DNA from: a virus
DNA: 64,000 bases
IMG/VR virus record: IMGVR_UViG_3300031965_000007
Location: 27,793 to 91,792 of that record
Direction: 5' to 3' (one strand)
Part shown: piece after piece, positions 1 through 64,000 of the stretch
How positions within the stretch are numbered: position 1 is the first letter of the stretch
How the letters are laid out: every line of letters starts with the position of its first letter
Program-made: the position numbers and the translations under genes
Notes under the pieces: generated by a model
The model's database searches: none
What the model was told of the DNA's origin: nothing
Seen by the model: only the letters and a program-made list of their open reading frames with translations

Positions 1-111
1 TGGCGTCGTTCTTGGAGTGGGTTGCCCAAACCAAGCGCGAGGCCGAACGTGAAGGAGGTCTGCTCGATCAGTGCGAGCGTGACTACGTGAATCGAGAAGA
101 GGAGGATCAGG

Positions 112-303
112 ATGAAGAAGTTGAAGAAGGCAGCCCGCAAAGTGCGTAACGCCGAAGGCGACGCGTGGTTTGCGGCTGTTCTTAGCGCTTTGCACGGCGG
201 TGCATCGTCGGAGGTCGCGGTAACTCGCGCTGACGCCGTCATCGCTTCGATGAAGGACAGGTATGGCGAGTCGATCGCCAGTGTGGCCGAAGCGGCCGAG
301 TAA
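112..303 (+). CDS. small hypothetical phage protein (probable paralog of 553-792)
   Basis: GGAGGA RBS upstream; shares AExxxW..V...LH...V.RAD.I pattern with 553-792. Confidence 0.7.
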   Translation: MKKLKKAARKVRNAEGDAWFAAVLSALHGGASSEVAVTRADAVIASMKDRYGESIASVAEAAE

Positions 304-318
304 GGAGAGAAGGACAGC

Positions 319-474
319 ATGGACTACAAGGCATTGCGAAAAGCAGAAGACGCTCTCGACAAAGCGGTCGTGAAGTACGAGGACCAGGAGACTGGTACCA
401 AAGGTCACGACCGCGCAGTGCAAGCGGTTGTCGACGCGGCTGTGCAGTGGTCGGCTGCTCGCGAAGCAGAGTGA
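319..474 (+). CDS. small hypothetical protein (51 aa, MDYKALRKAEDALDK...)
   Basis: not in ORF track; ATG 319, TGA 472-474, AAGGA upstream, fills the gap. Confidence 0.65.
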   Translation: MDYKALRKAEDALDKAVVKYEDQETGTKGHDRAVQAVVDAAVQWSAAREAE

Positions 475-497
475 CCTGTACGCAGATGGGCGTGAAG

Positions 498-537
498 ACA
501 CCCTGCTAGCCTTGATCGGTTGGCAGGGTGTTTTGTT
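498..537 (+). terminator. rho-independent terminator
   Basis: stem ACACCCTGCTAGCC / GGTTGGCAGGGTGT (with G-U pairs) followed by a T-rich tract. Confidence 0.7.
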
Positions 538-552
538 GGGAGGGTAAGGGTT

Positions 553-792
553 ATGGCAAAGGGCATAGACAATGTAGAGGATCTGCCTCCAACGTCGTTC
601 CGTAGATCAGCTGAAGCCGAGGTCTGGGTCAGGGTGGTGTGCTCTTTGCATGAGCACAGCGGTCTCGGCTTGTCTCCTCTAGATGTCGTAGCGCGTGCAG
701 ATTCGATCGTTTCGAAGTTCAGGCAGCGTAACGCGTCGACGCCTCGTCAGCGCGCCCTGCAGCAGGCGAAAGGCAAAGACTATGCCTACTGA
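553..792 (+). CDS. hypothetical protein
   Basis: ATG 553 after AAGGG; similar to 112-303. Confidence 0.65.
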   Translation: MAKGIDNVEDLPPTSFRRSAEAEVWVRVVCSLHEHSGLGLSPLDVVARADSIVSKFRQRNASTPRQRALQQAKGKDYAY

Positions 793-1069
793 TCTCAAAG
801 AGCACTTCGACGCTGGTCCTCTCACAGATCTGCCTGGGCACTGCAAGTGGTGCGGCGGGGTGATACCAGACGGCACTGAGTTCCTCATGCATGATCCTGG
901 GTACGAGCGGGGCAACGCCGCAGCTGGCGATCCCGTCGCCTTCTGCACAGCTGAGTGCTTGTACAAGGCAGAGCGCATCTTTGACGGCATGACCCAAAGT
1001 CAACTGGCCCAAGTAGAAGCAGCAATCGAGCAGGTACGATCCGAAGACACTACGACGAGGAAGCACTGA
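782..1069 (+). CDS. hypothetical Zn-binding protein (CKWC...CTAEC)
   Basis: overlaps the end of the previous ORF; four-Cys motif. Confidence 0.65.
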   Translation: MPTDLKEHFDAGPLTDLPGHCKWCGGVIPDGTEFLMHDPGYERGNAAAGDPVAFCTAECLYKAERIFDGMTQSQLAQVEAAIEQVRSEDTTTRKH

Positions 1070-1070
1070 C

Positions 1071-1220
1071 ATGGACATGAGCATGAAGAAGGCACGCAAG
1101 CTGCGAGATCCTACGATGCCGTTTCGAGCTTGGGCTCGAAAGCACGTTCGGCGTTCGTTGCTGGCGAATCCCACAGGCAAGCTCGAGCACATCTGCACCG
1201 GGCCTCACAAGAGCGAATAG
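1071..1220 (+). CDS. small basic hypothetical protein (49 aa)
   Basis: not in ORF track; ATG directly after previous stop, GAGGA upstream, TAG 1218-1220. Confidence 0.55.
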   Translation: MDMSMKKARKLRDPTMPFRAWARKHVRRSLLANPTGKLEHICTGPHKSE

Positions 1221-1228
1221 GAGCGCGT

Positions 1229-1489
1229 ATGATCTATCAAGAGCACAACGGCATGGAACACCCAGAGCCGGCACCGACCGAAGGGCAGGCAAGGATCCAG
1301 CAGTATGGCAAGCTGCTTGAGATCCGATTCAAAGCAGGCACGACGGACATGTGGATCCAGATGGACGCAGATGCCGTACGATTGGCCCTCTCGCCGGCGT
1401 GTTGCTCGCACGAGACGGATGTGCTGGTGCACGCGGTACGCGGGATGGAAGAAGTCCCAGCCTACAATCCCCCGATATCGAGACGATGA
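1229..1489 (+). CDS. hypothetical protein
   Basis: AGGAG RBS, ATG 1229, ATGA overlap with next gene. Confidence 0.65.
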   Translation: MIYQEHNGMEHPEPAPTEGQARIQQYGKLLEIRFKAGTTDMWIQMDADAVRLALSPACCSHETDVLVHAVRGMEEVPAYNPPISRR

Positions 1490-1683
1490 GCTGCATCTAC
1501 GCCGCAGAGGTGCACCTGGTTCGCATAGAGTGTGACGAGCCGGGGTGCAACGCGTTCATCAAGCCACACCCCGAGATCTCCCGGTCTGGTTGGTCTAAGA
1601 AGGGCGTGATCTGGGCAAATGGAGATCAGCTCGAGTGGTACTACTGCCCGGCACACCGGCACACGGAGAACGACGATGGATGA
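1486..1683 (+). CDS. small Zn-finger-like protein (CDEPGC...CPAH)
   Basis: ATGA coupling; Cys/His motif common in small phage proteins. Confidence 0.7.
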   Translation: MSCIYAAEVHLVRIECDEPGCNAFIKPHPEISRSGWSKKGVIWANGDQLEWYYCPAHRHTENDDG

Positions 1684-2056
1684 ACAATCATGCAAAGACG
1701 CTGCGGCAAGGTTCAGGTCAGCGGGCTGGAACGTAAGGGCTGTTCGGACCAGGTACAGCTGGAACCTAGCCGCGATCACAAAGGAAGATCGGCAGATCTT
1801 CTCCGACACCGAGAGCGACGTCACACGCTGGATTGCTGGCGACATGATCGCCCGCTTGGCTCAGTCGACGGCTAGCGACATCTCGTACTTGGCAGGCTAT
1901 GCAGACGCCACAAAGGACGTGGTTCGGTATCTGCGCTCTGCCGACGTGATTGATTCAGGGATCACAGCCAGCCAGTTCGCGCAACTCGTTGCCTCTCGTA
2001 TCGAGAGCGGCGTACACCGACCGACGATCCTTGCCGCGGCCGAACACGATGGCTGA
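1676..2056 (+). CDS. hypothetical protein
   Basis: GGAG RBS; tiles with neighbours. Confidence 0.65.
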   Translation: MDEQSCKDAAARFRSAGWNVRAVRTRYSWNLAAITKEDRQIFSDTESDVTRWIAGDMIARLAQSTASDISYLAGYADATKDVVRYLRSADVIDSGITASQFAQLVASRIESGVHRPTILAAAEHDG

Positions 2057-2267
2057 ACCGCTATCACCGTACCAGAAGATCATTCGAGCGATGCGAGGTG
2101 CGCGCGGGCTGACTCTTACGCGAGAGGAGGTCCTTCAGCTCTCGATGGACGACGCGATCGAATCCTTAGCTGACAACGATTGCGCTGATCAAGGGAGGTG
2201 CAACCGCTGCTACCGACTTTTCGGTCTGTCCAAGAATCGATGCAAGTGCAAAGTACGAGGAGAATAG
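2049..2267 (+). CDS. hypothetical protein with C-terminal Cys cluster
   Basis: tiles the operon; CNRC...CKC. Confidence 0.6.
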   Translation: MAEPLSPYQKIIRAMRGARGLTLTREEVLQLSMDDAIESLADNDCADQGRCNRCYRLFGLSKNRCKCKVRGE

Positions 2268-2270
2268 ATC

Positions 2271-2636
2271 ATGAAGCTTTGGGCGAAAACAGAAGAGTTC
2301 AGCGAAGGCAAGTTCTTGGTGGTGCGCAGAGATGGTACGATCCCTGCCTGGCCGCACTTCGTGATGGGTGCGCGAGATCCTGCCGTACCACCTGCACTTC
2401 GCGCGTACGCAGACGCTGCGAGCGACTTGGGTTACGATCTGGAGTACGTGCAGAGCATACGAGATCTTGCAGACGACTTTGACAGGTACAGGGAGCAGGA
2501 AGGCGCAGGTGACGCCGACGCGGCCCCGCATCGAGAAGATGCGCAAGACGTCATTGACGCCATGAGAAGCGTTCGCAAGAACCAACTGATCTGCACTTCC
2601 ATCAAAGTTCGCACTTCGCGTAACGAAGGAAAGTAG
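2271..2636 (+). CDS. conserved-looking phage hypothetical protein
   Basis: GAGGAG RBS; KFLVVRRDG...FVMGARDPAVPPALRAYA motif typical of a widespread small phage family. Confidence 0.75.
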   Translation: MKLWAKTEEFSEGKFLVVRRDGTIPAWPHFVMGARDPAVPPALRAYADAASDLGYDLEYVQSIRDLADDFDRYREQEGAGDADAAPHREDAQDVIDAMRSVRKNQLICTSIKVRTSRNEGK

Positions 2637-2646
2637 CCGCGATCAA

Positions 2647-2892
2647 ATGACGGTCAAGGCAACTTTCCGCGTCGTGCACTTCACAAAGTGTGATCGGTAC
2701 GTCGCAATGGCATGGAACTATGACGAAGCGGTTCTGATCAGCACCGTTCCGCACCCAACCTACACCGAGGCGAGGCAAGACTTGCAGGAGACCGCTGCTT
2801 CTCTTGGTGTTGAACTTCAGTGGTTCGACGGCTCGTACAGGTGCGGTGGCGAGGGCTACCCGATCCTCAGCATTGCGAGCGAGTTGGCTTGA
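2647..2892 (+). CDS. hypothetical protein
   Basis: ORF tiling on + strand. Confidence 0.6.
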   Translation: MTVKATFRVVHFTKCDRYVAMAWNYDEAVLISTVPHPTYTEARQDLQETAASLGVELQWFDGSYRCGGEGYPILSIASELA

Positions 2893-2901
2893 AAGGCAGA
2901 A

Positions 2902-3168
2902 GTGATGCGAGAACAGGCTTGGACAAGCAAAGGCAAGTGGGTCGGAGAAGGTGATCCGCCACCAGCCTCTCCTGCTCTTTCGGTTCCGCACGAACCGTGC
3001 GAGATCGAGAGGTGCGGCGTCTTCGTATGCGCTTGGTGTCAGCGCGCAGTACCTTGGTGCTTCGGCGCATCGAGCGGAGACGACTTCGAAGATCTGCTCT
3101 GCAACGACTGCTGGTGTGATCGGTACCCTACACCAACCGAGCAAGACGCGGCGTTGGCACGAGGCTGA
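2902..3168 (+). CDS. Cys-rich hypothetical protein
   Basis: CAWC...CNDC motifs; AAGG upstream. Confidence 0.6.
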   Translation: MMREQAWTSKGKWVGEGDPPPASPALSVPHEPCEIERCGVFVCAWCQRAVPWCFGASSGDDFEDLLCNDCWCDRYPTPTEQDAALARG

Positions 3169-3173
3169 AACCC

Positions 3174-3362
3174 GTGACTGATCCAACGCGCTTCCACGTC
3201 TACCCGCTCTACGATGCAGAAGATGCAGAGCACGAGCAGGAGAACCGATCCAAGCCGCAAGTCTTCGCACGCGAGGACGCATGCTGGCTATGCCAGCAAG
3301 GTCTGTGCACGCAGATCCTTGTGGATGAGAACCTAGTCGTTCACGGATTACTACCAACCTGA
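3174..3362 (+). CDS. small hypothetical protein
   Basis: GAGG RBS; HVYPxxD...H...C.....VVH motif. Confidence 0.6.
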   Translation: MTDPTRFHVYPLYDAEDAEHEQENRSKPQVFAREDACWLCQQGLCTQILVDENLVVHGLLPT

Positions 3363-3375
3363 AGGGATTCACACC

Positions 3376-3750
3376 ATGAAGCAGAAGATCATTATGAACG
3401 GGACACTGCGCGGCGAAGCTGTGACTGCTGAGATCCTAGACCTCGCAGAGTTCGTCAACAGCCAGCCGAGCGCTCCCATCTTCGTCACGTTCACCGAAGG
3501 AAACTCGCTCGCGCAGGTACGGAAGGAGGAGATCTCGTGGTCGCATGTCACGACGTGGCCCTACGTCGACGACGCTGAGGTCGGGCACATCGACCAGGTC
3601 TACGATCAGTACGAAGTCACTCAAGACGGCACGACTGCCTTGATCCCTAAGCTGACGCGTAGGATGCTGGAGTCTGCTGACAAGGTGGTCGGCGTGCGAA
3701 ACGGTAACCGGTACACCTTGAAGGATCGCAACGGCAAGGTAGGCCAATGA
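3376..3750 (+). CDS. hypothetical protein
   Basis: AAGGGA RBS; ATGA overlap with next gene. Confidence 0.7.
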   Translation: MKQKIIMNGTLRGEAVTAEILDLAEFVNSQPSAPIFVTFTEGNSLAQVRKEEISWSHVTTWPYVDDAEVGHIDQVYDQYEVTQDGTTALIPKLTRRMLESADKVVGVRNGNRYTLKDRNGKVGQ

Positions 3751-4010
3751 GCGCGAAGTTCGATTGTCAGATTGAGGTCGTTCTGCGCGTGGAGCCGTCT
3801 CTACTGGATCGTGCCTTGACGCCAGAGTGGCAGGACTCCTTCTACACGTTCGAGGACAGAGAGGCAGTGGCAGCGCACCTGGCCTACAACTTGGTACAAG
3901 GTCGATCGCTATCTTCGCTGGATGGCTGGGCCGACTGCGAGGACTCCGCCGCAACGGTTGAGATCCTGGATGCCACGGCATGGGACTGCGCGAAGCAGTC
4001 GGGAGGTTGA
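3747..4010 (+). CDS. hypothetical protein
   Basis: ATGA coupling. Confidence 0.65.
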   Translation: MSAKFDCQIEVVLRVEPSLLDRALTPEWQDSFYTFEDREAVAAHLAYNLVQGRSLSSLDGWADCEDSAATVEILDATAWDCAKQSGG

Positions 4011-4014
4011 CCGC

Positions 4015-4716
4015 ATGATCAAAGATCAAATGGGCGACTACTTGGAAGTTGAGATCGTTGTTCGCATGAGGAACTCGGCCAGCAAAGTCATCGGAACGAC
4101 AAAGACCGTCCTTCGATCAGACAAGTCGGCAACATCAATTCAACGATCTCAGATCTCGCACACCTTGACAGCGCTGGTGCGCAAAGAGCTGAAAGATCGC
4201 GAAGACGGAAAAGACGGCGAGATCGACTCTCTCGTGAATACGGGTCGCGTCAGTAGCCGCTTACCAGAGTTGGTCAGCGATCAGCGAGAACCGTCTTCGC
4301 ACACTGATTGGCGGCATAAACTCGCTGAGAGAGCAAACCTCGCACAAACCCTTCTCGACCGCGCCAAGGTGCTGCTGAACCAAGCAGACGGCATGTCTGC
4401 AGTGAACGGCGAATACCAAGAAGAGTGGGAGCAGAACAGGGCGGCGTGGCTCAACGATCTCTCGGTCTATGCTGGTTTTCGCCTAGCAGAATCACGCGGG
4501 TATGAGCCGCTGAGCCGAAAGACCTTCGGCAAGGTGCTAGACAACATCAAAGATGCGTTCAGGCGTGCGGATCGAGATGAGCAGCGCGATTGGCTCGAAG
4601 CCGTCAACAGCATGCTGAACACGCTCGACCACAACGATTTCTTTGGCTCTGAAGGGCAGTGCGATCCGCGCGGTGACCGCCGTTCGATGGATACTCGCGA
4701 TTTCGACGACGCATGA
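4015..4716 (+). CDS. hypothetical protein, composite, with C-terminal FFGSEGQCDPRGD motif
   Basis: GGAGG RBS before ATG 4015; long ORF. Confidence 0.7.
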   Translation: MIKDQMGDYLEVEIVVRMRNSASKVIGTTKTVLRSDKSATSIQRSQISHTLTALVRKELKDREDGKDGEIDSLVNTGRVSSRLPELVSDQREPSSHTDWRHKLAERANLAQTLLDRAKVLLNQADGMSAVNGEYQEEWEQNRAAWLNDLSVYAGFRLAESRGYEPLSRKTFGKVLDNIKDAFRRADRDEQRDWLEAVNSMLNTLDHNDFFGSEGQCDPRGDRRSMDTRDFDDA

Positions 4717-4725
4717 AGGAAAAGC

Positions 4726-4872
4726 ATGGCACAGGTGTTTTGGCGGATCATGTGCTGGTTAGGTCGCCATCGTGAAGACGTCGCAGGACTCCAAAGCGAC
4801 GGGCGCGGAATCCTGATCTGCCGGCACTGCGGCAAACGCCGCGTGACACACGATGTGGCTTGGTTCGACTAA
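4726..4872 (+). CDS. small Zn-ribbon phage protein (CWLGRH...CRHCG; DUF1660-like)
   Basis: not in ORF track; AAGGA RBS, ATG 4726, TAA 4870-4872. Confidence 0.65.
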   Translation: MAQVFWRIMCWLGRHREDVAGLQSDGRGILICRHCGKRRVTHDVAWFD

Positions 4873-4883
4873 AGGAGCGCAAG

Positions 4884-5270
4884 ATGAAACAGCCTGTTGA
4901 AGTAGTTTGTGCCTTGATCCAAGACTTTCACCGAACCAGCGTATTCCTAGCGAAGAGGTCTTCGTCTTCGCTTCGACCTGATCTCTGGGAGTTCCCAGGC
5001 GGCAAGGTCGAGGAAGGCGAGCCACACGAGCAGGCTCTGCAGCGCGAGCTTGGTGGGAAACTACAAGTCGAATCCACGATTGGTAAGCCGATCACTACCG
5101 TATCTATCGATTTCGAAGTCTCGGCCAGAATCAGTCTCTACGACGTGCGGATCTGGCAAACTCCTCGCGTTACGGCGTTAGATTGGGCGGTCAAGCACAT
5201 GCCGTTGGTGCCGAGCTGCTACCTCTTTTACCGACAGGCAGCTCTCTGGCTCGCAACAGACGGAGCGTGA
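4884..5270 (+). CDS. Nudix (MutT-like) protein with degenerate Nudix box
   Basis: LWEFPGGKVEEGEPHEQALQRELGGKL; the canonical RELxEExG glutamates are replaced by GK. Confidence 0.8.
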   Translation: MKQPVEVVCALIQDFHRTSVFLAKRSSSSLRPDLWEFPGGKVEEGEPHEQALQRELGGKLQVESTIGKPITTVSIDFEVSARISLYDVRIWQTPRVTALDWAVKHMPLVPSCYLFYRQAALWLATDGA

Positions 5271-5271
5271 A

Positions 5272-5538
5272 GTGTGGATCAAGACCGTCAAAGACCTCAT
5301 GTTCGCACTGCGCATGGGTAACTATGCGTGGCCAGGAGGCTACCCACTTTTCTTCCTCACAGCAGACCGCGGCGCGCTCCACCCGAACACGGTTCGATCA
5401 GAGCTTTGGCAGATCGCTCGCGCCGTCCGAGACAAGGACAACGCGCAGTGGCGAGTGATCGCGTGCGACGTCAACTGGGAAGACTCAGAACTGTACGACG
5501 CGCACACAAATGAGAAGATCGAGGCGGCGTACGCGTAG
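5272..5538 (+). CDS. conserved phage hypothetical protein (YAWPGGYP family)
   Basis: AWPGGYPLFF...VNWED..LY...IEAAY motif. Confidence 0.75.
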   Translation: MWIKTVKDLMFALRMGNYAWPGGYPLFFLTADRGALHPNTVRSELWQIARAVRDKDNAQWRVIACDVNWEDSELYDAHTNEKIEAAYA

Positions 5539-5712
5539 CCCCCGAAAACCTCTACGCCAGATCAAAAACCACCCACCCAGCACCACACGCCGTTTGTGCG
5601 TTTCAGAACGCATAAGGTGCAGAGGGAGAAGGGATAGGGACAAGAACGAAGAAGTGCGCTAGGCTATCCGCTACACCTGTTGATCCTATCGGCTGCCAAG
5701 GCGGAAGAAGCG

Positions 5713-6459
5713 ATGGCCAGACGCAAATATACGAAAGAGCTGTATGATCGCCTCGTGCAAGGGTTCAGGGAGGCCCCAAATAATTTTTCGCACGCCTCCC
5801 GGATCGCTGGATGTGATCGCAGAGCTGCTCAACGCGCATACGAACTTGGATGGCCTGCGCGATCATGGGCCATACCCATCAAAGACTACCTCGCTGCGGA
5901 GAAGGAGAGGATCCGTGCCGAGCGCCAAAAGCAGCTTGAAGCCCAGCGCGAGAGCGAGTCTGAGATGCGCGAGAAGGCCCAGACTGATGCAATCGCTGCC
6001 CAAACGCAAGAGGCAGCCGGTTCTGCCCAGGCACGCGCCAACGCGCTAGCTCTCGCAGGCGTTATCGGGCGCATCGCAGTGGCGTGCGTCCCACTCTCTG
6101 ATCGCATCGCAAAAGCACTCCGCGAAGACATCTCGATGACGCCGCAACAGGCGCTCAAACTCTTCAGCTCCATGGCCTACGTGGTGCGGCAAGGGAACGA
6201 GACACTGAAGCTCGCTCTCGAGATCGAGCGACTGCGGGTAGGCGAGCCCACATCGATCTTCAGGCTCCAGGCAGACGAGATGACGGTAGATGACGTCGCG
6301 GATTCCCTCTCGCACCTTCACCGAACGCTCCAGCGCGCTGTGGCGCGCGGCGAATCCATGGAAACTCTTGAGCAGGCGTTGGAGCACATTCCCGGCAACG
6401 ACGAGGATGAAGACGACGTTGAGGATGACGAAGAAGAGGACGCCGAGGAGCTGCACTAA
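5713..6459 (+). CDS. probable terminase small subunit
   Basis: N-terminal HTH-like segment, coiled coil, acidic tail; stop overlaps the terL start. Confidence 0.65.
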   Translation: MARRKYTKELYDRLVQGFREAPNNFSHASRIAGCDRRAAQRAYELGWPARSWAIPIKDYLAAEKERIRAERQKQLEAQRESESEMREKAQTDAIAAQTQEAAGSAQARANALALAGVIGRIAVACVPLSDRIAKALREDISMTPQQALKLFSSMAYVVRQGNETLKLALEIERLRVGEPTSIFRLQADEMTVDDVADSLSHLHRTLQRAVARGESMETLEQALEHIPGNDEDEDDVEDDEEEDAEELH

Positions 6460-7988
6460 TGCCCGCCGTGGATCGTGCAGAACTGCAGGCGATGCGCGAA
6501 GACCTTGCGCGCTGGGTGGTTTCGAATCCGCGTGTGGCCCGGAAGGTGGCGCGAGAGTACCGCGATTTGCGTATTCGCGTTGCGCGTATCGACCCGAATG
6601 AGTTCGTCGAGTTCGTGATCAAGGACGAGAAGACTGGCGGTGCTGTATACCAGGAACCGATCCACGAAGAGTTCCAGAGACTGGCAGACGAATACGACCG
6701 CTTGATCCTCTGGGCGCATGTCGAAGGTGGCAAGACCACGCAGCTCGGAATCGGGCGCACTCTGTGGCTCCTCGGCAGAGATCCGAACATGCGCATTGGC
6801 GTCGTCTCCAGCTCCGCCAGAAACCAGGCGTCGAAGATCACCGAGACGCTGAAAAACTACATCGAGAAGTCGCCGCAGCTTCACGCCGTTTTTCCACACC
6901 TGCGCCCTGGCCGAATGTGGACCTCGAGCGCGTTCACAGTCGACCGTACCGTGTTGTCGAAAGATCCGACGGTGCAGAGCACTTCACTCGAGACGTCGTC
7001 GCTGACTGGTTCGCGTATCGACCACTTTTTGATCGACGACATCCTGACGTTCGACAACACCCGCACGCAGGAGCAGCGAGAGCGCGTTCTGCAGTGGCTC
7101 ATGTCGTCGACGATCATGGGTCGTGTTGAAGCAGCCGGGCGCGTGATCTTCCTCGGCAACGCCTTCCACCCAGAAGACGCTATGCATAAGCTGGCGCAGA
7201 ATCTTGGGTGGCACTTCGCGAAGTTCCCTGTCTACGACGATCGAGGTGAGCCCGCATGGCCTGCCCGCTGGCCGCGAGAACGTATCGAGAAGCGCCGCAG
7301 CGAGATCCATCCAGACGAGTTCGCGCGGCAGCTCCTCTGCCTGGCGCGCGATGACTCCTCGGGCAGGTTCAAACGAGAGTGGATCCACAAGTGCATGGAC
7401 CGCGGCGTGGGGAAGAAGTTCGCGAATGCGCTCAATGCGCTGCCGCCTGGCTACGCGGTCTACACTGGCGTCGATCTTGCAGTAGGCAAGAAGAAGACGT
7501 CGGCCCTCACCTGCCTCTTTACGATCGTGGTGCACCCAAACGGTGACCGAGAGGTTGTGGCACCGCCGGATACTGGCCGATGGGCAGGTAACGAGATCGT
7601 CAGCCGCATCATTGACACCCACAACCGCTTCAACTCGATCGTGTATGTCGAGAACAACGGTGTGCAGCAGTACATCGTCGACTTCACGAAGGATCAGTCC
7701 GCTGTTCCGTGCAAGCCGCTCTTCACAGGCAAGAACAAGACGCACCCAGAGTTCGGCATCGAGGGCATGGCCACAGAGATGTCGAATGGCAAGTGGATCA
7801 TTCCGTCGTACGGCGACCATCGCTCCCACCCGGAGATCATGGCATGGGCAGACGAGCTGGTTTACTACGACCCTCGAGCCCACGCAGGCGACCGTTTGAT
7901 GGCAAGCTGGATCGCGCGGCAAGGAGCGAAGGAGTGGGAGAAGCGCCCGAAGATGCGGACAGGGCGTCTCGATCTCTTGGTGCGCTGA
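6459..7988 (+). CDS. terL: terminase large subunit
   Basis: Walker A-like HVEGGKTT, Walker B FLIDD, coupling motif LGN, nuclease YTGVDLA, VENN, and C-terminal GDRLMA. Confidence 0.93.
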   Translation: MPAVDRAELQAMREDLARWVVSNPRVARKVAREYRDLRIRVARIDPNEFVEFVIKDEKTGGAVYQEPIHEEFQRLADEYDRLILWAHVEGGKTTQLGIGRTLWLLGRDPNMRIGVVSSSARNQASKITETLKNYIEKSPQLHAVFPHLRPGRMWTSSAFTVDRTVLSKDPTVQSTSLETSSLTGSRIDHFLIDDILTFDNTRTQEQRERVLQWLMSSTIMGRVEAAGRVIFLGNAFHPEDAMHKLAQNLGWHFAKFPVYDDRGEPAWPARWPRERIEKRRSEIHPDEFARQLLCLARDDSSGRFKREWIHKCMDRGVGKKFANALNALPPGYAVYTGVDLAVGKKKTSALTCLFTIVVHPNGDREVVAPPDTGRWAGNEIVSRIIDTHNRFNSIVYVENNGVQQYIVDFTKDQSAVPCKPLFTGKNKTHPEFGIEGMATEMSNGKWIIPSYGDHRSHPEIMAWADELVYYDPRAHAGDRLMASWIARQGAKEWEKRPKMRTGRLDLLVR

Positions 7989-8034
7989 TTTTCTCTGCGA
8001 CCGCGAATATCGAGGAGGCCGCACAAGACTACTT

Positions 8035-8187
8035 TTCGCAGGATCGCGATTCCGCCGCGCCCTACCAGCCAGAGAGGTTGTCCCGAAGTTTAGCGGCGTC
8101 AGGGTCTCGGGTATGGGCTATGCGATGAACCGCACCTTTCTGCCGCTTCGGTGCGTGGAGCAGACACGACTGTCGCGATCCTGCGAA
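8035..8187 (+). ncRNA. candidate structured RNA/element closed by a perfect 15-bp inverted repeat
   Basis: TTCGCAGGATCGCGA (8035-8049) / TCGCGATCCTGCGAA (8173-8187), with internal stems; intergenic. Confidence 0.5.
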
Positions 8188-8210
8188 CCTTTCGCCTAAG
8201 GAGATCACCT

Positions 8211-8426
8211 ATGCAAGTCGAGTGGACACGAGAAAGGCCTGCGTCACCTGGCCACTACTGGAAGTACGGCGTCAAGATCGAGCTTGTTCGCGTTGTGGCT
8301 GAGAAAGGGACCTTGCTCGGTCTTGACGGTGACGCCGTTGTGCCGATCAATGAGTACGCCAGTCACGTGCTGTGGGCGCCTGCGGTCCTGCCTGATCCGC
8401 CTGTTCGTAAGGAGGTGCCGCGATGA
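8211..8426 (+). CDS. small phage protein (WTxExPxxPGxYW family)
   Basis: AAGGAG RBS; WTRERPASPGHYW motif. Confidence 0.75.
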   Translation: MQVEWTRERPASPGHYWKYGVKIELVRVVAEKGTLLGLDGDAVVPINEYASHVLWAPAVLPDPPVRKEVPR

Positions 8427-8671
8427 TTTGGTCTGACGGCAAGAAGTACCGCTGTGACCAGTGCCAGAGTAGTTGGCCGCCGCGCCAGCGTTACCTCGTC
8501 TGGCCGATCCGTGTGTCGTGGCGACCTAGGAGTGGGCAGCAGAAGTTCTTCTCGGCGCATGGTGTAGAGATCGGCTCTGGCGTCATGCCAGGTCAGCGCG
8601 TTGAGGAGATCTACTTCAAGCGCGTGGTCAGGGTCGGCCCTGTCGTCGTTGTCCTTGGGGACGTAGGATGA
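8423..8671 (+). CDS. hypothetical protein
   Basis: AAGGAGG RBS; ATGA coupling. Confidence 0.65.
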   Translation: MIWSDGKKYRCDQCQSSWPPRQRYLVWPIRVSWRPRSGQQKFFSAHGVEIGSGVMPGQRVEEIYFKRVVRVGPVVVVLGDVG

Positions 8672-8820
8672 GGAAGCACTTGTGGAACGTCGCCTACGTT
8701 TACTTCGTAGGCGGTTCGATCGCTGTCTGGTACGTTGTTCAGGTTGCCATTGATCGCGAGACGGCAAAGAACGGAGCCGACTTCATCGAGAAGATCGCTC
8801 GATACGTGGGGCCGCTATGA
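8668..8820 (+). CDS. small single-TM membrane protein (50 aa)
   Basis: not in ORF track; ATGA-coupled at both ends; hydrophobic LWNVAYVYFVGGSIAVWYVVQVAI. Confidence 0.65.
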   Translation: MRKHLWNVAYVYFVGGSIAVWYVVQVAIDRETAKNGADFIEKIARYVGPL

Positions 8821-9281
8821 AAGTGGTCTGTTCTATGCCAGGCTGCCCGAACGAGAAGGCGGCAACATGCTGGATCGAGAAATGCGCGCGGTCGTTGTGC
8901 CAAGAGCACTCAATGTCGCATGGCGTCATGGTCGTTTGCCCAGAACACATCTTCCGGATCAGGCAGGCAGCGAGTGACAGTTTGCTACCACCAGAAGACG
9001 AGGAAGAAGACGATGCGAAGGTCGTGCAGAACTGGACGCCGCAGCAGAGACGTCGTCTGCACGCACGGCTCGACAACATGCTCGAGAGCGGCGACCGCAT
9101 TTTCTTGATCGCCTTAGGGCGGAACAAAGACCACACCGAGATCATGCTCGAACGCATGATTGGCAGGTTCCAGCGAACAACGCCGATCGAGATGCTAGGC
9201 GCGTTGACCCGCGCCTTGCACGACTACCAGAAAGACCTCGACGCGGATTCTGTTGTGGAGGAGATTCCGGATGAAGACTGA
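8817..9281 (+). CDS. Zn-finger (B-box-like) hypothetical protein
   Basis: CSMPGC...C...C...LCQEH...CPEH. Confidence 0.7.
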   Translation: MKVVCSMPGCPNEKAATCWIEKCARSLCQEHSMSHGVMVVCPEHIFRIRQAASDSLLPPEDEEEDDAKVVQNWTPQQRRRLHARLDNMLESGDRIFLIALGRNKDHTEIMLERMIGRFQRTTPIEMLGALTRALHDYQKDLDADSVVEEIPDED

Positions 9282-10371
9282 TCAGCAGATGGAGCCAACA
9301 CTTCTCGACGCACTTGAGACGGCGCTCGGGTTGATCTCGAACGCGTTCGAAGGTGACTGGGAGAAGGCGCCTCCCAACTGGCGCGCTGCGGCTGAGAGAT
9401 GGCGAGACGACTTCATTCGTATCTGTCGCAACGAACCGAACACGGATAGGCTCGGCATCTTGCCGCTGTTCTTCGAAGGTGGGTCTTCGCTCATCTGTGC
9501 CAGCATTGGTGCAGCACCTACCGGCATGCCAGAGAACATCGCTCTGCAGCATACCGACGACAACGGGAAGAAGACGATCACCTTCTTCAAGCCTGTCGAG
9601 ACGAAGACCCAGTATGGTGGTATTCGGCGTTTCCGCGTGGTGCGCGCAGAGCAGACCGGGCAGATACCTAGAATGGTGGCTCAAGGCGTGGTCTTCAGCG
9701 ATGGCGCTGTCTCGCTCCACTGGTGCTCGGAGGTTCGATCGACAACAGCCTACGACAGCCTAGAGAACTTCGAGAAGATCCACTTGCACGACGGTACGAA
9801 CCTGGAGTGGGAGGACAGGATCTGTTTTTCGTGCGGAGCCACCTTCTTTCGCGATCAACCAACCACCAACAACTGGTGCAGTGCGTGTGGTGCGGATGGC
9901 GGTAAGGATCCGTACTACGGAACACGCCCCGACCCAAGTCTCGGTAGGTGGTCGAAGGCGATCACTCTCAACACCGTGCTAGAACAGAAGGAGACCAGTA
10001 TGAGCAAACCGCGAGAGATCACGCAGCACCACACGAATGAAGCGAACAAGCGAATCAAGATTCTCGCCGACGAGCGTGACTCAAACAACGGCTGCACTTC
10101 TCACCGCTACGACATGCTCATCGACGACACAGGCGAGATTGTCGAGCTGCCGTTTCAGCACGGGCCGATCGCAGAGGTTGGCGTCAATGGCGTGACCAAC
10201 GAAGCCCTGCTCGCCATTCTCATCGATCGCATGGAAGGATTCCAGACCTCGCCATTCGCATGCCTGGAGAATGGCGAAGCTCTGATCGCTCTGCAAGACG
10301 CGCTCGCGTGGCTCGAGCGTCGCACCAAGGCGCGTGAAGCGCGAGGCGTAGAAGGGACGCACACGGTATGA
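9271..10371 (+). CDS. multidomain fusion with C-terminal Tad1-like (Acb2/Tad1 family) anti-defence sponge domain; internal start at 10000
   Basis: FQHGPIAEVGVNGVTNEALLAILIDRMEGFQTSPFACLEN..AL..L..AL.WL.RR...R..RGVEGT matches the Tad1 consensus as I recall it; internal AAGGAG-ATG at 10000. Confidence 0.82.
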   Translation: MKTDQQMEPTLLDALETALGLISNAFEGDWEKAPPNWRAAAERWRDDFIRICRNEPNTDRLGILPLFFEGGSSLICASIGAAPTGMPENIALQHTDDNGKKTITFFKPVETKTQYGGIRRFRVVRAEQTGQIPRMVAQGVVFSDGAVSLHWCSEVRSTTAYDSLENFEKIHLHDGTNLEWEDRICFSCGATFFRDQPTTNNWCSACGADGGKDPYYGTRPDPSLGRWSKAITLNTVLEQKETSMSKPREITQHHTNEANKRIKILADERDSNNGCTSHRYDMLIDDTGEIVELPFQHGPIAEVGVNGVTNEALLAILIDRMEGFQTSPFACLENGEALIALQDALAWLERRTKAREARGVEGTHTV

Positions 10372-10925
10372 CAGCCGTGCACCGATACTTCATCGACTTC
10401 GAGTTCGCAGAGAACGGAGAGACGATCAAGCCCATCTCCTTCGCCTGCGTGCCCGAGCACAGGTACGGTGAGGATCCCGATCCTGACTTCTACTGCGTCT
10501 TCTCAGACGGCTGGCGCCCGGAGGACTGCAACGACTTCGTGCAGAAGCACGTACTGCCGCAGCTTCGTGCAGACCACACGAACACGGTGCCGCGACAGTT
10601 TGCTGCGTCGTACCTCGAGTCTGTTCTCCTGGACGCAGCTAACCGGCATGGCGCGAAGCTCGAGTTCTGGGGCTATTACTGCGCGTACGACTGGGTTGCG
10701 CTCGCGCAGCTCTTCGGCGAGATGATCAGCCTACCGACCGGCTTTCCTCAGCACTGCATGGACCTGAAGCAGGAGATGGAGAGGTTGGGTCTCACGCGAT
10801 CTGACTTGCCTGCGCAGGACACAGGCAACCACAATGCGCTCCACGATGCCATGTGGGTACGGGAAGCGTTTCGAATGCTGCAGGATCGGTACTATCCCGA
10901 GCCGCCTGCAAAGGAGTTACGATGA
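10368..10925 (+). CDS. DEDDh 3'-5' exo(ribo)nuclease, RNase AS / Rv2179c-like
   Basis: YFIDFEF (ExoI), FWGYYCAYDWV (ExoII), HNALHDA (ExoIII). Confidence 0.85.
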   Translation: MTAVHRYFIDFEFAENGETIKPISFACVPEHRYGEDPDPDFYCVFSDGWRPEDCNDFVQKHVLPQLRADHTNTVPRQFAASYLESVLLDAANRHGAKLEFWGYYCAYDWVALAQLFGEMISLPTGFPQHCMDLKQEMERLGLTRSDLPAQDTGNHNALHDAMWVREAFRMLQDRYYPEPPAKELR

Positions 10926-11242
10926 CCAGCCATGATCGAAGCATGACACCGCAGGATCTACTCACGACGCACTTCGGGCGACCGGCAGAACCTGCAACAC
11001 CACTTCCTCTTGATCTAGGTCCAGAGTCGGTCGACAAAAGGCAAGAGGCGGTTGAGCTGACACTTCGCGCTGCGGCAGAGATGGTGGACGCGGAGCTGCA
11101 GAGCGTCATCGAGCTGATCGAGAAAACGACTGCGCACGCGAAGCGGCTCGAAGACTACCGAGTCTACCTGATCAAGACGCGCCGAGGGCTGCCGGCAATC
11201 GCTGCTGCCTACGCTGCTGCCTACGACGCGAGCAGCGACTGA
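10922..11242 (+). CDS. hypothetical coiled-coil protein
   Basis: AAGGAG RBS; ATGA overlap. Confidence 0.65.
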   Translation: MTSHDRSMTPQDLLTTHFGRPAEPATPLPLDLGPESVDKRQEAVELTLRAAAEMVDAELQSVIELIEKTTAHAKRLEDYRVYLIKTRRGLPAIAAAYAAAYDASSD

Positions 11243-11577
11243 CGAATCCCTCTTGCCAGGCGCAAACTGTTTGGGCTACCTTCTGCGTGTGAGCTTGTTG
11301 GTGGCGTTCCTGGTTGTCGCATGGCTGCTGCTTTCGGCGGAGGCGCTGAGGGTGAGCACACCTGCCACCAGTCTGTACGACCCTGGCTTGCCAGTCTCTG
11401 CGTCGCCAGTCTCTGCGTCGCCTGACCCTTGGCGACGCAGGGGCGCTGACCTGAGCGCTAGCGTACCTTCTTCCAGATACCGCTTTGCCGCAGTGCCCTT
11501 CTTTCGACCCACGCCGGACAACCGCGCGCGGGTTGCGCCCGCTTCGCAGTGCTGAAAATCCCCGTGTTGCCCCGCAG

Positions 11578-11610
11578 CCCCGCACGACCACAAATCGTGC
11601 GGGGTTTTTT
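11578..11610 (+). terminator. rho-independent terminator
   Basis: CCCCGCACGA-ccacaaa-TCGTGCGGGG then TTTTTT. Confidence 0.85.
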
Positions 11611-11630
11611 CAATGCTCGAGGTGTGAAGC

Positions 11631-11822
11631 ATGCGCCACTGGATACGGAGCTGGCACGATGGTAAGACGCCTTGCGATCTCTCGCTACGAGATGCATCGT
11701 CGCTGATCGTTGCTGGCAGGGATCAACTACGCAAGGATACGCTGGATCACATCACGTGTGACACCTGCCGAGACGCCGCAGAGCGGTGTATGTTCTCGGT
11801 GGCGCCTTCGCCCAGAGAGTAG
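11631..11822 (+). CDS. small hypothetical protein (H...C...ITCDTC)
   Basis: GAGG RBS; Zn-binding-like motif. Confidence 0.5.
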   Translation: MRHWIRSWHDGKTPCDLSLRDASSLIVAGRDQLRKDTLDHITCDTCRDAAERCMFSVAPSPRE

Positions 11823-11878
11823 GCACTGCTGACTCACTTGTGGTACAACAGCCCGTCAGCAACCGCGGAACAGGACCT

Positions 11879-13567
11879 ATGAGTAGCGCGACTCACACGA
11901 ACATGGGCGCGGTGGGGTCGGCAGTGCCAGACCTTGCCGCAGGGATCGAAGGCGGATCGGGGCCTACCATGCCGATGACTGATCGGCAGCTAGAGCTGGA
12001 TCGGCTGTGGCGGTACTACCGCTGCGCCAACTACGAAGGGAGGAAGTACGACTGGAACGGCCAGCCTACTCTGCCGAAGATCGAGCACGAGGTCGTAGCA
12101 ACAGAAGGGTTCATGCCTGCCGGCTTCTACGACGCAGGTCAGACGGGCGACTTCCCGCTCAAGTTCCGCAGGCCGACTGCGCCGTTCTACCTAGCGAAAG
12201 TGATCGTGCGTCGCTTCACCTCCCTGCTCTTCAGCCAGAAGAAGCACCCGAAGATCGCAGCCGACGATCCGCTGACCGAGGACTGGCTGACGGGCTTTGC
12301 AGATGCCACGCGCTTGTGGGTGCAGATGGCGAAGGCACGCAACTACGGCGGAGCCATGGGCTCGTCTGGCCTCGGGTTCAAGATCGTCGAGTCTGTGCCG
12401 TACGTCGAGGTGCACGATCCTCGCTGGGTGAACGTCGACTTCGCTGACCGAGAAGAATTGATCGTGCGGTCCTTCGAGAAGAAGTACCAGTTTCCGAAGG
12501 AGGTGATCAACCCTCTCAACGGCGAGCGAGAGGAGCAGTGGTTCTGGTACCGTCGCGTGATCGACGAAGAACAGGACTCGGTTTGGAACGAAGTGCCTGT
12601 CGACAGCTCCACGTCAGAGGAGCCGCAGTGGGACGCGATCCCTCATCACACCGTGGCGCACAACTTCGGGTTCTGCCCAATCGTGTGGATACAGAACACA
12701 GCCATCGACGATGCAGTAGATGGTGATCCTGACTGCCACGGCATCTACGACACCATCGAAGCGATCGACGCTTTGTGGTCACAAGCCAATCGAGGCACCG
12801 TAGCGAACTGCGACCCTACCGTTGCGATCGTCAGCGACGCCGACTTTATGGGCATTCGCAAAGGCAGCGGCAACGCCTTGCAGGTCGAGAAGGGCGGCAG
12901 CGTCAACTACCTCGAGATGACTGGTGAGGGTGGCAAGGCTGCTGTCGAGCTAGCTGAAAAGCTTGAAGAGAAAGCACTGATCGTCGCGCGGTGCGTACTC
13001 GACACGAACTTCTCGGGGCCGGCCCGCACAGTCGAAGAGGTCGACAAGAACTACTCGAACATGATCGAGCAGTGCGACGAGCTTCGCGAGCAGTACGGCG
13101 AGCGAGGCGTCAAGCGCCTTCTCGCCATGGTGTTAAAGATCGCGCGTCAGTTCGACCGAACGTGGGTCGACACCACAGGCCCGCTGCCTACACTGGTACG
13201 CGGGCTGATCAAGCTCCCGAAGAAGCGCGAGACAGACGAAGCGACCGGTCAGTCTGTGTGGCTCCAGCGCCAGGTCGGTCTCGGAGAGCAGATCGAGCTG
13301 ACTTGGCCCAACTACTTCGAGCCGAGTCAAGAGGCGATCGGCGCTGCGGTCACAGCCGCTGGCCAAGCAAAGCAGTACGCGCTCGTAGATGCCGAGACGG
13401 CAACCAAGTTCGTTGCACCATTCTTCCAGATCGAAAACATCCGTGAGGTTGTTGAGAAGGCGAAGGCTGATCAGCAGTCTATGGCTGACGCATTCGCAGA
13501 GCAAGCAACGGCAGCGGGTCAGGGCGGTGTTCTGCCGCCACCTGTCGGCAAGAAGGCGTTTGGCTGA
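11879..13567 (+). CDS. portal protein
   Basis: ~560 aa, first large ORF after terL; HNFGFCPIVWIQN motif and IELTWPNYF C-terminal region typical of SPP1-like portals. Confidence 0.85.
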   Translation: MSSATHTNMGAVGSAVPDLAAGIEGGSGPTMPMTDRQLELDRLWRYYRCANYEGRKYDWNGQPTLPKIEHEVVATEGFMPAGFYDAGQTGDFPLKFRRPTAPFYLAKVIVRRFTSLLFSQKKHPKIAADDPLTEDWLTGFADATRLWVQMAKARNYGGAMGSSGLGFKIVESVPYVEVHDPRWVNVDFADREELIVRSFEKKYQFPKEVINPLNGEREEQWFWYRRVIDEEQDSVWNEVPVDSSTSEEPQWDAIPHHTVAHNFGFCPIVWIQNTAIDDAVDGDPDCHGIYDTIEAIDALWSQANRGTVANCDPTVAIVSDADFMGIRKGSGNALQVEKGGSVNYLEMTGEGGKAAVELAEKLEEKALIVARCVLDTNFSGPARTVEEVDKNYSNMIEQCDELREQYGERGVKRLLAMVLKIARQFDRTWVDTTGPLPTLVRGLIKLPKKRETDEATGQSVWLQRQVGLGEQIELTWPNYFEPSQEAIGAAVTAAGQAKQYALVDAETATKFVAPFFQIENIREVVEKAKADQQSMADAFAEQATAAGQGGVLPPPVGKKAFG

Positions 13568-13603
13568 CCACGTCGACAGTGATCGCCAGAGAAAGGATTG
13601 ACA

Positions 13604-13984
13604 ATGGCTGCAAAGAAAAAGAGCGCCTTCGCAACACCGTCTGCCATGGCGTTAGTTACGGTGCAAAAGCTAGGCAAGGAGCGCGTTGCACACCGCAAGG
13701 CTGCTTATGACTCTGCGATCAAGTCAGGTAAGAGTCGCATCGAGGCGGATGCGCATGCCAACAAGGCTGCAAAAAAGTTCGCAGCATCCCAACCAGGCCG
13801 AGCGGCCGCTGAGTCACACGCGCGCACTTTGAACAAGCCGCAGCGCGACTCAGGCAAGGCCATCAAAGAAGATCAACAGCCGAAAAAGCAGGCGCAAGAG
13901 CCTGGTCCGCTCTTGAAGGGAAAGAAAGGCGGCACCTTCCGCATTTCTGGATCAGGGCGCAAGGTTTACGCGAAGAAGCACTGA
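13604..13984 (+). CDS. highly basic protein with C-terminal GKKGGxFxxSxSGxKVY motif
   Basis: K/A-rich; motif shared with next ORF. Confidence 0.75.
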   Translation: MAAKKKSAFATPSAMALVTVQKLGKERVAHRKAAYDSAIKSGKSRIEADAHANKAAKKFAASQPGRAAAESHARTLNKPQRDSGKAIKEDQQPKKQAQEPGPLLKGKKGGTFRISGSGRKVYAKKH

Positions 13985-13992
13985 GCCTGACC

Positions 13993-14976
13993 ATGGCAAA
14001 GAGCAAAAGCAAGAAAGGCCGAGGCACTCCCTACATCACTGTAGAGGAGGTTGGGCGGCGTGGATCAGGCCAGCAGCACGTGGTCGAGCACGCCTCGAAG
14101 AAGGCTGCCCACGCCTACGGCATGAAGCAGCGGCGAGCTGGCGCCACCATCTTCGCTCACTCCCAAAAGACCGCAGCAGAGTTCGGCCTTGATCCGCGTA
14201 AGACGCCGGCGTCAGCTGGTCCGCACAACCTTCGCAAGCCGCCTGTCGCAGCGGTCAAGCCGCAGAAAGAGGCGCTGGCCAAGAAGGTCCGAACGCTCAA
14301 GGAAGCGCTGAGGGACACCAAGGCCGCCAAGGTCGAGGAAGGTCTGCACCGGTTGGCAAGCCGTGGAGGTGGCGACTCGAGTAGCCGCCCCAACTTGAGG
14401 GTGCTGCAAGGGGGCAAGGCTACCCCGAAAGCTGCCCCAGCCACCGCAGCGCCGGCACACAGGGCGCAACCCGCCACTAAAACACCCCCGCGCCCTGCGC
14501 ACGCGCCCCGCAGCGCCCCGGAAGCGCGTCCCAGCGGGGGGAGTAGCACCCCTGCCCCTTTGCGGGGCGCACAAGGCGCCCACACGGTTGCCACGGCAGC
14601 CCGCGCTCTGACGTCTTCGGCAGCAACGCATGCCCGCATCGAGAGAACGAAGGAGCGCATGCGGCAGAGCGACCCGAAGGAAGCGGTGCGCGAACGCATG
14701 AAGCGCGCTTCCATGGCTGCCCGAGCAATCGATCCGCCAGATCAGAAGACCGCAGCCAAGCACCGCATCGCTGCCACGCGAGCGCGACTTGCCGGAAAGC
14801 ATGCAGAAGCAGACAAGCATCATGCTAAGTCCCGCGGCGTAGCACCTGCGCCAGTCAGGAAACCGAGCTTGGCATCGAGCGTGTTGGATGCCGTCACAGG
14901 CCCGATCATGAAGGGCAAGAAGGGCGGATCGTTTCGGATGTCCAAGTCAGGTCAAAAGGTCTATGTCAAGAAGTGA
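13993..14976 (+). CDS. highly basic K/A/R/P-rich protein with the same C-terminal motif
   Basis: histone-H1-like composition; GPIMKGKKGGSFRMSKSGQKVYVKK. Confidence 0.75.
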   Translation: MAKSKSKKGRGTPYITVEEVGRRGSGQQHVVEHASKKAAHAYGMKQRRAGATIFAHSQKTAAEFGLDPRKTPASAGPHNLRKPPVAAVKPQKEALAKKVRTLKEALRDTKAAKVEEGLHRLASRGGGDSSSRPNLRVLQGGKATPKAAPATAAPAHRAQPATKTPPRPAHAPRSAPEARPSGGSSTPAPLRGAQGAHTVATAARALTSSAATHARIERTKERMRQSDPKEAVRERMKRASMAARAIDPPDQKTAAKHRIAATRARLAGKHAEADKHHAKSRGVAPAPVRKPSLASSVLDAVTGPIMKGKKGGSFRMSKSGQKVYVKK

Positions 14977-14984
14977 GGTCAGCC

Positions 14985-15209
14985 ATGGTCAGAGCCAAGT
15001 TCAAGTGTGATGCGATCAAGAAGCGCGACGATGTTGAAGGCGCAGAGATCTACATGATCCCAGTCGTCGGCGGAAGCGAGGAGAACGATCAGTTCTTCAA
15101 GTACACACCGTGGGGGTCGTTCCACATGGGCGTCGTCAGCACCGACACCGCGTCGCTGTTCGAGGTAGGCAAGGAATACTACCTCGACTTCACGCCTGTG
15201 AAGGAGTGA
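14985..15209 (+). CDS. conserved small phage protein
   Basis: VRAKF.C...EN..FF.YTP.G...F..GKEYY.DFT, a widespread phage family of unknown function. Confidence 0.8.
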   Translation: MVRAKFKCDAIKKRDDVEGAEIYMIPVVGGSEENDQFFKYTPWGSFHMGVVSTDTASLFEVGKEYYLDFTPVKE

Positions 15210-15213
15210 GAGC

Positions 15214-15489
15214 GTGGCGATCTTTCAAACCACCATCGCGTCGCCTGCAGCCTACACGGCTGCCGACGCGCCTAACGTTGTGATCCCCTTCGAGCCGAGG
15301 CGCATCAAGATCGTTCTGTTCGACACAGGTGCCGGAAAGACGGTGGAGGTCAGCTTCGACGGCGTGAACGATCACGCCGCGCTGAGCTTCGACAACGACT
15401 TCCTCGTTTGCGACTTGCACCAGAACGTTCGCAACATCTGGGTGAAGGGCTCGAGCGCTGCGGTCGCGCAGATCATCGCAGAGCAGTAA
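15214..15489 (+). CDS. small beta-rich protein, possibly virion-associated
   Basis: AGGAG RBS, GTG start; VEVSFDGVNDH. Confidence 0.65.
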   Translation: MAIFQTTIASPAAYTAADAPNVVIPFEPRRIKIVLFDTGAGKTVEVSFDGVNDHAALSFDNDFLVCDLHQNVRNIWVKGSSAAVAQIIAEQ

Positions 15490-15494
15490 TCGGG

Positions 15495-15794
15495 ATGGAG
15501 TGCACGTTCTGCCAGATAGCCAAAGGGCACCGCGTCGCTGAGATCGTCCACAAGACAGATCGATTCGTTGTGTTCCAGCCGATCACGAAAGCGAGTGAGA
15601 AGCTCCTGATCGTGCCTGCCCTTCACGCTGAGTCTCTCGCCGACTTCCCTTTGCAAGAACTCGGCGAGTGGCTCAGCATCGCGCATCATGTCGCAGACAT
15701 CGTGAAGGCGCGAAGCTATCGAATGCAGATCAACGTCAACAACCAGTTCCAGAACGTGCGCCACATCTACATGCAGTTCAGCTATCAGAAGTGA
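15495..15794 (+). CDS. HIT-fold protein with degenerate histidine triad
   Basis: CTFCQI...LLIVPALH...YRMQIN...QNVRHIYMQF; HxHxH reduced to HxYxQ. Confidence 0.8.
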   Translation: MECTFCQIAKGHRVAEIVHKTDRFVVFQPITKASEKLLIVPALHAESLADFPLQELGEWLSIAHHVADIVKARSYRMQINVNNQFQNVRHIYMQFSYQK

Positions 15795-15800
15795 GAGCCT

Positions 15801-16271
15801 ATGCCGGGTGTGATCAGGATAGGTGGCAGGATCTACGCCGTTACGCGTGACTTCCGGAGTGAGTTCACACGAGCAGGCGATGCACGACCCTTGGCCACCA
15901 ACGAGCGCAACGACAACAATCCGAGCGACGGGACACCCATTGAGCCCGACTCCCCCGACTCACCGTTTCGAGTCGGCACGCCTTATCACGACGTGCACGA
16001 AGACGTGTGGTACAGGGTGGTCGCTCGGCTGAACATCGCTGAAGGCTGGGGTACTGCGGGTTTCTGGATCGCGCGCTGGGGTTGCTTTTACGGCGACGTC
16101 CTCAAGTTGGTGCGCATGGGCTGGCTCGATGCCGCTCTCGAGCACGGCAGCGCGGTGAAGAGGTTTCGGTGTCGTGATGAGATCCGCGTGCTGCGATGGA
16201 TGGAGGAGAACGCACCGCCTCCCTCACCTGCGCCTGTGCGGCGCAAGAAGGCTACCAAGAGGCGCACATGA
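15801..16271 (+). CDS. hypothetical protein
   Basis: ORF tiling; ATGA overlap. Confidence 0.65.
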   Translation: MPGVIRIGGRIYAVTRDFRSEFTRAGDARPLATNERNDNNPSDGTPIEPDSPDSPFRVGTPYHDVHEDVWYRVVARLNIAEGWGTAGFWIARWGCFYGDVLKLVRMGWLDAALEHGSAVKRFRCRDEIRVLRWMEENAPPPSPAPVRRKKATKRRT

Positions 16272-16714
16272 TCATCGCTATCGACTTTGACGACACGCTG
16301 GTGGAGCAGAACGAGGACTACCACGACCTTGAGACGCCCCTCGAGTTCAAGCCAGGTGCCAAGGAAGCAGTGCTCCAGCTGAAAGCAGCCGGACACACAC
16401 TGGTGCTCTTCAGTGCACGTGCCAACAAGGCACTGAGGCAGGATTGGGGTCTCAATCCGCTGTGGCGCAACGGTCTTGTGCCGTTCGACCGTTATAGGTG
16501 GGCAGCGTCGTTGGTGACGAACATCCGCAGGTACCAACAGATGCTCACTTTCATCGAAGCCGAGGTGCCCGGCGTCTTTGCTTACGTTGACGACGGCGAG
16601 CAAGGTAAGATTTCGGCTGACGTCTACATCGACGACAAGGCCTTACGCTACGGCCAGTCTGTTGGCTGGCCCAAGATTGCTGTAGCCTACGGTGAGCCAG
16701 AAGGAGGCGAGTAG
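16268..16714 (+). CDS. HAD-superfamily hydrolase
   Basis: motif I IAIDFDDTL, motif II LFSAR, motif III/IV K.SADVYIDDKA. Confidence 0.85.
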   Translation: MIIAIDFDDTLVEQNEDYHDLETPLEFKPGAKEAVLQLKAAGHTLVLFSARANKALRQDWGLNPLWRNGLVPFDRYRWAASLVTNIRRYQQMLTFIEAEVPGVFAYVDDGEQGKISADVYIDDKALRYGQSVGWPKIAVAYGEPEGGE

Positions 16715-17107
16715 ATGGGATCTCGACACAGACACATACGGAAGTTTGCGAACGGGCAGATGACGCCCGAGGAGTACCACAGCAAGTTCGCCTTCCCACC
16801 GCACGCCAAGTGCCAGGCTTGTCCGTCCAGGCCGATGACACGTGTGATCATCTTGATGGAGATGAAGGAGGCACGCAAGAATCCGCTCATCGATCAGTGG
16901 ATGCTTGTAGATCCGGCGTCGTTCATGTCCAACGTCGTGCAGATCAGGGGCAGCGACGGCAAGCCTACTCCCTACTGGCGCGTGTCGGTCGTGTACGCTT
17001 GCAAGGCTTGCACCCCTGCCCTCGAGAAGCAGGCAGCGAAGGCGCCTTCGCACTGCATCGTCGAGATCAACCACGGACCTGACCCAAAGAATAGGATCGT
17101 GGCATGA
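16715..17107 (+). CDS. Zn-binding hypothetical protein
   Basis: GGAGG RBS; CQAC...CKAC. Confidence 0.75.
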   Translation: MGSRHRHIRKFANGQMTPEEYHSKFAFPPHAKCQACPSRPMTRVIILMEMKEARKNPLIDQWMLVDPASFMSNVVQIRGSDGKPTPYWRVSVVYACKACTPALEKQAAKAPSHCIVEINHGPDPKNRIVA

Positions 17108-17256
17108 AGAAGGGCGACGATCTAAAAAGCCGCGTCGCCAACAAGCGCGTCGCCAACAAGCTCAAGAACATGCCTGGCGCGTTCAAACCTCCGAAGGCAC
17201 CGAAGGCCGTTCAAGCAACACCGACCAAGCAGAGTACAGCAGTCGATACCAGCTGA
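17104..17256 (+). CDS. small basic peptide (50 aa)
   Basis: not in ORF track; ATGA overlap; contains a 15-bp duplication (RVANK x2). Confidence 0.5.
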   Translation: MKKGDDLKSRVANKRVANKLKNMPGAFKPPKAPKAVQATPTKQSTAVDTS

Positions 17257-17302
17257 CGCCAAAACGCCGCACGACTTCTTCTGGTAGAAGTAGCGATCAA
17301 GC

Positions 17303-17488
17303 GTGGGGGCGAAGACCATGATGTTGCGCAGTAGGATGGTTCACGCACTCGTCCGGTGGGGAGGCGAGGAGCGCGCAGAGCTTGCAGAGAAGAACGACGG
17401 CGAGATCCGGTCTATGGTCGACGACCTGAAGATGCGGCTCGTAGTCGACGACCCTGCTCAAAGAGACGATTGCGATCGCGAAGACTGA
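17303..17488 (+). CDS. small hypothetical protein
   Basis: ORF track; fills gap; start uncertain. Confidence 0.4.
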   Translation: MGAKTMMLRSRMVHALVRWGGEERAELAEKNDGEIRSMVDDLKMRLVVDDPAQRDDCDRED

Positions 17489-17555
17489 CGTACCGTCTTG
17501 CTGCTCGGTAGGTCTGGGTGTACGGTGTGCGGATCGACGCACTGAGGAGACTCCT

Positions 17556-17699
17556 ATGCCCGAGACCAAGAAAGGTCGCAAGATCAAGAAGGCAATGAAG
17601 GACAGGTATGGCAAGAAGAAAGGCGAACAGGTCTTCTACGCCTCTGCCAACAAAGGCACGATCGCTGGCGTGCACGAAAAGAAGACGAGGAAGAAGTGA
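17556..17699 (+). CDS. conserved small basic phage protein (MPETKKGRKIKKAMKDRYGKKKGEQVFYASANKGTI)
   Basis: not in ORF track; GAGGAG RBS; YGKKKGEQVFYAS.NKG motif typical of small basic proteins near head genes. Confidence 0.8.
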   Translation: MPETKKGRKIKKAMKDRYGKKKGEQVFYASANKGTIAGVHEKKTRKK

Positions 17700-17992
17700 C
17701 TTGGACTGTTCGCGGTCTTCGAGCCTCTTACGTCGTTTACATCGACGGCGAAGAGAAGATGTCGACCACTAGCCGATACGGCACTGCCCGACGTCCCGAA
17801 GGCGCAAAGAACCATCGCAAGAGTGCGGTCGGCGAAGCCTTGGTAGTGATGCGCGCGCATCCGACAGGGAAGTTGTGCCAGATCGTCAAACGCTACCCCG
17901 TGCAAGCTCACAAAGATCACGTTCTCTACACGTGGCGGAACGTTGACGGCGCATGGCGCCTGGCCCCCAAACACAAGGAGCTTGCAGCATGA
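17696..17992 (+). CDS. hypothetical protein
   Basis: GTGA/ATGA coupling; true start may be 17759. Confidence 0.55.
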   Translation: MTWTVRGLRASYVVYIDGEEKMSTTSRYGTARRPEGAKNHRKSAVGEALVVMRAHPTGKLCQIVKRYPVQAHKDHVLYTWRNVDGAWRLAPKHKELAA

Positions 17993-18366
17993 GGGAGTGG
18001 GTCGCGAAGCGTGTTGCGAGGTGGGCAGGCACGTCGGCAGAAGGCGGCTCGCTTCGCGCACCGACAGCCAACCTCGGCATACGCATTCAAGAGAAAGACG
18101 GATCCGAGGTTGTGCTGCTACCTCACGGCGACAGCTTCGACCTGATCAGTGGTAAGGCGGAGTATTACGTTGTACATATCTCGCCCAAGGCCATGATGAA
18201 GCTTGCTTGGTTCACCATTTGGACGTGGTGGATCAAGGGAACGTGGTTCGGCTTCAAGCTCGACGCGTGGAACTGGGCAATGTCAGTGGCGATTGAAGAG
18301 ACGATGTACAGGAGGCTTCGTGCCGACGAGCAAAGAAAAGCGGCGTCGCCTCGCCGTGTTCGCTGA
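17989..18366 (+). CDS. hypothetical Trp-rich protein
   Basis: AAGGAG RBS, ATG 17989. Confidence 0.65.
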   Translation: MREWVAKRVARWAGTSAEGGSLRAPTANLGIRIQEKDGSEVVLLPHGDSFDLISGKAEYYVVHISPKAMMKLAWFTIWTWWIKGTWFGFKLDAWNWAMSVAIEETMYRRLRADEQRKAASPRRVR

Positions 18367-18802
18367 TAAGGCAAACTACGTTGATCCACCAGAGCCTGTC
18401 ACGCTTGGCGACGTTCTCTACTCCCCTCCCAACCTGGATGACTCCAGGAAGATGTGCCAGAACTGCATCCATTGGCTGCGATCTGGCGCTCAGTGCGAGC
18501 TGATGCTTTCGGATGTCGTGGTGCCGCCAGATGCGATCTGCGGCTACCATGTGTTCGGAACACCTAGGCCGGTAGGACATAGCGAATACTACGCCAGGGA
18601 AGGCTTTCTTGCGATCGACCCAGCACTCTCTGGGTTTGAGCAAGTGAGCGGTGGCACGAGCTGTGATCGATGCAAGTTCTACAGCTCTGCACGCTCGGCC
18701 AACTTCGGTAAGTGCTCTGCGGTGATCGACGACGAAGGCGCTTCTGCCCTCGTCGCAGATAAGGGGTGCTGCGCAAGGTGGAGAGATCGCGATGGCGGCT
18801 AG
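18320..18802 (+). CDS. tandem HiPIP-like 4-Cys domain protein
   Basis: AGGAGG-GTG start; CQNC..W...C.L....V.P.A.CGYH and CDRC.FY...C.AV....V...GCC.RW. Confidence 0.65.
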   Translation: MPTSKEKRRRLAVFADKANYVDPPEPVTLGDVLYSPPNLDDSRKMCQNCIHWLRSGAQCELMLSDVVVPPDAICGYHVFGTPRPVGHSEYYAREGFLAIDPALSGFEQVSGGTSCDRCKFYSSARSANFGKCSAVIDDEGASALVADKGCCARWRDRDGG

Positions 18803-19718
18803 AAAGCGCTCTACACCTCAGACGAAGATGCAGAATGCGACGATCGCTCACCGACGCACAATGGATCGTGTGTTGGACAGGAGCGTGACGTCTGGTGTGA
18901 AGGCAGACTTCAACGACGAGATGGCTCGGCTTGAAAAGGATCTACGCCGTGCCTTGCGCAACCGCTCCACGATCAAGTCTACGCGCGGCGAAGTTGCAAA
19001 CGTCGCCCGCGTGGTCACTGCGCGCATGAAAGCCTTTGCCGACCACGCCGCTGCGCGCATGGTTGACACGACTGCGGAGACGCAAGCCGAGGCAGTTCGC
19101 TCTCTCGCCAAGTTCCTACACACCGTGCGCCCGAGCGGCACGAAGCTCGACGACGAATCGGCATATCGAGCGATCCTACGGAAGGACACGCGATCTCTGT
19201 CTGCGCAGAGGAGAGCGTCAGGTAAGGCGCTATCCAAGTCGATCGTGTCGCGCATGAAAGAGGTCCTTCACACAGAAAACCTCGAAGGCATTACCTCTCG
19301 TGATCTCGAGCGCCTTACCGTAGATACGGTTCAGCAGCAGTGGTGGCAGATCGATCGCACGATCAGGACAGAGAACAGCGTCTCATTCAATCAAGCCCAG
19401 TACAACGCCTTCCTCGAGCTTGGTGACGAAGCTCGAGGCATCTTCATGCGCTGGACCGAGATGGTGAACGACATCACAGGCCTTCCAATGGACACGCGCG
19501 TAGGCAACGATTCGTTGGTGCTGCACGGTCAGCTTGCGCCGCCTGGCGGTTCGTTTGTCATGCCGCCGCACCCTCTCGCGCCTAAAGCCATGGTCGGTAA
19601 GATCTGGTACGCTCCGCCTAACCGACCTAACGATCGAGCTGTACTCACGCCGTGGGCACCTGGTCAAGGTGTGGACGGTTGGCAGTGGCTGAACAGCCGC
19701 CGCATCAACATTGCATAG
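18792..19718 (+). CDS. minor head / head morphogenesis protein (Mu gpF / SPP1 gp7-like)
   Basis: IRTE...FN, D.RV..DS..LHGQ, PPNRPNDR (variant of PPxHPNCR). Confidence 0.8.
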   Translation: MAARKRSTPQTKMQNATIAHRRTMDRVLDRSVTSGVKADFNDEMARLEKDLRRALRNRSTIKSTRGEVANVARVVTARMKAFADHAAARMVDTTAETQAEAVRSLAKFLHTVRPSGTKLDDESAYRAILRKDTRSLSAQRRASGKALSKSIVSRMKEVLHTENLEGITSRDLERLTVDTVQQQWWQIDRTIRTENSVSFNQAQYNAFLELGDEARGIFMRWTEMVNDITGLPMDTRVGNDSLVLHGQLAPPGGSFVMPPHPLAPKAMVGKIWYAPPNRPNDRAVLTPWAPGQGVDGWQWLNSRRINIA

Positions 19719-19762
19719 CGAAGGCTGCTCCTGTAGCATCCTGCGCACCAAGGAGACGTGTC

Positions 19763-20365
19763 ATGCCTGTCGATCCGAAGAAGCTCAGCGCCTTTGCCGG
19801 CGGGAACACCGCCGAGAAGAAAAAGAAGAAGCCTCCTGCTCCGACTTCCCACGAAGAAGAGGACGAGGAAGACCTGGACGAGGATCTCGAGAAAGAGGAA
19901 GAGGAGCCTGAGCCAGGCATGGAAGACGAGATCGCGGAAGGGAACGTCCCTTCCGGCCCGACCAACCCAGGCGCAGTGATCCCTTTCTTCGAACAGTATG
20001 CCGACGAGATCGAAGCATGCTGCGACGAGTTGGACTACGACGTGCTCATCGACCCAGAACTCGACATGAGCGAAGAGGACGAAGTGATCATGCAGGAAGG
20101 CGCAGCGATGCTCCCTCCGCGCCTCGCAGGCAACCTCTGGCACCTGACTGACATCGACTACGACGCAGCTCTTGCGATCGGCAAGCATCTCGAAGAGGAG
20201 CGCATGTCGCAAGATGCCGAGAGAACAGCCGGCTGGATCTACAGAATCGGGCAGCTTCTCGCAGCCGATTCGGACGAAGAGATCCCTGCAGAGGACTTCG
20301 GAGAAGAGGCAGAAGACGCTGACTTTTCTGGTGAAGAGGACGACGCAGACATGGTCGGTGCGTGA
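19763..20365 (+). CDS. acidic hypothetical head-module protein
   Basis: AAGGAG RBS; very E/D-rich with a short poly-K patch. Confidence 0.75.
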   Translation: MPVDPKKLSAFAGGNTAEKKKKKPPAPTSHEEEDEEDLDEDLEKEEEEPEPGMEDEIAEGNVPSGPTNPGAVIPFFEQYADEIEACCDELDYDVLIDPELDMSEEDEVIMQEGAAMLPPRLAGNLWHLTDIDYDAALAIGKHLEEERMSQDAERTAGWIYRIGQLLAADSDEEIPAEDFGEEAEDADFSGEEDDADMVGA

Positions 20366-20482
20366 GATCCGTTGGAGCAGGTCTTGCCTACCTGTGGCAT
20401 CTAGCGTAACCTGAGGTCGTTTTGTACCTCGGACCGCGGCTCCCGGTTCTGGAGCTGATCAGCAAGAAGAGGAGAACAGCCC

Positions 20483-20725
20483 ATGTTTCACGAGCCCGTA
20501 CCGCCAGGCCAGCCACGCTCTCTGCGGTCCATTGCAGAGAAGCAGAACGCGTCGTCGAGCTTCGAAGGCGAAATGCCGTACGACGCACAGGCTGGTGCTC
20601 CTCCAGGTACGCCTGGTGCGAGCGGCACCTACAAGGAAATGGAGCGCAGGTCGATGTCAGCCGAGCGTTCCGACATTCCCACGCCATTCGTCGTCACGTT
20701 CCACAAGCGCGGCGGCCGTAAGTGA
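20483..20725 (+). CDS. small hypothetical protein
   Basis: GAGGAG RBS. Confidence 0.7.
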   Translation: MFHEPVPPGQPRSLRSIAEKQNASSSFEGEMPYDAQAGAPPGTPGASGTYKEMERRSMSAERSDIPTPFVVTFHKRGGRK

Positions 20726-20895
20726 TCAAGCACAACGCCATCGGGCAGGATTGTGCGATCCAGGACCCGCGTCGCGCTTACGAGAACGCTGAAGGCAGGT
20801 ACGCAGACTGCTGCCAACGTTTGAGCGATCAGCAACGCTACCCAAACGCCGAGCCTGCGACCCCTGATCCAACTCCGTTCAGCACGAGGCGTTGA
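20722..20895 (+). CDS. small hypothetical protein (57 aa)
   Basis: not in ORF track; GTGA overlap upstream, TGATG overlap downstream; PTPF end motif shared with previous ORF. Confidence 0.6.
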   Translation: MIKHNAIGQDCAIQDPRRAYENAEGRYADCCQRLSDQQRYPNAEPATPDPTPFSTRR

Positions 20896-21278
20896 TGGCA
20901 CACACCTTCCGAGTGCACGGCGAGATGACGGCGAAGCCCTCGAGCGGATCGCCGTCGGGTTGCGTCAGCTTCTCTGCACCCATCGACGAGTCGATCAGCC
21001 TCTCGAAGGAGCCGGCAACCGCGGAGTACGATCTGACTGCGGACGCGCCACAGGCAGTTGCTTTCGGCGCTCTCTCGCAAGCCAATGTGATCATGATCAA
21101 GACCGTTGGTGGCAAGGTGGCGGCAACGCTGACCAGCGCTGACGGCGCAGCGCAAGTGATTCCTGTCGATTCCTTCGCTCTGATCATGAGCACAACTGTG
21201 CCGTACACAGCACTCTCGATCACGAGAGCAGCTGGCGTTGCAACCACCGTCAAGATCCTACTTGGCGAGAGAACCTGA
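20895..21278 (+). CDS. probable virion structural protein
   Basis: beta-rich, A/T/S-rich, in head module. Confidence 0.65.
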   Translation: MAHTFRVHGEMTAKPSSGSPSGCVSFSAPIDESISLSKEPATAEYDLTADAPQAVAFGALSQANVIMIKTVGGKVAATLTSADGAAQVIPVDSFALIMSTTVPYTALSITRAAGVATTVKILLGERT

Positions 21279-21293
21279 TCAGGAGCCTGTACA

Positions 21294-21773
21294 ATGACGA
21301 CGACTTCCGTAAAGACGCTTCGACTCTCCATGAACCGTGCTAGCCCGAACGAGGTAGCGGACATCCTCCGCCGCATCAAGTTCGGTAACATGCTCGAGCC
21401 GATCAAGGTGACCTTTGCGTCCCTTACCGCAGCAGCTGCGATCGACATCACCACCGCTGCTTCCAAGGCAGGAGCTACGATCGTAGGAGGTCTCACTCTC
21501 GCAACATCTGAGCTTCTGCCTGCCATCGGACAGGTCGTTGGGCTGCGCGTTTCGGCGTCCGGTACCGCAGGATCGCTTGGCGCGTACATCGTGTCAGATT
21601 CTGGCGCCACTCCGATCGTGCCGCCAGGCGGCGCCGGTGCTGCGGTAGGCATCGCAACGCTGTCTGACGATGGCAAGACTCTCACCTTCCCGAACACGGT
21701 CACCGGGTTCGTGCTCACCTACCTGCCTCGAGCCGCTGTCGACATGGACAGCGACTTCGCACCCAACGTCTGA
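21294..21773 (+). CDS. probable head decoration/structural protein
   Basis: AGGAG RBS; A/G/T-rich; upstream of scaffold. Confidence 0.65.
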   Translation: MTTTSVKTLRLSMNRASPNEVADILRRIKFGNMLEPIKVTFASLTAAAAIDITTAASKAGATIVGGLTLATSELLPAIGQVVGLRVSASGTAGSLGAYIVSDSGATPIVPPGGAGAAVGIATLSDDGKTLTFPNTVTGFVLTYLPRAAVDMDSDFAPNV

Positions 21774-21947
21774 CACGATTCACTGGGAATGAGCCCAGTG
21801 ATCATTTGAGAGAAACCTCCAACCAAACCATTCTGTAACACGTCCATTCAGGCTCGACGGTGATCCCGTCGTCCATAAACGCGAGTGACGACGGCGGTGA
21901 ACAGTCGGAATCTGGGACGGGTCACGGGCAAGAAGGAAGAGATACAG

Positions 21948-22883
21948 ATGGCTGATAAGATCGCTACCGCACCAACACCGAGCCCTGCAGCACCGGCGTC
22001 AGCCGTACCTGCAGCGCCAATACCTGCAACACCACCTCCGACTGCAGAAGCAGCAACCACGACGCCAGCAGCAGCTGTGCCGACTGACTCTGCTGTACCT
22101 GCTGATCCTGCGACACCAGCGCCCGTCGTGCCCGAAGAGAGCAAGCCCAAGGTTCTCACGATCCCGACGAACGCGATGAAGCAGATCAAGCAAGAGGAGC
22201 GTGATCGAGGACGCGCTGAGACTCTCGCAGAGTTGGACGCCCAGGCCGTAAGCTACGGCTTTGCCAACCACGCAGAGATGGTCGCGTTCGCGCAGTCCAA
22301 AAAGAGCGATCCCGAACAGCCTGCAACGACAACGGATCAACCTGCCGCAGATCCAGCAGATCCTGCGCAGATGTCTGAGAAAGAAACGCAGGCTCTCATC
22401 GCGCTCCGACAGGAGAAAGACAAGCTCCTCGAAGAGAAGCGCAAGCTCAACCGAGCGCGCGCACGCGAAGAGAAGCGGAACCGTCAGCTCAGTCGCGATC
22501 TCCAGAACATGGAGGCAACGATGGAGCTGAAGCTCGCTGCCAAGGACGCAGGTGTGGAGGATGTCGACTATGCTGTCGAGGTCTTCCGCAGGGCGATCAA
22601 AGGCATGTCGGATGACGAGCTGAAGACCGTGGACGAGTCCAAGTTCTTTCGCGAGTCCCTCCGACAGTCGCATCCGCACTTGTTCAAGGCAGAGGAGAGG
22701 CCTGTCAACACTGGCACGCCCAACACCTCCACTGCCAAGCCAGGTGCAGCAACGGCTGACCGTTCCTCGAACAACGAGGAGAGCGGCAGCGTGGATGCTC
22801 GGAAGCTTCCGGCAGACGAGTTTCAGAAGCTCCTTCGGAAGCGAGGCCTGTCCAACCCGTCTACGGGTGGCATGCTAGCGTAG
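21948..22883 (+). CDS. capsid scaffolding protein
   Basis: P/A-rich N-terminus, coiled coil, HPHLF motif; directly upstream of MCP. Confidence 0.8.
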   Translation: MADKIATAPTPSPAAPASAVPAAPIPATPPPTAEAATTTPAAAVPTDSAVPADPATPAPVVPEESKPKVLTIPTNAMKQIKQEERDRGRAETLAELDAQAVSYGFANHAEMVAFAQSKKSDPEQPATTTDQPAADPADPAQMSEKETQALIALRQEKDKLLEEKRKLNRARAREEKRNRQLSRDLQNMEATMELKLAAKDAGVEDVDYAVEVFRRAIKGMSDDELKTVDESKFFRESLRQSHPHLFKAEERPVNTGTPNTSTAKPGAATADRSSNNEESGSVDARKLPADEFQKLLRKRGLSNPSTGGMLA

Positions 22884-22964
22884 AGATCCTTGAAGCTGGC
22901 GGTTTGGGTCTGTACAGTCAACAACTGACCTGGCGCTGTCTGGCGCCGCCGACAGAGGAAAGCC

Positions 22965-24368
22965 ATGCCCGACTTTTCAGTAATCCTTCAGAGTCCCGAA
23001 GTCCGACAGATCGTCCAGGAGAACATCCTGGAGCGCGCCTTCCACGACGCGCTCTTTCCTCGGCTCATGTTCCGAGCAGAGGCGTCCCCGGTCCCGTGGC
23101 CGGCAGGCATCGGTGACACCCAGATCTTCAGCGCGCCCGGTCTCATCCCTGTGGATGCCCGTCCGCTGACGCCTGGCACCGATCCTGACCCGGTGACGTA
23201 CCCGATGGAACAGTGGACCGCCCAGCTCCAGCAGTACGCTGGTACGGTCGACACGCACATGCCGACCAGCATGCTGGCGATCATCAACCTGTTCCTGCGC
23301 AACGCACACCAGCTCGGCATGCAAGCGGCGCAGACGCTCAACCGTGTCGTGCGCAACCGGATGTACGCCGCTGCCCTTTCTGGGTGGACGGTGGCAGACG
23401 GTGCACAAAGCGCAGTGACTGTGCTCCGCGTCAAGCGCCTCAACGGGCTAACGCGTGCGCGCAACCCGTCGATCACAGGCGCTTCTCTCGTGCGCTTCGA
23501 TGCAGTCTCCTCGTCGAACCCGCTCTCAGTGACCATTCGCGACACGGCGCCGTCCGACGTGACGCGCAACGTGATCGGATTCACCCCAGATGTGCCTGGT
23601 GACGAGTTCGGTCCTGGCACGATCACGCTCGACGTGGCTGTCACGGTGGACGATCGCGCTTTCGTTTACTCAGAGGATGCAACTCAGATCATCCGAGTAG
23701 GCGGCGGCAACAAGGTCGACGACGTTGGCTCCGCTGATCTTCCCACGCTCTCCGACATCCGGTCAGCGGTCAGCGGTTTCTGGCAACAGAACGTACCGGA
23801 GCATCCGGACGGCCGCTTCCATTGCCAGCTCGACCCTGTCTCGCAGGGGAAGGTCTTCGCAGATTCGGAGTTCCAGCGCCTGCTCACGGCGTTGCCGGAT
23901 CACTACATGTACCGCCAGTTCGCGCTCGGCGAGCTGCTCAACACGGTCTTCTACCGCAACTCGGAATGCCCAGTTGCTGAGACGGTCGTCGGCGGGCTCA
24001 CGGCGCAGTACGATCAGCGCGACCCCTTCGTAGGGGAGCTGTACAACACCGGCGTGGCCACTGGCACCAAGATCCACCGCATGCTCTTCACGGCGCAAGG
24101 CGGCATTATGGAGTATTACTCCGACCTACAGGCGCTGATCACGGAAGCTGGCATCACCGGTTCTGTGGCAGATCCTCGCATCGTGAACAACGGAATCGAG
24201 ATCTTCTCGGAGCGTATCCAGATGCTCATCCGAGCGCCGTTGAACCGCTTGCAGGATCAGGTCGCAACGAGCTGGAAGTTCATCGGCGACTGGCCTGTGC
24301 GTACGGATGCTGCGGTTGGCAGCCGAGCACGGTTCAAGAGGTTCATCACGATCGAACACGGCGAGTGA
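22965..24368 (+). CDS. major capsid protein
   Basis: 467 aa after scaffold; PLTPG..P....EQW...LQQY (N4-gp56-like), insertion domain, PLNRLQD.V..SWKF. Confidence 0.88.
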   Translation: MPDFSVILQSPEVRQIVQENILERAFHDALFPRLMFRAEASPVPWPAGIGDTQIFSAPGLIPVDARPLTPGTDPDPVTYPMEQWTAQLQQYAGTVDTHMPTSMLAIINLFLRNAHQLGMQAAQTLNRVVRNRMYAAALSGWTVADGAQSAVTVLRVKRLNGLTRARNPSITGASLVRFDAVSSSNPLSVTIRDTAPSDVTRNVIGFTPDVPGDEFGPGTITLDVAVTVDDRAFVYSEDATQIIRVGGGNKVDDVGSADLPTLSDIRSAVSGFWQQNVPEHPDGRFHCQLDPVSQGKVFADSEFQRLLTALPDHYMYRQFALGELLNTVFYRNSECPVAETVVGGLTAQYDQRDPFVGELYNTGVATGTKIHRMLFTAQGGIMEYYSDLQALITEAGITGSVADPRIVNNGIEIFSERIQMLIRAPLNRLQDQVATSWKFIGDWPVRTDAAVGSRARFKRFITIEHGE

Positions 24369-24620
24369 TCCGTCCTTAGGGACGGGCAACGCCCGTGCAA
24401 GCTCATACATGTTGATGGCTGCGGGCACTTTCTTGGGTCTTGGTGTCCGCAGCCTTTGACGCGTTTTGATCCTTGCATCGGGCTTGGGCAGCAGGCGCGT
24501 CGGAACGTGTAGAGCAACAGGACCAAGGCTCGCCACCTTGTAAATCCAGGCGATAAAAGCCCTCGCGTTCTACAATGGTTCGGCGCCCTGCGTGCCCTAC
24601 CCCATCCGAAGGAGATCACA
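24369..24620 (+). ncRNA. candidate structured RNA / attenuator downstream of MCP
   Basis: several stems, including GGCTGCGGGCAC (24417-24428) / GTGTCCGCAGCC (24443-24454). Confidence 0.4.
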
Positions 24621-24622
24621 TC

Positions 24623-24997
24623 ATGGCAAAAGGCGGCAAAGGAACAATGAACGATCTGGTGGGACCTGCCACGAAAGGCAGCACACCGTCACCGATCGAC
24701 CCAATCGAGGCAGCGAAGATCTCGTCTGACGGTCGAGCAAGCTCACCGCCAACAGCATCAGCGCCTGCGGCCTCTGGGTCAGCGCTCGAGCCGTCCGTCC
24801 CACCTCCTGTCGCGTCGACGAGTGCAGGCAAGGTGTACGAAGTGAAGAACACCACAAAGATCACAGTCTCGTGGAAGGGTCAGCAGTGTCGCTTCTCGCC
24901 TGGGGACACTGTGAGCGAGGACTCCTACGGCGATGGCGCGGTCGAGCGCTTCCGCGAGGGTGGCTTGCTGCTCGAGGAACGCCCGACGAAGTCGTAA
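24623..24997 (+). CDS. hypothetical head-associated protein
   Basis: AAGGAG RBS; low-complexity N-terminus plus small beta domain. Confidence 0.7.
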   Translation: MAKGGKGTMNDLVGPATKGSTPSPIDPIEAAKISSDGRASSPPTASAPAASGSALEPSVPPPVASTSAGKVYEVKNTTKITVSWKGQQCRFSPGDTVSEDSYGDGAVERFREGGLLLEERPTKS

Positions 24998-25029
24998 GAT
25001 GGTAGCGTGCGCTCAGGAGGGCGCTCTCT

Positions 25030-25437
25030 ATGGCTCTACTGAACAACGCAGAGAAATCGCGCGTACGCTACCATCTTGGGTACCTAGCCTCTGGCTTTGC
25101 TGCTTCGCTCCAGTACGGGTTGCCTCGTCCGCAGCAGACGGTGTTCATGCTGGAAACGGCTATGAACCAGCTGGTCGAGGACGGCGCTCTTGACCGCGTG
25201 CGCAGCATGCTAGCGATCCTGGACGCCATTGAGAAGAAGATGGTGTGCGCGATCGACCAGCTCGTTGTGAAGCAGCTCGGCAACATCACGATGCGAGACG
25301 ATCACCAAGACCTCCTCGAGAAGGAGTATCAGCGGTGGGCGTCTCGACTCGCCGACATCTTCGGCGTTCCCAAGTACGCGTTCTCGGATCGCTCGCGGCG
25401 TCGAGGCCCTGGAAGCAACGTGCCTGTAACGGGGTGA
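25030..25437 (+). CDS. head-tail adaptor/connector
   Basis: L...EK.RVRYHLGY start motif; position after MCP. Confidence 0.7.
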   Translation: MALLNNAEKSRVRYHLGYLASGFAASLQYGLPRPQQTVFMLETAMNQLVEDGALDRVRSMLAILDAIEKKMVCAIDQLVVKQLGNITMRDDHQDLLEKEYQRWASRLADIFGVPKYAFSDRSRRRGPGSNVPVTG

Positions 25438-25441
25438 TCAA

Positions 25442-26002
25442 ATGGGTTGCTGTGCATCATGCGGTCAGTCGGTCTGTTACTGCGCAACCGAGCTTGAAGG
25501 CACGGCGATCGATTGCACCCTCGTCGCGAGTCTGACCAACACGGTCGACTGCATCCGCGACATCGCTACCACGCTCGGCGCTCGACCCTACCAAGTGCTC
25601 CTTGTCTGGACGCGATGGTCAGGTGGCGCGCGCTCTCAGGGCATCGAAGAAGTGATTCGAGAGGAATCGATCCTCCCCACGCCACTCGTCGCTGACATCA
25701 GCTCGGTTGCGCTGAGCATGCAGTCCATCGGCATTGCCGAGGAAGGCGACGTGCGAATCACAGAGATCAGCCCTCGGTTCAACGAAGATTATTTGTCAGG
25801 GCGCGGCGAAGACGGTTCAGCCATTCCGCCTGATCAGAGCTTCTACTGGGAAGTTCGACGACGCACGTCAGACGGGCTGAGCATGCGACGGCGATTCCGC
25901 TTGTCAGGTGCGCCGATGCACGAAGCCACCAAGTTCCAGTGGAAGGTGACACTGAAGAAGATCGCCGAGGACCGTATGCGTAGCAGCGACGTGAGGGGCT
26001 GA
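25442..26002 (+). CDS. head closure/stopper-like protein
   Basis: position; beta-barrel-like pattern ending W.V.L.K; Cys-rich N-terminus. Confidence 0.6.
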   Translation: MGCCASCGQSVCYCATELEGTAIDCTLVASLTNTVDCIRDIATTLGARPYQVLLVWTRWSGGARSQGIEEVIREESILPTPLVADISSVALSMQSIGIAEEGDVRITEISPRFNEDYLSGRGEDGSAIPPDQSFYWEVRRRTSDGLSMRRRFRLSGAPMHEATKFQWKVTLKKIAEDRMRSSDVRG

Positions 26003-26559
26003 TGGCAAAGGTGAAGGTCGTTGACGGACGAGTTGTGATGCCGCCATTGACGCGGACCGTCCGTATTCCGATCGAGAACTTTGCTGCTTACGAAGCCGAG
26101 CTTGGACGAGAGATCCGACAGCAGGTCTTCGGAAAGTCGATGCCGCAAGCCGGTAAGGCTGTGCGACTCCTTCTGGAGAAGGTCACGATTGATCGCGAGA
26201 TCTTCTTTCGCAAGCGCTTTGCTCGATCGTGGCGCGCAGTCATCGGCGCACAACCCTCGAGCGTGCGCGTCTTCAACAAGCAGCCCTACGCCTCTGTGAT
26301 AGAGTTCGGCCGGCGTAAGGGTGCGAAAGCGCCCCCAGTTGCAGCTCTGCTTCCGTGGGTGATCGGTAAGCTGGGGATACCGAGGGAGAATGCGCGTTCG
26401 GTGGCATTCCTCATCGCACGCAAGATCTCAGAGAGGGGCATTCCTGCCAGGCCCATTCTGCGCGATCCGGATGTGCAAGCAGAGATTCAGCGAGTCGTGA
26501 CAGACGCAGTGAACGTGAAGCTGATCAAGGCTATAAACAAGACGAAGGTGCGCCGATGA
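26002..26559 (+). CDS. neck / tail completion protein (HK97 gp10-like)
   Basis: N..PYASVIEFGRR...PP...L..W...IARKI..RG..ARP. Confidence 0.75.
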   Translation: MAKVKVVDGRVVMPPLTRTVRIPIENFAAYEAELGREIRQQVFGKSMPQAGKAVRLLLEKVTIDREIFFRKRFARSWRAVIGAQPSSVRVFNKQPYASVIEFGRRKGAKAPPVAALLPWVIGKLGIPRENARSVAFLIARKISERGIPARPILRDPDVQAEIQRVVTDAVNVKLIKAINKTKVRR

Positions 26560-27254
26560 GTGGTGCTGACGACTCGGTCTTCTTGCAAGAGGACCAGGTA
26601 GCAACGAGACTGATCACGCGCGCAGACGACGTGGTCGACTATAGCGATGTGCGCACCACAGATTGCTGGCACGCGATCGTTCGCGGAATCTCTGAATACC
26701 TGCGCGGCAAGGTCATCCCGTGGGATGGCGGCGTCTCCTACAGGCTTCTGCAGGTGTACGAAGGTTGGGCTGATCCCGAAGAGCTAGCGATGTGGCCGTC
26801 TGCGTGCGTGCACATGGAGGGGTCTGCGCAGTATGACTACGCCTCTCTCACCAACCAAACTGATCAACTTCCTGACGGCCAAGTGATCCGCATCACAGGC
26901 GAGATCTCGGGTACATTCACAGTGGACGTTTGGTGCACCAACAAAACAGAGCGGCTTGCGCTGGCTGCTCTAATCGAAGACCTCTTGGATCCGGTCGACT
27001 GGATGTCTGGGTTTCGCTTGGTCTTGCCGCACTATCACAATGCGATCATGACCGGCTTGCTCGAGTCCGTATCGATCATCGACAGCCCAGAGTCTGCTGG
27101 TAAGCGCTGGCGCTTAGCCAGTTTTTCCGTCAGCGCCCAGATGTCGAAGCTCAAGCTCGTCGGGTCGGTTCCGCGGTTTGATCCTCGCCTCGATTCGCGT
27201 GTCTACGACAACCCAACGGAGTACGCGGCAGCTCTGGCAGAGTCAAGTACCTAG
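26556..27254 (+). CDS. tail terminator-like protein
   Basis: WPSACV, F.VDVW.....ER; directly upstream of sheath. Confidence 0.6.
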   Translation: MSGADDSVFLQEDQVATRLITRADDVVDYSDVRTTDCWHAIVRGISEYLRGKVIPWDGGVSYRLLQVYEGWADPEELAMWPSACVHMEGSAQYDYASLTNQTDQLPDGQVIRITGEISGTFTVDVWCTNKTERLALAALIEDLLDPVDWMSGFRLVLPHYHNAIMTGLLESVSIIDSPESAGKRWRLASFSVSAQMSKLKLVGSVPRFDPRLDSRVYDNPTEYAAALAESST

Positions 27255-27316
27255 CAAAAAGACCCTGTATCAGTTACCGTTCGCCCGAGCATCTCGGGCT
27301 CACCCAGGAGGATTCC

Positions 27317-29374
27317 GTGTCCGGCTTCACTCGACGCTTCAACTATTACCCAGGTACCGAAGTCCTCACCCAGATCGAGGGTGTGAGCATCGTCGACCTG
27401 CCGCCTCCCGGCTCGATCTCAGGTGTTGCGACGGGCGTGGTTGCGGCAGTCGGCGAATGCGCAGACATGACCTATGCCACGTCCGTCGACACCAGCGGCA
27501 ATGTGTCGACGAAGATCGTGCCGCAGGAGGTCCTCAGTGCTCAAGACCTGATCAACAAGTTCGGCGGATTCGACGAAACACTCGGAGAGTTTGGCGTCAG
27601 CGGCGGCAATCTGTACGCCGCTCTGCGCAGCAAGAGCTTCTCTAGGCTGATTCTCGCAGCCGTCAATCTCTGCTCGGCCAAAGGCGCGCGCGTGTTTCGC
27701 CAGCTACCTGTGTGCCGATCTCAAACGGATGCGGCCGCAGTCGTTCCTGTGCTTGGCGGCACAGTGTCTGCAGGTCGAGAGTTCCGCTCAGGCGCAGGTC
27801 GGCTGAAGATCGGTGCCAGGCAGGAGTTCACTGCCAACGAGCCCATCACATCCGGAACCGCCGGTTCCTGCACTTCAGGTGCTTCGGCAGTGACGCAGGA
27901 GTTCGAGTCAGGCGCGCTCGACTGGACAACGATCACACGCCCTGACGGCACGCTGGGGGCTGCCAAGGGTGACATCTTTGTTCTCGGGTACAACAATGGT
28001 GGCGCGATCGCGCCTGTTGCTGAAGGCGGCACGTACCGTGTGGCGTCTACACCTGCTTCCGGCACCACACTGACGATCGAGCGCCTTGACGGCGCAGCGT
28101 TCGAGTTCACTTCGCAAGCAAACGTGCCTTGGCGTCTGCACTTGGCCAGCGACGCAGATACGGCACTTGTAATCGTACCTGGGGCAGCTGTTCCAGGTGG
28201 CTATGCAGCGGCAGACGCAGGCGGTTACACCGTCCCAATCCGGCCGATCACTGACTCTGCAGGCGCGCAATCTGACGGTACGTACTCTGCCGGCACTGTG
28301 CTCGCACCGGCAGTCGTGCCAGACGCAGCAGACGGCGACTCGTGGGATCCGCTGTCCGGTCTCGGCGCCAGAACCATCGTAGGTGGCACAACCGCTTTCA
28401 CGGCTGCTACGCAAGGGATCAACCCTGTAGCGTCGGCAACCATCGACGCGCTCTACGCCACTGCGATCGACGCGTTCCTCGCAGACGAAGATCCGGTTCG
28501 CGACGCCAACCTCATCGTTGCAGCACGGACGAGTGCGAACAACCGAACCAAACTCCGCAGTCACGTACTCGAAGCAAGTCAGCGCGGCCGCGGCAGGATT
28601 GCTGTGATCAGCCCTGACTTGGCACAACAGACGACCACGGCAGTAACCGCGACCGCATCTCCTGGTGTAGGGGCAACTCGCGCAGAGCGTGTCGTGTACG
28701 CGTGGCCAGGCGAGCGTGTCTACGTGCAAGAGGCCGTCGGGTTCAGGCTGAAAGTCGCGACTGGCTTGACCACAATCGACGGCATCCTCGATCTCGCTGC
28801 GGACTTTCGCGCTGCAAGCGTCATGTCCAACTTGGCGCCTGAGCGCAACCCTGGCCAAGCAGCTGAGCCGGTTCCTACGGTCATGGCAACTGTCGTCGGC
28901 ATTCAGCGAGGCGTTTCCGGTCTGGGGATCAACGAGTACGTTGCGCTACGTGCAGCCGGCATCATGGCGATGCGTATCGACAGAAGGTCAGGCCCGATCT
29001 TCCAGAGCGGCGTGACATCGTCTCTCACCAGCGGGCAGAAGAACATTTTCCGCCGGCGCATGGCAGACTTCATCCAAGACTCGCTCTCGGAGCGCCTGGT
29101 TGGGTTCTCCAAGCTGCCGCTCACCAACCAGCTCAAGGACGGCGCCGTGGGTGAGGTCGACGCCTTTCTGCTCGAGCTGCAGAGTCCGAACAACCCCGCT
29201 GCACAGCGGATCAACCAGTACCAAGTCGACGACAAGAGCGGTAACACGCCCAATCTCGAAGCGAAAGGCATCTACGTGATCATCACTCGTGTGCGCCTCA
29301 CGCCGACTGCGGACTTCATCGTTCTCCAGACAGAGATCGGCGAAAACGTCGTCATTACCGAGCAAGCTGCCTGA
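27317..29374 (+). CDS. tail sheath protein
   Basis: IEGV.IVD N-terminus, KFGG, RRRMADFI, DKSGNTP, VRLTPTADFIVL C-terminus. Confidence 0.9.
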   Translation: MSGFTRRFNYYPGTEVLTQIEGVSIVDLPPPGSISGVATGVVAAVGECADMTYATSVDTSGNVSTKIVPQEVLSAQDLINKFGGFDETLGEFGVSGGNLYAALRSKSFSRLILAAVNLCSAKGARVFRQLPVCRSQTDAAAVVPVLGGTVSAGREFRSGAGRLKIGARQEFTANEPITSGTAGSCTSGASAVTQEFESGALDWTTITRPDGTLGAAKGDIFVLGYNNGGAIAPVAEGGTYRVASTPASGTTLTIERLDGAAFEFTSQANVPWRLHLASDADTALVIVPGAAVPGGYAAADAGGYTVPIRPITDSAGAQSDGTYSAGTVLAPAVVPDAADGDSWDPLSGLGARTIVGGTTAFTAATQGINPVASATIDALYATAIDAFLADEDPVRDANLIVAARTSANNRTKLRSHVLEASQRGRGRIAVISPDLAQQTTTAVTATASPGVGATRAERVVYAWPGERVYVQEAVGFRLKVATGLTTIDGILDLAADFRAASVMSNLAPERNPGQAAEPVPTVMATVVGIQRGVSGLGINEYVALRAAGIMAMRIDRRSGPIFQSGVTSSLTSGQKNIFRRRMADFIQDSLSERLVGFSKLPLTNQLKDGAVGEVDAFLLELQSPNNPAAQRINQYQVDDKSGNTPNLEAKGIYVIITRVRLTPTADFIVLQTEIGENVVITEQAA

Positions 29375-29377
29375 ACC

Positions 29378-29407
29378 TTGAGCTTGCCTCGGTAACGGTG
29401 CTAGACT
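29378..29407 (+). promoter_or_regulatory. candidate sigma70-type promoter upstream of tail tube
   Basis: TTGAGC-18 bp-TAGACT with extended TG. Confidence 0.35.
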
Positions 29408-29529
29408 CGGCACCGTGACCTGGAGGCAGGCTCTGTGGTCAGCAGTCGCACCCTCTGCAAGAGGGGATAGGGCTCGCGGATTGGGGTGACACCCAGTTCG
29501 CGGGCTTTTCGCGTTGGGGAGGAAATCAC

Positions 29530-29961
29530 ATGGCCCAGAGGATCAAAGGACAAGAGGTAGAGGTGTTGATGGTCGTCAACGGTCAGCCGAAGACGAACAT
29601 CACGACCGTTCGTAACTTTGAGGTCACGCTTCAGACAGAGATCCTCTCCGAAGGTTACCTCGGTGAGACGACGGAGAGGAAGGACTCGATCTTCAAAGGC
29701 ATTGCTGGAAAGATCGAGATTCATTTCGACAACCAGGAGATCATGCGCGTCTTCGAAGAGATCGTGAACAAGGCGCGCCGTCGTACGCCAGGCACAAAGA
29801 TCAACATCAAGGCGACGTTGAACTTCCCAGGCGGCCAGCGCCCCAGGATCATGATCAACGACGTGGAGTTCGGCGCGCTACCGATGAGCTTCGGCTCGCG
29901 CTCAGACTACGGTAACGTGAGTCTCGACTTCGAGGCCAGCGAGCCGTCGTTCCTGTACTGA
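29530..29961 (+). CDS. tail tube protein
   Basis: 143 aa after sheath; GGAGG RBS; beta-rich, YLGE motif. Confidence 0.8.
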   Translation: MAQRIKGQEVEVLMVVNGQPKTNITTVRNFEVTLQTEILSEGYLGETTERKDSIFKGIAGKIEIHFDNQEIMRVFEEIVNKARRRTPGTKINIKATLNFPGGQRPRIMINDVEFGALPMSFGSRSDYGNVSLDFEASEPSFLY

Positions 29962-29996
29962 TCAACTTCGTTTCAAAGAGAGTCTGTAGGTGATTC

Positions 29997-30341
29997 ATGA
30001 ATGAAAATCGAGTCGAGCATACGTTCACGCTTCCCGAAGGCGTCGCCAAGATCACAGACGTCAAGACGCTGACGCTCGTCGAGCTATCAGCAGACGAAGA
30101 GATGATGGCGACCAACCGTGCACGCGGCGATCAAATCCGCGTGGCATGGGAGCTGCCCAAGGAAGCCTTACGCGCGGTCAACGGCACAAGGTGTGGAACT
30201 GGCGACGGCACGGTCGACAAGATCTGGGTCGCGATGCACCCGAAGGCGCGCAACTTCGTAATGCAAGCCTACAATCATTTGCACAACCCGCAGATGGCTG
30301 AGGTGAAGGATTTTTTGGCGAGCATCGAGAGCAAGGCGTAG
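29997..30341 (+). CDS. tail assembly chaperone (gpG-like)
   Basis: between tube and TMP; LVELSADEEMMA. Confidence 0.8.
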   Translation: MNENRVEHTFTLPEGVAKITDVKTLTLVELSADEEMMATNRARGDQIRVAWELPKEALRAVNGTRCGTGDGTVDKIWVAMHPKARNFVMQAYNHLHNPQMAEVKDFLASIESKA

Positions 30342-30553
30342 TCACCCTTGCGATCTTTGCGATCGCGCTCTCTGAAGAAGAGAACACAAAAGCACAGCAG
30401 ATCATGAAGCTTTACGCCTTTCTCGGGCGATACGCGCACCAGGACATCGGCACCTTACGCAAGATGTCGGTACGAGAGTTGGTGTGGCTGGCTAATGAAA
30501 CGGCTGAGCTTCTACGCGAAGAAGCAGAAGCACACCAAGTGAACAACGACTGA
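30311..30553 (+). CDS. -1 frameshift extension of tail chaperone (gpGT-like)
   Basis: slippery T TTT TTG at 30311-30317 in the chaperone frame; -1 frame open to TGA 30551-30553 (...LYAFLGRYAHQ...LLREE). Confidence 0.75.
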   Translation, partial: FFGEHREQGVVTLAIFAIALSEEENTKAQQIMKLYAFLGRYAHQDIGTLRKMSVRELVWLANETAELLREEAEAHQVNND

Positions 30554-30564
30554 GGAGCGGACCC

Positions 30565-32379
30565 ATGGAGCAGATCGTCAGCGTACTTCTTCGCGCCACG
30601 GGCGCTTCTCAGTTCGGCGGCCAAATGGCCCAAATGGTGTCGCACGCCAACGTTGCGCAGCACGCCGTACAGCACTTGAGTAGCACGCTGAACATGGTCA
30701 AGATGGCTGTTGCCGGCGCTGTAGGCGGGTTCACGCTCAACGCGGTGATGAACCTGGGTAAGGAGTTCGAGAACACGCAGAATAAGATGGCCGGCTACCT
30801 CACCTCTCTCGGCGAGGCTCCGGACTTCAATACTGCACTCCAGCAGTCGGCTGACATCTACAAGCAGATCGAGCTGACGAGTGCGGCGTTGCCTGGCGAG
30901 GCTGAGGACTACGTACGCGTATTCACGACTGCGTTGCCGCAGATCCAGCGATCCATTGGCGGTACGATGGACGAGATGGTGAAGTTTTCGAACCAGGTTG
31001 CCGCTGTTGGCGCCACGTTCGGGATCGACTCCATGCAGATCGCGAACGACATGCGGCGTCTTTTGCAGCCAGGCAAAGGCGGCGCTGGTATGGACGTGCA
31101 GCTCTTCACACAGATGCTGCCATTCCTTCAACAGATCGAAGGCCAAGCCAACCTCACAACCGAGTCGTTCAACGCCATGGGCGAAGCCCAGCGCGCTGCG
31201 TTGCTCAAGCAAGTGGTATACGGAAACGGTATCTCAGAGATGATCGCCAACGCAGCGAACGGCTGGGAGGCCATGAGCGGCACATTGGCAGCGATCGCCA
31301 AAACTGTTTGGCGGATGGGCACTTCTCCTCTGTTCGACGGCATGAAGCAAGGCGCGCAGGTCCTCGCAGGGTACTTCATGGACGCGGACGGTCAGTTGAC
31401 GTCCCTCGGCAACACGTTGGTAGGGGTTACAAGGATCATTTCTGAAGGCCTTGTCGTCGGCGTGCAGACGGCAGCGCGTGGCATCAGCTGGCTGGTAGGC
31501 AACTTCGAGCGGCTCTACAACACTGTCGCAGGCGCCGTGTTGCCGATCTTTCAGACAAAGATCGACATGGTCGTCGCAGCGCTTCCGTCTCTTGGGAGCG
31601 CGCTCGACTACGCGACCAGCGCGATCATGGGGCTGTGGAATGTGATCCAGCCTCTTCTTCCCATCTTCCAGATACTCACAGACGCAGCGCTTGGCCTTGT
31701 GCTGAACGCAATCGAGCCGATGATGCGCGGTATGGGGGATTTCGTCGAGACGGTTGCGAGCTTCGGCGGGTGGTTTGGCGAGATGATCGGCGAGATCATG
31801 TGGTGGCTTGTGCCGCCTATCCAGTCACTCGGCACAGGTATCGGCAAGCTTATCGAAGGATTGCTGCACTTCGCTGGCCCTGTGATTGGCCTGCTCGTAG
31901 GCGGAGTCCTGAAGATCGCTGAGTACGTCGCACCAGTGGTTGGGTTCTTGATCGATCGCCTTGCAGAGTTCGGCCGAGGTCTAGGGGAGATCCTCTACTG
32001 GCTCGGTGACAAGATGCGCGCGTGGTTCGGTATGGAGATGACCACCGTCAAGCAGGCCCCTGCAACAAAGAAGCTTGGCGAGGCTGCAGGCGGGATCGCG
32101 ACTTTCCTGCGAAACATGAAGGCCGGGATGGCGTGGGCATCTCTAGGTGGCGCCGCTGCGCCTGATCTTTCTGGCTTGAAGAGGCGCGCTCGTACGCCAG
32201 GCGCTCGAGGAGGTACTAAGATCCACCAGGACTTCAGGAATAGCCGCTTCACAATCGATCAGAAGTTCGAAGAAGGCTTTGACCCTGACCGCATCGCGAT
32301 CTCATTCGCAAACGATCTGCAACGAATCGGCGAGTTTAGGCTTCACAGCGGGCTCGATCCGCTCTATGCGCTTCGCTAA
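30565..32379 (+). CDS. tape measure protein
   Basis: 604 aa, helical A/G/L-rich with periodic aromatics; follows the chaperones. Confidence 0.88.
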   Translation: MEQIVSVLLRATGASQFGGQMAQMVSHANVAQHAVQHLSSTLNMVKMAVAGAVGGFTLNAVMNLGKEFENTQNKMAGYLTSLGEAPDFNTALQQSADIYKQIELTSAALPGEAEDYVRVFTTALPQIQRSIGGTMDEMVKFSNQVAAVGATFGIDSMQIANDMRRLLQPGKGGAGMDVQLFTQMLPFLQQIEGQANLTTESFNAMGEAQRAALLKQVVYGNGISEMIANAANGWEAMSGTLAAIAKTVWRMGTSPLFDGMKQGAQVLAGYFMDADGQLTSLGNTLVGVTRIISEGLVVGVQTAARGISWLVGNFERLYNTVAGAVLPIFQTKIDMVVAALPSLGSALDYATSAIMGLWNVIQPLLPIFQILTDAALGLVLNAIEPMMRGMGDFVETVASFGGWFGEMIGEIMWWLVPPIQSLGTGIGKLIEGLLHFAGPVIGLLVGGVLKIAEYVAPVVGFLIDRLAEFGRGLGEILYWLGDKMRAWFGMEMTTVKQAPATKKLGEAAGGIATFLRNMKAGMAWASLGGAAAPDLSGLKRRARTPGARGGTKIHQDFRNSRFTIDQKFEEGFDPDRIAISFANDLQRIGEFRLHSGLDPLYALR

Positions 32380-32391
32380 AGGAGTCCGTGA

Positions 32392-33690
32392 ATGGGCATT
32401 CTCGACAGAGTGAGGTCAGGCCCCGAGGTGGTGAGCAGCGTAAGTGCGTTCATCATTCGGGAGGTGAGTACGTTCGACAGGGTGATCCTCACAGGGCGCG
32501 GCTTGCCACATCGCCCGTTCAGTTTGTCGACGTCGCAGCGGCTGTCAATGACCTGGTTGCCAGGGTACTCGGTTGCTACGGCGCAGCTTCTAGGTGCCAA
32601 AGAAGAGACGAGCACGATCAGAGGTAAGTGGAGCGACAAGTACCTAGCGCAGAGCGCTACGTCTGCGCAGGACCTAGGCCCGCTCGGCAACGCTTTTGCC
32701 GGCATCGACAACGCGATTGGTGCCGCAGCCGCAACGATCGGGCTCGGCAGCACCGGTTTAGGCGGTGCTGTGAACGAAACTGAACCTGTTTCGTACAAGA
32801 ACCAGCGTGTAGAGTCTGCGTTCGCAGCAGCAGAGATTGTCGACAACATCGTGCGTACAGGCGCGTTGGTTGACGTGTTCTGGGACAACCACGCACGGCG
32901 AGGCTTCATCACGAAGTTTGCAAAGGACTGGTACACCTCGCGCGACCTCGAATGGGAGATGGAGTTCACGTGGATCTCTAGGCAAGAGGCCGATCCGCCT
33001 GTCACAGCACAAGAGCTTGGCATCGGCGACACCGCTTCTCTGTTTCAAGCTCTATCCGACGCGCTCAATCTCGAGGCGCTACCGCCTACCTTCCCAATGG
33101 CCAACGACGTACTTGCAGACCTGAACGCCGGCTTACTACGCATTGCAAACACCACACAAGCGATCGCAGATACGGTCAACAACACCGCAACGCTAGTCAT
33201 TGCGCCGTTCACCATTGCTCGTAACGTGATGGCGTTGTCAGAAACGATCCGCGGGCAGGCTGTCGGCCTTGCAAACACCCTTCGGTCGCGCGTTCCCTCT
33301 GGCATGGCCAAGGTCAAGCGCGACGGGAACAGGCAAGAGGAGCAAGCAGAAAACGCTTCCGACCCGCAGATCGAGAAATCAGAGTACGCTGTGAGCTTCT
33401 CTGACGACCTGATCGCAAAGGCTTACCTAGCAAACGTTCTCACGGCGTTGAACGAGATCGCGAAGGTAGGCGCAGAGAAGCGCGACGAGTATGCGCAGAA
33501 GCTTGATCGACAAATCGATGCGATTGTGACTGTGCGTGCAGGCCAAGATCTCCGCACTCTATCCGTTACCTACTACGATACGCCGCACGAGTGGAGGAGG
33601 ATCGCACTAGCCAACGAGCTGAGTGCCACAGAGATTTTGCCTGGTATGGTTCTAGTGATCCCCAGGCTCTCTGACGGGGAGGGCTGCTGA
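32392..33690 (+). CDS. tube initiator / baseplate protein with C-terminal LysM-like domain
   Basis: C-terminal DLRTLS..YY.....WRRIA.AN......PG.VL.IP. Confidence 0.75.
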   Translation: MGILDRVRSGPEVVSSVSAFIIREVSTFDRVILTGRGLPHRPFSLSTSQRLSMTWLPGYSVATAQLLGAKEETSTIRGKWSDKYLAQSATSAQDLGPLGNAFAGIDNAIGAAAATIGLGSTGLGGAVNETEPVSYKNQRVESAFAAAEIVDNIVRTGALVDVFWDNHARRGFITKFAKDWYTSRDLEWEMEFTWISRQEADPPVTAQELGIGDTASLFQALSDALNLEALPPTFPMANDVLADLNAGLLRIANTTQAIADTVNNTATLVIAPFTIARNVMALSETIRGQAVGLANTLRSRVPSGMAKVKRDGNRQEEQAENASDPQIEKSEYAVSFSDDLIAKAYLANVLTALNEIAKVGAEKRDEYAQKLDRQIDAIVTVRAGQDLRTLSVTYYDTPHEWRRIALANELSATEILPGMVLVIPRLSDGEGC

Positions 33691-35405
33691 TGTCTGATTA
33701 CACCCCGTACTACCCGTCGATGATCGCGAACCTTAGGCTGTCGTTTGATCCTACGTTGACGATTCCGACCACTGCGCCAGATCTTTGGTCAATCGACAGC
33801 GCGTTGGCAGCGCCTGCTACACCTGCGCGAGTCAAGAGCGAGCCGCTCGCGATCGCCAAAGGACCTGCGAGCTACATACTCAATAGAGTGCCGTCCGCAG
33901 CTACGATTCAACTTCCTGGGCACAGGCCTGCGGGGCGCTTCACGCTTTCGTTCCCGTTCAAAGACCTGCCTATTGATCCGCGTACAGTGCAGAGTTGCGC
34001 TGTGGACGTGTACGTCGGTACCGTGCTCGCTTCCAACTTCGCTCGCGGTATGGCAGGCGAGGCTCCGTTCGGGGTCAAGTTGAGCGTGCTGGATACAACG
34101 GAGTTCTTCGGTGACACCTCAAACCTTGTGATCAGCGGCATGGTTGATGAGTGGCAAGTCGCGCACAAGGACGACGGCGACATTGTTACCATCATGGGAC
34201 GGGACCTGCGCGGCATTCTCATCGACACGCCTGTGCACACCGACCAGAAGACCTCGGACAAGGTCCTGCACTCGCTCGACCACAACCTACCCATCCAGCT
34301 GGTCATCGAGCAGCTCTACAAGACGCACCCGCTCACCGAGCGTATCAAGATACGCACCAGCCTCAGCGAGTGGCCGGGTGGCATCCCGCCAGCACCAGGC
34401 GGCAGGGCGATGCCGCGGCACCGCAAAGGCGCCAAAGGCAAGAAAACAGGTGGGACTGCAGGCAGCTCCTCGAAGGCGTCAAAGCTGTCGTTCTGGGATG
34501 TCACAGTGCAGCTATGCTACCTGGTAGGAGCCATCCCGTCGTTCGTCGGCTCGGAGCTGCACATCCGGCCTTCGAGGTCCTTGTTTGACCAGGCATTGGT
34601 CCAGTTCGACCCTTCGCGTCCCACGCCGTTCAAAGACGCGCAGCCGCGCGCTCGAGACGCGGTAAGCGGCAAGGCCTTCCCGAAGCCCATCACAGCCAGG
34701 CGCATGGTGTACGGCAGGGACATTGAATCCCTGACGTTTGATCGCAAGTTTGGTGGCTTTCGAAAGCCGCGACAAGTCAGGTGCGTCAACGCAGACGCAA
34801 CGGTTGAAGGTAAGTACCCCTCAAACGAGATCGCATCGCGCCTGGTAGCGAGCGGCCAGAAAGCCATGGCAGACATCTTGTGGGTGCCTGTCCACGAGAT
34901 CGACGACGAGAAGCGGCTCACCGAGATCGCGCAGGCTGTCTACGAAGAGATCGGTCGCGGCGAGATCGGTGGCACAGTCTCTACCAAAGCATTGTCGAGT
35001 TTTGGCGGCGACAACCGTGACCCCGACTTGCTCAGGCTACGCCCAGGTGACGCGATCGAGTTCGCTACTGACGTACGTACGCTGGCGCGGCAGGCACCGC
35101 TCGTTTCCGAGTTCACAGATCACATGCGAAAGTCGTTCAACACGCAAGTCGCTGACGTTGCCAAGCGTATCGGCGACGTCAACCTCTCGCGAGTGATCAT
35201 CTCGACAGCACGAGGAATCATCAACGAGCTGCAGAACTTCTACCGTGTCTCTGCTGTGACGTTTGGCTGGAGCGTAGACGGCTTGCAAGTCGGCTTCGAC
35301 TTCCAGAACTACGTCGTCAAGTCCTTCGACAAGGATGGTAGCCGCAACAAGTCGGGCGGTGTTGTGACCGAAGTCGTCGTGCCGGGCCAAGGATTCAAGA
35401 GATGA
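33690..35405 (+). CDS. baseplate hub protein (gpD / gp27-like)
   Basis: G.VDEW.V......VTI.GRDLRGIL.D; LRPGD.I. Confidence 0.75.
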   Translation: MSDYTPYYPSMIANLRLSFDPTLTIPTTAPDLWSIDSALAAPATPARVKSEPLAIAKGPASYILNRVPSAATIQLPGHRPAGRFTLSFPFKDLPIDPRTVQSCAVDVYVGTVLASNFARGMAGEAPFGVKLSVLDTTEFFGDTSNLVISGMVDEWQVAHKDDGDIVTIMGRDLRGILIDTPVHTDQKTSDKVLHSLDHNLPIQLVIEQLYKTHPLTERIKIRTSLSEWPGGIPPAPGGRAMPRHRKGAKGKKTGGTAGSSSKASKLSFWDVTVQLCYLVGAIPSFVGSELHIRPSRSLFDQALVQFDPSRPTPFKDAQPRARDAVSGKAFPKPITARRMVYGRDIESLTFDRKFGGFRKPRQVRCVNADATVEGKYPSNEIASRLVASGQKAMADILWVPVHEIDDEKRLTEIAQAVYEEIGRGEIGGTVSTKALSSFGGDNRDPDLLRLRPGDAIEFATDVRTLARQAPLVSEFTDHMRKSFNTQVADVAKRIGDVNLSRVIISTARGIINELQNFYRVSAVTFGWSVDGLQVGFDFQNYVVKSFDKDGSRNKSGGVVTEVVVPGQGFKR

Positions 35406-36115
35406 GATCACCTACTCGAGCAAGGCGCGGTAGCGGTGTAGCGCCCCCGATGTCTGCGCAGCCAGGCATTGATCCGCGCGTGTGGTTCAGCCTAGCTGTT
35501 GTAAAGGAGTTGGGATGGGATCCAGTTGCCATACCAGGTGTGAGCGGCGGAGTCTTTGCCGACGTTCAGCTTTTGCCAGACGGCGAGCCAGAGACTTGCT
35601 TCATCGGAATGCCGTACGCCGAAGATGGCGCCGGCGCATGGTTCCCGCTCGAGATCGGTGAGCTGGTTGTTGTGGCTGTCCCAATGGGCGACACAGGTTC
35701 TGGCCCTACAATCGTTGCCCGTATGTGGCGAAAGTCAGCTGCACCTGTTGCCGCCGATCTAGACTGGGCGCCTGGAGCAGGTGCACAAGAGCCTCCTAGC
35801 GACATTTGGATCCGCGCCAAGCAAGGCAAAGCGATCAAGATTCGCACGCAAGCCGCAGACATCGACATCCGTGTCGAGGTTACAGGCGATGTCGTGATCG
35901 AGAATCTTGGTACGGGTAAGGTCAAACTCGGCTTAGCCGAGACTGCTCAGCCTGTCACCAACGACACGCTACTCACGTTAGCGATTCAAGCTGCGTCGAC
36001 AGTCCTTGCAGGTGCGCCAGGTGTCACAGACAACGTTCTGCGAACAGCGGTCGTAGCGGCGTTGAACGCGATCGCAGCTGCACCCACAGGCACAGTCAAG
36101 ACGGAGGCAACATGA
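35402..36115 (+). CDS. baseplate spike protein (gpV-like OB fold)
   Basis: G.W.P.E.GE.V.V..P.GD...P.IV.R.W. Confidence 0.75.
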   Translation: MRSPTRARRGSGVAPPMSAQPGIDPRVWFSLAVVKELGWDPVAIPGVSGGVFADVQLLPDGEPETCFIGMPYAEDGAGAWFPLEIGELVVVAVPMGDTGSGPTIVARMWRKSAAPVAADLDWAPGAGAQEPPSDIWIRAKQGKAIKIRTQAADIDIRVEVTGDVVIENLGTGKVKLGLAETAQPVTNDTLLTLAIQAASTVLAGAPGVTDNVLRTAVVAALNAIAAAPTGTVKTEAT

Positions 36116-36888
36116 GTTGGGGTCTATCACCGTGGGGCTTGCATCCGTACGGGCTCGGCACATCTGTACCGTTCAGCGTGCTGTCCGTAGAAGCTCGAGC
36201 AGAGTTAGTTGTGCGTGTCTCTCTCACACGTGCCGCACTCGCGCAGCAGAGCACAGGTGTCGGGGATGCGCTCAACCCTCGTACGTGGTTGATCGTAGAC
36301 GAGAACGGCTTTGCGTTCACCGTTCTCAGCGTGCGAGAGATCTCGCTGGCAACCGCGTTCGAGCTTTACCTTCTCCAAAAGCTCGGGCCCAGCGGTATCT
36401 CGCACACCTTGCACGCACCTTTCCTGAAGGACACGCAGGGTGGTGCGATCACAGTGTCGGAAATGGACTTCGACGGTCTGCAGGCGGCTGCGTTCTCTGC
36501 CGGTGCTCGATCTACGCAGGTCGACTTTGCCAAGTCCGCAGACAACTTCTTCCAGTTCGGGGCAGGTGGCGACTACGAAGTGCACGCAGGTAACTCGCTA
36601 CTCAAGAAGCTCTTCTACAGGCGTCTTTCCACGTCGCCAGGCGGGTTCTTTCATCTTGCCGACTACGGTCTGGGGATAGGGTTGAAGGAGCCGCTGAATG
36701 CAGCTCGCTTGGTTCAGCTCAAAGTAGAAGTGCAGAAGCAGCTACAGCTCGAGCCAGAGGTTGAGCAGGTGGCTGCAAGCGTACGCTTGGATGCCAACGG
36801 CGTTCTGCTGATCATGGTCAGCGCCAAAATCGCAGCCACAGGCACTGAGATCAAAGAGACGTTCATTCCGCGTGTGGTGTCCACCTGA
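36112..36888 (+). CDS. baseplate wedge / sheath initiator (gp25 / Mu gp46-like) with N-terminal extension
   Basis: RRL.T.PG.F.HL.DYG.G....QL..EPEV. Confidence 0.75.
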   Translation: MSWGLSPWGLHPYGLGTSVPFSVLSVEARAELVVRVSLTRAALAQQSTGVGDALNPRTWLIVDENGFAFTVLSVREISLATAFELYLLQKLGPSGISHTLHAPFLKDTQGGAITVSEMDFDGLQAAAFSAGARSTQVDFAKSADNFFQFGAGGDYEVHAGNSLLKKLFYRRLSTSPGGFFHLADYGLGIGLKEPLNAARLVQLKVEVQKQLQLEPEVEQVAASVRLDANGVLLIMVSAKIAATGTEIKETFIPRVVST

Positions 36889-36897
36889 GGTGATCTA

Positions 36898-38091
36898 ATG
36901 GCAGACTTCCCAACATACAACGATCTGTTCCGCACCGCACGCGATGAGATGCTGGCAAGGAACACGCGCATTCGGCGCGACATCATTGATCGCGAAGGTA
37001 CTGACGCTAACGCAATCGCAGCGGCAATAGCAGGTGTGGGTGACGAACTGTCTTTGCAACTAGCCAACCTATGCGCAGGCCAGTTCATTGACAGCGCGCG
37101 CGATACCGCTCTTCGCAGGCTGGCGTTTGATAGGTACGGCTTGAGCATCAAGTCGGCTTCTGCGGCTGTAGGGTCTGTTCAGTTTTCCACGACTGCACCG
37201 GCGCCTGTTGCGTTCACTATCCCGGCAGGCACAAAGATCCAAGCAGTCGACGGTAAGCAGTACGTCACGACCGTCGAGACAACCTTTGATCAGGGGTCCG
37301 TAGGACCTCTTTCGGTTGCGGTCAGATCGGTGCTTGCTGGCGTGCAACAAATGGCAAGGCCTGGTTCTCTAACGAACCTTGTCGGCACGATCACGAATGC
37401 GCCAGACGACCTGGCTGTAACCAATGCGCTTGCAACGAGCGGCGGCACAGACGAAGAAGAGATCGACGCCTTTCGAGCGCGTGTGCGCGCGTTCTGGTCA
37501 ACGGTACAGCGCGGCACTCGTTCTGCAGTGCTCGAGGCAGCTCGAGCAACACCAGGTGTCGTCCGCGCAAGCATCTTCGAGAAGATCGACACGTACGGAC
37601 GCCCGGCAGGGCGTGCAGAGATCATCGTAGCAGATCAGTTCACAGACACGTTGGTCAGCACAGCCAGCACTGCTTACGACACGCAAAGCCAGGTGCTCGC
37701 AGACCTTGTCTACGCCAACTTGGACGACGTTCGAGGCCTTGGCGCGCACATCACAGTGACTGTTGGGCAGGTTGTGCTCCAGTCGATCAGGCTAGCGCTC
37801 AACTTCGACGCAGGCTTCGACGTAGACACGACGTCACTTGCTGCGAGATCGGCTGTTGTGACCTACGTAAACGGGTTGCTGCCTGGCCAAACACTTACGA
37901 TCGATGGTATCATTGACACCTTGCGCAATGTGGCAGGCCTCATCGTCACTGGGGATGAAGTAGCTAGCCCCACAGGTTCAGTGATTCCTGATCGCAGACA
38001 AGTGATCAGGACGAGTCTTGCGCTTGTGAGTGTGATCTCGACATCACCAACTAGGGCCATTCAGACCAACACCAATCCAGACTCGGTGTGA
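36898..38091 (+). CDS. baseplate J-like wedge protein
   Basis: A.G.V.F....TIPAGT, VTN..A.SGG.DEE.ID.FR.R, RGT. Confidence 0.9.
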   Translation: MADFPTYNDLFRTARDEMLARNTRIRRDIIDREGTDANAIAAAIAGVGDELSLQLANLCAGQFIDSARDTALRRLAFDRYGLSIKSASAAVGSVQFSTTAPAPVAFTIPAGTKIQAVDGKQYVTTVETTFDQGSVGPLSVAVRSVLAGVQQMARPGSLTNLVGTITNAPDDLAVTNALATSGGTDEEEIDAFRARVRAFWSTVQRGTRSAVLEAARATPGVVRASIFEKIDTYGRPAGRAEIIVADQFTDTLVSTASTAYDTQSQVLADLVYANLDDVRGLGAHITVTVGQVVLQSIRLALNFDAGFDVDTTSLAARSAVVTYVNGLLPGQTLTIDGIIDTLRNVAGLIVTGDEVASPTGSVIPDRRQVIRTSLALVSVISTSPTRAIQTNTNPDSV

Positions 38092-38094
38092 TCT

Positions 38095-39699
38095 ATGACT
38101 TCTTACAATCATGTGATCATCAACGGTGCACCGCGTATCAGCGCGACCGAGGGCTTCTCTCAGCTGTGGGCACTCACTCGTGCGATGAAGAAAGCTGGGT
38201 GGCGGCACAGAGCTTCGTCTGACGGCACAACAAAGACAGTATCTGACGATCCAGCAGACGATCGTTGGGCGTCGACCTTTGGCGTGATCGGTCCTGTTAC
38301 AAACGTAGGTGCCGCAGGCGCTACCATCGCTGCGGCTGTGAATGGCCGAACCCTCGTAAGTGGGCTGACGGGGATCGTATCAACCGCCTATGCTCACGAC
38401 AAAGGCAGGTTTCTGATCGATGTAGCCGCCGGTACAGCGCATCAAATCCTCAAAGTAGTTGATGCAACGAGCTGCTACGTAGACGCAACTGACAGCCCCG
38501 TCACACCGGGCGCAGGCAAGACTTGGGAGATCCGTGATCCCTCGCTCGATACGTACGTCGGGCACTTGAACGGTGTCCGAGGTTGGATCTGCTTTACAGG
38601 TCCTATGACGGTCAAAGTCCCATGCGCTGCAGGTGCAGCTGAGGGCATCTTGATCAACGAGAATGTCACGCAGGAGGCGACAGGCGCGACTGCGAAGCTG
38701 CTCTCGGTTGCGCCTGACGGTACCTACATGGTCCTGTTCCCGAGAGTCAAAGGCACTGGTGCTGGGTACGGCGGCTTCGACCTGTCTGTGATCGCCGGTG
38801 ACGTGTCCGGCATCGAGGTCACGCCTAGTGCAGCACTCAGAGCAATGCAGCTCGAGATGGTGATCGCCAAGGGTGCTACCACTGACAACTACGGCGGAAT
38901 CTGGGGCATGGCTGTCCAGCTGCCAGGCGATACCGATGCGCTATCCACTTTGGCGTCTGCAGCAGGGTGCACTGAGCTGGTAGCGCCCGGTAGCGGCGGA
39001 ACTGGTAATGTCTACCCGGCGCACGCGTTCGCGATCGCGGGTACCCCTAGTGACACAACGAACTATGGTGCGAACCTGATCTTTGGTGGGACGGACATCC
39101 AACCTGCTATGATCGGTTGTGTCGATGCGATCCCGGATGAGGAGATCGTTGCGGACGGGTCTTTCTTCATTGCGTATCGCCCGAAGAGTACGAACGCCAC
39201 TACGGACGCACCGCAAGTCGTGTCGCTGCAATACTGCCTGCCAAACCCAGGCGAAATGTGCAACTACATGGTTTTCGGGAATGGCGGATCAAATGGGTTG
39301 CTTCTTCGAACATCAGCCGGACAGAATAACCAAAACGGGCAGGAAGGCCCTGTAAGCAGCAGTGCTTGGTTCGAGTTCGACACGCCGCGTGAGTTCTACT
39401 CCTCTCGTGCCAACGAAGCTTCGATGACGACCGGGTTCCTTGGTGGGTTGACTAACCCTATGTGGATCACCGAAGACACGATGAGGTTGGTTCCGATCGA
39501 GTTTGGGCCGACCGGTGACCAAGGTTTCGACTCAGAGTTCACAGGATTCAATACAGGGCTCAAGGTCCCATTGTGGTCTTACCGGTCTAGCGGTTACTTC
39601 CACTGGGAAACCCTGCACGTGAATGAGGATGTGAAGGTCATCAACATCAACGCGACCTGGTACATAGGGCCTTGGGATGGATCGTTGGTGACGTCATGA
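38095..39699 (+). CDS. tail/baseplate accessory or fibre protein
   Basis: G/A/T-rich beta protein in the tail module. Confidence 0.65.
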   Translation: MTSYNHVIINGAPRISATEGFSQLWALTRAMKKAGWRHRASSDGTTKTVSDDPADDRWASTFGVIGPVTNVGAAGATIAAAVNGRTLVSGLTGIVSTAYAHDKGRFLIDVAAGTAHQILKVVDATSCYVDATDSPVTPGAGKTWEIRDPSLDTYVGHLNGVRGWICFTGPMTVKVPCAAGAAEGILINENVTQEATGATAKLLSVAPDGTYMVLFPRVKGTGAGYGGFDLSVIAGDVSGIEVTPSAALRAMQLEMVIAKGATTDNYGGIWGMAVQLPGDTDALSTLASAAGCTELVAPGSGGTGNVYPAHAFAIAGTPSDTTNYGANLIFGGTDIQPAMIGCVDAIPDEEIVADGSFFIAYRPKSTNATTDAPQVVSLQYCLPNPGEMCNYMVFGNGGSNGLLLRTSAGQNNQNGQEGPVSSSAWFEFDTPREFYSSRANEASMTTGFLGGLTNPMWITEDTMRLVPIEFGPTGDQGFDSEFTGFNTGLKVPLWSYRSSGYFHWETLHVNEDVKVININATWYIGPWDGSLVTS

Positions 39700-40808
39700 C
39701 AACACGGCTTTACTACAATGCAGCTCGGGCGTGGCGAGGAGCGAACAACCTCGCCAACGGCGCGATGATCGTTTCTGGAAGCCGGTTTCGCGCTGATCCG
39801 AGTTGGAATGCGGGAGGCGACGCAGGTGGTAGCCCTGTGTTTGGGCAGCTGGGCAGACTGTCTCTCTACCCACCGTCGTTCGCAAGCTACGGGATCTACG
39901 GTGGCGACAGTCAGCAGTCGCTGACGAATGCCGCGTTGGAGCCGATTTACTTTCGCGACATGTTCATCTCTGATCCGCTTGATGGTGATCAAACCATCTC
40001 AGGTACGGTCAAGGGTGTGATCATGGCGACCGAGAACACCGGGACGGCTGACGCCTCGTCGTGGTTTCTTGCCTACGTCATCTCGAAGGACGGGACCGTT
40101 CGTCGAGGCACTCTGCGCGCAGGCATAAGCAGCGGCCTTGAGTTTGCTGTTGAGACCACTGCGCAGAGCCGATACTTTCCGCCACCCGGGTCAGCGGTAT
40201 CGTCTGTCAACGCTCTCGACGGCGATCGCATCGTGGTCGAGGTAGGCATACGTACAACGAACGCAGGTTCTGGTAAGGACGCGACCTTACTTTTTACAAC
40301 AGGTGCGACTGATCTCCCAGAGAACCAGACGCAAACGGTTTCGTCCTCTGATTCGACTGCAAAAGGCGCAGCACCGAGGCCGTGGGTAGAGTTCTCTGCT
40401 GACTTGGCGTTCCGACCACAGCAAGCGCTGATCGTCGGTATGCCTACGCAAGAGCCTGCGGCAGGTGCAGGCGCAGCACCAAACGTCGATCCGCCGACTG
40501 TGACTAACATCTCGCCTGCGAGCGGCTCTACCTTGCAACCAAACACGCCGATCATGTTCAAAGTGTCGCATGCACTAGGCGTAGCTGGTGTGAGTGTCAC
40601 GGCTCTCTTGCCGTCAGGTGCGCGAGAGTCGATTTACGAACCTGCGCCTGTCGGTGAATCACCCCTCTCGGCGCTCTACTCTGCGAGCGAGGTGGCTGGT
40701 GTGATCGGCGACGTGGAGCTGACATTCACGTTGCGCCGAAACTCGGGCTGGCCGGCAGACACCAACATTCGCGTGAACGCTGTTGGCGCAAACGGGATCG
40801 CACTCTAA
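39696..40808 (+). CDS. tail-associated protein with C-terminal Ig-like domain
   Basis: GDRIVVEVG; PPTVTNISPA.G..L. Confidence 0.65.
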   Translation: MTTRLYYNAARAWRGANNLANGAMIVSGSRFRADPSWNAGGDAGGSPVFGQLGRLSLYPPSFASYGIYGGDSQQSLTNAALEPIYFRDMFISDPLDGDQTISGTVKGVIMATENTGTADASSWFLAYVISKDGTVRRGTLRAGISSGLEFAVETTAQSRYFPPPGSAVSSVNALDGDRIVVEVGIRTTNAGSGKDATLLFTTGATDLPENQTQTVSSSDSTAKGAAPRPWVEFSADLAFRPQQALIVGMPTQEPAAGAGAAPNVDPPTVTNISPASGSTLQPNTPIMFKVSHALGVAGVSVTALLPSGARESIYEPAPVGESPLSALYSASEVAGVIGDVELTFTLRRNSGWPADTNIRVNAVGANGIAL

Positions 40809-40819
40809 GGAGAAGCAGC

Positions 40820-42076
40820 ATGCCGACAACGCTCTTCTACTACCTCACAACAGACGCCATTTCCTTGCTCTCTGCCGACGCCGGATTTCCAAGAGACGCG
40901 GCAAAGCTCACGTGCGACATCCTGCCCTACAACCAGCAGTTCTTCTTGGATGTGATCGACAGGCTTCTACCCGACGACTACATCGAACCGATCAGACTCA
41001 ACCCAGACTCAGGGTACGAGATCTTCCAAGCGACTGCTAAGGTTGCTGAGCGTCTGTCGCAAGCCATTACTCATGTCGGTTGCGGATTGGTGTCTCTCTA
41101 CGCAGACGATCCTACGTTCGCAACTGTGCCAGTCACCTTCTACCGTGCAGATGATTCCGCAGGTGCAGTCACAGTCAAGGCCAACACACTAGTGAGCGTT
41201 GGCGCAAACGGGAGGTCTTTTCGCACGCTCGAGGACGCGATTTTTGGCGCGAGCGACTTGTCCAAAACCGTGACGGCGCAAGCGATCGCACCTGGGTACG
41301 AGTACAACGTTCCTGGGCAAGGCACGTCTGCTGGTGGCGAGTTGATCGAAGGATCGATTGACACCATCACTGCCATGCTGCAAGACCCTGCATACGGTGA
41401 TCCTACGATCCTCGTAAAGCAACAAGTCGATGCAGCTGGCGGAACTTCCGGCTTCCTCGAAGGGCATGCAGCCAACCGCGGTGTTGTGCGCGCTGAAGGC
41501 GAGACTCCAGATGCGCTGCGACTCCGCATTCGCACCCTGCCGGACACGATCACTCCTGCAGCATTTCGTAGGTTGATCTCGCGTATACTATCTCCGCTAG
41601 GGATCTCGTATACGATCTACGAGACCTGGCAGATCGACTACATGACGTGCTGGGATGCGCCGAGCCCAAACGCAGGCACGCCTACGTACCAAGCAGTGCC
41701 GCCTACCGATCCTGCTTTCAACACCGATCTCTTCGCGTACGACTACCATAGCGACACATACCCGAACCGTTGGCTGTCGATCGACGATTATCGGGGATCG
41801 TTCATCGTCGTGTTCGATCTTGTTACCATTGCCGACACCGGATTCGCGTGGGACGATCCCGGGATTGCGCCAGAGGACTTCTACGACTCGAGCACAGGTA
41901 GGTTCCGAGGCGTGCCTGTTTGGAGCGCGGACAGCGACACGGGTACCTTGTTCCTCGGCGTGCTGGATGGCACCGACACGGCTGTGGGTGCTGCCACCTC
42001 TGCCCTACTCGCTGCACTCAACGAAGCCAAGCTGGCCGGGTTTAGTGCTATCGTCGACTACAACCACGATTGGTGA
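40820..42076 (+). CDS. second baseplate wedge protein with a J-like domain
   Basis: VTVKANT.V....F.T.EDA.F....V.A.A..PG..YN; RG..R..GET...LR.RI. Confidence 0.7.
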   Translation: MPTTLFYYLTTDAISLLSADAGFPRDAAKLTCDILPYNQQFFLDVIDRLLPDDYIEPIRLNPDSGYEIFQATAKVAERLSQAITHVGCGLVSLYADDPTFATVPVTFYRADDSAGAVTVKANTLVSVGANGRSFRTLEDAIFGASDLSKTVTAQAIAPGYEYNVPGQGTSAGGELIEGSIDTITAMLQDPAYGDPTILVKQQVDAAGGTSGFLEGHAANRGVVRAEGETPDALRLRIRTLPDTITPAAFRRLISRILSPLGISYTIYETWQIDYMTCWDAPSPNAGTPTYQAVPPTDPAFNTDLFAYDYHSDTYPNRWLSIDDYRGSFIVVFDLVTIADTGFAWDDPGIAPEDFYDSSTGRFRGVPVWSADSDTGTLFLGVLDGTDTAVGAATSALLAALNEAKLAGFSAIVDYNHDW

Positions 42077-42079
42077 GCC

Positions 42080-43588
42080 ATGAGTTCGACTGACAACTAT
42101 GTGATCAATCCGAGAGAGCGCCCGCTCAGCACAGACGTCACGGCGAAAGACGACCTGATCGTTAGGTCATTCGCTGACGTGATGGGCTTCATGTTTGGGT
42201 CGTGGCTCGATGGCTATGCGCAAGAGAGCGTATCGGTCAACGAGAAGAACCAAGATACGGTCTATTTTGACAGTGTTGTGATGGGGCTGGCAGCAGTACG
42301 GAATGCCGCTGACTCGTCGAAGATCACACTGGCGCCTGGCGTGCTGATCCAAACGAGCGCGACGCTGGCTCCGACACCTGGCCTTCGGGACAGCAAAACG
42401 CGGATCGCTCACAGTCGTGTGGACCTCTCTGTCGACCTGCCGGTTGCGCATTCTGGGTATGCACTGCTCGAGATTCAAGCGGTGCCTGTGATCACAGAGA
42501 ACGCTAGCCGCGACATCGTAAACACGGTTACGGGTCGCTTCGAGGCGACGAACGTCACCAAGCAGATCGAGCTTCGTCTCGCTACACAGTGGGTGCTGGG
42601 CGCAGGCACCATCCCGGCACCCAGCGGCGGCGATTGGGTACCTGTTCTCGCTGCGAACGTTTCGTCAGGACTACTGACAGACAATCGGCGGCTGATCGAT
42701 GTGCGCCCGTTGCCTGCACTGCGGGAAGGCGCCTTCGGTCGACGCACGCACTTCTCTCGCCGCGCTGCGTTCGCTAGGCTAGAGACCGTAGCCATTCCCG
42801 GGACTCCGTCCAGCGACGTCTGGCTCACGGTTGACGAGGCATGGAGCAATCAGTCGAAAGCAGGACAAGGCGGCGGGCTACGCCTGCACAGTCTTGCAAA
42901 CGACGCTCAGCTTCCTGGCGTGGCACTTGCTCAAGATCCAGGCACGACGTTCGCTGCGGACACTTGGTACTACATCTATATCGCGCCTTGGTTCGACTAC
43001 GCGCCGGAAGCGATCTCTACTACGGTGGCGTTCATCCGGCGTGGCGTGGTCGTGATCAGCGATGTTGAGCCTAGGGAAGGCTTCAACAACGGCTTGATCA
43101 CGCTTCCAGGGATCTTCGGCGAGTACGTTGTACCTCTCTATCAGGCTCCATGCGTCGGCGCGCTGTACCGCAATGCCGGAAATGACGGTTGGCAGCCGTG
43201 TGCAGGCCATGCAGGCCATCTCGTTTTCGGCGAAAACAACCTCTTTCCACCTATCCTTGGGTCCAGCTCTGGGGCGGCAGCGACATCGCGCACCGTGTCG
43301 ATCGCTGCTGGGCTACTGCCCAAGTGCGCGAAGACAATCAAGCTTCGCGTGCAGGTGACGTTTGCGACGACGACCGCGTCGGCAACGGGTAAGCTGGTCG
43401 CCGTTCGGTTCGCGTCAGCTTCGAACAACTACCAAGACAGGCGTCTTCAGCACTCAGGTACAGCTGGTGCGCACTCAGTTGATCTCGAGATGGTTGTAAA
43501 AGAAGGCGAGGCTATCGAGGTCTACGCCGAAAGCCCTACTGTCGACCTGACGGACGTCGACGTCTACTTGGTCGGCTACGACATGTGA
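42080..43588 (+). CDS. tail fibre/receptor-binding protein A
   Basis: full-length paralog of 43596-45065. Confidence 0.7.
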   Translation: MSSTDNYVINPRERPLSTDVTAKDDLIVRSFADVMGFMFGSWLDGYAQESVSVNEKNQDTVYFDSVVMGLAAVRNAADSSKITLAPGVLIQTSATLAPTPGLRDSKTRIAHSRVDLSVDLPVAHSGYALLEIQAVPVITENASRDIVNTVTGRFEATNVTKQIELRLATQWVLGAGTIPAPSGGDWVPVLAANVSSGLLTDNRRLIDVRPLPALREGAFGRRTHFSRRAAFARLETVAIPGTPSSDVWLTVDEAWSNQSKAGQGGGLRLHSLANDAQLPGVALAQDPGTTFAADTWYYIYIAPWFDYAPEAISTTVAFIRRGVVVISDVEPREGFNNGLITLPGIFGEYVVPLYQAPCVGALYRNAGNDGWQPCAGHAGHLVFGENNLFPPILGSSSGAAATSRTVSIAAGLLPKCAKTIKLRVQVTFATTTASATGKLVAVRFASASNNYQDRRLQHSGTAGAHSVDLEMVVKEGEAIEVYAESPTVDLTDVDVYLVGYDM

Positions 43589-43595
43589 GGGAATC

Positions 43596-45065
43596 ATGCC
43601 TGGAACAGATCACATTGCAATCACTACGCTCGAAAAGGCGCGATCCCAAGACTTCGTAAATGCCGAAGCCATGTTGGGGCGCGTCCTGGCAGACGTCTTG
43701 CTGCACAGCAACAAGACGCGCCACCAAGGCAGTCCTGCGTCTGTCGGCGCAGAGATCGTTGAGAACCAGGTTCTCGGCCTCCAAGTCACACCTAACGGGT
43801 CAGGTGTAGACATTGGTGTAGGGGCACTGCTGCAAGACAGTGCGTCGCTCTCGCCAGTGCCAGGTACCTATGACAGCTCCTACCGCATCGCGCACAATCG
43901 ATCAGCGCTCACAGTTGCTGCGCCAGCACCTGGTAGCGATACCTACTACCTGCTCGAGGTGCAGATGGTAGAGGACGTCGCAACCGAGTCGCGTAAGGTC
44001 CTGAACACGAGCACCAACACGTTCTCTGATACAGTCGTGGACAAGGTGAAGCTCCGAAAGATCCAGTCTCAGTGGATCGCAGGCTCTGCCACGCAGTACC
44101 CGAACCCGACAGGCGGCAACTGGGTTCCACTCGCTGCCGTATTCCGACCTGGCGGCGGTGGTGCAGTCGACTTCCCTGACATCGTCGACATCAGGCGGTT
44201 GCCTGGAAGCCGCGCTGCGCTCGGTGACCGCTACTGGCCGCAACAAGCCCCGCAAGTCGCGCGCTTCGAGTCGGAGCAGATCCCCGGCGGCGTGTCTGCC
44301 AACGGTGTTCGGTTCTCGGTGCAAGAGGCAACGAGCTGCGACGTGACAACCGGCCAAGATGCCGGCGGCTACAAGATGAATGCGCAGTACGCTGTAGGCG
44401 GTGCGTATCTCGACCTCACAGACGCCTCGGTGATCACACCAGGCCTGTCAATCGTTGCCGACACCTGGTACTACCTCTATCTGTGCCCGTGGAACGGCGC
44501 ATTGCCTGAGTCTGCTTACGGCGATCACCGTGTGCGAGGCGTGCTGGTGTTGTCGGACTCGCGCCCCACGCGCTTTGGGCACAACACAGCAACGATCACC
44601 TTGCCTGCTCCCTGGGGCAACTACGCAGTGCCTGCGCGAGCTGCTTCGTGCATTGGTGCGGTCAAGCGCAAGTCCGACAACTTGGGATGGGGCCCGCAAG
44701 CTGGTGGTGGTGGCTTCCAGGTTCTCCAAGCCCCAAACCACGACCTCGGAAATAGTGCTGCAAGCCCGTTTGTGCTCACGCAGACCGACTATCCAGGCCA
44801 CGCCAAGGTACTACGCATGGCCATTCGCTTGCAGCTGACGGTAGGATCTCCGCAAGAGGTAACGTTTTCTGTTGGCGCACGCCCGACAGGGGCAGGCACA
44901 GCCTGGTCAGACATTCGTGTGACGCGATGGATCGACGCTGTCTTCGACGAAGAGTTCGTTGTTGACGTACCGAACAGCGGCATCCTCGACGTAGCGTGGT
45001 CTCTCTTCACTGGTACAGCTACGTTGGCAGACATCTCGGCTCGCTTGACAGGCTACTTCTACTGA
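43596..45065 (+). CDS. tail fibre/receptor-binding protein B
   Basis: shares ADTWYY.Y..PW, GG.WVP, RIAH.R with previous ORF. Confidence 0.7.
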   Translation: MPGTDHIAITTLEKARSQDFVNAEAMLGRVLADVLLHSNKTRHQGSPASVGAEIVENQVLGLQVTPNGSGVDIGVGALLQDSASLSPVPGTYDSSYRIAHNRSALTVAAPAPGSDTYYLLEVQMVEDVATESRKVLNTSTNTFSDTVVDKVKLRKIQSQWIAGSATQYPNPTGGNWVPLAAVFRPGGGGAVDFPDIVDIRRLPGSRAALGDRYWPQQAPQVARFESEQIPGGVSANGVRFSVQEATSCDVTTGQDAGGYKMNAQYAVGGAYLDLTDASVITPGLSIVADTWYYLYLCPWNGALPESAYGDHRVRGVLVLSDSRPTRFGHNTATITLPAPWGNYAVPARAASCIGAVKRKSDNLGWGPQAGGGGFQVLQAPNHDLGNSAASPFVLTQTDYPGHAKVLRMAIRLQLTVGSPQEVTFSVGARPTGAGTAWSDIRVTRWIDAVFDEEFVVDVPNSGILDVAWSLFTGTATLADISARLTGYFY

Positions 45066-45072
45066 GGCGATC

Positions 45073-46704
45073 ATGACCCAAGCATTGATCACAGTGAATG
45101 GCTCGCCAGGGTCGGATACGGATCTTCCTATCGACACACTGGTGCAGCTCAACAACACAGGCAACGGTGGCGAGAGCACTTACCTATGGACGATTCTAGA
45201 TCAGCCGCCTGGTGCTGCTGACGCGCTAAGCAGCACGTCGATTCAGAATCCTACACTCACGCCTAAGAAAGAAGACTCGTACCTAATCCAACTGATCGTC
45301 AATCAAGGTCTAGCAGACGAACGTGTAGACCGAGTCGTCGTTGCAGTCAGGCGCCTCAAGACTCGTATCCGAGTTCCGGCGGCAGGTGAGACTACTGAGG
45401 TTGACTCTGCAGACGGCTATGCGTCTGACGCCAACGAGATTCTACGGCTTGTTGACACCGTACGTGCTGATCCTGGTCTCGTTGTCGCGCAACTGGCATA
45501 CAATGCCGCGCTTCACGACATCGTACGGTTCACAACTGTTGCGACGATCAAAAGCACTTTGCCTGGCGAAGAGATCATACCAGTCGCTGATCTGGCGGTT
45601 GCGTCAGCTTCGTATGTTCTTGCAGAGGCGCTCGGGATCGTTGTAGGACCTGTGGCAGAAGGCGGCACGATCCTCACAGGTGACCTTGTCTACGTCCGTG
45701 TACACGGTCAGGTAGTAAACGTTAGCTTGGTAGGGATCACTACTGGTGATGTCTTATTCGTCTCAGACGCTGGTCGGCTCGCGCGTGTTGCTGGCACCAA
45801 CGAGCGCGAGATAGCAAAGGCTCTTACCGGCTCTGCTGACGTTGGCAGTGTTCATTTTGGTTTGCGCGCAGGTGTCGCAGCCATCTCGAGCAACCTCTCT
45901 AACGCTACACCTGCAGACATCGGAGCTTCTGCTCCCGGCGTTGCTGGCCTTGCGAGTAGGGACGATCACGTACACGCACACGGAAACCAAGCAGGCGCAT
46001 CGCTACATGCAGTAGCTACACCGTCTGTAGCAGGCTTCATGAGTGCTGCAGACAAAACAGCACTTGACGGCCTTTCAGCTGGTGTTCCAAGCAATACGCC
46101 TCCTGTCAACGTCACGAAGGCGGCTGCGTCCGCAGGTGCCGCGTCCGAAGTTTCGAGACAAGATCACAAACACGACATAACGACAGCAACTGCAGTAGAG
46201 TTGACTGACTCCACGAACGCAGAAGGTGCAGCCACAAGTCTGGCACGCTCTAATCACACGCATGCCCACGGTAATCGGTCTGGTGGATCTCTCCATGCAG
46301 CGGCTGCTGGTGACGTAGGTGGTGCAGGAGCTGCTGGATTTGCGACGGCAGCGCATATCAACGCTCTTGGCGGGTTTCGAGGCGTCAACGCACAGACAGG
46401 GACTGCTTACACAGCAGTCGCTGATGATGCTGGTAAGGTGATCACAAGATCAAACGTCGGGGCTTCGACTCAGTCGATACCAACCAATGCTGTGACGCCT
46501 TACCCGATCGGTACCGTCCTGCCGTTCTTCAACCGCAATGTCGGTGAGGTCACGATCGACGGAGCAGGCACAACTCTTGTGCCTGAAGACGGCAAAACTC
46601 TTGTTATGAGGACACCAAGCACAACAAGTTTCTTCACAGCCGCGTTTGCACTGAAGGTCGACACTAACGAGTGGCTCGTTTACGGGGACCTGGTGCTGGT
46701 ATGA
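45073..46704 (+). CDS. tail/head fibre protein with PKD-like N-terminus and HxH repeats
   Basis: YLWTILDQP.GA; DHVHAHGN, DHKH, NHTHAHGN; C-terminal NAQTGTAYT.V.DDAGKVI. Confidence 0.75.
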   Translation: MTQALITVNGSPGSDTDLPIDTLVQLNNTGNGGESTYLWTILDQPPGAADALSSTSIQNPTLTPKKEDSYLIQLIVNQGLADERVDRVVVAVRRLKTRIRVPAAGETTEVDSADGYASDANEILRLVDTVRADPGLVVAQLAYNAALHDIVRFTTVATIKSTLPGEEIIPVADLAVASASYVLAEALGIVVGPVAEGGTILTGDLVYVRVHGQVVNVSLVGITTGDVLFVSDAGRLARVAGTNEREIAKALTGSADVGSVHFGLRAGVAAISSNLSNATPADIGASAPGVAGLASRDDHVHAHGNQAGASLHAVATPSVAGFMSAADKTALDGLSAGVPSNTPPVNVTKAAASAGAASEVSRQDHKHDITTATAVELTDSTNAEGAATSLARSNHTHAHGNRSGGSLHAAAAGDVGGAGAAGFATAAHINALGGFRGVNAQTGTAYTAVADDAGKVITRSNVGASTQSIPTNAVTPYPIGTVLPFFNRNVGEVTIDGAGTTLVPEDGKTLVMRTPSTTSFFTAAFALKVDTNEWLVYGDLVLV

Positions 46705-47462
46705 CGGCCGGTGCTGCGTCTTCTGGTATCTTCTTGGGGTCCGAGGCTGCAGCCTCGGACCCCATAACCAGCATACCTGGCATGCTTTTCTGGAATGATC
46801 CAGCAGCTACCTACCTAATGAAGGACGGCGCTGAACTCGTATCGAGCTTCACCGAACGCTTCGGTGGCCACATATGGACTGCGAGCGGAACTGAGCGACC
46901 TGAATACGAAGCGAACGCGATCAACGGCCAGCCTGGTCTACGCGTCGTAGGCGCACAGAAGATGGATTGCATCGACGGTCTTGCTGAGCTGCTCAACGTT
47001 TCGCAACCGTACACGTTTGTTTCGATCGCCCAATGGGACGCGACAAACGATACGCAAGTAGTGCTAGGGTGCGGAGATCAGGGCGCTGGCTTTGACCTCA
47101 ACCTTCATTACGTGCAGCTCAACGGCTCACCGCTTTCGATTCAGTACCTGCGCGGAGACGGTGGAAACACTGCGAACAACACTACCGTGCCTGTTGGGAG
47201 CGCACCTGTTCAGCAGGCGTGGATCTATGACGGCACAGCAGCCTCATTCCGCATCCAAGATACGCCCGTCGCTGGTGGCGGCAACACGCGCGTGCCTGTG
47301 TGTGACCTTGCTACGCTGTTCTCGCGTAAAGCATCAGGTGTCTATGGCGCCTATGCCAAAGGAGTTTTTTGCGAGTCCTTTGCCTGGGATCACGAACTCA
47401 CAGCGCCTGAGTGGGATACTGTCAACGCTCGTAACCTTGCGAAATACGGAGTGCCGCCATGA
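46701..47462 (+). CDS. ConA/LamG-like lectin-fold virion protein
   Basis: W.D.......V..........P.Y..NAING.PGL; W...LT..E...V...L.KYG. Confidence 0.7.
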   Translation: MTAGAASSGIFLGSEAAASDPITSIPGMLFWNDPAATYLMKDGAELVSSFTERFGGHIWTASGTERPEYEANAINGQPGLRVVGAQKMDCIDGLAELLNVSQPYTFVSIAQWDATNDTQVVLGCGDQGAGFDLNLHYVQLNGSPLSIQYLRGDGGNTANNTTVPVGSAPVQQAWIYDGTAASFRIQDTPVAGGGNTRVPVCDLATLFSRKASGVYGAYAKGVFCESFAWDHELTAPEWDTVNARNLAKYGVPP

Positions 47463-47758
47463 GATTCGGGGTTTTTACAGCACAAGACTATGCCGAGTTT
47501 TTTGATCGCGCTCTTTTGTCAGAGACACACCGTCGCCCCACAGTGATCGGTCGACGAGCAGGACGAATCTCTGGCACTTATCAGCCTGGCGAGCCTGGTT
47601 GGTTCTTACGCTACTCTGTGTACCTTCAGCGAGACGGCTCAACGGTCGTGGGCGTGACGGATGCGCTCTACACTCGATTACCACCTGGGGACAAGGCGCT
47701 GGTAGCTCTCCTAGGTCCGCCTGACGGCTTTGGCCAAGAGGACATCGTGCCGCTGTGA
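47459..47758 (+). CDS. hypothetical protein
   Basis: GGAG RBS; ATGA overlap. Confidence 0.6.
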   Translation: MRFGVFTAQDYAEFFDRALLSETHRRPTVIGRRAGRISGTYQPGEPGWFLRYSVYLQRDGSTVVGVTDALYTRLPPGDKALVALLGPPDGFGQEDIVPL

Positions 47759-48865
47759 CTAACTGCCCTGGGACGACACGAGAGAGATCTCCCATCTCGT
47801 TTCAGCTTCGCAGCCGATCAGCTTTACGTGCCTGCTCTCTACGAGCACGCTAAGATCGCCGCCAGCAATCGCGCTCGACGAGTAGCCTGCACTGCCTGGC
47901 AGGATGATCGTTTTCTCGAGCCACGAGTCGCCGTCATCGCTGCTCTGCCAGACAGCGAGCGCAGATCGTTCTCGAGTGCTGCTAGGGCTCACAAAGTACG
48001 TGGAGCTTGCGTCAGTGATTAGTGATACCTGGCAATAGAGGGTGTTAGCGCACTCGCACGTCGCTGCATCCTCGGCACACCACGAGCATCGATGTCCAGG
48101 CACAGCCAGCTCTTCTGCGTGCCAGTACGGCTGCCAGTACGCCTCGCCTGGACACTTCCTCGTGAGAGTCGCACGGAAGTAGCCTTGCGTTCTGTCGTTC
48201 GGCTCTCGAGGACGATCTGCTCTGAGCAAACATCCGTTAGGTGTTTCGATCATCGCAGACTCGATCGTGCCATCAAGTCTTTGATCGTGGTCGTTCCACA
48301 AGAACTTCGTTGTCCAGGTCTCGCCGTCAACTGACGTGAAGTACCTGCGACGAGCAGGGATCACTAGTGTGCCGTTGCTCGTCTTGAACCCAGCACCAGG
48401 CCCGAGAGCGTCGAACAGCGGACCTGGCAACGCCATTGCGGTCATGTCTCTGGGAGGCTGCACCTCGAGCTGACTGCCGACAACAGCGACCGGGAAGAAC
48501 ATGAGCCTACGCGTTGGCCCGGGTCCTCGAAGGTCTGCGTCGTACTCGCCAACCCAAAGGATCGCTCTCGTATTGTCGACAGCGACTGCGGTGGGATTGC
48601 CGCAGTTCGTACCTCGGGCGCACACCTTCTGCAGTGCGCCCCAAGTCGCGCCGGCGTCTCTGCTGACTTTGGCTACGGTGTCGACTTCACCCCAATCGCT
48701 GTGGCTGTAGCGACCCTCGGCAAAGGCGATGAGTGTTTGATCGCTTAGTGCTACGAGAGCTGGTATCCGAAAATCGGTGTAGCCTCCTTCACTTGATGCG
48801 AAAACTAGTCTTGCGCTTGTCGGCTGTAGAGCCAGCAACAATGCGATTGCGAGAATGGCGCGCAT
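47759..48865 (-). CDS. secreted exo-alpha-sialidase (GH33-like beta-propeller)
   Basis: AAGGAG RBS; signal peptide; FRIP; Asp-boxes SRDAGATW, SVDGETW, SSDDGDSW; GPGAG; TIESAM; SAGYSS; LVE. Confidence 0.88.
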   Translation of the reverse strand: MRAILAIALLLALQPTSARLVFASSEGGYTDFRIPALVALSDQTLIAFAEGRYSHSDWGEVDTVAKVSRDAGATWGALQKVCARGTNCGNPTAVAVDNTRAILWVGEYDADLRGPGPTRRLMFFPVAVVGSQLEVQPPRDMTAMALPGPLFDALGPGAGFKTSNGTLVIPARRRYFTSVDGETWTTKFLWNDHDQRLDGTIESAMIETPNGCLLRADRPREPNDRTQGYFRATLTRKCPGEAYWQPYWHAEELAVPGHRCSWCAEDAATCECANTLYCQVSLITDASSTYFVSPSSTRERSALAVWQSSDDGDSWLEKTIILPGSAGYSSSAIAGGDLSVLVESRHVKLIGCEAETRWEISLVSSQGS

Positions 48866-48993
48866 AGTTGACTCCTTTTTGAGCTGATGAGCTTCGTGCA
48901 AGCTTTGCCTACTTCGCAACTAGTAACCGATGCCTGCTTGTAGGCTTGCGCGGTTTGTGAGATGTTCGCTCAGGATCTAGGGCGGGAGGGCCA

Positions 48994-49458
48994 ATGAAAC
49001 GCATTCTCGGGTTTGGTGTTGTTGTACTCGTAGCGTGCGCGCCGAGAATCAGCGCGCCAGCTCGTACTGCTCTCGACGTCGATGTGTTCGCAGCAGCCGA
49101 TCGCGGATGGGAGTCCGTTGGACTTGGTCAGCCAGGCGCATGTCTCGCACGTGCGCGGATCGAGGTGGCCCGAAGCGAGTCCGAGTTTCGTCGCCGGTGT
49201 CTGCTTAGCGCATGCGTCTCCGCTGCGGCTTGTTGGCTCGATGAAGAAAAGGTTGCCCTATTCAGCCCGGCACGCGAAATCGAGCCAGGTGGTGAACCAG
49301 GTGTGCACGAGGCGATGCACGGATTGACTCGCTGTCACTTACCCAGGGCACGACAAGACCCTTACGACGCCGGCCATACTAACCCGCGTGTGTGGCTGCA
49401 AGCAGGCGGCGCGACAAGCGCGCAGGCGCGTGCGCGGGAGGCTTACGATGGTCGGTGA
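48994..49458 (+). CDS. lipoprotein with HExxH motif
   Basis: GGAGG RBS; lipobox VLVA-C; VHEAMH...H. Confidence 0.7.
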   Translation: MKRILGFGVVVLVACAPRISAPARTALDVDVFAAADRGWESVGLGQPGACLARARIEVARSESEFRRRCLLSACVSAAACWLDEEKVALFSPAREIEPGGEPGVHEAMHGLTRCHLPRARQDPYDAGHTNPRVWLQAGGATSAQARAREAYDGR

Positions 49459-49503
49459 TCAGCACTGTCCTTTGAGCGTTTGGTTTCTACAGCAGGACAA
49501 GCC

Positions 49504-49605
49504 GTGAACATCATCCGTGTGATCTTGCTCCTGTGCCTCTTGCCTTTTGTGCTGTGGTTCATCAGCCAAGACGACGTCGAAGACATCCTCGATGTTTCCG
49601 GCTAA
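49504..49605 (+). CDS. small membrane peptide (33 aa)
   Basis: not in ORF track; AGGA RBS, GTG start; one TM then an acidic tail. Confidence 0.5.
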   Translation: MNIIRVILLLCLLPFVLWFISQDDVEDILDVSG

Positions 49606-49614
49606 GATGCCTCA

Positions 49615-50016
49615 ATGGGCACCAGATATTTGACCTGCGTACTCGACAATGGATCAGATCGTTCGCTCAGCGTTCCTGCAAACCCGCGGCAGGCGTTGAG
49701 GATGACGCAAGGCAGTACCATGCTGCTGATCCTCAAGGTCGTACACAACGACGGTACACCAGTTGCGTTGACAGCAGCACCAGTCTTCGCGATCAAGAAA
49801 ACAGGCAGGCAGGACCAAGCCGACGTGCTTCTTACGAGTACGCTCGCGCCTATTCGCGGCGTAAACTATGCTGTCGTGACGATCGATGCCACGGCGACGA
49901 AGTACATGGAGCCAGGTAGGTTCGTTTACGACGTGTGGCTCACGCAGGACGGGTCACGTGACCCGATCATTCCTTACAGCCAGTTTGTGCTCGAGCCAGG
50001 TTTGCAGCTACCGTAG
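49615..50016 (+). CDS. Ig-like (BppU N-terminal-like) virion protein
   Basis: QG.T..L...V...G.PV.LT...F.IK; V.I....T....G.FVYDVW.T...G.R. Confidence 0.7.
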   Translation: MGTRYLTCVLDNGSDRSLSVPANPRQALRMTQGSTMLLILKVVHNDGTPVALTAAPVFAIKKTGRQDQADVLLTSTLAPIRGVNYAVVTIDATATKYMEPGRFVYDVWLTQDGSRDPIIPYSQFVLEPGLQLP

Positions 50017-50023
50017 GGGCACG

Positions 50024-50467
50024 ATGAAGTGGCCAGAACTCTTCCAGGGTCTGACGGTGGTCGGAGGTGGTCTCTCAGCCATTCTCGGTGCTGTCATGCT
50101 GAAGTGGAAGTTGTCTGGCGCCCGTGACCTGAAGCGTATTGACGTCTCAGCAGAGTGGCAGACGCAGATGCTTTCTCGTATCAGCGCCGTCGAGGCAGAG
50201 CTAGCTCGCGAGCGTCTGCGCGGCGATGAGTTGGAGCGCGAAGCGTTCCGTGCGCGATCCAAAGCCGCAGAACTCGAGTGGGAGCTTGAGCGATCGAAGG
50301 CTGAGCGGCACGACTTCCAGGTACGCCTTCAGTCACTTACTGATCACAATCAGCAGCTACAGAAACAAAACCAGGCTTTGGGGCGCGAGCTTCGCGAGCT
50401 TCATCGACAGATCAGCGGGTACCCTATCCCGACGATCCCGCCGCCAGTACCGCAGAAGAAGAGGTAG
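50024..50467 (+). CDS. N-terminal TM + coiled-coil protein (holin-associated type)
   Basis: hydrophobic N-terminus, long heptad region. Confidence 0.7.
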   Translation: MKWPELFQGLTVVGGGLSAILGAVMLKWKLSGARDLKRIDVSAEWQTQMLSRISAVEAELARERLRGDELEREAFRARSKAAELEWELERSKAERHDFQVRLQSLTDHNQQLQKQNQALGRELRELHRQISGYPIPTIPPPVPQKKR

Positions 50468-50470
50468 ACC

Positions 50471-50851
50471 ATGGAAATCGACTGGGCACTGATCATTGAG
50501 CACTGGCCGTTCGCAGCTTGCGCGTCGATCCTCGCAGTCTGCGGCATCGTCTCAGACAACATCTTCACGCGCGAGCGTTCGTACATCTTCGACAAAGCAG
50601 GTCAGAAGGTCGGTACGCGCGCTTTTTGGTACTGGATGCGCGCAACTCAGCCGGCGCACCCGCTTGCAGTGTCGATCGTTCTTGGCTTCCTAATGCCTTT
50701 TCCTGAGGCGAGCATTGTTTCTCGCCGCATGACAGTCCTCTACTACGGCGGTGCCGGCGTGGCTGCGCTTGCGATGTGGATCTGGGTGCGTGCCAAGAAG
50801 AAGGCTGGCGAGCTGGACTTTCCTGGTGAGAGCCTCCGACCTCCTAGCTAG
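50471..50851 (+). CDS. multi-TM membrane protein, holin candidate
   Basis: GAGG RBS; about three hydrophobic segments, basic C-terminal tail. Confidence 0.55.
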   Translation: MEIDWALIIEHWPFAACASILAVCGIVSDNIFTRERSYIFDKAGQKVGTRAFWYWMRATQPAHPLAVSIVLGFLMPFPEASIVSRRMTVLYYGGAGVAALAMWIWVRAKKKAGELDFPGESLRPPS

Positions 50852-50888
50852 AAGTCGTGTTCTGTGCTTGAGTGCCGCTGGAGGTGGC

Positions 50889-51239
50889 ATGCGTACACTC
50901 TGCACCATCGGAGACTGGCTAAAGCGCCACAGTATGTGGCTGCTCCTTGTCGTGCTTGGCGCGTGGACAGGCGCAGCTCTTATTCGCAAGCGATCCAGCC
51001 AGGTCAACACACTCGAGAGCGCGCTCGCAGTACAGAGATCAAAGCAAGCGCTGCAGGTGTTGCGTAAGCAGCAAGCTAAACTCGTGACGTCGGATCGTGT
51101 CGTCGCCAACGAAGTGCTGCAGGTCAGCGCCGAGATCACTCGCCACAAGCGCGCCATCGCCGAAGCGCACGCCGGCAAAGGCTGGGACGAGCTGTCGGAC
51201 GACGAGGTGCGCGCAGCACTACGGGAGGCGGGGCTGTGA
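50889..51239 (+). CDS. N-anchored coiled-coil protein, i-spanin-like
   Basis: GGAGG RBS; single TM then helical domain. Confidence 0.55.
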   Translation: MRTLCTIGDWLKRHSMWLLLVVLGAWTGAALIRKRSSQVNTLESALAVQRSKQALQVLRKQQAKLVTSDRVVANEVLQVSAEITRHKRAIAEAHAGKGWDELSDDEVRAALREAGL

Positions 51240-51859
51240 TACGACAATGCGTACAGTATTCGTGTAATACAGCACCCGCAGCACGCGCCCCGCAGCGCCC
51301 CGCACCCCCCGCTCCAGCTACCCTGCTAGCAGGGGCGGCATTTCGGGGGCGCACGCGCTGGATTTGGGCGGGTTCTGCGTGCCTGGCACTTGCCCTGCTC
51401 GCCCCTGCTGGGGCACGTGCGCAGGACGCCCGTGCAAGCGCCCTTGCAGAGCGCAGTGTGCTGGTGCTGCGGGAGGCGTCGGGGGCGATGCGGGAGTGCA
51501 CGCAGGCACAGCCGTGTGCAGGCAGGGCCGGGACGCGCGGCGTCTGGTGGCCTGATGTCGACGCGCAGGAGCTGGTGGCCCAGTACAAGGCGGCGCCAGC
51601 ATGGGAGGCGCTCGCCGCAGCAAGCGAGCGCAAGGCCTCGTTGCTCGAGGAACGCCTGAAGCTCTGGCAGGAGATGCGCAGCATAGCTCTCTCTCAGGTG
51701 GAGCTGTCGGAGACGATGACCGAGCAAGCCATCGCGCGTGCGTCCACTGCAGAGGCGCGCGCGATCAAAGCAGAAGGTCATCGACTACAGTGGTTCGGCT
51801 ACGGCATGCTCACAGTTGCAGCGTCGATCGCAGCAGCCTTTGCTATCTCTGCTCTTTGA
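51236..51859 (+). CDS. exported coiled-coil protein with C-terminal TM, spanin-like
   Basis: signal-like segment (LALALLAPAGARA-Q), coiled coil, C-terminal hydrophobic anchor; start uncertain. Confidence 0.5.
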   Translation: MIRQCVQYSCNTAPAARAPQRPAPPAPATLLAGAAFRGRTRWIWAGSACLALALLAPAGARAQDARASALAERSVLVLREASGAMRECTQAQPCAGRAGTRGVWWPDVDAQELVAQYKAAPAWEALAAASERKASLLEERLKLWQEMRSIALSQVELSETMTEQAIARASTAEARAIKAEGHRLQWFGYGMLTVAASIAAAFAISAL

Positions 51860-52471
51860 TCAGAACATGCGCGATAGCAGAATCGACACCATCGTCGATA
51901 GCGGCGACAGAAGGACAGGCGATCCTTCGCGCATGAGCGATCGCTCTGCGTGCATCATTGCACCACGCGCCAGCGCTTCTTCCTCTTCGAGGTTCAGCCC
52001 ACGCACGTGTCGATCTGTGTTGAGGTCGTAACACGCCGCTGGATCGTCCATGGAGTAGTACGCGCGACAAGCAAGCGGACGATGTGCGTAGATCCTGCAG
52101 GTACCGTCATCTGCGAGAAATGCACACGGTAGTTGCAAGGCCCAGTATCGACGTGCGATGTCGTCGAGCTGCTCTCGCAAAGACGCAGGGTCATCGGTGC
52201 GTACAGAGCCTAGCTTAGTGATCGCTTGGTTGTTGCGCTCCAGCTTGTCTTTGACGAGAAGGGCAACCGAACGGCACTTGTCTACGATCATTGCTGCCTC
52301 GGATAGGCTGACCGTGACGAGCTGGCGGCAACACCCGTTGCACGGTACCTTGCTACCGCACTGCACCGGAGCAGAGGCTACAACAGGCTTCACGTTCTCG
52401 TCGAACTGATCCACTACAGACTTCGCGTGCATTCCTAGCATGCGAAGTGATCGCTTCGCTACAGACATCAA
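51860..52471 (-). CDS. YkgJ / CxxCxxCC Zn/Fe-chelating cysteine-cluster protein
   Basis: C...CNGCC; CAFL..DG.C.IY..RP..CR.Y. Confidence 0.88.
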   Translation of the reverse strand: MMSVAKRSLRMLGMHAKSVVDQFDENVKPVVASAPVQCGSKVPCNGCCRQLVTVSLSEAAMIVDKCRSVALLVKDKLERNNQAITKLGSVRTDDPASLREQLDDIARRYWALQLPCAFLADDGTCRIYAHRPLACRAYYSMDDPAACYDLNTDRHVRGLNLEEEEALARGAMMHAERSLMREGSPVLLSPLSTMVSILLSRMF

Positions 52472-52740
52472 AGACTCCTTTTCGTGCTGATAGGGATCAC
52501 AATCTCAGCAGGCACCTTGCTCGACTTGGCGCACGCCTGTGCCGAACGAAGTATCGGTTCGCTCACTCGCAGCGCGTCGATACGCTTTTGGCGATTCGCA
52601 ACGCGACGCTTCCACGCAGCTTCCTCTTTGCGCGACATCGTGATCGAATAGTGGTCCGCAGACTTCTGCGCCTGCAAGGCACGGTACTGGGATTGGCACG
52701 CGTCGATGATCGCGCTGAGTATGTCGGTGTTTTTGATCAT
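52468..52740 (-). CDS. hypothetical protein
   Basis: coupled to both neighbours. Confidence 0.6.
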   Translation of the reverse strand: MIKNTDILSAIIDACQSQYRALQAQKSADHYSITMSRKEEAAWKRRVANRQKRIDALRVSEPILRSAQACAKSSKVPAEIVIPISTKRSL

Positions 52741-53357
52741 CAGTCGTCACCCCGGAAGAAGTGCATAGTGACAGCAGCTGAAAACGCTTCGCTGCTCATG
52801 TCTAACAAGATGCGCATGGCCTCTTCCTCGAACTCACGATCAGGTAGATCTCGGAGTGCGTCGTCTAGCTCCTTGATTTTTGGGTCAACCCACATGTTGT
52901 GCGTTGCTACTGAGACCCCTAGCCGGTTACGGGCTCGGTGCTCGGCGCCCGAGATGTCTGTGTTGACGATCAGGTAGTATTCGAAGATCTGCTTCTTGCC
53001 AAAGAGCTTTGCTGATTGATCCATGAGCTGCGTCCAACGGTTGACACGGTAGAACGCTATCGGCACGAAGCCTTTTGCCTTCGCGATGCCTTCGTACTTG
53101 AAGATGTTGCAGGCGAGTGACCCAGCCTTGTGCACTCTCGTAGATGTGCCGCGCTGTTCGTACGCTGACGGTATACTGTGATTTGGCCACATCTTGCACA
53201 GAGCAAAGAACTGCTCGCTTGTAGGCTTCTCGAAAAGCCCGCAGTGTATGCAGTGCCGGGTCCATTGGCCCACTGTCCGTTGGCCCACTGTCACGTGCGC
53301 CTCGCTAGTACGGCGCCTTTGCGCACGCGTCCCATTGAGCAGGTATTGGCCTGCCAT
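52740..53357 (-). CDS. hypothetical protein with Cys motif
   Basis: GGAG upstream of ATG 53357; CIHC...C...C. Confidence 0.6.
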   Translation of the reverse strand: MAGQYLLNGTRAQRRRTSEAHVTVGQRTVGQWTRHCIHCGLFEKPTSEQFFALCKMWPNHSIPSAYEQRGTSTRVHKAGSLACNIFKYEGIAKAKGFVPIAFYRVNRWTQLMDQSAKLFGKKQIFEYYLIVNTDISGAEHRARNRLGVSVATHNMWVDPKIKELDDALRDLPDREFEEEAMRILLDMSSEAFSAAVTMHFFRGDD

Positions 53358-53991
53358 TGTCGATCGTGAAGTCGTTCTCCACACGTAGCCCTAGTTCGGT
53401 TGTTGCGTAGCCGAGCACCACTTCTTTCCATAGCCACTCTCCCGGATCGTTACGACGTGTGCCGCTTGATTGTCGATGCGCGTAGATGCGATCGATGTTG
53501 CAGCCGACATCTGTGCAGACGCGGAGCAGCTCTCGCACTGCTACCTTCGCTGCGTTCAACGTTTGCTCTTCTCGAGCAGTAGGCGACCGACCAGACCAGG
53601 TCGTTGCTTTTACTGAAGACTCGAGACCTGGGTAGAGACCCTCGACTTCGATTCCTACCGTCGTTGCATTCAGCTTGTTCGCTTGCCACACGTAGATCGA
53701 CGGATGATTGGTGATCGCAACGAATCCCCCTCGGAACGCCATCGCGTGGCACGCCACATTGAGCCCGCGATGTGCGCGAGCTAGCTCTCGATCTCCGTCA
53801 GCACGTTTGAGCTGTGCTCTAGAGACACCAAACTCCACAGCCGTTTGGTGCAAGACGATGCCTGTGATGGTGCGCGGGTTGCGCCGCACAACCTTGCCGC
53901 GCACCTGTTTCGTTTTCGGCGGCGGGTCTGCCTGAAGTGCTCGAAGGTCATAGATTCGAACGCTTGCGAGTGTTGGGACTGATTCTTGCAT
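53305..53991 (-). CDS. N-acetylmuramoyl-L-alanine amidase (Amidase_2), probable endolysin
   Basis: AGGAGG RBS; IVLHQT, H, N..TVGIEVEG, AHR......DPG. Confidence 0.88.
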   Translation of the reverse strand: MQESVPTLASVRIYDLRALQADPPPKTKQVRGKVVRRNPRTITGIVLHQTAVEFGVSRAQLKRADGDRELARAHRGLNVACHAMAFRGGFVAITNHPSIYVWQANKLNATTVGIEVEGLYPGLESSVKATTWSGRSPTAREEQTLNAAKVAVRELLRVCTDVGCNIDRIYAHRQSSGTRRNDPGEWLWKEVVLGYATTELGLRVENDFTIDNGRPIPAQWDACAKAPY

Positions 53992-54074
53992 TTCTAGCCT
54001 CCTACGAGGCAACCACCATACCGCACAGGCGTTCGCTCTTGCTACCCGGCGCATTCGACGCTAAGTCATGATCC

Positions 54075-54629
54075 ATGACAAAACTTGTGATAGCGGTACT
54101 GATCTCTCTGATCTCTAGTTCAGCATTAGCAACGCTGCCTGAGGTAGAGTGGACACCTGAAGCGCGAATCACACTTGCGCGCGCTGTCGTCGCAGAGGCA
54201 GATTGGTCGACACGAGACCATGCAGCGATCGCCTGGGTGTTGAAGCGGCGGTGGGAGCAGAGGCAGAAGGTGCAGCCTCAGTGGACGTTCTTGGATCAAG
54301 TCAACGCATACTGCGCAGGCATGAAGTCAGATACAGAGCGATCTCGCTGGTTCCGCGATCTACCGGAAGACCCCTACGGCGCACCACCGGATCACTGGCC
54401 CTACAAGCGTGCTTGGAACACGTACCAAGCCGACTGGGCTCGCGTGCTGCGCTTGGTTGACGCGTGGCAAAGGGGCGCTGTACGCGATCCTTGCCGCGGC
54501 CGAGCCATGCACTGGGGGTCTTCAGAGGACAGCGAACGCCCTGCAGCCGGCAAGTGGTCGTTGGTACAGTGCGGTGCGACGCTCAACTTGTTTTGGCAGA
54601 CTCCATTGCCGAGGCCAACAGCTCGTTGA
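54075..54629 (+). CDS. secreted SleB/Hydrolase_2-like cell-wall hydrolase
   Basis: signal peptide; LAR.V.AEA....AIAWVL.RR; DP..G.A.HW. Confidence 0.7.
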   Translation: MTKLVIAVLISLISSSALATLPEVEWTPEARITLARAVVAEADWSTRDHAAIAWVLKRRWEQRQKVQPQWTFLDQVNAYCAGMKSDTERSRWFRDLPEDPYGAPPDHWPYKRAWNTYQADWARVLRLVDAWQRGAVRDPCRGRAMHWGSSEDSERPAAGKWSLVQCGATLNLFWQTPLPRPTAR

Positions 54630-56529
54630 ACTCGACTTCAGACAGGATCTTGATTGAAGAGCCCTTGGCGTTGTACTGCTCTGCCTTCTCGCGCTTCGAG
54701 CGTTGCTCGTCTTTGGCCAGATCCCCGACCACTAGGTAGTCGGTGTCCTTGGTCACGCCGGATGGCGTACTAGCGCCAAGCGTTCGAACTAGTTCACGTG
54801 CTTCTTCGCGCTCGAGGTCAGTGAGTCGTCCTGTGAACACGATCTTCTTGCCGACGAACGGACCAGACGCCGGCCCCGCACTGTCTTCGAGCGCGACACT
54901 CTCTGTGGCCATGAACGAGAGCATAGTGACGTGATCGGCAAGGAAGGTCACGATGTCCTTCCACCGTACACCCAAGCCCTTTGCGCACGGAATGAGATCC
55001 TCATCGCCAGTAACAGCTAGCTCGAGCGCATCCTTGACGGTGCAGACCGACAAGAACTTCTCGGCTTGTGATCTACCGACGCCAGGAATGCCGAGGGCAG
55101 CGAGGAACGTGACAGACGTCATCTTGCGCTTATCGTCGCGCTCTTTGATCAACTTAGGTCCGAGGCCTTTGCCAAGAACGACGCTCGCTTCCTTGCGCGA
55201 GATGTTGTAGAGATCCTGGATGCTGTCGAGCACTTCTGCGTCGCGCAAGGATCGCACCACCTCCTCGCCCCAGCCCAGCATTCCGATCTCACGACACCAG
55301 TAGGTGATGCGACCAACGACTTGATCCTCACAGCCTTCTGTATTCAGGCAGCGTACCGTTGCCCCGTCTCGGATCAGGACCTCGCTACAGCATGGACAAC
55401 GTTTCGGCGCCTTGATCTTCTTCGCACTCATGCTGTACGCAAGCATGCGCTCGACGTGCGGGATGACGCCGCCTCGTCGCGTCACTTCGACCGTGCTCGG
55501 TGTGCGCAAGTCTAACGTCTTGATCTGATCCAGGTTGTGGAGCGTCACACGCGTGACCGTCACGCCCGAGAGCTGCACTGGCTCGAGGATACCGACAGGC
55601 GAAACAGCGCCTGTCCTAGACACTTGCCACTCCACGCCGGTAAGCACAGTGGTCGACGTCTCGCCTTGCTTCTTGAGCGCAATGGCCCAGCGAGGATGGT
55701 GCGCTGTGGCTCCAAGTAGCTTGCGCTGGGCGAAGCTGTTCACTTTCACAACGATGCCGTCTGTCTCGAACGGCAGGTCGATCTCACTCATGTCTGCGAC
55801 AGCGCCGGCAACGTCTGACGCAGGTACTAGAAGACGCTTGCCTACGTTGAAACCGACACCGTCGAGGAAGTCGAGCCGCATGTCTAGCGGGAACTGGTGA
55901 TCGTCCTCGTCGATAGCCAGCATGTCGTAGGCAACGAAGTTCAGGCACTTCAGCAAGTAGGAGTCGAGTCGCTTCGCAAGCAGTGTGCCTGCCGCAGCGT
56001 TGCGCGGGTTGGAGGTTGAGCCTTCTGCAGCCTTCAGCTGGAAAACGTTCTGCAGCTCTGCTGACCATTGGTGCACGTCGAACAGAACTTCGCCTCGAAC
56101 GATCACACGCCCTTCGATGTGGGTGTCGATCTCGTGCGGAAGTTGCATGTTGAGGACTTTCACAGTCACGTCGTCACCGACCGCTCCATCGCCGCGCGTG
56201 ACAGCCGAGTGGAGTCGGCCTTCGGCGTAGATCAGCGAGAGCGACACACCGTCGTACTTGGGCGCGACAACGAACTTCCCTTTGATCGACGAAGCCCACT
56301 TCTGAACTGCCTCCACGTTGTAGGTCTTGTCCAACGAAAGCATCGGTACGTCGTGCGAGAACTTCAGGCGTGTCGCCAGTGTGCCGATTTCAAGCAAGAC
56401 GCGGCTGTTGGGATTCTGCGTTCGGAGCTTCTCGATCAGCTGGTCAAACTCAGCATCGCTGATCTCTGGCTTACCTTGATCGTACAACTTCTGATGACGC
56501 CTGATTTCTTTTTCGAGCTGGTCCATCAT
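54583..56529 (-). CDS. ligA: NAD+-dependent DNA ligase
   Basis: ISDAEFD, PMLSL, KYDG, TRGDG, RGE, NPRNAAAG, DGIVVK, Zn finger CPCC..C...C, HhH, BRCT (VFTG...V.K.TDYLV.G). Confidence 0.96.
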   Translation of the reverse strand: MMDQLEKEIRRHQKLYDQGKPEISDAEFDQLIEKLRTQNPNSRVLLEIGTLATRLKFSHDVPMLSLDKTYNVEAVQKWASSIKGKFVVAPKYDGVSLSLIYAEGRLHSAVTRGDGAVGDDVTVKVLNMQLPHEIDTHIEGRVIVRGEVLFDVHQWSAELQNVFQLKAAEGSTSNPRNAAAGTLLAKRLDSYLLKCLNFVAYDMLAIDEDDHQFPLDMRLDFLDGVGFNVGKRLLVPASDVAGAVADMSEIDLPFETDGIVVKVNSFAQRKLLGATAHHPRWAIALKKQGETSTTVLTGVEWQVSRTGAVSPVGILEPVQLSGVTVTRVTLHNLDQIKTLDLRTPSTVEVTRRGGVIPHVERMLAYSMSAKKIKAPKRCPCCSEVLIRDGATVRCLNTEGCEDQVVGRITYWCREIGMLGWGEEVVRSLRDAEVLDSIQDLYNISRKEASVVLGKGLGPKLIKERDDKRKMTSVTFLAALGIPGVGRSQAEKFLSVCTVKDALELAVTGDEDLIPCAKGLGVRWKDIVTFLADHVTMLSFMATESVALEDSAGPASGPFVGKKIVFTGRLTDLEREEARELVRTLGASTPSGVTKDTDYLVVGDLAKDEQRSKREKAEQYNAKGSSIKILSEVEFNELLASAMESAKTS

Positions 56530-56932
56530 CTGCTCCTTCTACGATCTCGAATGCCTTCTCAACGACCGACAGTAGCTGCATGAACTGCGATCGCTCCATT
56601 GAAACGATGTGCTCGTTGTTCGCAGTGCGAACGAAGACGAGCGCAGGCTTGCCTGCATACCGAGTGTCTTCCGACTCGCTCGAGTCGCGCAGTGCCTGCT
56701 TGAGCTTGTTGCGGATGGCGATCGTAGAGCCTGTCCCGCACTCCACCCAGAACGGCGTACCGCCTACGTCAGGTGCATCTGACCCCTTGCGCGACTGACC
56801 GTAGAGGCGAGCAGCCTTGGGGTACACTTCCTTGAGGCAGTTCGCACAGTTGCGCTCGTAGTCCTTGCCGCGGTTGCGGCTGCTACGACCTCGCTTCTGT
56901 AGCTCCTTCTTGCTGACCTTCTTTCGCGCCAC
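56471..56932 (-). CDS. Holliday junction resolvase-like PD-(D/E)xK protein
   Basis: SRNRGK.YER; PDV...F.VEC(G); W/L.QA..D...P.V..R. Confidence 0.7.
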   Translation of the reverse strand: MARKKVSKKELQKRGRSSRNRGKDYERNCANCLKEVYPKAARLYGQSRKGSDAPDVGGTPFWVECGTGSTIAIRNKLKQALRDSSESEDTRYAGKPALVFVRTANNEHIVSMERSQFMQLLSVVEKAFEIVEGADDGPARKRNQASSEVVRSR

Positions 56933-57128
56933 TCTCGCCTCCGCCTAGCATACGGATCAACCCTAGCATAGCTGCATCAGGTGTTGGCGCAGAACTCACG
57001 TGGGTGCAGAGTCCGACAATGACCTGGTCCCCGTCTTCGAACATGATCACGGAAGGGGTGCCTGCCGGCAATGGCCCTGTATGCTCCCTGAGCAGTGTAC
57101 GGATCTGCTCGAGCAACGCCTCGTCCAT
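56883..57128 (-). CDS. hypothetical protein
   Basis: coupled to upstream ORF. Confidence 0.55.
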   Translation of the reverse strand: MDEALLEQIRTLLREHTGPLPAGTPSVIMFEDGDQVIVGLCTHVSSAPTPDAAMLGLIRMLGGGESGAKEGQQEGATEARS

Positions 57129-57448
57129 CAGTTCACACCGCTGCTACCGCTGTGGTTGCGGGCAGCATTCACGATCGCGTCGAAGTCAGCCGAATCACTC
57201 TCTGCGACTGCGTGCTTGATCTCGTTGTGGCACACAGCCAGGTGCGCAGTCGCAGCGCGGAGCGCGTTGATAGCGGCGTCAAGCGCGAGCGCCGCCTCAA
57301 TGAAGTGCTCGTTTGCCGTGTGCGCAGCGAAGGTATGCATCTTCGACTCCTGCCGAAACTCTGAGAGCGTCTTAGACGTGAGCTTCGTGTTATCTTTCGC
57401 GGCGTTGATCAAGGCCAGGATCATGTCAATCTTGCTGTCGGTGCTCAT
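57128..57448 (-). CDS. hypothetical helical protein
   Basis: GAGGAG RBS; ATGA overlap. Confidence 0.65.
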   Translation of the reverse strand: MSTDSKIDMILALINAAKDNTKLTSKTLSEFRQESKMHTFAAHTANEHFIEAALALDAAINALRAATAHLAVCHNEIKHAVAESDSADFDAIVNAARNHSGSSGVN

Positions 57449-57690
57449 TGCATCTCCTCGGCGAAGTTGGTCGCCTCTGCGATCGTCCTAAACGTATCAA
57501 CCCTAAGCCAAGGCGGCTTCTCGCCGGCGCGGCTGTGCATCAGTAGGAACGGCTTACCTGCCTTTCGATCGCGCTCGTCATAGCCCTGCGCGATCCACCA
57601 ATGACCGTTTGCCGAAAAAATGTCTTCCCACAGAGTGCCGCTCTCGGTCGCCTTGCGCTTCAGCCACTTGATTGTCTTCTTGGCGCTCAT
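57445..57690 (-). CDS. hypothetical protein
   Basis: ATGA overlaps at both ends. Confidence 0.65.
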   Translation of the reverse strand: MSAKKTIKWLKRKATESGTLWEDIFSANGHWWIAQGYDERDRKAGKPFLLMHSRAGEKPPWLRVDTFRTIAEATNFAEEMQ

Positions 57691-58031
57691 AGCAACAGGA
57701 TCTCTTTCTCGATGTCGGCAGGGATAGACGCAGAATGCTCGTCGATCAGCTTCTCTATTGCGACGGGAGGGTGGTACGACTGGCGACCAATCGGCACGTA
57801 GCGACGTAGCGTGGCGTCAAACGAGATCAGCCTTTCGTGACTCAGCTCACGCAGAGCTTGCCGAAGCGGTGATCCGTAGGTAGTGTGGCTGCCTACGCGA
57901 GGCTTCTTGCGCCCGATCGCGCGGTTCTTGAAGACGGCTTGAGTCTTCACTGCGTCTGTGAGCGCTGGTATAGAGCCTTGGCCGTTCTCGATCAGCTCTA
58001 AGACCAAGCGCTTGAACTCGACCATCTTCAT
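57687..58031 (-). CDS. possible winged-helix DNA-binding protein
   Basis: LRQALRELSHERLISFD....RY. Confidence 0.6.
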   Translation of the reverse strand: MKMVEFKRLVLELIENGQGSIPALTDAVKTQAVFKNRAIGRKKPRVGSHTTYGSPLRQALRELSHERLISFDATLRRYVPIGRQSYHPPVAIEKLIDEHSASIPADIEKEILLL

Positions 58032-58816
58032 TTGGCTAGTGCCGACACGTGGCAGGACTTCTCTGCTCGGCAGCCGTAGCAGTGTGGTCCTGGGTGAAAC
58101 TCAGGCTCGATGCCTTCCTGCTTGTATTCGTCTCGGATCTCGAGCGCAAGCAAGTGCACACGCCGAACCTTCTTCGCGTGTGCTCGTACCTTCTTGGCCG
58201 GTAGGAGCTTTGTGTTCCAGGCCAGCTCACCTGTCTTCAGCACGTTGATCAGCGAGAGCTTCACATCCTCGCAGTCGTTCATGAGCGAGAGACCTGTACC
58301 TAGCGTCAGCAGCTGGACACTCTCTCGCGGATCAATAGTCACAGGCTTGCCTGTCTTGAAGTCGCCCAGGTTCCAACCGTCGTTGTAGAACACGATGTCA
58401 GCGCGACCAACTACGTGTCGCCCGGCTTCAGCAACGTCGCGCTCCATTGCCTCGCCGACGAGTGTCTCGGTGTTGATCGCGATGTTCATCTCAGGTATGC
58501 CATCGAGCGGTAGCGACTTCAAATCCATCCTCGTGCAAAGATCGAGAACGTACCTCTGGCGCTTGCTCTTGATGTACTTGAGCGCTTCCTCTCGTCCGCG
58601 CTCGATCACGTACTGAAGGAACCGGTGAATGAAGATGCCGTGCCACATGCCTGGATGCATGTCGGTCTTTGGTCCGACAAAGCACGCGCTCGCAGGGCAC
58701 AACTCGATCCTCCCGATGTCGTGTGGCGCCAGCGTGAAGTTCCTGAAGGTCAGGCCTGTCTTCGGTGGAGGCTGATCCTCTTCTATGATCAGCTCCTCGT
58801 CTTCCTCTTCGATCAT
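58028..58816 (-). CDS. Cas4/RecB-like PD-(D/E)xK nuclease
   Basis: CP, GI.IH, GRADIV, DFKTG, QL, PGPHC..C.....C Fe-S ligands. Confidence 0.85.
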   Translation of the reverse strand: MIEEEDEELIIEEDQPPPKTGLTFRNFTLAPHDIGRIELCPASACFVGPKTDMHPGMWHGIFIHRFLQYVIERGREEALKYIKSKRQRYVLDLCTRMDLKSLPLDGIPEMNIAINTETLVGEAMERDVAEAGRHVVGRADIVFYNDGWNLGDFKTGKPVTIDPRESVQLLTLGTGLSLMNDCEDVKLSLINVLKTGELAWNTKLLPAKKVRAHAKKVRRVHLLALEIRDEYKQEGIEPEFHPGPHCYGCRAEKSCHVSALAK

Positions 58817-58875
58817 CTACGCCTCCGTGCACGTTCTACCATGCGCAGGTAGTCTTGTGCGAGTAGGAGGACTTT

Positions 58876-60093
58876 CTACGACTCCTTGCGTAGTACGACA
58901 ATGCGTTCTCCCCAAGGCGTCGGCGCAGGCTCAGGCAACCAAGGAGACGAGAGTAGCCAGATCACTGTGCACCAAGAAGGTCGATGATCCGGGAACCTCC
59001 CCTCAGCGTCCGTTGCGAACACAACGATGTTCGGCCGCGGCCTCATTTTCTCGATAGCCTTGAACGCAGGTCGGAAGTCTGTGCCGCCGCCTCCCTTCAT
59101 CGCCGCTGCCATTTCTTTGACACTCCGCAGCTTCGACACGCCGTGCACCTCTGCGTCGCACGAGACGAAAACGACTTCGGCAACCTCACGAAGGATTGCC
59201 TGTGCCTCGGACAGCGTTGAAGCGATCTGGCTCGAGGTCATGCTCATGCTAGTGTCTTGCACGAGCGCAACAAGAGGTATCGGCGCGACGTACGACCGCA
59301 CAACTGGGATACCTGGCCCGAAGCCCAGCGCGCCTTGCCTACGGCTGACGCGTGTGTAGGTGAGATCGACCTGACCGGCTTTCCACCTCGCAGCACGGAT
59401 CGCTGTGGAGCGCAGCCGTTGCTGCCAGGATACCTTCGGTGGCGCAAGTTGCTCTTGGCAGTCTCGCAGCAAGCTAGCCGGAACAGAGCCAGGTTTCGTG
59501 CGCGCGTGATCGACAACAGCCATCGCCACAGCTGCCCGCATGCTCGAGAGCAGCGCTTGTCGATCAGCCGGTAGTGTCGGGCCGCTCTCGTCTGGTAGAG
59601 GGTTGCCTGCGCCAGACCCGCAACACTTCGGCTTTGGATCAGGCTTAGACCTGCTTGCCTGCAGACCGAGGAAGTAGGTCTCTGCGAGCTGCCCGTCTGG
59701 CATCCCAAAGTGCCTAGGCTGAATGTCGGTGTCTAGGATCTTGAACTTCATTGCGAGCAGGTCGTCGTTCAGCTCAGCGTCCGAAGCCCAACCCCAGAGA
59801 TCTTGCGTAGCGGCGTCTGCGACACCGATTGCGTGCGCGCGTCGGTGGTGCTCGCGCCTGATGTGCTCGGCCTCGTGTACGATCGCAGTCGCACAGTCGT
59901 CAAGCGTCCACTGGCGCAAGATGATCTCCTCGTTGTAGAGCATCACACCGTCCTTCGTGACGCCGGTTCCGACGCCTTCTGGCAACGCAGAGCTGGGCCA
60001 GAAAATGAGCGCGTAGATCGCGTCTGCAAGGAACGGCGCCTTCCGCAGCGCACGCGCTCGCGCGTTCGACAGCACGAGGTTAGCCTTGCTCAC
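58876..60093 (-). CDS. metallopeptidase-VWA domain protein (DUF2201-like)
   Basis: HEAEH...H..R; CGSG; MIDAS DTSMSM; GGGGTDFRPAF; ATD. Confidence 0.9.
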   Translation of the reverse strand: MSKANLVLSNARARALRKAPFLADAIYALIFWPSSALPEGVGTGVTKDGVMLYNEEIILRQWTLDDCATAIVHEAEHIRREHHRRAHAIGVADAATQDLWGWASDAELNDDLLAMKFKILDTDIQPRHFGMPDGQLAETYFLGLQASRSKPDPKPKCCGSGAGNPLPDESGPTLPADRQALLSSMRAAVAMAVVDHARTKPGSVPASLLRDCQEQLAPPKVSWQQRLRSTAIRAARWKAGQVDLTYTRVSRRQGALGFGPGIPVVRSYVAPIPLVALVQDTSMSMTSSQIASTLSEAQAILREVAEVVFVSCDAEVHGVSKLRSVKEMAAAMKGGGGTDFRPAFKAIEKMRPRPNIVVFATDAEGRFPDHRPSWCTVIWLLSSPWLPEPAPTPWGERIVVLRKES

Positions 60094-61289
60094 AGCACGA
60101 ACCCCGCAGCTTCCATTGTAGGGCGCAAACTCGCGAGCACTGACTGCGCAGTGCTACCGTCTGTCGGGCGGTACCCGTTGGACGAAGGAGACCTGGCTAC
60201 CTTGCGCGCAGCCTGCATCGCAATGTCCGGCACACCTGCGTCGATCACGCCACGCAGCACACGCCAAAACGACACGAGTCTCTTCTTGCGATCGTGGCAC
60301 TCAGGATCCGCAACGAGCAGCGAACAAGACGACAGGATCGCGTACGTGATGTCGAGGCGTAGTGGGTCGTGCTCAAACCCCGTGCGCCCGTCGAGCACGT
60401 CTTCGGCTTTCGGTAAGTTCAGGTTGGCGCGGTAGACCAAGAACTCCTCTGCAGCGCCGCTACCGACGAAGCCACCTAGCAGGTGCGTCTCGAGATCCTG
60501 TACACCGTGTACCACTGACGACGCGAGCGCGTAGGTCGCCATCGTCCACGTCCTACGCGACGGCCACGCGCGCGCGAGATCAGGCGAGTCGGCTGCAGGC
60601 TTCTTGTGCATCCACAGCCGCTTGAATCGGAGGAAAGTTGTGATACTCGTTCGCGCGTTGTCGAACGCGCGCGGCCACGCTTTCAGCACACGCCTTTCTT
60701 CGTTGTCGATGTTGTACTGACTTTCGACCGCCTGCGGCAGCGGATTGCGCGGATCGATTGCGTGCATCCAATCCGACCACTCGTCCAGTGATGGCGCAGT
60801 CCAGTTGATGTGGCAGAAGCGATTGGCTGCTGCCGCAGTCATCTCGTACCCACCTGATCCTTCGCCAGGGGGATTGCCTGCAGCGAGCACGCGCACGCCT
60901 GCACCCAAGTACGACGCACCGATGCGGCGATCAAGCGCGAGCCCGAGTAGCGCAGGCTGTACAGCTGGCGGTGCGTGCGGAATCTCGTCTACGAAGACGA
61001 TTCCGCGGCCATCATGCCGCTCGATGTCTAGCACCCAGTCAGGCTCAGGGTACGTCATGAAGTAGCCACCGCTAGGCTTCTTCTCGGGCATCGGTGTGAC
61101 GCCAAACGCGCCTTCACCGCGCTCGCCAGGTGAAAGTACTTCCAAGTGAAAGCCGTAGTCGGCAGCCACTTGCCTCACCATGTCGCTCTTCACGACGCCT
61201 GGATCGCCCCAGAACATCATCGGCAGGCCCCACCCTTTTGACGTCGGCGTAAAGAGAGCCGCCTTGATGATCCGCTTCATGTCGTCCAT
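60090..61289 (-). CDS. MoxR-like AAA+ ATPase
   Basis: AGGAGG RBS; WGDPGVVKS, VFVDE, AAGNP, ANRF.H, PSRRTW. Confidence 0.9.
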   Translation of the reverse strand: MDDMKRIIKAALFTPTSKGWGLPMMFWGDPGVVKSDMVRQVAADYGFHLEVLSPGERGEGAFGVTPMPEKKPSGGYFMTYPEPDWVLDIERHDGRGIVFVDEIPHAPPAVQPALLGLALDRRIGASYLGAGVRVLAAGNPPGEGSGGYEMTAAAANRFCHINWTAPSLDEWSDWMHAIDPRNPLPQAVESQYNIDNEERRVLKAWPRAFDNARTSITTFLRFKRLWMHKKPAADSPDLARAWPSRRTWTMATYALASSVVHGVQDLETHLLGGFVGSGAAEEFLVYRANLNLPKAEDVLDGRTGFEHDPLRLDITYAILSSCSLLVADPECHDRKKRLVSFWRVLRGVIDAGVPDIAMQAARKVARSPSSNGYRPTDGSTAQSVLASLRPTMEAAGFVL

Positions 61290-61338
61290 GCAGTATCCTC
61301 CTTTTGCAACGCGCTAGCTTTGTGCGCGCGCGCTTTTT

Positions 61339-61515
61339 TTAGCTGTCATCCCAGCACTTGTGTTCGCACCACGCGCAGAGGTGATCGACGACGCCGGTGT
61401 AGAACACTTTTGCGTCAGTGCTGCAGGTGCATCCTACGAGCTCCTTCTCCCACGCCAAAACGTCAGACGGTTTCTGTTCTTCCTCTACGGTGATGACGAT
61501 TCGGTATCGTGCCAT
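61339..61515 (-). CDS. small hypothetical protein
   Basis: AAGGAG RBS before ATG 61515. Confidence 0.6.
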   Translation of the reverse strand: MARYRIVITVEEEQKPSDVLAWEKELVGCTCSTDAKVFYTGVVDHLCAWCEHKCWDDS

Positions 61516-61563
61516 GCGCAACTCCTTCCCGTGCCTGTCGTAGCGACGTGCGATCACAGTCGC

Positions 61564-61592
61564 TTGACAAGCTGATCAAAATGTGCTAAACG
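61564..61592 (+). promoter_or_regulatory. sigma70-type promoter driving the candidate ncRNA
   Basis: TTGACA (61564-61569), 17-bp spacer, TG-c-TAAACG (61587-61592). Confidence 0.55.
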
Positions 61593-61593
61593 C

Positions 61594-61800
61594 GTGGGCC
61601 CTGGCAACGAAGGCCACCCCGCTCCGATCGCCTTCCGAGCTTCGCCAGAAGCGACGGACAGGAGATGCCAGTCTCTCCTCGAAGAGGTCTTAGCGGAGCG
61701 AGGCTTTGCGAGCGACAAGCGCCGCAGGCGCTAGCGTTGGCAGAACGAGTTTGTCTGGCGCCTTCGGCGCTGCTCGCTTCGCGAGCAAAGACTTTCTTTG
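61594..61800 (+). ncRNA. candidate highly structured ~200-nt ncRNA
   Basis: at least eight stems, loop-loop complementarity, terminal hairpin + T-rich tail; no credible ORF. Confidence 0.6.
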
Positions 61801-61804
61801 ATCC

Positions 61805-61841
61805 AAAAACGACAAAAGCGCCACATCGCGTTGATGGGCGC
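61805..61841 (-). terminator. rho-independent terminator for the minus-strand operon
   Basis: minus strand GCGCCCATC-aacgc-GATGTGGCGC then TTTTGTCGTTTTT. Confidence 0.6.
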
Positions 61842-61867
61842 CGTGCGGCCTGAACACGAACAACGGA

Positions 61868-62107
61868 TCAGAACAATCCAAGCAGCCTGCGCTCGCGCTT
61901 GCAGAAGCTGCGGTACTCGCGTTCGCAGCGTAACGCCAGCTTCTCTTGTGAGTACAGCCCGAGAGATGGCGGCAGTATGACCGCAGCGTCTGGCGTCGCG
62001 CGATAAGCCGGGAAGATTTCACCTGTGAGGTGATTCGGGACGTCGAGCCAGTAGTCGACGTCTACGCGATCACCGTCTTCGGTGATGAAGGTGGCGCACT
62101 GTCTCAT
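61868..62107 (-). CDS. hypothetical protein
   Basis: ATGA overlap with 62104-62706. Confidence 0.6.
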   Translation of the reverse strand: MRQCATFITEDGDRVDVDYWLDVPNHLTGEIFPAYRATPDAAVILPPSLGLYSQEKLALRCEREYRSFCKRERRLLGLF

Positions 62108-62706
62108 CGCGCCTTCACCATCGACAACGACTTGCGGCCTGACGTCAAGCGTAGCCCGCTCTTGCGGGTCTTGACCTTCACCGCCATGTCGGGGAACGGC
62201 TGGCTGTACGCGCAGCCTATCGACGACGCCTGGCTGATCGCGTATGAGTGCGATCGCGAAGGCGGTCCTACCAGCGTGCAGCCAGTGGTGTCGGCGTTCT
62301 TCGGCAGGTCGAGAAACATGTTGCCGCACCGCCATCTGGAAGCGTCGATCATGCTAGAGGGAGGCGGGATGGATGATGTTGACAGAAGCTCGAGCTTCAG
62401 GGCGAAGCCTCGCTTGGCGCTGCCGTCTACGACTTGGCCGTCGCCTGCTTGCCAGCACGACGTTGGCACGAACTCGCCTTCATCGCACTCGCCGGTTACC
62501 ACTGTGTGGCTCTCCCAGGAAGAGCCGCCGCGGCCGTCGATCGTCAGCCAGAACCGAAACGTGACGTCTGTCGAGCAATGCAGTCCGACGTGGCTGGTTG
62601 ATCGCTGGCCAGAGAAGATGCCTACGACCTCTTCTGGTAGCGCTGTTGGCGCAGCGCCAGCGAGGACTGTTAGCGCTACAGCTGCGAAGAGCGCACGAGT
62701 GATCAT
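62104..62706 (-). CDS. secreted Cys-containing hypothetical protein
   Basis: AAGGAGG RBS; signal peptide MITRALFAAVALTVLAGA. Confidence 0.7.
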   Translation of the reverse strand: MITRALFAAVALTVLAGAAPTALPEEVVGIFSGQRSTSHVGLHCSTDVTFRFWLTIDGRGGSSWESHTVVTGECDEGEFVPTSCWQAGDGQVVDGSAKRGFALKLELLSTSSIPPPSSMIDASRWRCGNMFLDLPKNADTTGCTLVGPPSRSHSYAISQASSIGCAYSQPFPDMAVKVKTRKSGLRLTSGRKSLSMVKAR

Positions 62707-62864
62707 TTCTTCACCTCCTTGCAGGCGTACTTGAGTGCAGTGATTCTGCAGGCTAGCTCGTCGAGCAGAACTTCGTTGCGCGCGACGTCATGCACAGCGA
62801 CGTAGCGGTGTAGAGCGTGCACTTGCTCGATCAGGGTGCGAAGCTCGTTGTCGATGCTGAACAT
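62703..62864 (-). CDS. small hypothetical protein (53 aa)
   Basis: not in ORF track; overlaps both neighbours (TGATG / ATGA). Confidence 0.6.
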   Translation of the reverse strand: MFSIDNELRTLIEQVHALHRYVAVHDVARNEVLLDELACRITALKYACKEVKK

Positions 62865-63334
62865 CAGACAACCTCTCGGATCGTGTTCCGCAGACAGATG
62901 GCCCGCACGCCTTCCTCAGTGACTGACGTGATGACGTACCGGATGACTCCGCGGCCAGGTGCTCCTGGGTACACGGAGTAGAGCGACCCTGGCGCGAACG
63001 CCGACAGGTCCGTCTCGACAGGATCGAAGCCGGTGCCAGCGTCGTTGCGCTTGTACGTCCACCGGGGGATGATCAAGTCGTCTTGTCTTGGCCCCGCCAT
63101 GATCGGTACGAAGACGGTGCAGTCTTCGTAGACTTCGACGGTGCAGATCATCTGGCATGGTTGTTCTTGGCGCAGGTCGTCGACGACCACAACCGTGATG
63201 TTGTCGTCGCTGTAGACGATCGCCGAAACGTCTGCGAACGCCCCCGGCACACAAACGTCGTTGGCGATCAGGTTTGCGACCCTAGCCAAGTCTCGCAAGT
63301 GGTCCCACTGGATGGGGCTGCGGTAAGGTTGCAT
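62864..63334 (-). CDS. hypothetical protein
   Basis: AAGGAG RBS. Confidence 0.7.
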   Translation of the reverse strand: MQPYRSPIQWDHLRDLARVANLIANDVCVPGAFADVSAIVYSDDNITVVVVDDLRQEQPCQMICTVEVYEDCTVFVPIMAGPRQDDLIIPRWTYKRNDAGTGFDPVETDLSAFAPGSLYSVYPGAPGRGVIRYVITSVTEEGVRAICLRNTIREVV

Positions 63335-63412
63335 GAAGGTCTCCTTTTCTCGGGCTTGCCCGTACGCGCGGTGCGCGTTTCGTCGCTCTGCCCTAGCGAC
63401 TCGTCAGCGGGG

Positions 63413-63655
63413 TTAGATTTCTGGCGCAAGGTCGTCGTTTGCCTGGTAGGGATCGCGTTCAGCGCCTGCAAGCGCGTCCTTACGGGTCTGAGCGAGCTGT
63501 TCCGCAACGGCGTCTCTGATGCTGAACAGCTCTTCGAGAGAACACTTGCGGAACATGTCGCGAACTTGCCTCTCGTTGCAGAGATCCAGCAGGTTGTTGA
63601 TCTCTTCGAGAGTCTCTTCGCGTTGCTCTTTTCGTACACGCACGTTCGCCATCAT
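63413..63655 (-). CDS. hypothetical protein
   Basis: AAGGAG RBS; follows 63656-63997. Confidence 0.65.
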   Translation of the reverse strand: MMANVRVRKEQREETLEEINNLLDLCNERQVRDMFRKCSLEELFSIRDAVAEQLAQTRKDALAGAERDPYQANDDLAPEI

Positions 63656-63997
63656 TCACTTCTCCTTCTCTTCCAAAGAGTTGCCTTCCTCGTCTGTGAT
63701 CTCACCTTTGCGTCCTTGCAGCGCGCTACGCTCACGCAGTGTTGCGAGACCTGCGCGCAGGTTGAGGAGCCGCTCTGCGACTTCGCTCTGAAGCACGTCT
63801 CCTCCGAGGTAGGTGATCGCCACCTGCATCATGGATTCGTCGATCGTGCGAAAAGCGCCGCCTTGCTGGTGCCCGTCTAGGTAGGCTTTGCAGTAGGCCG
63901 CAGACGATGACTCGAAGCACATGTCGCGGCGGTTGTAGCCGTCAGTGAAGCCGTCGAAGTAGGCTTTGCGGAACACGCCGATGTCGATCAAGGTCAT
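63656..63997 (-). CDS. hypothetical protein (GF.DGY...Y.DG..G motif)
   Basis: ORF at the window edge. Confidence 0.6.
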   Translation of the reverse strand: MTLIDIGVFRKAYFDGFTDGYNRRDMCFESSSAAYCKAYLDGHQQGGAFRTIDESMMQVAITYLGGDVLQSEVAERLLNLRAGLATLRERSALQGRKGEITDEEGNSLEEKEK

Positions 63998-64000
63998 GAC

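Follow-up and report, generated by a model that had tools for sequence, protein, structure and literature searches.

The window analysed here, a stretch of 64,000 nucleotides, comprises bases 27,793–91,792 of a 91,792-bp IMG/VR virus record whose completeness is rated 100%. In this window, the gene for the large terminase (terL) is separated from ORF 8211–8426 by a 222-nt spacer, which contains an element of 153 bp in total, non-coding throughout and bracketed by an inverted repeat (Table 1). The two arms are exact reverse complements of each other, with 123 nt between them, and are sharply bounded, neither the outer nor the inner flanking bases showing residual complementarity. The stem that they can form consists of Watson–Crick pairs only, with zero G–U pairs. 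The initial annotation had described a perfect 15-bp closing stem directly after terL and shortly before a ribosome-binding site, and both the stem and its position are confirmed: terL ends at 7988, and the AAGGAG that precedes the ATG at 8211 starts 11 nt past the end of the right arm. The short internal complementary segments that had been listed for the element are also present, each exactly where it had been placed.

Table 1. Features of the terL-proximal spacer and its flanking genes (window coordinates).
Feature	Position	Strand	Evidence
terL, large terminase, 509 aa	6459–7988	+	phrog_38 (E 5e-59), PF03237
Non-coding 46 nt from terL stop to left arm; contains GAGGAGG (8014–8020) with no start codon following	7989–8034	+	
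Left arm of the perfect 15-bp inverted repeat (TTCGCAGGATCGCGA)	8035–8049	.	sequence read
123-nt interior, constraint not evident	8050–8172	+	fold z +0.55; Rfam and coding signal negative
Possible 28-codon micro-ORF (ATG 8113, TAA 8197–8199), speculative	8113–8199	+	sequence read
Right arm of the inverted repeat (TCGCGATCCTGCGAA)	8173–8187	.	sequence read
3' end of the spacer with Shine-Dalgarno AAGGAG (8199–8204), unpaired in the MFE fold	8188–8210	+	
ORFan, 71 aa, first ORF of the accessory island	8211–8426	+	stop overlaps next start (ATGA at 8423)

The terL stop codon at 7986–7988 is the true end of the gene, because relatives of TerL align to the last residue. A C-terminal extension of TerL, or a frameshift into the open frame 7709–8128, was rejected on the same grounds, as the relatives end at the same residue. 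A coding remnant in the spacer was likewise rejected, since a gene-like codon-position GC pattern is absent in every frame. The micro-ORF that can be read through the right arm has a stop codon overlapping the Shine-Dalgarno sequence of the next gene and just a weak AGGG upstream; homologue evidence for it is nil, and it is a possible, unsupported gene. Several TerL relatives carry inserts of ~0.8–1.2 kb (P0004, 768 aa; P0018, 888 aa; L085, 2448–2735 and 3501–4751; L077, 2591–2809 and 4001–5236). P0018 carries the intein and LAGLIDADG Pfam domains PF14528, PF13403 and PF14890, and the TerL of the window has no insert.

The accessory island that begins with ORF 8211–8426 extends over 3.8 kb from terL to the portal gene (11786–13567; phrog_145) and contains small ORFs, a Tad1-like domain and an Rv2179c-like exoribonuclease (ORF 10368–10925; PF16473, phrog_2259). 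The Tad1-like gene that had been noted downstream of the element is indeed present, as residues ~296–371 of ORF 9253–10371 match PDB 8kbb with an E value of 4.5e-19. The Tad1-like domain occupies only the last ~75–110 residues of this 372-codon open frame, and is either fused to other modules or internally started. ORF 8211–8426 has no homologue among 5.8 billion proteins, in IMG/VR or in cultured phages; it is an ORFan and therefore provides no route to relatives.

Neither a sigma-70-like promoter, on either strand, nor an intrinsic terminator was found near the spacer in a scan of positions 7000–9500, in which the promoter search was confined to sigma-70-like sites. A crude 9-mer enrichment across the spacers of the genome revealed no convincing shared promoter motif. 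Because promoter and terminator consensus sequences are absent between terL and 8211, the island is most simply seen as co-transcribed with terL; because the flanking genes are, in addition, both on the plus strand, both arms of the repeat should be present on one transcript. The Shine-Dalgarno sequence at 8199–8204 is not sequestered by alternative pairing, the folds of 7989–8210 containing only a 4-bp UCUC/GAGA contact in the centroid structure.

On the plus strand, the whole element of 153 nt has a predicted folding energy of -69.1 kcal/mol (z -3.4). The interior alone (8050–8172) reaches -41.5 kcal/mol, a value matched by 135 of 200 shuffles (z +0.55); the complete spacer (7989–8210) has a z value of -0.83. 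The closing duplex, which is predicted in both the MFE and the centroid folds and is short at 15 bp, contributes the difference of about -27.6 kcal/mol and is the sole non-random part of the element. The minus strand of the element gives z -3.0, nearly equal to the plus-strand value. Because of this lack of strand asymmetry and of G–U pairs, a repeat at the DNA level fits as well as an RNA structure. The internal architecture proposed in the initial annotation finds no support in these values, as shuffled sequences fold just as well as the interior and as the whole spacer. The same applies to the proposed kissing loop: the hexamers AGCGGC and GCCGCT form an ordinary helix in the MFE fold, with no loop–loop contact, and their complementarity is at chance level, about two 6-nt complementarities being expected by chance in 123 GC-rich bases by our own estimate.

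Rfam (release 15) was searched permissively (E<=10) and gave no match overlapping the element in 2.5 kb around it (7000–9500); the 246-nt stretch 7980–8225, searched by itself, yielded no hit of any kind. ARAGORN detected neither a tRNA nor a tmRNA throughout the window. A hammerhead or another ribozyme in the spacer was rejected, as the CUGANGA core is absent from the plus strand and an Rfam match is absent, and a retron msr-msd ncRNA, in which the arms would be a1/a2 repeats beside a reverse transcriptase, was rejected because PF00078 is absent from the phage genome.

The element was also considered as a stand-alone structured ncRNA, i.e. a pRNA-like packaging RNA or a riboregulator, or as a pair of DNA-looping protein-binding sites 138 bp apart. 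The adjoining packaging genes and the 6-nt loop complementarity are in line with such a role, and the genome has other candidate structured RNAs, such as a sub-threshold type II hammerhead (21.5 bits). However, the sigma-70-like scan found no promoter of its own for such an RNA, Rfam contains no match, the interior is unstructured beyond chance, a homologue is absent from all relatives examined, and the arm motif recurs elsewhere in the genome just as chance 10–11-mers, which makes this explanation very unlikely. The likeness to phi29 pRNA, which had been drawn by analogy, is limited to the proximity of packaging genes and to a helix in which the 5' and 3' ends pair to close the structure. In the pRNA, helices are conserved, intermolecular loop–loop pairing covaries among relatives and transcription starts from a dedicated promoter; none of these features is seen in the element, and the absence of a sigma-70-like promoter together with the unstructured interior leaves the analogy unsupported.

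Other spacers of the same genome are far better candidates for structured RNA than the spacer after terL, namely those at window positions 29375–29529 (z -6.5) and 24369–24574 (z -4.0) and at genome positions 6208–6387 (z -5.3). The first of these contains a pair of long hairpins; with its U-tail, the second hairpin resembles a terminator. Three further observations concern locus L177 (G000:C1). Its minus strand carries, at 1189–1249, a full-length match to Hammerhead_II (RF02276) that, at 21.5 bits (E 0.25), stays below the gathering score of 37; it is located in a leader region outside the window, 26.5 kb before the window start. At 10517–10588 on the plus strand, a tRNA model matches with 47.1 bits and a shortened anticodon loop (1 inserted position against the 4 of the model), and the matching sequence may only mimic a tRNA instead of working as one. 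At 1445–1551, a GC-rich, near-perfect hairpin of ~100 nt is matched on both strands by unrelated miRNA-precursor models, in every case far below the gathering score of the model.

How unusual such a repeat is depends on the reference. When the whole 91.8-kb genome was shuffled 100 times under a first-order Markov model, the mean count of perfect inverted repeats (at least 15 nt, within 300 nt) was 0.05 per genome, compared with one observed, and 4% of the shuffles contained one or more. Repeats of at least 13 nt number five in the genome against 0.76 expected, and among its seven perfect repeats of at least 12 nt, the one at 8035–8187 is the sole repeat of at least 13 nt that is wholly intergenic. 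By these counts, the repeat is moderately unexpected under a composition model. Real viral DNA gives a different baseline: unrelated viral loci that had been retrieved for different purposes, 665 kb in all, contain seven repeats of at least 15 nt, 4/7 of which have loops of 50–300 nt. This corresponds to an empirical rate of about 0.5–0.55 per 92 kb of viral contigs, or ~1 per 170–220 kb, which is roughly 10 times the Markov expectation, and at ~0.55 per 92 kb the feature class is common in phage DNA. The repeat is thus only in part more than chance. As a class, such repeats exceed random expectation about tenfold; finding one of them in a phage of 92 kb is nothing out of the ordinary.

The four baseline repeats with loops of this size represent three distinct elements, two of them intergenic (L025, L052) and one coding (L035). 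The intergenic segments, L025 4255–4384 (identical to L033 3951–4080) and L052 10022–10169, are 130–148 bp long and bracketed by perfect inverted repeats of 15–19 bp. Their geometry is the same as that of the element at 8035–8187, which hints at a recurrent, unannotated feature class.

Since about 0.5 such repeats occur per 92 kb of unrelated contigs and one of the three elements is coding, many of them may be neutral. The repeat after terL could thus be functionless, a product of chance or of a replication template-switch (quasi-palindrome correction) that persists because the spacer is unconstrained. Its occurrence in 4% of the Markov shuffles and the baseline of real viral contigs agree with such an origin, as does a spacer that is otherwise ordinary in folding and in Rfam searches. 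The look-elsewhere effect is also large, because 64 kb were scanned for many kinds of oddity. On the other hand, the tenfold excess of real DNA over shuffles suggests that the class is not random, and the repeat is perfect, lies exactly within the intergenic spacer and ends just ahead of a ribosome-binding site. A neutral repeat is accordingly a serious contender, albeit an unlikely one.

Comparison with relatives was made through TerL. Cultured phages contain no TerL relative at E<=1e-20, so that the lineage is known from metagenomes alone, and a TerL-based search of GTDB genomes returned nothing. The relatives that were compared comprise 6 IMG/VR loci and 15 metagenome loci with 46–75% TerL identity. 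Blastn detected the spacer in none of them, and an inverted repeat of at least 11 nt directly 3' of terL is likewise missing from all; a covariance model built from the element, run on this genome and on 18 loci from TerL relatives, retrieves the element alone. Within this range of TerL identity, the interval between terL and the portal gene differs entirely from one relative to the next: the portal gene almost abuts terL in distant relatives (L080, L089), and unrelated small genes lie between terL and the portal gene in closer ones with 68–75% TerL identity. The interval (window 7989–11785; L075–L095) is thus a hypervariable accessory island, of which only two components recur in relatives: the C-terminal Tad1-like domain (in L083 and L095) and a portion of ORF 8817–9281 (in L085).

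Copies of the element were sought more widely. It is single-copy in the 91.8-kb phage, and blastn against 50,697 phage records gave no match. The 15-mer arm occurs 71 times in IMG/VR, every time as a single arm and never paired, as expected by chance. A pattern scan, which required exact inner arms and a gap of 105–138 nt and which diverged copies would escape, yielded 54 hits in IMG/VR and 27 in 185,579 GTDB species genomes, again at chance level. In these hits, the arms extend by 0–2 bp and the interior shows no similarity, with two exceptions that are unrelated larger palindromes.

These searches bear on a mobile origin of the element. MITEs are defined as elements of 50–500 bp with terminal inverted repeats (PMC10969869), and with its 153 bp and its perfect, sharply bounded Watson–Crick-only 15-bp arms the element agrees with this definition in size and repeats. 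Its interior is unconstrained and has no coding capacity, and it borders a region that differs in every relative. It could therefore be the relic of a MITE, or a decayed insertion sequence, at the edge of the hypervariable terL–portal island, with the arms as its terminal inverted repeats and functionless in itself. However, a target-site duplication is absent at any trimming of the arms (15, 14 or 13 nt) from the flanks ...GACTACTT / CCTTTCGCC..., and the immediate flanks, ...ACTT on the left and CCTT... on the right, contain no direct repeat. The single copy in the phage, and the yield of chance hits only from IMG/VR and GTDB, also speak against a functionless relic of this kind, which is rather improbable.

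Correia elements, which are MITEs of Neisseria with a length of ~105–155 bp and 26-bp terminal repeats, resemble the element in length, in the presence of terminal repeats and in their intergenic location within transcripts. They differ from it in that they occur in hundreds of copies and have a TA target duplication, whereas the element has one copy and no duplication and shows no sequence similarity to them.

Short perfect repeats around a small intergenic segment upstream of an operon are also the hallmark of invertons. In the fimS-, hin- and Bacteroides-type promoter switches, such repeats surround a segment of ~100–400 bp. The element would correspondingly be a 123-bp invertible switch with 15-bp inverted repeats, by which a host recombinase toggles the accessory (anti-defence) operon, and its position immediately 5' of this operon and its size class are compatible with this. 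Yet a search of the complete 91.8-kb record (E<=0.1) found neither a serine (PF00239) nor a tyrosine (PF00589) recombinase, so that, unlike in known invertons, the invertase gene would not come from the phage, and in the sigma-70-like scan both strands of the segment lack a pair of promoter-like hexamers. A phage of the lytic type would, moreover, probably have little time for phase variation. We regard an inverton as most improbable.

What could be tested argues against the specific switch, ncRNA and MITE versions, and a generic RNase III-type closing stem is the best guess. We tentatively propose that the arms form an intercistronic mRNA duplex that would serve in RNase III-type processing or in mRNA stability and possibly derives from the ends of a mobile element, and assign a probability of roughly 0.35 to this interpretation. 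A polycistronic late mRNA would run from terL through into the accessory island, and the two arms would pair in vivo as a long-range 15-bp duplex, with the unconstrained 123-nt spacer looped out. The duplex would most plausibly be a processing site for a double-strand-specific nuclease of the host RNase III type, or a barrier to exonucleases. Cleavage or stabilisation at this site could uncouple the island message (the ORFan at 8211, the small ORFs and the Tad1-like gene) from the terL message in stability and translation, with a possible benefit to the phage, while the Shine-Dalgarno sequence 11 nt downstream would stay free.

Intercistronic RNase III sites are well established in T7 and lambda. 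The T7 R-sites and the lambda sib and N-leader sites resemble the element in that a duplex separates two cistrons within a long transcript of the phage, shortly before the next ribosome-binding site, and in that conservation of the sequence is not required. They are local, irregular hairpins of ~20 bp or more with an internal loop, whereas the element is predicted to form a perfect 15-bp duplex that closes a 123-nt loop. The classical RNase III substrate measures approximately two helical turns, and 15 bp are short by comparison. As for the possible origin of an intercistronic duplex from mobile-element ends, the arms may have started out as terminal repeats bounding a small mobile element, comparable to Correia elements, whose transcribed terminal repeats are cut by RNase III (PMC10969869).

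An intercistronic duplex is favoured by a perfect and wholly non-coding repeat, by the -27.6 kcal/mol of the closing stem, by its rarity relative to Markov shuffles, by its placement within what should be a single transcript and by the free Shine-Dalgarno sequence. Against it count the lack of strand asymmetry, an interior and a spacer that fold at shuffle level, the shortness of the stem, the lack of an analogous repeat in relatives and the frequency of such repeats in unrelated viral contigs. In a stronger version, the duplex would be a dedicated gate by which the counter-defence island with its Tad1-like gene is expressed independently of the late packaging transcript, through RNase III or through a phage-borne invertible switch; this is a long shot.

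As things stand, the element is a minor feature, a lone inverted repeat without conservation, from an orphan lineage of phages. The baseline obtained here, for perfect repeats of at least 15 bp with 50–300-nt loops, is of more general use: at this rate, lone repeats of the kind deserve no high score unless conservation supports them. Should the duplex after terL nevertheless prove to be a gate, the spacers of ~130–160 bp that are bracketed by inverted repeats in unrelated contigs (L025, L052) would represent an unrecognised class of phage regulatory elements. A duplex gating the anti-defence island would then be an example of how accessory genes inserted in a late structural operon may gain expression control of their own.

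Follow-up and report, generated by a model that had tools for sequence, protein, structure and literature searches.

The closest described relatives of the gene analysed here are Acb5 and Tad1. According to the 2025 preprint describing it (10.1101/2025.07.12.664507), Acb5 is a phage enzyme of small size whose substrates 3'3'-cGAMP and cUA are cleaved to 2'3'-cyclic mononucleotides. Acb5A and Acb5B are stand-alone proteins of 72-77 aa modelled as homotetramers; the anti-CBASS activity of Acb5A requires R10, W38 and H61, and the enzyme is stated to have no structural homology to Acb1 or other immune-evasion phosphodiesterases (10.1101/2025.07.12.664507). The preprint also reports Acb4-Tad2 fusions, which counter CBASS as well as Thoeris.

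In crystals, Tad1 is a hexamer (10.1101/2023.11.15.567273). The pocket for gcADPR and 2'3'-cGAMP includes F82/N92 and R109/R113 of CbTad1 (Li et al., 10.1101/2023.11.15.567273), and mutating these residues abolishes binding of gcADPR and cGAMP. R88 and T95 of CmTad1 (R90 and T97 in CbTad1) bind cyclic trinucleotides and also hold the hexamer together (10.1101/2023.11.15.567273). The original prediction regarded Tad1 as normally a stand-alone protein. This is too strong, as many Tad1 proteins are extended at the N-terminus (phrog_23843, phrog_22140, phiKZ gp184). The last of these is located in the inner capsid and undergoes processing by the head protease.

The gene described below codes for a Trp-rich helical module, an Acb5 domain with a zinc ribbon, and a Tad1 domain. 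Like the Acb4-Tad2 and Sequestin (PF21825) fusions of the preprint, it has two anti-signalling modules in one polypeptide. Those fusions are sponge plus sponge, whereas here an enzyme is combined with a sponge and the families are different. phiKZ gp184 (8Y6V chain I) and the phrog_22140 and phrog_23843 proteins resemble the fusion in having an N-terminal extension followed by a Tad1-like C-terminal hairpin, but gp184 is a capsid protein with an unrelated N-terminal part and has no Acb5 domain.

Genome setting of the gene

The gene belongs to a phage with a GC content of about 59%, represented by a 91,792-bp IMG/VR virus record which CheckV rates as complete. The window, i.e. the whole 64,000-bp stretch of DNA that was analysed, corresponds to bases 27793-91792 of this record. 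The locus includes the following features (window coordinates):

6459-7988, large terminase gene (terL)
8817-9281, + strand, upstream gene of 154 aa, the stop of which overlaps the start of the fusion ORF by 11 nt
9257-9263, + strand, Shine-Dalgarno sequence GGAGGAG, 7 nt ahead of the start ATG 9271
9271-10371, + strand, fusion ORF, 366 aa plus stop
10368-10925, + strand, gene of an RNase AS / Rv2179c-like DEDD 3'-5' exoribonuclease, translationally coupled to the Acb5-Tad1 gene (ATGA)
11576-11606, + strand, strong terminator (12-bp GC-rich hairpin and T-run) at the end of the terL-portal accessory island
11786-13567, portal gene

The fusion ORF sits among small, tightly packed genes of the + strand reaching from terL to portal. 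An alternative TTG start at 9253 would add 6 aa to it but is not needed. In phages with 43-47% identical TerL the distance from terL to portal is 1.4-2.6 kb and no homologue of any island gene is found there; the terL-portal stretch therefore behaves as a variable accessory island.

The stop codon of the fusion ORF (TGA, 10369-10371) overlaps the ATG (10368) of the RNase AS-like gene. Assignment of the latter relies on a Pfam score of 30.6 bits (above the cut-off), a match to phrog_2259 and an NCBIfam RNase_AS match (7.9e-27) that is below the equivalog cut-off. It is speculative that its product might break down oligoadenylate-type signals or linear cleavage products. The 154-aa product of the upstream gene is rich in Cys and His at its N-terminus, contains an acidic stretch and matches no family. 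Four more small ORFs of the island (71, 82, 50 and 106 aa; 8211-8820 and 10922-11242, + strand) have no Pfam or PHROG match; AAGGAG-type ribosome sites precede three of them. In a related viral contig (L009:4220-6865) the TerL match is split, residues 21-92 and 93-505 lying about 1.2 kb apart, which suggests an insertion in terL (an intron, intein or homing element).

Domain composition of the fusion protein

The 366-aa ORF is organised as follows:

9301-9414, + strand, module A core, residues 11-48: helical hairpin rich in Trp, belonging to an undescribed family, with predicted helices at residues 8-24 and 35-52
9445-9597, + strand, linker, residues 59-109: residues 60-84 predicted disordered, residues 90-109 a beta-hairpin leading into the Acb5 domain
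9622-9816, + strand, Acb5 domain, residues 118-182 (PF26761, phrog_7499)
9823-9888, + strand, CxxC...CxxC zinc ribbon, residues 185-206: four Cys invariant in the closest free-standing homologues listed
9913-9969, + strand, conserved tail YYGTRPDPSLGRW..AITL, residues 215-233: common to free-standing Acb5-plus-Zn-ribbon proteins
9985-9987, + strand, CAG codon directly before the internal Shine-Dalgarno sequence: putative site of the former TAG stop of an acb5-like gene
9988-9993, + strand, internal Shine-Dalgarno sequence AAGGAG, 6 nt ahead of the in-frame ATG 10000: unpaired in the predicted RNA fold
10000-10368, + strand, Tad1 domain, residues 244-366 (123 aa): begins at the in-frame ATG 10000, hairpin at residues ~290-364 homologous to solved Tad1

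The ORF and every motif quoted in the original prediction are present in the translation: the helical module at residues 11-48, RRF...HW...IHLH at residues 118-173, CFSC and CSAC at residues 185-188 and 203-206, and the Tad1-like part from Met244. The gene is indeed a multi-module fusion, but the three small modules proposed ahead of Tad1 reduce to two families, as the second and the third of them are one unit. Accordingly, the matches of the N-terminal 243 aa in an exhaustive HMMER search fall into a module A set and a set of free-standing Acb5-plus-Zn-ribbon proteins. No homologues were found for the linker; the N-terminal 243 aa have no close relatives in IMG/VR and gave no match in a sequence search of the PDB. 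Neither NCBIfam nor PADLOC has a match for the fusion ORF. The full-length AF2 model is only moderate because the underlying alignment is partly misaligned.

The second module, which was not recognised in the earlier reading, is Acb5 (PF26761.1 is precomputed for the fusion protein). Residues 116-190 match structurally an ESM Atlas cluster that is 100% PF26761 'Acb5' (TM 0.76), and phrog_7499 matches the domain at 1.5e-10. BLASTP aligns residues 118-182 with the whole 72-aa Acb5A at 39% identity (E=1e-13), R125, W151 and H173 corresponding to R10, W38 and H61 of the enzyme. Acb5A and Acb5B stand alone, whereas this Acb5 domain is embedded in a larger protein and its GVSGTG loop, typical of the family, is shortened and altered.

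The fusion also differs from Acb5A/B in its additional C-terminal zinc ribbon and tail, a sub-family that exists in free-standing form too. HMMER found free-standing proteins of about 110-150 aa covering residues 113-235, including the zinc ribbon and the YYGTRP...GRW..ALTL tail; P0026 (136 aa, 52% identity) is the closest among the matches listed. Since these homologues span residues 113-235, the beta-domain, the ribbon and the tail constitute one evolutionary unit. Residues 98-243 were modelled by AF2 with a pLDDT of 89.5, and Foldseek found no match to this Acb5-plus-Zn-ribbon model in the PDB.

Several other occurrences of these parts may be mentioned. Two unrelated viral contigs (L014:2920-3738 and L041:2938-3678) have Acb5 in one open frame with Peptidase_S78_2, an XkdF-like phage protease. 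Streptomyces phage Comrade (L010) encodes a free-standing 72-aa Acb5 homologue (gene 86) two genes upstream of the terminase gene, with no Tad1 beside it; it is thus a second phage with Acb5 near packaging genes. In the 1975-aa protein P0039, the tail motif GKDPYYGTRPDPSLGRW (ORF residues 208-231) is matched at 15 separate places and thus acts as a repeat.

The C-terminal domain had been proposed to match Tad1, and it is a true homologue by sequence search of solved structures, fold search and pocket residues. The only matches among all solved structures are Tad1 proteins and phiKZ gp184 (phmmer: E=4.5e-20 for CmTad1 8KBB, E=5e-10 for CbTad1 7UAV). With the full-length AF2 model, significant Foldseek matches (E<=0.001) were confined to CmTad1 chains, with CbTad1 coming next, all with probability 1.00, over 74-88 columns and at 36-50% identity. 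phrog_2428 matches the ORF at 2.7e-34. PF24729.3 (Acb2/Tad1 hairpin) is precomputed for the fusion protein, and the local PF24729.2 model does not match it. In comparison with the described Tad1 proteins (CmTad1 8KBB-D; CbTad1 7UAV/7UAW/8SMD, 8KBE-H; SBSphiJ7 Tad1), the C-terminal hairpin shares about 50% identity with CmTad1, and the 123-aa domain is close to a whole Tad1 in size and has its own Shine-Dalgarno sequence and ATG. It differs in being covalently attached behind about 243 aa and in its divergent N-terminal sub-domain. Residues 246-290, which form this N-terminal half, can be aligned with the corresponding region of P0003 and P0008, are not reached by the alignments to solved structures and have a pLDDT of 43-62 in the model.

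F82, N92, R109 and R113 of CbTad1 align with F324, N334, R351 and R355 of the fusion, so that the F/N/R/R pocket for gcADPR and cyclic dinucleotides is present here as well. These residues are kept in 23-24 of 24 N-terminally extended Tad1 relatives. In contrast, the positions responsible for cyclic trinucleotide binding and hexamer contacts (R88 and T95 of CmTad1) are replaced by L332 and I339, and they vary among the same 24 relatives (R in 3, T in 4). Such substitutions occur in about 6% of Tad1 homologues (Li et al., 10.1101/2023.11.15.567273). The conserved pocket combined with replaced and freely varying trinucleotide positions indicates that residues 244-366 are a true Tad1 domain which keeps the dimer pocket and has probably lost the trinucleotide site.

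Another N-terminal module (..HKVV.A..I....GGY.V.Y.DGY.S.SP...FE.GY) is recurrently fused to Tad1, in P0003, P0011, P0013, P0017, P0022 and P0023; in P0233 it accompanies module A and an Acb2/Tad1 hairpin. Pfam contains no match for this other module.

Module A and its fusion partners

Module A has the family consensus LExAWGLIANAxxGDWxKAxPEWRxAAERWRD. Conservation is strong in its core of about 35 aa, in which Trp, Arg and Asp positions are invariant. The module stands alone in hundreds of mini-proteins; the 44-170-aa proteins listed by HMMER match only residues ~3-60 of the fusion. It belongs to no Pfam or PHROG family. An ESM Atlas search with a free module A protein gave no usable match, and a word-based search with residues 1-62 returned the fusion protein alone.

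A profile search for longer proteins found 123 of 171-568 aa carrying module A in any relative position. It is combined with a full Tad1 domain in P0006, with an Acb2/Tad1 hairpin (42 bits) in P0233, which has no match in a PDB sequence search, and with Tad3 (E=1e-21) in P0201. Tad3 is reported to be an inhibitor binding ThsB, the sensor of Thoeris. Other partners are NUDIX (P0182), MazG-like PRA-PH (P0212), the N-terminal domain of dGTP diphosphohydrolase (P0211, P0231), RNase T (P0280), AdoMet decarboxylase (P0225) and Clp_N (P0283). The RNase_T domain of P0280 has no detectable relationship to the RNase AS-like neighbour of the fusion gene. The fusions with Tad1, the Acb2/Tad1 hairpin, Tad3, Acb5 and nucleotide hydrolases are independent architectures.

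The original prediction had put forward all the fused modules as guilt-by-association candidates for new anti-defence domains. This holds for module A, which recurs with other anti-defence domains; the second module is the already described Acb5. In its distribution module A resembles Sequestin, a short helical and mostly stand-alone family that was found through the same pattern of recurrent fusion to sponges (10.1101/2025.07.12.664507). The two are not the same family: Pfam scans of P0001, P0047 and P0054 had no match to Sequestin, and a search of the complete phage genome with PF21825 gave no match at E<=1. Module A is a good candidate for a new domain.

The protein cluster of the fusion is a singleton, with one member from one contig, and no second Acb5-Tad1 fusion is present among the best 150 matches listed by HMMER (1.84 billion representatives). 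The surroundings (3-4 kb on each side) of 41 Acb5 loci contain no Tad1 or module A neighbours, and those of 49 module A loci contain no Tad1 or Acb5 neighbours with the exception of L067. At this locus a module A gene is followed by an out-of-frame Tad1-like C-terminal remnant. No Acb5-Tad1 fusion was found described in the available portions of the literature naming both Acb5 and Tad1, nor does this exact protein appear in the accessible tables of the Acb5 preprint (10.1101/2025.07.12.664507). The Acb5-Tad1 gene joins known parts in a new way, together with an undescribed, promising module.

Proposed function and origin of the fusion

We consider it probable that the gene codes for a composite counter-defence protein made of module A, Acb5 with its zinc ribbon and a Tad1 sponge. 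Its first part (residues 1-58) would be a small helical hairpin. In the second part (residues ~110-243: Acb5, zinc ribbon and tail), two copies would form a two-fold symmetric site by homology and would cut cyclic dinucleotides of the 3'3'-cGAMP type, which are CBASS signals. The third part (residues 244-366), a Tad1-type sponge, would by homology dimerise, its dimer pocket trapping gcADPR (the Thoeris signal) and/or cyclic dinucleotides; the capacity to bind cyclic trinucleotides has probably been lost.

A more far-reaching version can be offered only tentatively, and we would not bet on it: that module A is a new counter-defence family and a mark of anti-signalling proteins, serving as a signal-binding or oligomerising unit or as a binder of a host protein, and that the gene deliberately makes both a tethered enzyme-sponge and a free sponge.

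The location of the gene between terL and portal raises the question of whether the product is mainly virion-associated or packaged, the Tad1-like hairpin and/or module A serving assembly or capsid targeting. The match to phiKZ gp184 (8Y6V chain I, E=1.4e-12), which has a Tad1-like C-terminus and is located at the inner-capsid vertex, is consistent with such a role, as are several tblastn matches annotated as 'structural protein' and, in L014 and L041, the sharing of one frame by Acb5 and an XkdF-type protease domain. We regard it as unlikely, given that there is strict conservation of the ligand-pocket residues throughout the fused clade, this protein included, that the Acb5 catalytic residues are conserved too, that TerL relatives lack homologues of these genes between terL and portal, and that no evidence for capsid targeting or a protease site was found. 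Packaging and signal capture are compatible, so one does not exclude the other.

It is just as improbable that the fusion is real but only one of its halves is active, for example an Acb5 enzyme with a decayed Tad1 serving as a dimerisation handle, or the reverse. Such decay could account for the loss of the trinucleotide and hexamer residues in Tad1 and for the altered loop of Acb5, but both domains are full length, and the four residues of the gcADPR/cyclic dinucleotide pocket are intact together with the three tested Acb5 residues.

The original prediction also pointed to an internal start at the boundary of the Tad1 domain, and this signal is well defined: AAGGAG-N6-ATG is built like the real gene starts of this phage, and ATG 10000 lies exactly where the Tad1 domain begins according to its relatives. 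Of the 49 AAGGAG hexamers of the window, 23 have an ATG 3-9 nt downstream. The sense strand of the fusion ORF contains a single AGGAG, the one within AAGGAG 9988-9993, and among 44 sites combining AGGAG and a start with at least 50 aa downstream, only 10000 has hundreds of open codons upstream (264). Therefore, the internal start at the domain boundary is no chance match. The RNA around it is not unusually structured (z=+0.7), and both the Shine-Dalgarno sequence and the ATG are unpaired in the predicted fold.

Immediately before this signal, CAG at 9985-9987 is one base change away from TAG, and a stop at this position would give the acb5-like product a tail of a length fitting the free-standing Acb5-plus-Zn-ribbon homologues. 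We suppose that acb5-like and tad1 genes once lay side by side and that the stop codon of the first was lost ahead of the tad1 ribosome-binding site. Most simply, AAGGAG and ATG 10000 would be a former gene start left behind by this loss. As both the Shine-Dalgarno sequence and the ATG are intact, a free Tad1 of about 14 kDa may still be made beside the fusion of about 41 kDa.

The same one-base difference could have arisen as a base-call or assembly error which deleted the stop (e.g., TAG read as CAG at 9985) and thereby joined two genes, module A-Acb5 and Tad1, on a singleton known from a metagenome-derived viral contig and having a canonical SD-N6-ATG exactly at the junction; we rate this as very unlikely, since the open frame is homologous on both sides of the junction and comparable natural fusions of the same types of parts exist (module A-Tad1 in P0006 and many N-terminally extended Tad1 proteins), and a consensus error at exactly that base seems improbable by our estimate.

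If both halves of the composite counter-defence protein work, one gene destroys the dinucleotide signals of CBASS and sequesters signals of Thoeris and CBASS, being an enzyme-plus-sponge version of the sponge-plus-sponge fusions that block two systems. Moreover, the fusion is a natural test of what happens when a tetramer-building and a hexamer-building domain are placed in one chain, and it poses the question of whether the internal start resolves the conflict between tetramer and hexamer. The most useful lead is module A, a candidate module widespread in phages and having links to four anti-signalling families that are already known.

Follow-up and report, generated by a model that had tools for sequence, protein, structure and literature searches.

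A conserved promoter-like block precedes a fast-diverging, hairpin-rich non-coding region in a clade of uncultured soil phages

Introduction

The oop RNA of phage lambda and the sar RNA of P22 are 70-80 nt long, end at well-defined intrinsic terminators and overlap a particular target gene or ribosome-binding site (RBS). A cis-antisense RNA can do without sequence conservation.

Stem-loops and promoters are also associated in other phage elements. The promoter-early stem-loop (PeSL) cassettes of T4-type phages combine a strong sigma-70-like early promoter with stable stem-loops in a region of accessory-gene turnover; PeSLs are many-copy repeats of T4-like myoviruses and are co-oriented with the genes that they flank (Arbiol et al. 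2010, PMC2839356). Mini-hairpins of the GCGNAGC type are found at the oric sites of G4/St-1/alpha3, at ssiA/ssiB of RSF1010 and at the N4 vRNAP promoters (reviewed in PMC13037366).

Here we analyze an intergenic region of an uncultured phage for which an original prediction, made from the sequence of this DNA, had proposed an antisense-oriented, pseudoknotted non-coding RNA of ~200 nt with its own consensus promoter. We describe the promoter-like block, the hairpin-rich sequence behind it and their fate in related phages, and compare the locus with the systems above.

Results

The DNA analyzed comes from a 91,792-bp IMG/VR phage record from soil, and the window, i.e., the whole stretch under study, is the last 64 kb of that record (coordinates are those of the window unless a genome position is given). 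Among sequencing runs, the stretch was found in a single DNA run, a soil metagenome that is probably the source, and in no RNA run. About 141 bp are repeated at both contig ends with one mismatch, hence a circular, a circularly permuted or a terminally redundant genome. Among the proteins encoded by the phage are a DnaB-like helicase, a primase, a family-A DNA polymerase (PolA), a UvsX-like recombinase, an SbcCD-like nuclease, an NAD-ligase and RusA. No gene for a virion or single-subunit RNA polymerase was found in the 91.8-kb record, whose largest ORF (862 aa) is the family-A DNA polymerase, so that the host RNA polymerase must serve; on the same grounds, a reading of the locus as an N4-type hairpin promoter was discarded. 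The plus-strand genes form a 74-kb block (genome ~1.8 to 75 kb), and a minus-strand block extends from 47.7 kb of the window to the contig end.

The element sits in a 352-nt gap without genes (61516-61867) between minus-strand genes. On one side, a 58-aa Cys-rich gene (61339-61515, minus strand), recognized by its codon-position GC profile, starts at ATG 61515 behind the RBS GGAAGGAG and leads an operon that continues with a MoxR-like AAA ATPase (60090-61289, minus strand), a DUF2201/VWA protein and a PD-(D/E)XK nuclease. On the other side lies a converging gene of 79 aa (61868-62107, minus strand), which is shorter than its listing as a 155-aa ORF: only residues 77-136 of that ORF align to the homologue in the related locus L116, whose start is there, and the longer ORF is thus over-extended. 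The start of the 79-aa gene forms an ATGA overlap with the stop of an upstream 200-aa signal-peptide gene. A plus-strand ORF with high GC3 (62030-62734) was considered as a gene and rejected: it is the minus frame that is conserved (score 96 vs 29), the mirror frame carries stops, and the minus genes are ATGA-coupled, one of them with a signal peptide.

Within the gap, a promoter-like block is present on the plus strand. Its -35 hexamer, TTGACA (61564-61569), lies within the palindrome GCTTGACAAGC and matches the consensus in 6 of 6 positions. A spacer of 17 nt, ending in TGTGC, leads to TAAACG (61587-61592), which belongs to the extended -10 region TGTGCTAAAC(G) (61582-61592). TAAACG matches TATAAT in 3 of 6 positions, without the final T, which is usually invariant, and with a TGTG extension before it. 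A sigma-70 consensus scan reported no site at TTGACA...TAAACG. The promoter had been predicted to be a consensus one, which holds for the -35 hexamer but, given the 3/6 match and the negative scan, not for the -10 box. GC-rich hosts (e.g., alphaproteobacterial ones) tolerate -10 boxes of the CTAnAn type, and the promoter reading of the block is based on this tolerance and on the conservation described below. A T4 MotA-box reading of TGCTAAA was rejected, as the required distance holds no -10.

In the 92-kb genome, TGTGCTAAAC with up to one mismatch has a single intergenic copy. One other site has the same format, CTTGACAAGC-N12-GTGCTACTTG (GTGCTA) at genome position 1681, and the -35 context CTTGACAAGC is common to both; promoters of the CTTGACA...GCTA format thus number two in all. 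The site at genome position 1681 heads the 74-kb plus-strand block, 75 nt 5' of a GGAGG and an ATG.

Relatives were found by scanning sequence collections with a back-translated ATPase motif. The ATPase homologues form a family carried on contigs of ~87-95 kb, with identities of 69% for the nearest (L108), 52-54% for the L116 group, L101, L112 and L091, and 36-39% for L003, L111 and L121; the homologues P0005-P0012 are 50-55% identical. L121, the one distant ATPase recovered from the genome collection, lies on a contig of a Vicinamibacterales MAG, a weak hint to the host. Exact-pattern and single-protein searches of IMG/VR yielded no close relative, and none of 50,697 phage records matched the region in blastn; the locus of the ATPase homologue P0002 had no counterpart in the genome collection, its contig having come from the metagenome collection through the back-translated pattern. 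Six relatives were informative, two of these loci being truncated.

In six loci the promoter block lies 5' of this ATPase gene, on the strand that does not encode the ATPase, and with TTG at -35 spacing. In five lineages (the window, L108, the L116 group, L112 and L091) it has the form TTGnnn-N11/12-TGTGCTAAAC, with a letter-exact 10-mer; in L101 it is weaker, with TGCTAAAC instead of TGTGCTAAAC. The nhmmer E-values for the block range from 1e-11 to 6e-14, and that for L101 is 5e-4. The motif is absent from the more distant L003, L111 and L121. The DNA that flanks the conserved islands is unalignable among the relatives. Conservation by position in six loci and the twin at the head of the plus-strand block argue that the block is used.

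In the alignment of the relatives, a second conserved block, GTGYGRTTACGG, lies immediately 5' of the -35. In the six-locus alignment this stretch (61540-61563, plus strand) reads GTGCGATCACAGTCGC in the window and is of the GTGTGATTACGG type in the relatives; it is possibly an operator, or part of a diverging promoter of the ATPase operon. As a counterpoint to the plus-strand reading, the conserved block could itself be a protein-binding site or part of such a diverging promoter.

The nearest relative shows what the block can precede. In L108 a hairpin-rich leader of ~310 nt (z -5.3) comes after the block, then the RBS GGAAGGA and an ATG at 1897. The first gene codes for a 273-aa protein with a C-terminal phrog_2428 domain, 53% identical to the end of the window ORF 9253-10371, and with a sub-threshold match to the Acb2/Tad1 hairpin domain; a second gene, of 90 aa, has its own RBS and is followed by a bidirectional terminator. 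Codon-position GC and homology identify the plus strand as the coding strand of L108. These plus-strand genes suggest that the block serves as a plus-strand promoter in the clade and that RNA polymerase would read through the hairpin cluster. The proposal of a plus-strand promoter opposed to its neighbours has thus gained support, since the block is retained in related phages and heads a plus-strand operon in L108.

In the window, L116 and L101, codon periodicity is absent over 350-600 nt 3' of the block. Since the block stays intact in lineages where no ORF follows, selection appears to act on promoter activity or occupancy itself. Open frames do exist in the window (plus strand: 61665-61853, 61706-61801 and 61594-61734; minus strand: 61690-62022), and an AGGAG precedes ATG 61665, which might indicate a small protein gene. 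However, this AGGAG abuts the ATG with zero spacer, GC3 of the frames is 0.46-0.62 vs 0.70-0.79 in real genes, and searches of Pfam and PHROG gave no match. No peptide is shared by the ORFs downstream of the promoter in the window and in five relatives, and 61690-62022 reads the genuine 79-aa gene in another frame. Codon-level conservation of 61665-61853 or 61690-62022, which would have spoken against an RNA, was not observed, with wrong GC profiles and no shared peptides. It is hardly conceivable that the region codes for a small protein, and the predicted non-coding nature agrees with the lack of periodicity and of a common peptide.

The putative transcribed region (61598-61800, plus strand), with a start that we infer at ~61598, is a hairpin-rich non-coding spacer or RNA of ~200 nt. 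The segment 61594-61800 (207 nt) has a minimum free energy (MFE) of -96.5 kcal/mol, with RNA z-scores of -2.68 (plus strand) and -2.46 (minus strand) relative to dinucleotide shuffles; with DNA parameters the same 207 nt gave z -3.63 and -3.33, respectively. Perfect hairpins number 5 per 250 nt, vs a genome mean of 1.4, and by GC-corrected folding energy the region ranks about eighth among the 200-nt windows of the 92-kb genome. Richness in hairpins beyond chance, as had been predicted, is borne out by both fold z-scores and hairpin counts. Other multi-hairpin gaps (24359-24608, 29309-29508 and genome 1401-1650) score equally or better. The structure signal is real, but it is neither unique in the genome nor strand-identifying in the window, where both strands fold almost equally.

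Two adjacent perfect hairpins with 3-nt loops and a GCTTCGC/GCGAAGC core, GCGCC[TTC]GGCGC and TGCTCGC[TTC]GCGAGCA (61758-61787), are the only TTC-loop hairpins of the genome with stems of at least 5 bp. Hairpins of this kind are also present in the syntenic gaps of L101, L116, L108 and L003, and in these four loci and the window GAA-type loops are promoter-proximal and TTC-type loops distal. The plus strand also carries the motif AGCGGAGCGAGGC (61692-61705), of the (GAGCG)n or tandem GC-GNA-GC type. A role as CsrA sponge was considered and dropped, the number of GGA motifs being, by estimate, close to that expected from composition.

When the gaps were compared in pairwise and multiple alignments, only the promoter, the motif and the terminator tail (see below) aligned. 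The transcribed part is unalignable between relatives, even for the pair L116 and L112 with its nearly identical promoters. The sole sequence motif common to the transcribed regions is of the AGCGGAGCGARGC type: in an unbiased enumeration of k-mers, 6 of the 7 loci had it, the distant L003 among them, as against 0 of 20 shuffles, with a background of 0.001 per kb. No common local fold was found around it. The sense/antisense z-scores of the four full-length loci are -2.7/-2.5, -5.3/-4.3, -4.3/-0.4 and -4.6/-3.9, the sense strand folding better in 4 of 4.

The fold that had been proposed for the RNA was then weighed against these data. All the strings and small hairpins quoted for it are present in the places given, among them the hairpins GCTTC[GCCA]GAAGC, GAGA[TGCCAG]TCTC, CCTC[GAA]GAGG and AGCGCC[GCA]GGCGCT and the pairs GTGGGCC (61594-61600)/GGCCAC (61612-61617), with one bulged G, and CGCTCCG (61620-61626)/CGGAGCG (61694-61700). 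As letters, CTGGCA (61601-61606) is complementary to TGCCAG (61666-61671), and CGCCAG (61643-61648) to CTGGCG (61755-61760). The set of helices, in contrast, is not self-consistent: CTTTGC/GCAAAG and TGCTCGC/GCGAGCA overlap by three bases and cannot both form in full, and the proposed helices total -64.6 kcal/mol, 32 kcal/mol weaker than the MFE. CTGGCA, taken for a loop, is internal to a stem in the MFE fold, which contains no loop-loop 6-mer; the postulated kissing of CTGGCA with TGCCAG is a 6-mer chosen post hoc that competes with an MFE stem, and some bases of the second kissing pair belong to stems.

A structured RNA that has a defined tertiary fold (a pseudoknot or kissing loops) and acts in trans, e.g., as decoy, sponge or ribozyme, would fit a promoter followed by hairpin-rich non-coding sequence. 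Loop-loop complementarity of 6 nt is rare (0 to 13 of 300 shuffles folded likewise, depending on the flank allowed), and the sub-threshold Acb2/Tad1 match of the L108 cargo hints at an anti-defence slot. Against such an RNA, Rfam 15 at gathering threshold gave 0 matches in the whole window and six related loci, and a permissive search of 61300-62000 gave E 1.4 at best, with a score below one quarter of that required for gathering. A covariance model (R1) built on the proposed fold found no full-length match in any syntenic locus; its partial matches (E 0.006-0.1) are generic tandem triloop hairpins in syntenic gaps, and the 5' junction domain has no counterpart in the relatives. No homologue can be aligned, so there is no sequence to carry covariation. 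We consider this reading very unlikely. ARAGORN found neither tRNA nor tmRNA; the lack of resemblance to tRNA, tmRNA, RNase P, SRP or ribozymes noted in the original prediction agrees with the empty Rfam and ARAGORN searches. A conserved pseudoknotted fold is contradicted by relatives that keep the promoter with unalignable sequence behind it, and nothing was found in favour of a new RNA class, a ribozyme-like activity or a decoy against defence.

A separate terminator for the converging minus operon had been placed just beyond the region, and it is indeed there. This minus-strand intrinsic terminator (61800-61845), GGCGCCCAUC-AACGC-GAUGUGGCGC followed by UUUUGUCGUUUUUGG, ends the upstream minus operon; its hairpin (61815-61845) folds with 9 bp and a bulge. 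The tail GTCGTYTTTGGWYC is kept in L116 and L101, and the tail pattern had only chance coding matches in IMG/VR, apart from L082. On the plus strand no terminator-like site was found in 60500-62800, and AAGAC separates the last hairpin from the U-rich run.

The locus may also be an ordinary operon boundary, in which the hairpins are terminators and RNA-stabilizing stem-loops of the converging transcripts, the block is an operator/promoter of the ATPase operon, and no functional plus RNA is made. A genuine minus-strand terminator abuts the region, multi-hairpin gaps elsewhere in the genome reach equal or higher scores, the transcribed sequence lacks conservation, and a second conserved block is situated between the -35 and the neighbouring gene. 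Yet most of the hairpins are devoid of U-tracts, and those of the window lie downstream of the minus-strand terminator, not before it. Furthermore, TTG at the -35 and the 10-mer are kept at the spacing of a plus-strand promoter, in L108 that promoter is used for plus-strand genes with read-through of the hairpin cluster, and the excess structure of the relatives is larger on the sense strand. An ordinary boundary is in our view unlikely.

The hairpins might instead act as DNA. A replication origin or priming zone would combine a transcription-activating promoter with stable GCGNAGC-type mini-hairpins on both strands, and the phage primase/helicase would recognize hairpins, short repeats and A/T runs as single-stranded DNA. 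With DNA parameters the excess of hairpins is no weaker than with RNA parameters (z -3.6/-3.3), and perfect 3-nt-loop hairpins with GCGAAGC/GCTTCGC cores are as reported at phage priming sites (PMC13037366). The order of loops in five loci, with TTC corresponding to GAA on the other strand, would suit such a site, as would the two 16-nt direct repeats and A/T runs of L116 and a phage that encodes DnaB-like helicase, primase, PolA and SbcCD-like nuclease with no RNA polymerase of its own. However, the antisense strand of L116 is without excess structure (RNA z -0.4, DNA z -1.3), which fits an RNA or a one-strand feature better than a symmetric DNA element, and the L108 hairpin cluster is plainly an mRNA 5' leader. 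The window has neither iterons nor a clear AT-rich unwinding element, GC skew tracks gene direction only, and the motifs are tied to no initiator protein. A DNA-level element is rather improbable, if still a serious rival.

Discussion

We put at about one half the probability that the locus is a non-coding unit or leader under the control of this promoter, with a function that resides in the act or the place of transcription. A host sigma-70-type early promoter (CTTGACA, ~16-17 nt, TGTGCTAAAC) would fire on the plus strand, against both flanking minus operons. Transcription would then enter ~200 nt of fast-evolving, hairpin-dense sequence, which extends as far as the rear of the converging operon's terminator. 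Selection would retain the promoter, the AGCGGAGCGARGC motif and a general richness in hairpins, but no particular fold. The unit would most likely act in cis, where the first minus-strand operon meets the ATPase operon. It may do so by promoter competition or occlusion, by colliding with read-through transcripts, or by antisense pairing with them; promoter competition would involve the adjacent control region of the ATPase operon. The site may also offer accessory genes a slot for expression, occupied in L108 and vacant in the window.

Another reading is that the clade expresses a trans-acting RNA of 200-340 nt from the conserved early promoter, the sequence of which turns over fast while the hairpins and AGCGGAGCGARGC stay. 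Such an RNA could, for example, sequester an RNA-binding factor of host or phage as a decoy or sponge, or be an anti-defence RNA, and its slot would be the one that in a relative codes for a protein with a weak Acb2/Tad1-like domain. We regard this as unlikely, and on present evidence the locus does not define a new structured-RNA family.

If the promoter of the proposed non-coding unit fires, the phage keeps a promoter, rather than a gene, under strong selection and leaves the product free to drift. The same site in a relative would then be an entry point for accessory, possibly anti-defence, genes, and the block would be a landmark for annotating a poorly known clade of ~90-kb soil phages and for finding their variable cargo.

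Among the systems described, the mini-hairpin sites resemble the locus in their GC-clamped hairpins with 3-nt GAA/GGA/GAG loops on both strands, and GCGGAGCGAAGC amounts to two overlapping mini-hairpin heptamers. The GNA-loop hairpins (CCTC[GAA]GAGG and GGAGC[GAG]GCTTT; on the other strand GCGCC[GAA]GGCGC and TGCTCGC[GAA]GCGAGCA) are a resemblance in sequence only. Unlike the priming sites, the cluster lies in an mRNA leader in L108, and the genome is double-stranded DNA.

With oop and sar the locus would share a host-type promoter within, and directed against, an early operon, and a predicted small non-coding transcript at an operon junction. It differs from them in having no evident plus-strand terminator. 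The terminator (61800-61845) and the 58-aa gene's RBS (~61523, upstream of the promoter) flank the region 61598-61800, which overlaps no gene or RBS; its ~200 nt would overlap only intergenic read-through RNA, unless transcription passes 61868.

As compared with the PeSL cassettes, the likeness consists in a promoter with stem-loops in a variable region, a slot that is filled in L108 and empty here, and a near-twin promoter elsewhere in the genome. Promoter, hairpins and terminator adjoin, and the cargo differs between the window and L108. Unlike a PeSL, the promoter motif is present at one locus (two of similar format in 92 kb), repeats of the hairpin part were not found in the genome, the promoter opposes the neighbouring genes, and the phage is unrelated to T4. 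The locus is probably a small regulatory transcription unit and not a new class of folded RNA.

Genes converging on the conserved promoter

Across window 61868-62706, the region that faces the conserved plus-strand promoter, the ORF listing is misleading. Two minus-strand genes are present, a 79-aa gene that starts at the ATG at 62107, and a gene (62104-62706) whose 200-aa product clearly begins with a signal peptide; the two are coupled through an ATGA overlap. Between 62040 and 62400 the codon-position GC oddly points to the opposite strand (GC of 0.80-0.85 at one phase), but the minus frame is backed by homology.

The region upstream of the ATPase in relatives

In L116, a relative recovered through the MoxR-like ATPase, the 5′ untranslated region of a small gene that precedes the ATPase (4560-4620) carries the palindrome CCTTACTATGTAGTAAAG. 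The half-site ACATAGTAAGG is found in a second relative, L101 (5420-5445), in reversed orientation relative to L116. This CCTTACTATGTAGTAAAG/ACATAGTAAGG element, which is absent from the window, looks like a putative operator.

In L003, a distant relative (ATPase 37% identical), a 600-nt gap (2000-2600) lies upstream of the ATPase, on the strand opposite to it. The gap contains three GGC[GAA]GCC hairpins in a row followed by five more whose loops are TTC or TGC, as well as extended tracts of G and of C; a hairpin with a 12-bp stem holds the GGAGCGAAGC motif in its loop. L003 lacks the TGTGCTAAAC promoter.

The sole ATPase relative within the species-representative genome collection was L121 (DASZFS010000280.1; 107,832 bp; 39% identity), a contig assigned to a MAG of the Vicinamibacterales (Acidobacteriota). 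Either a phage contig was included in the bin, or the placement hints weakly at the phylum of the host.

Hairpin-rich regions and ends of the phage genome

The highest hairpin density in the complete phage record (L122) was observed outside the window, at genome positions 1400-1720, with 10 perfect hairpins per 250 nt, a fold z of about -3.8 and abundant long ACGTGCGCGCACGT-type palindromes. This segment is located directly upstream of the CTTGACAAGC...GTGCTACTTG promoter from which the plus-strand gene block starts; it probably serves as the principal control region for divergent transcription.

In the genome-wide scan of GC-corrected folding energy, the top plus-strand outlier was window 29309-29558 (z of -4.4), which lies directly behind a 685-aa ORF (27317-29374); a multi-stem region behind the capsid gene (window 24359-24608) was also a plus-strand outlier (z of about -3.2). 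The phage, which has several perfect-hairpin clusters in its own genome, also has genes for a palindrome-specific nuclease with SbcD- and SbcC-like subunits (genome positions 15872-19118).

About 141 bp are repeated at both record ends (genome 1-141 and window 63860-64000, i.e., genome 91652-91792) with a single mismatch, tggtgccAgtc versus tggtgccCgtc. Although the 91,792-bp record is listed as linear, the repeat points to a genome that is circular or has terminal redundancy. Because of this repeat, the minus-strand block runs on over the contig end.

Accessory genes behind the promoter in the nearest relative

In the nearest relative, L108, the region behind the conserved promoter (1897-3027) codes for a 273-aa protein and contains a 90-aa gene. 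The C-terminal domain of the 273-aa protein is phrog_2428, and the protein also gave a below-threshold match to the Acb2/Tad1 hairpin domain (E of 2e-4; 21.9 bits, where the cut-off is 27). The same phrog_2428 domain is present, at another location, in a paralogue-like 372-aa protein of the window (9253-10371). The phrog_2428-domain proteins of L108 and the window may constitute an anti-defence sponge family.
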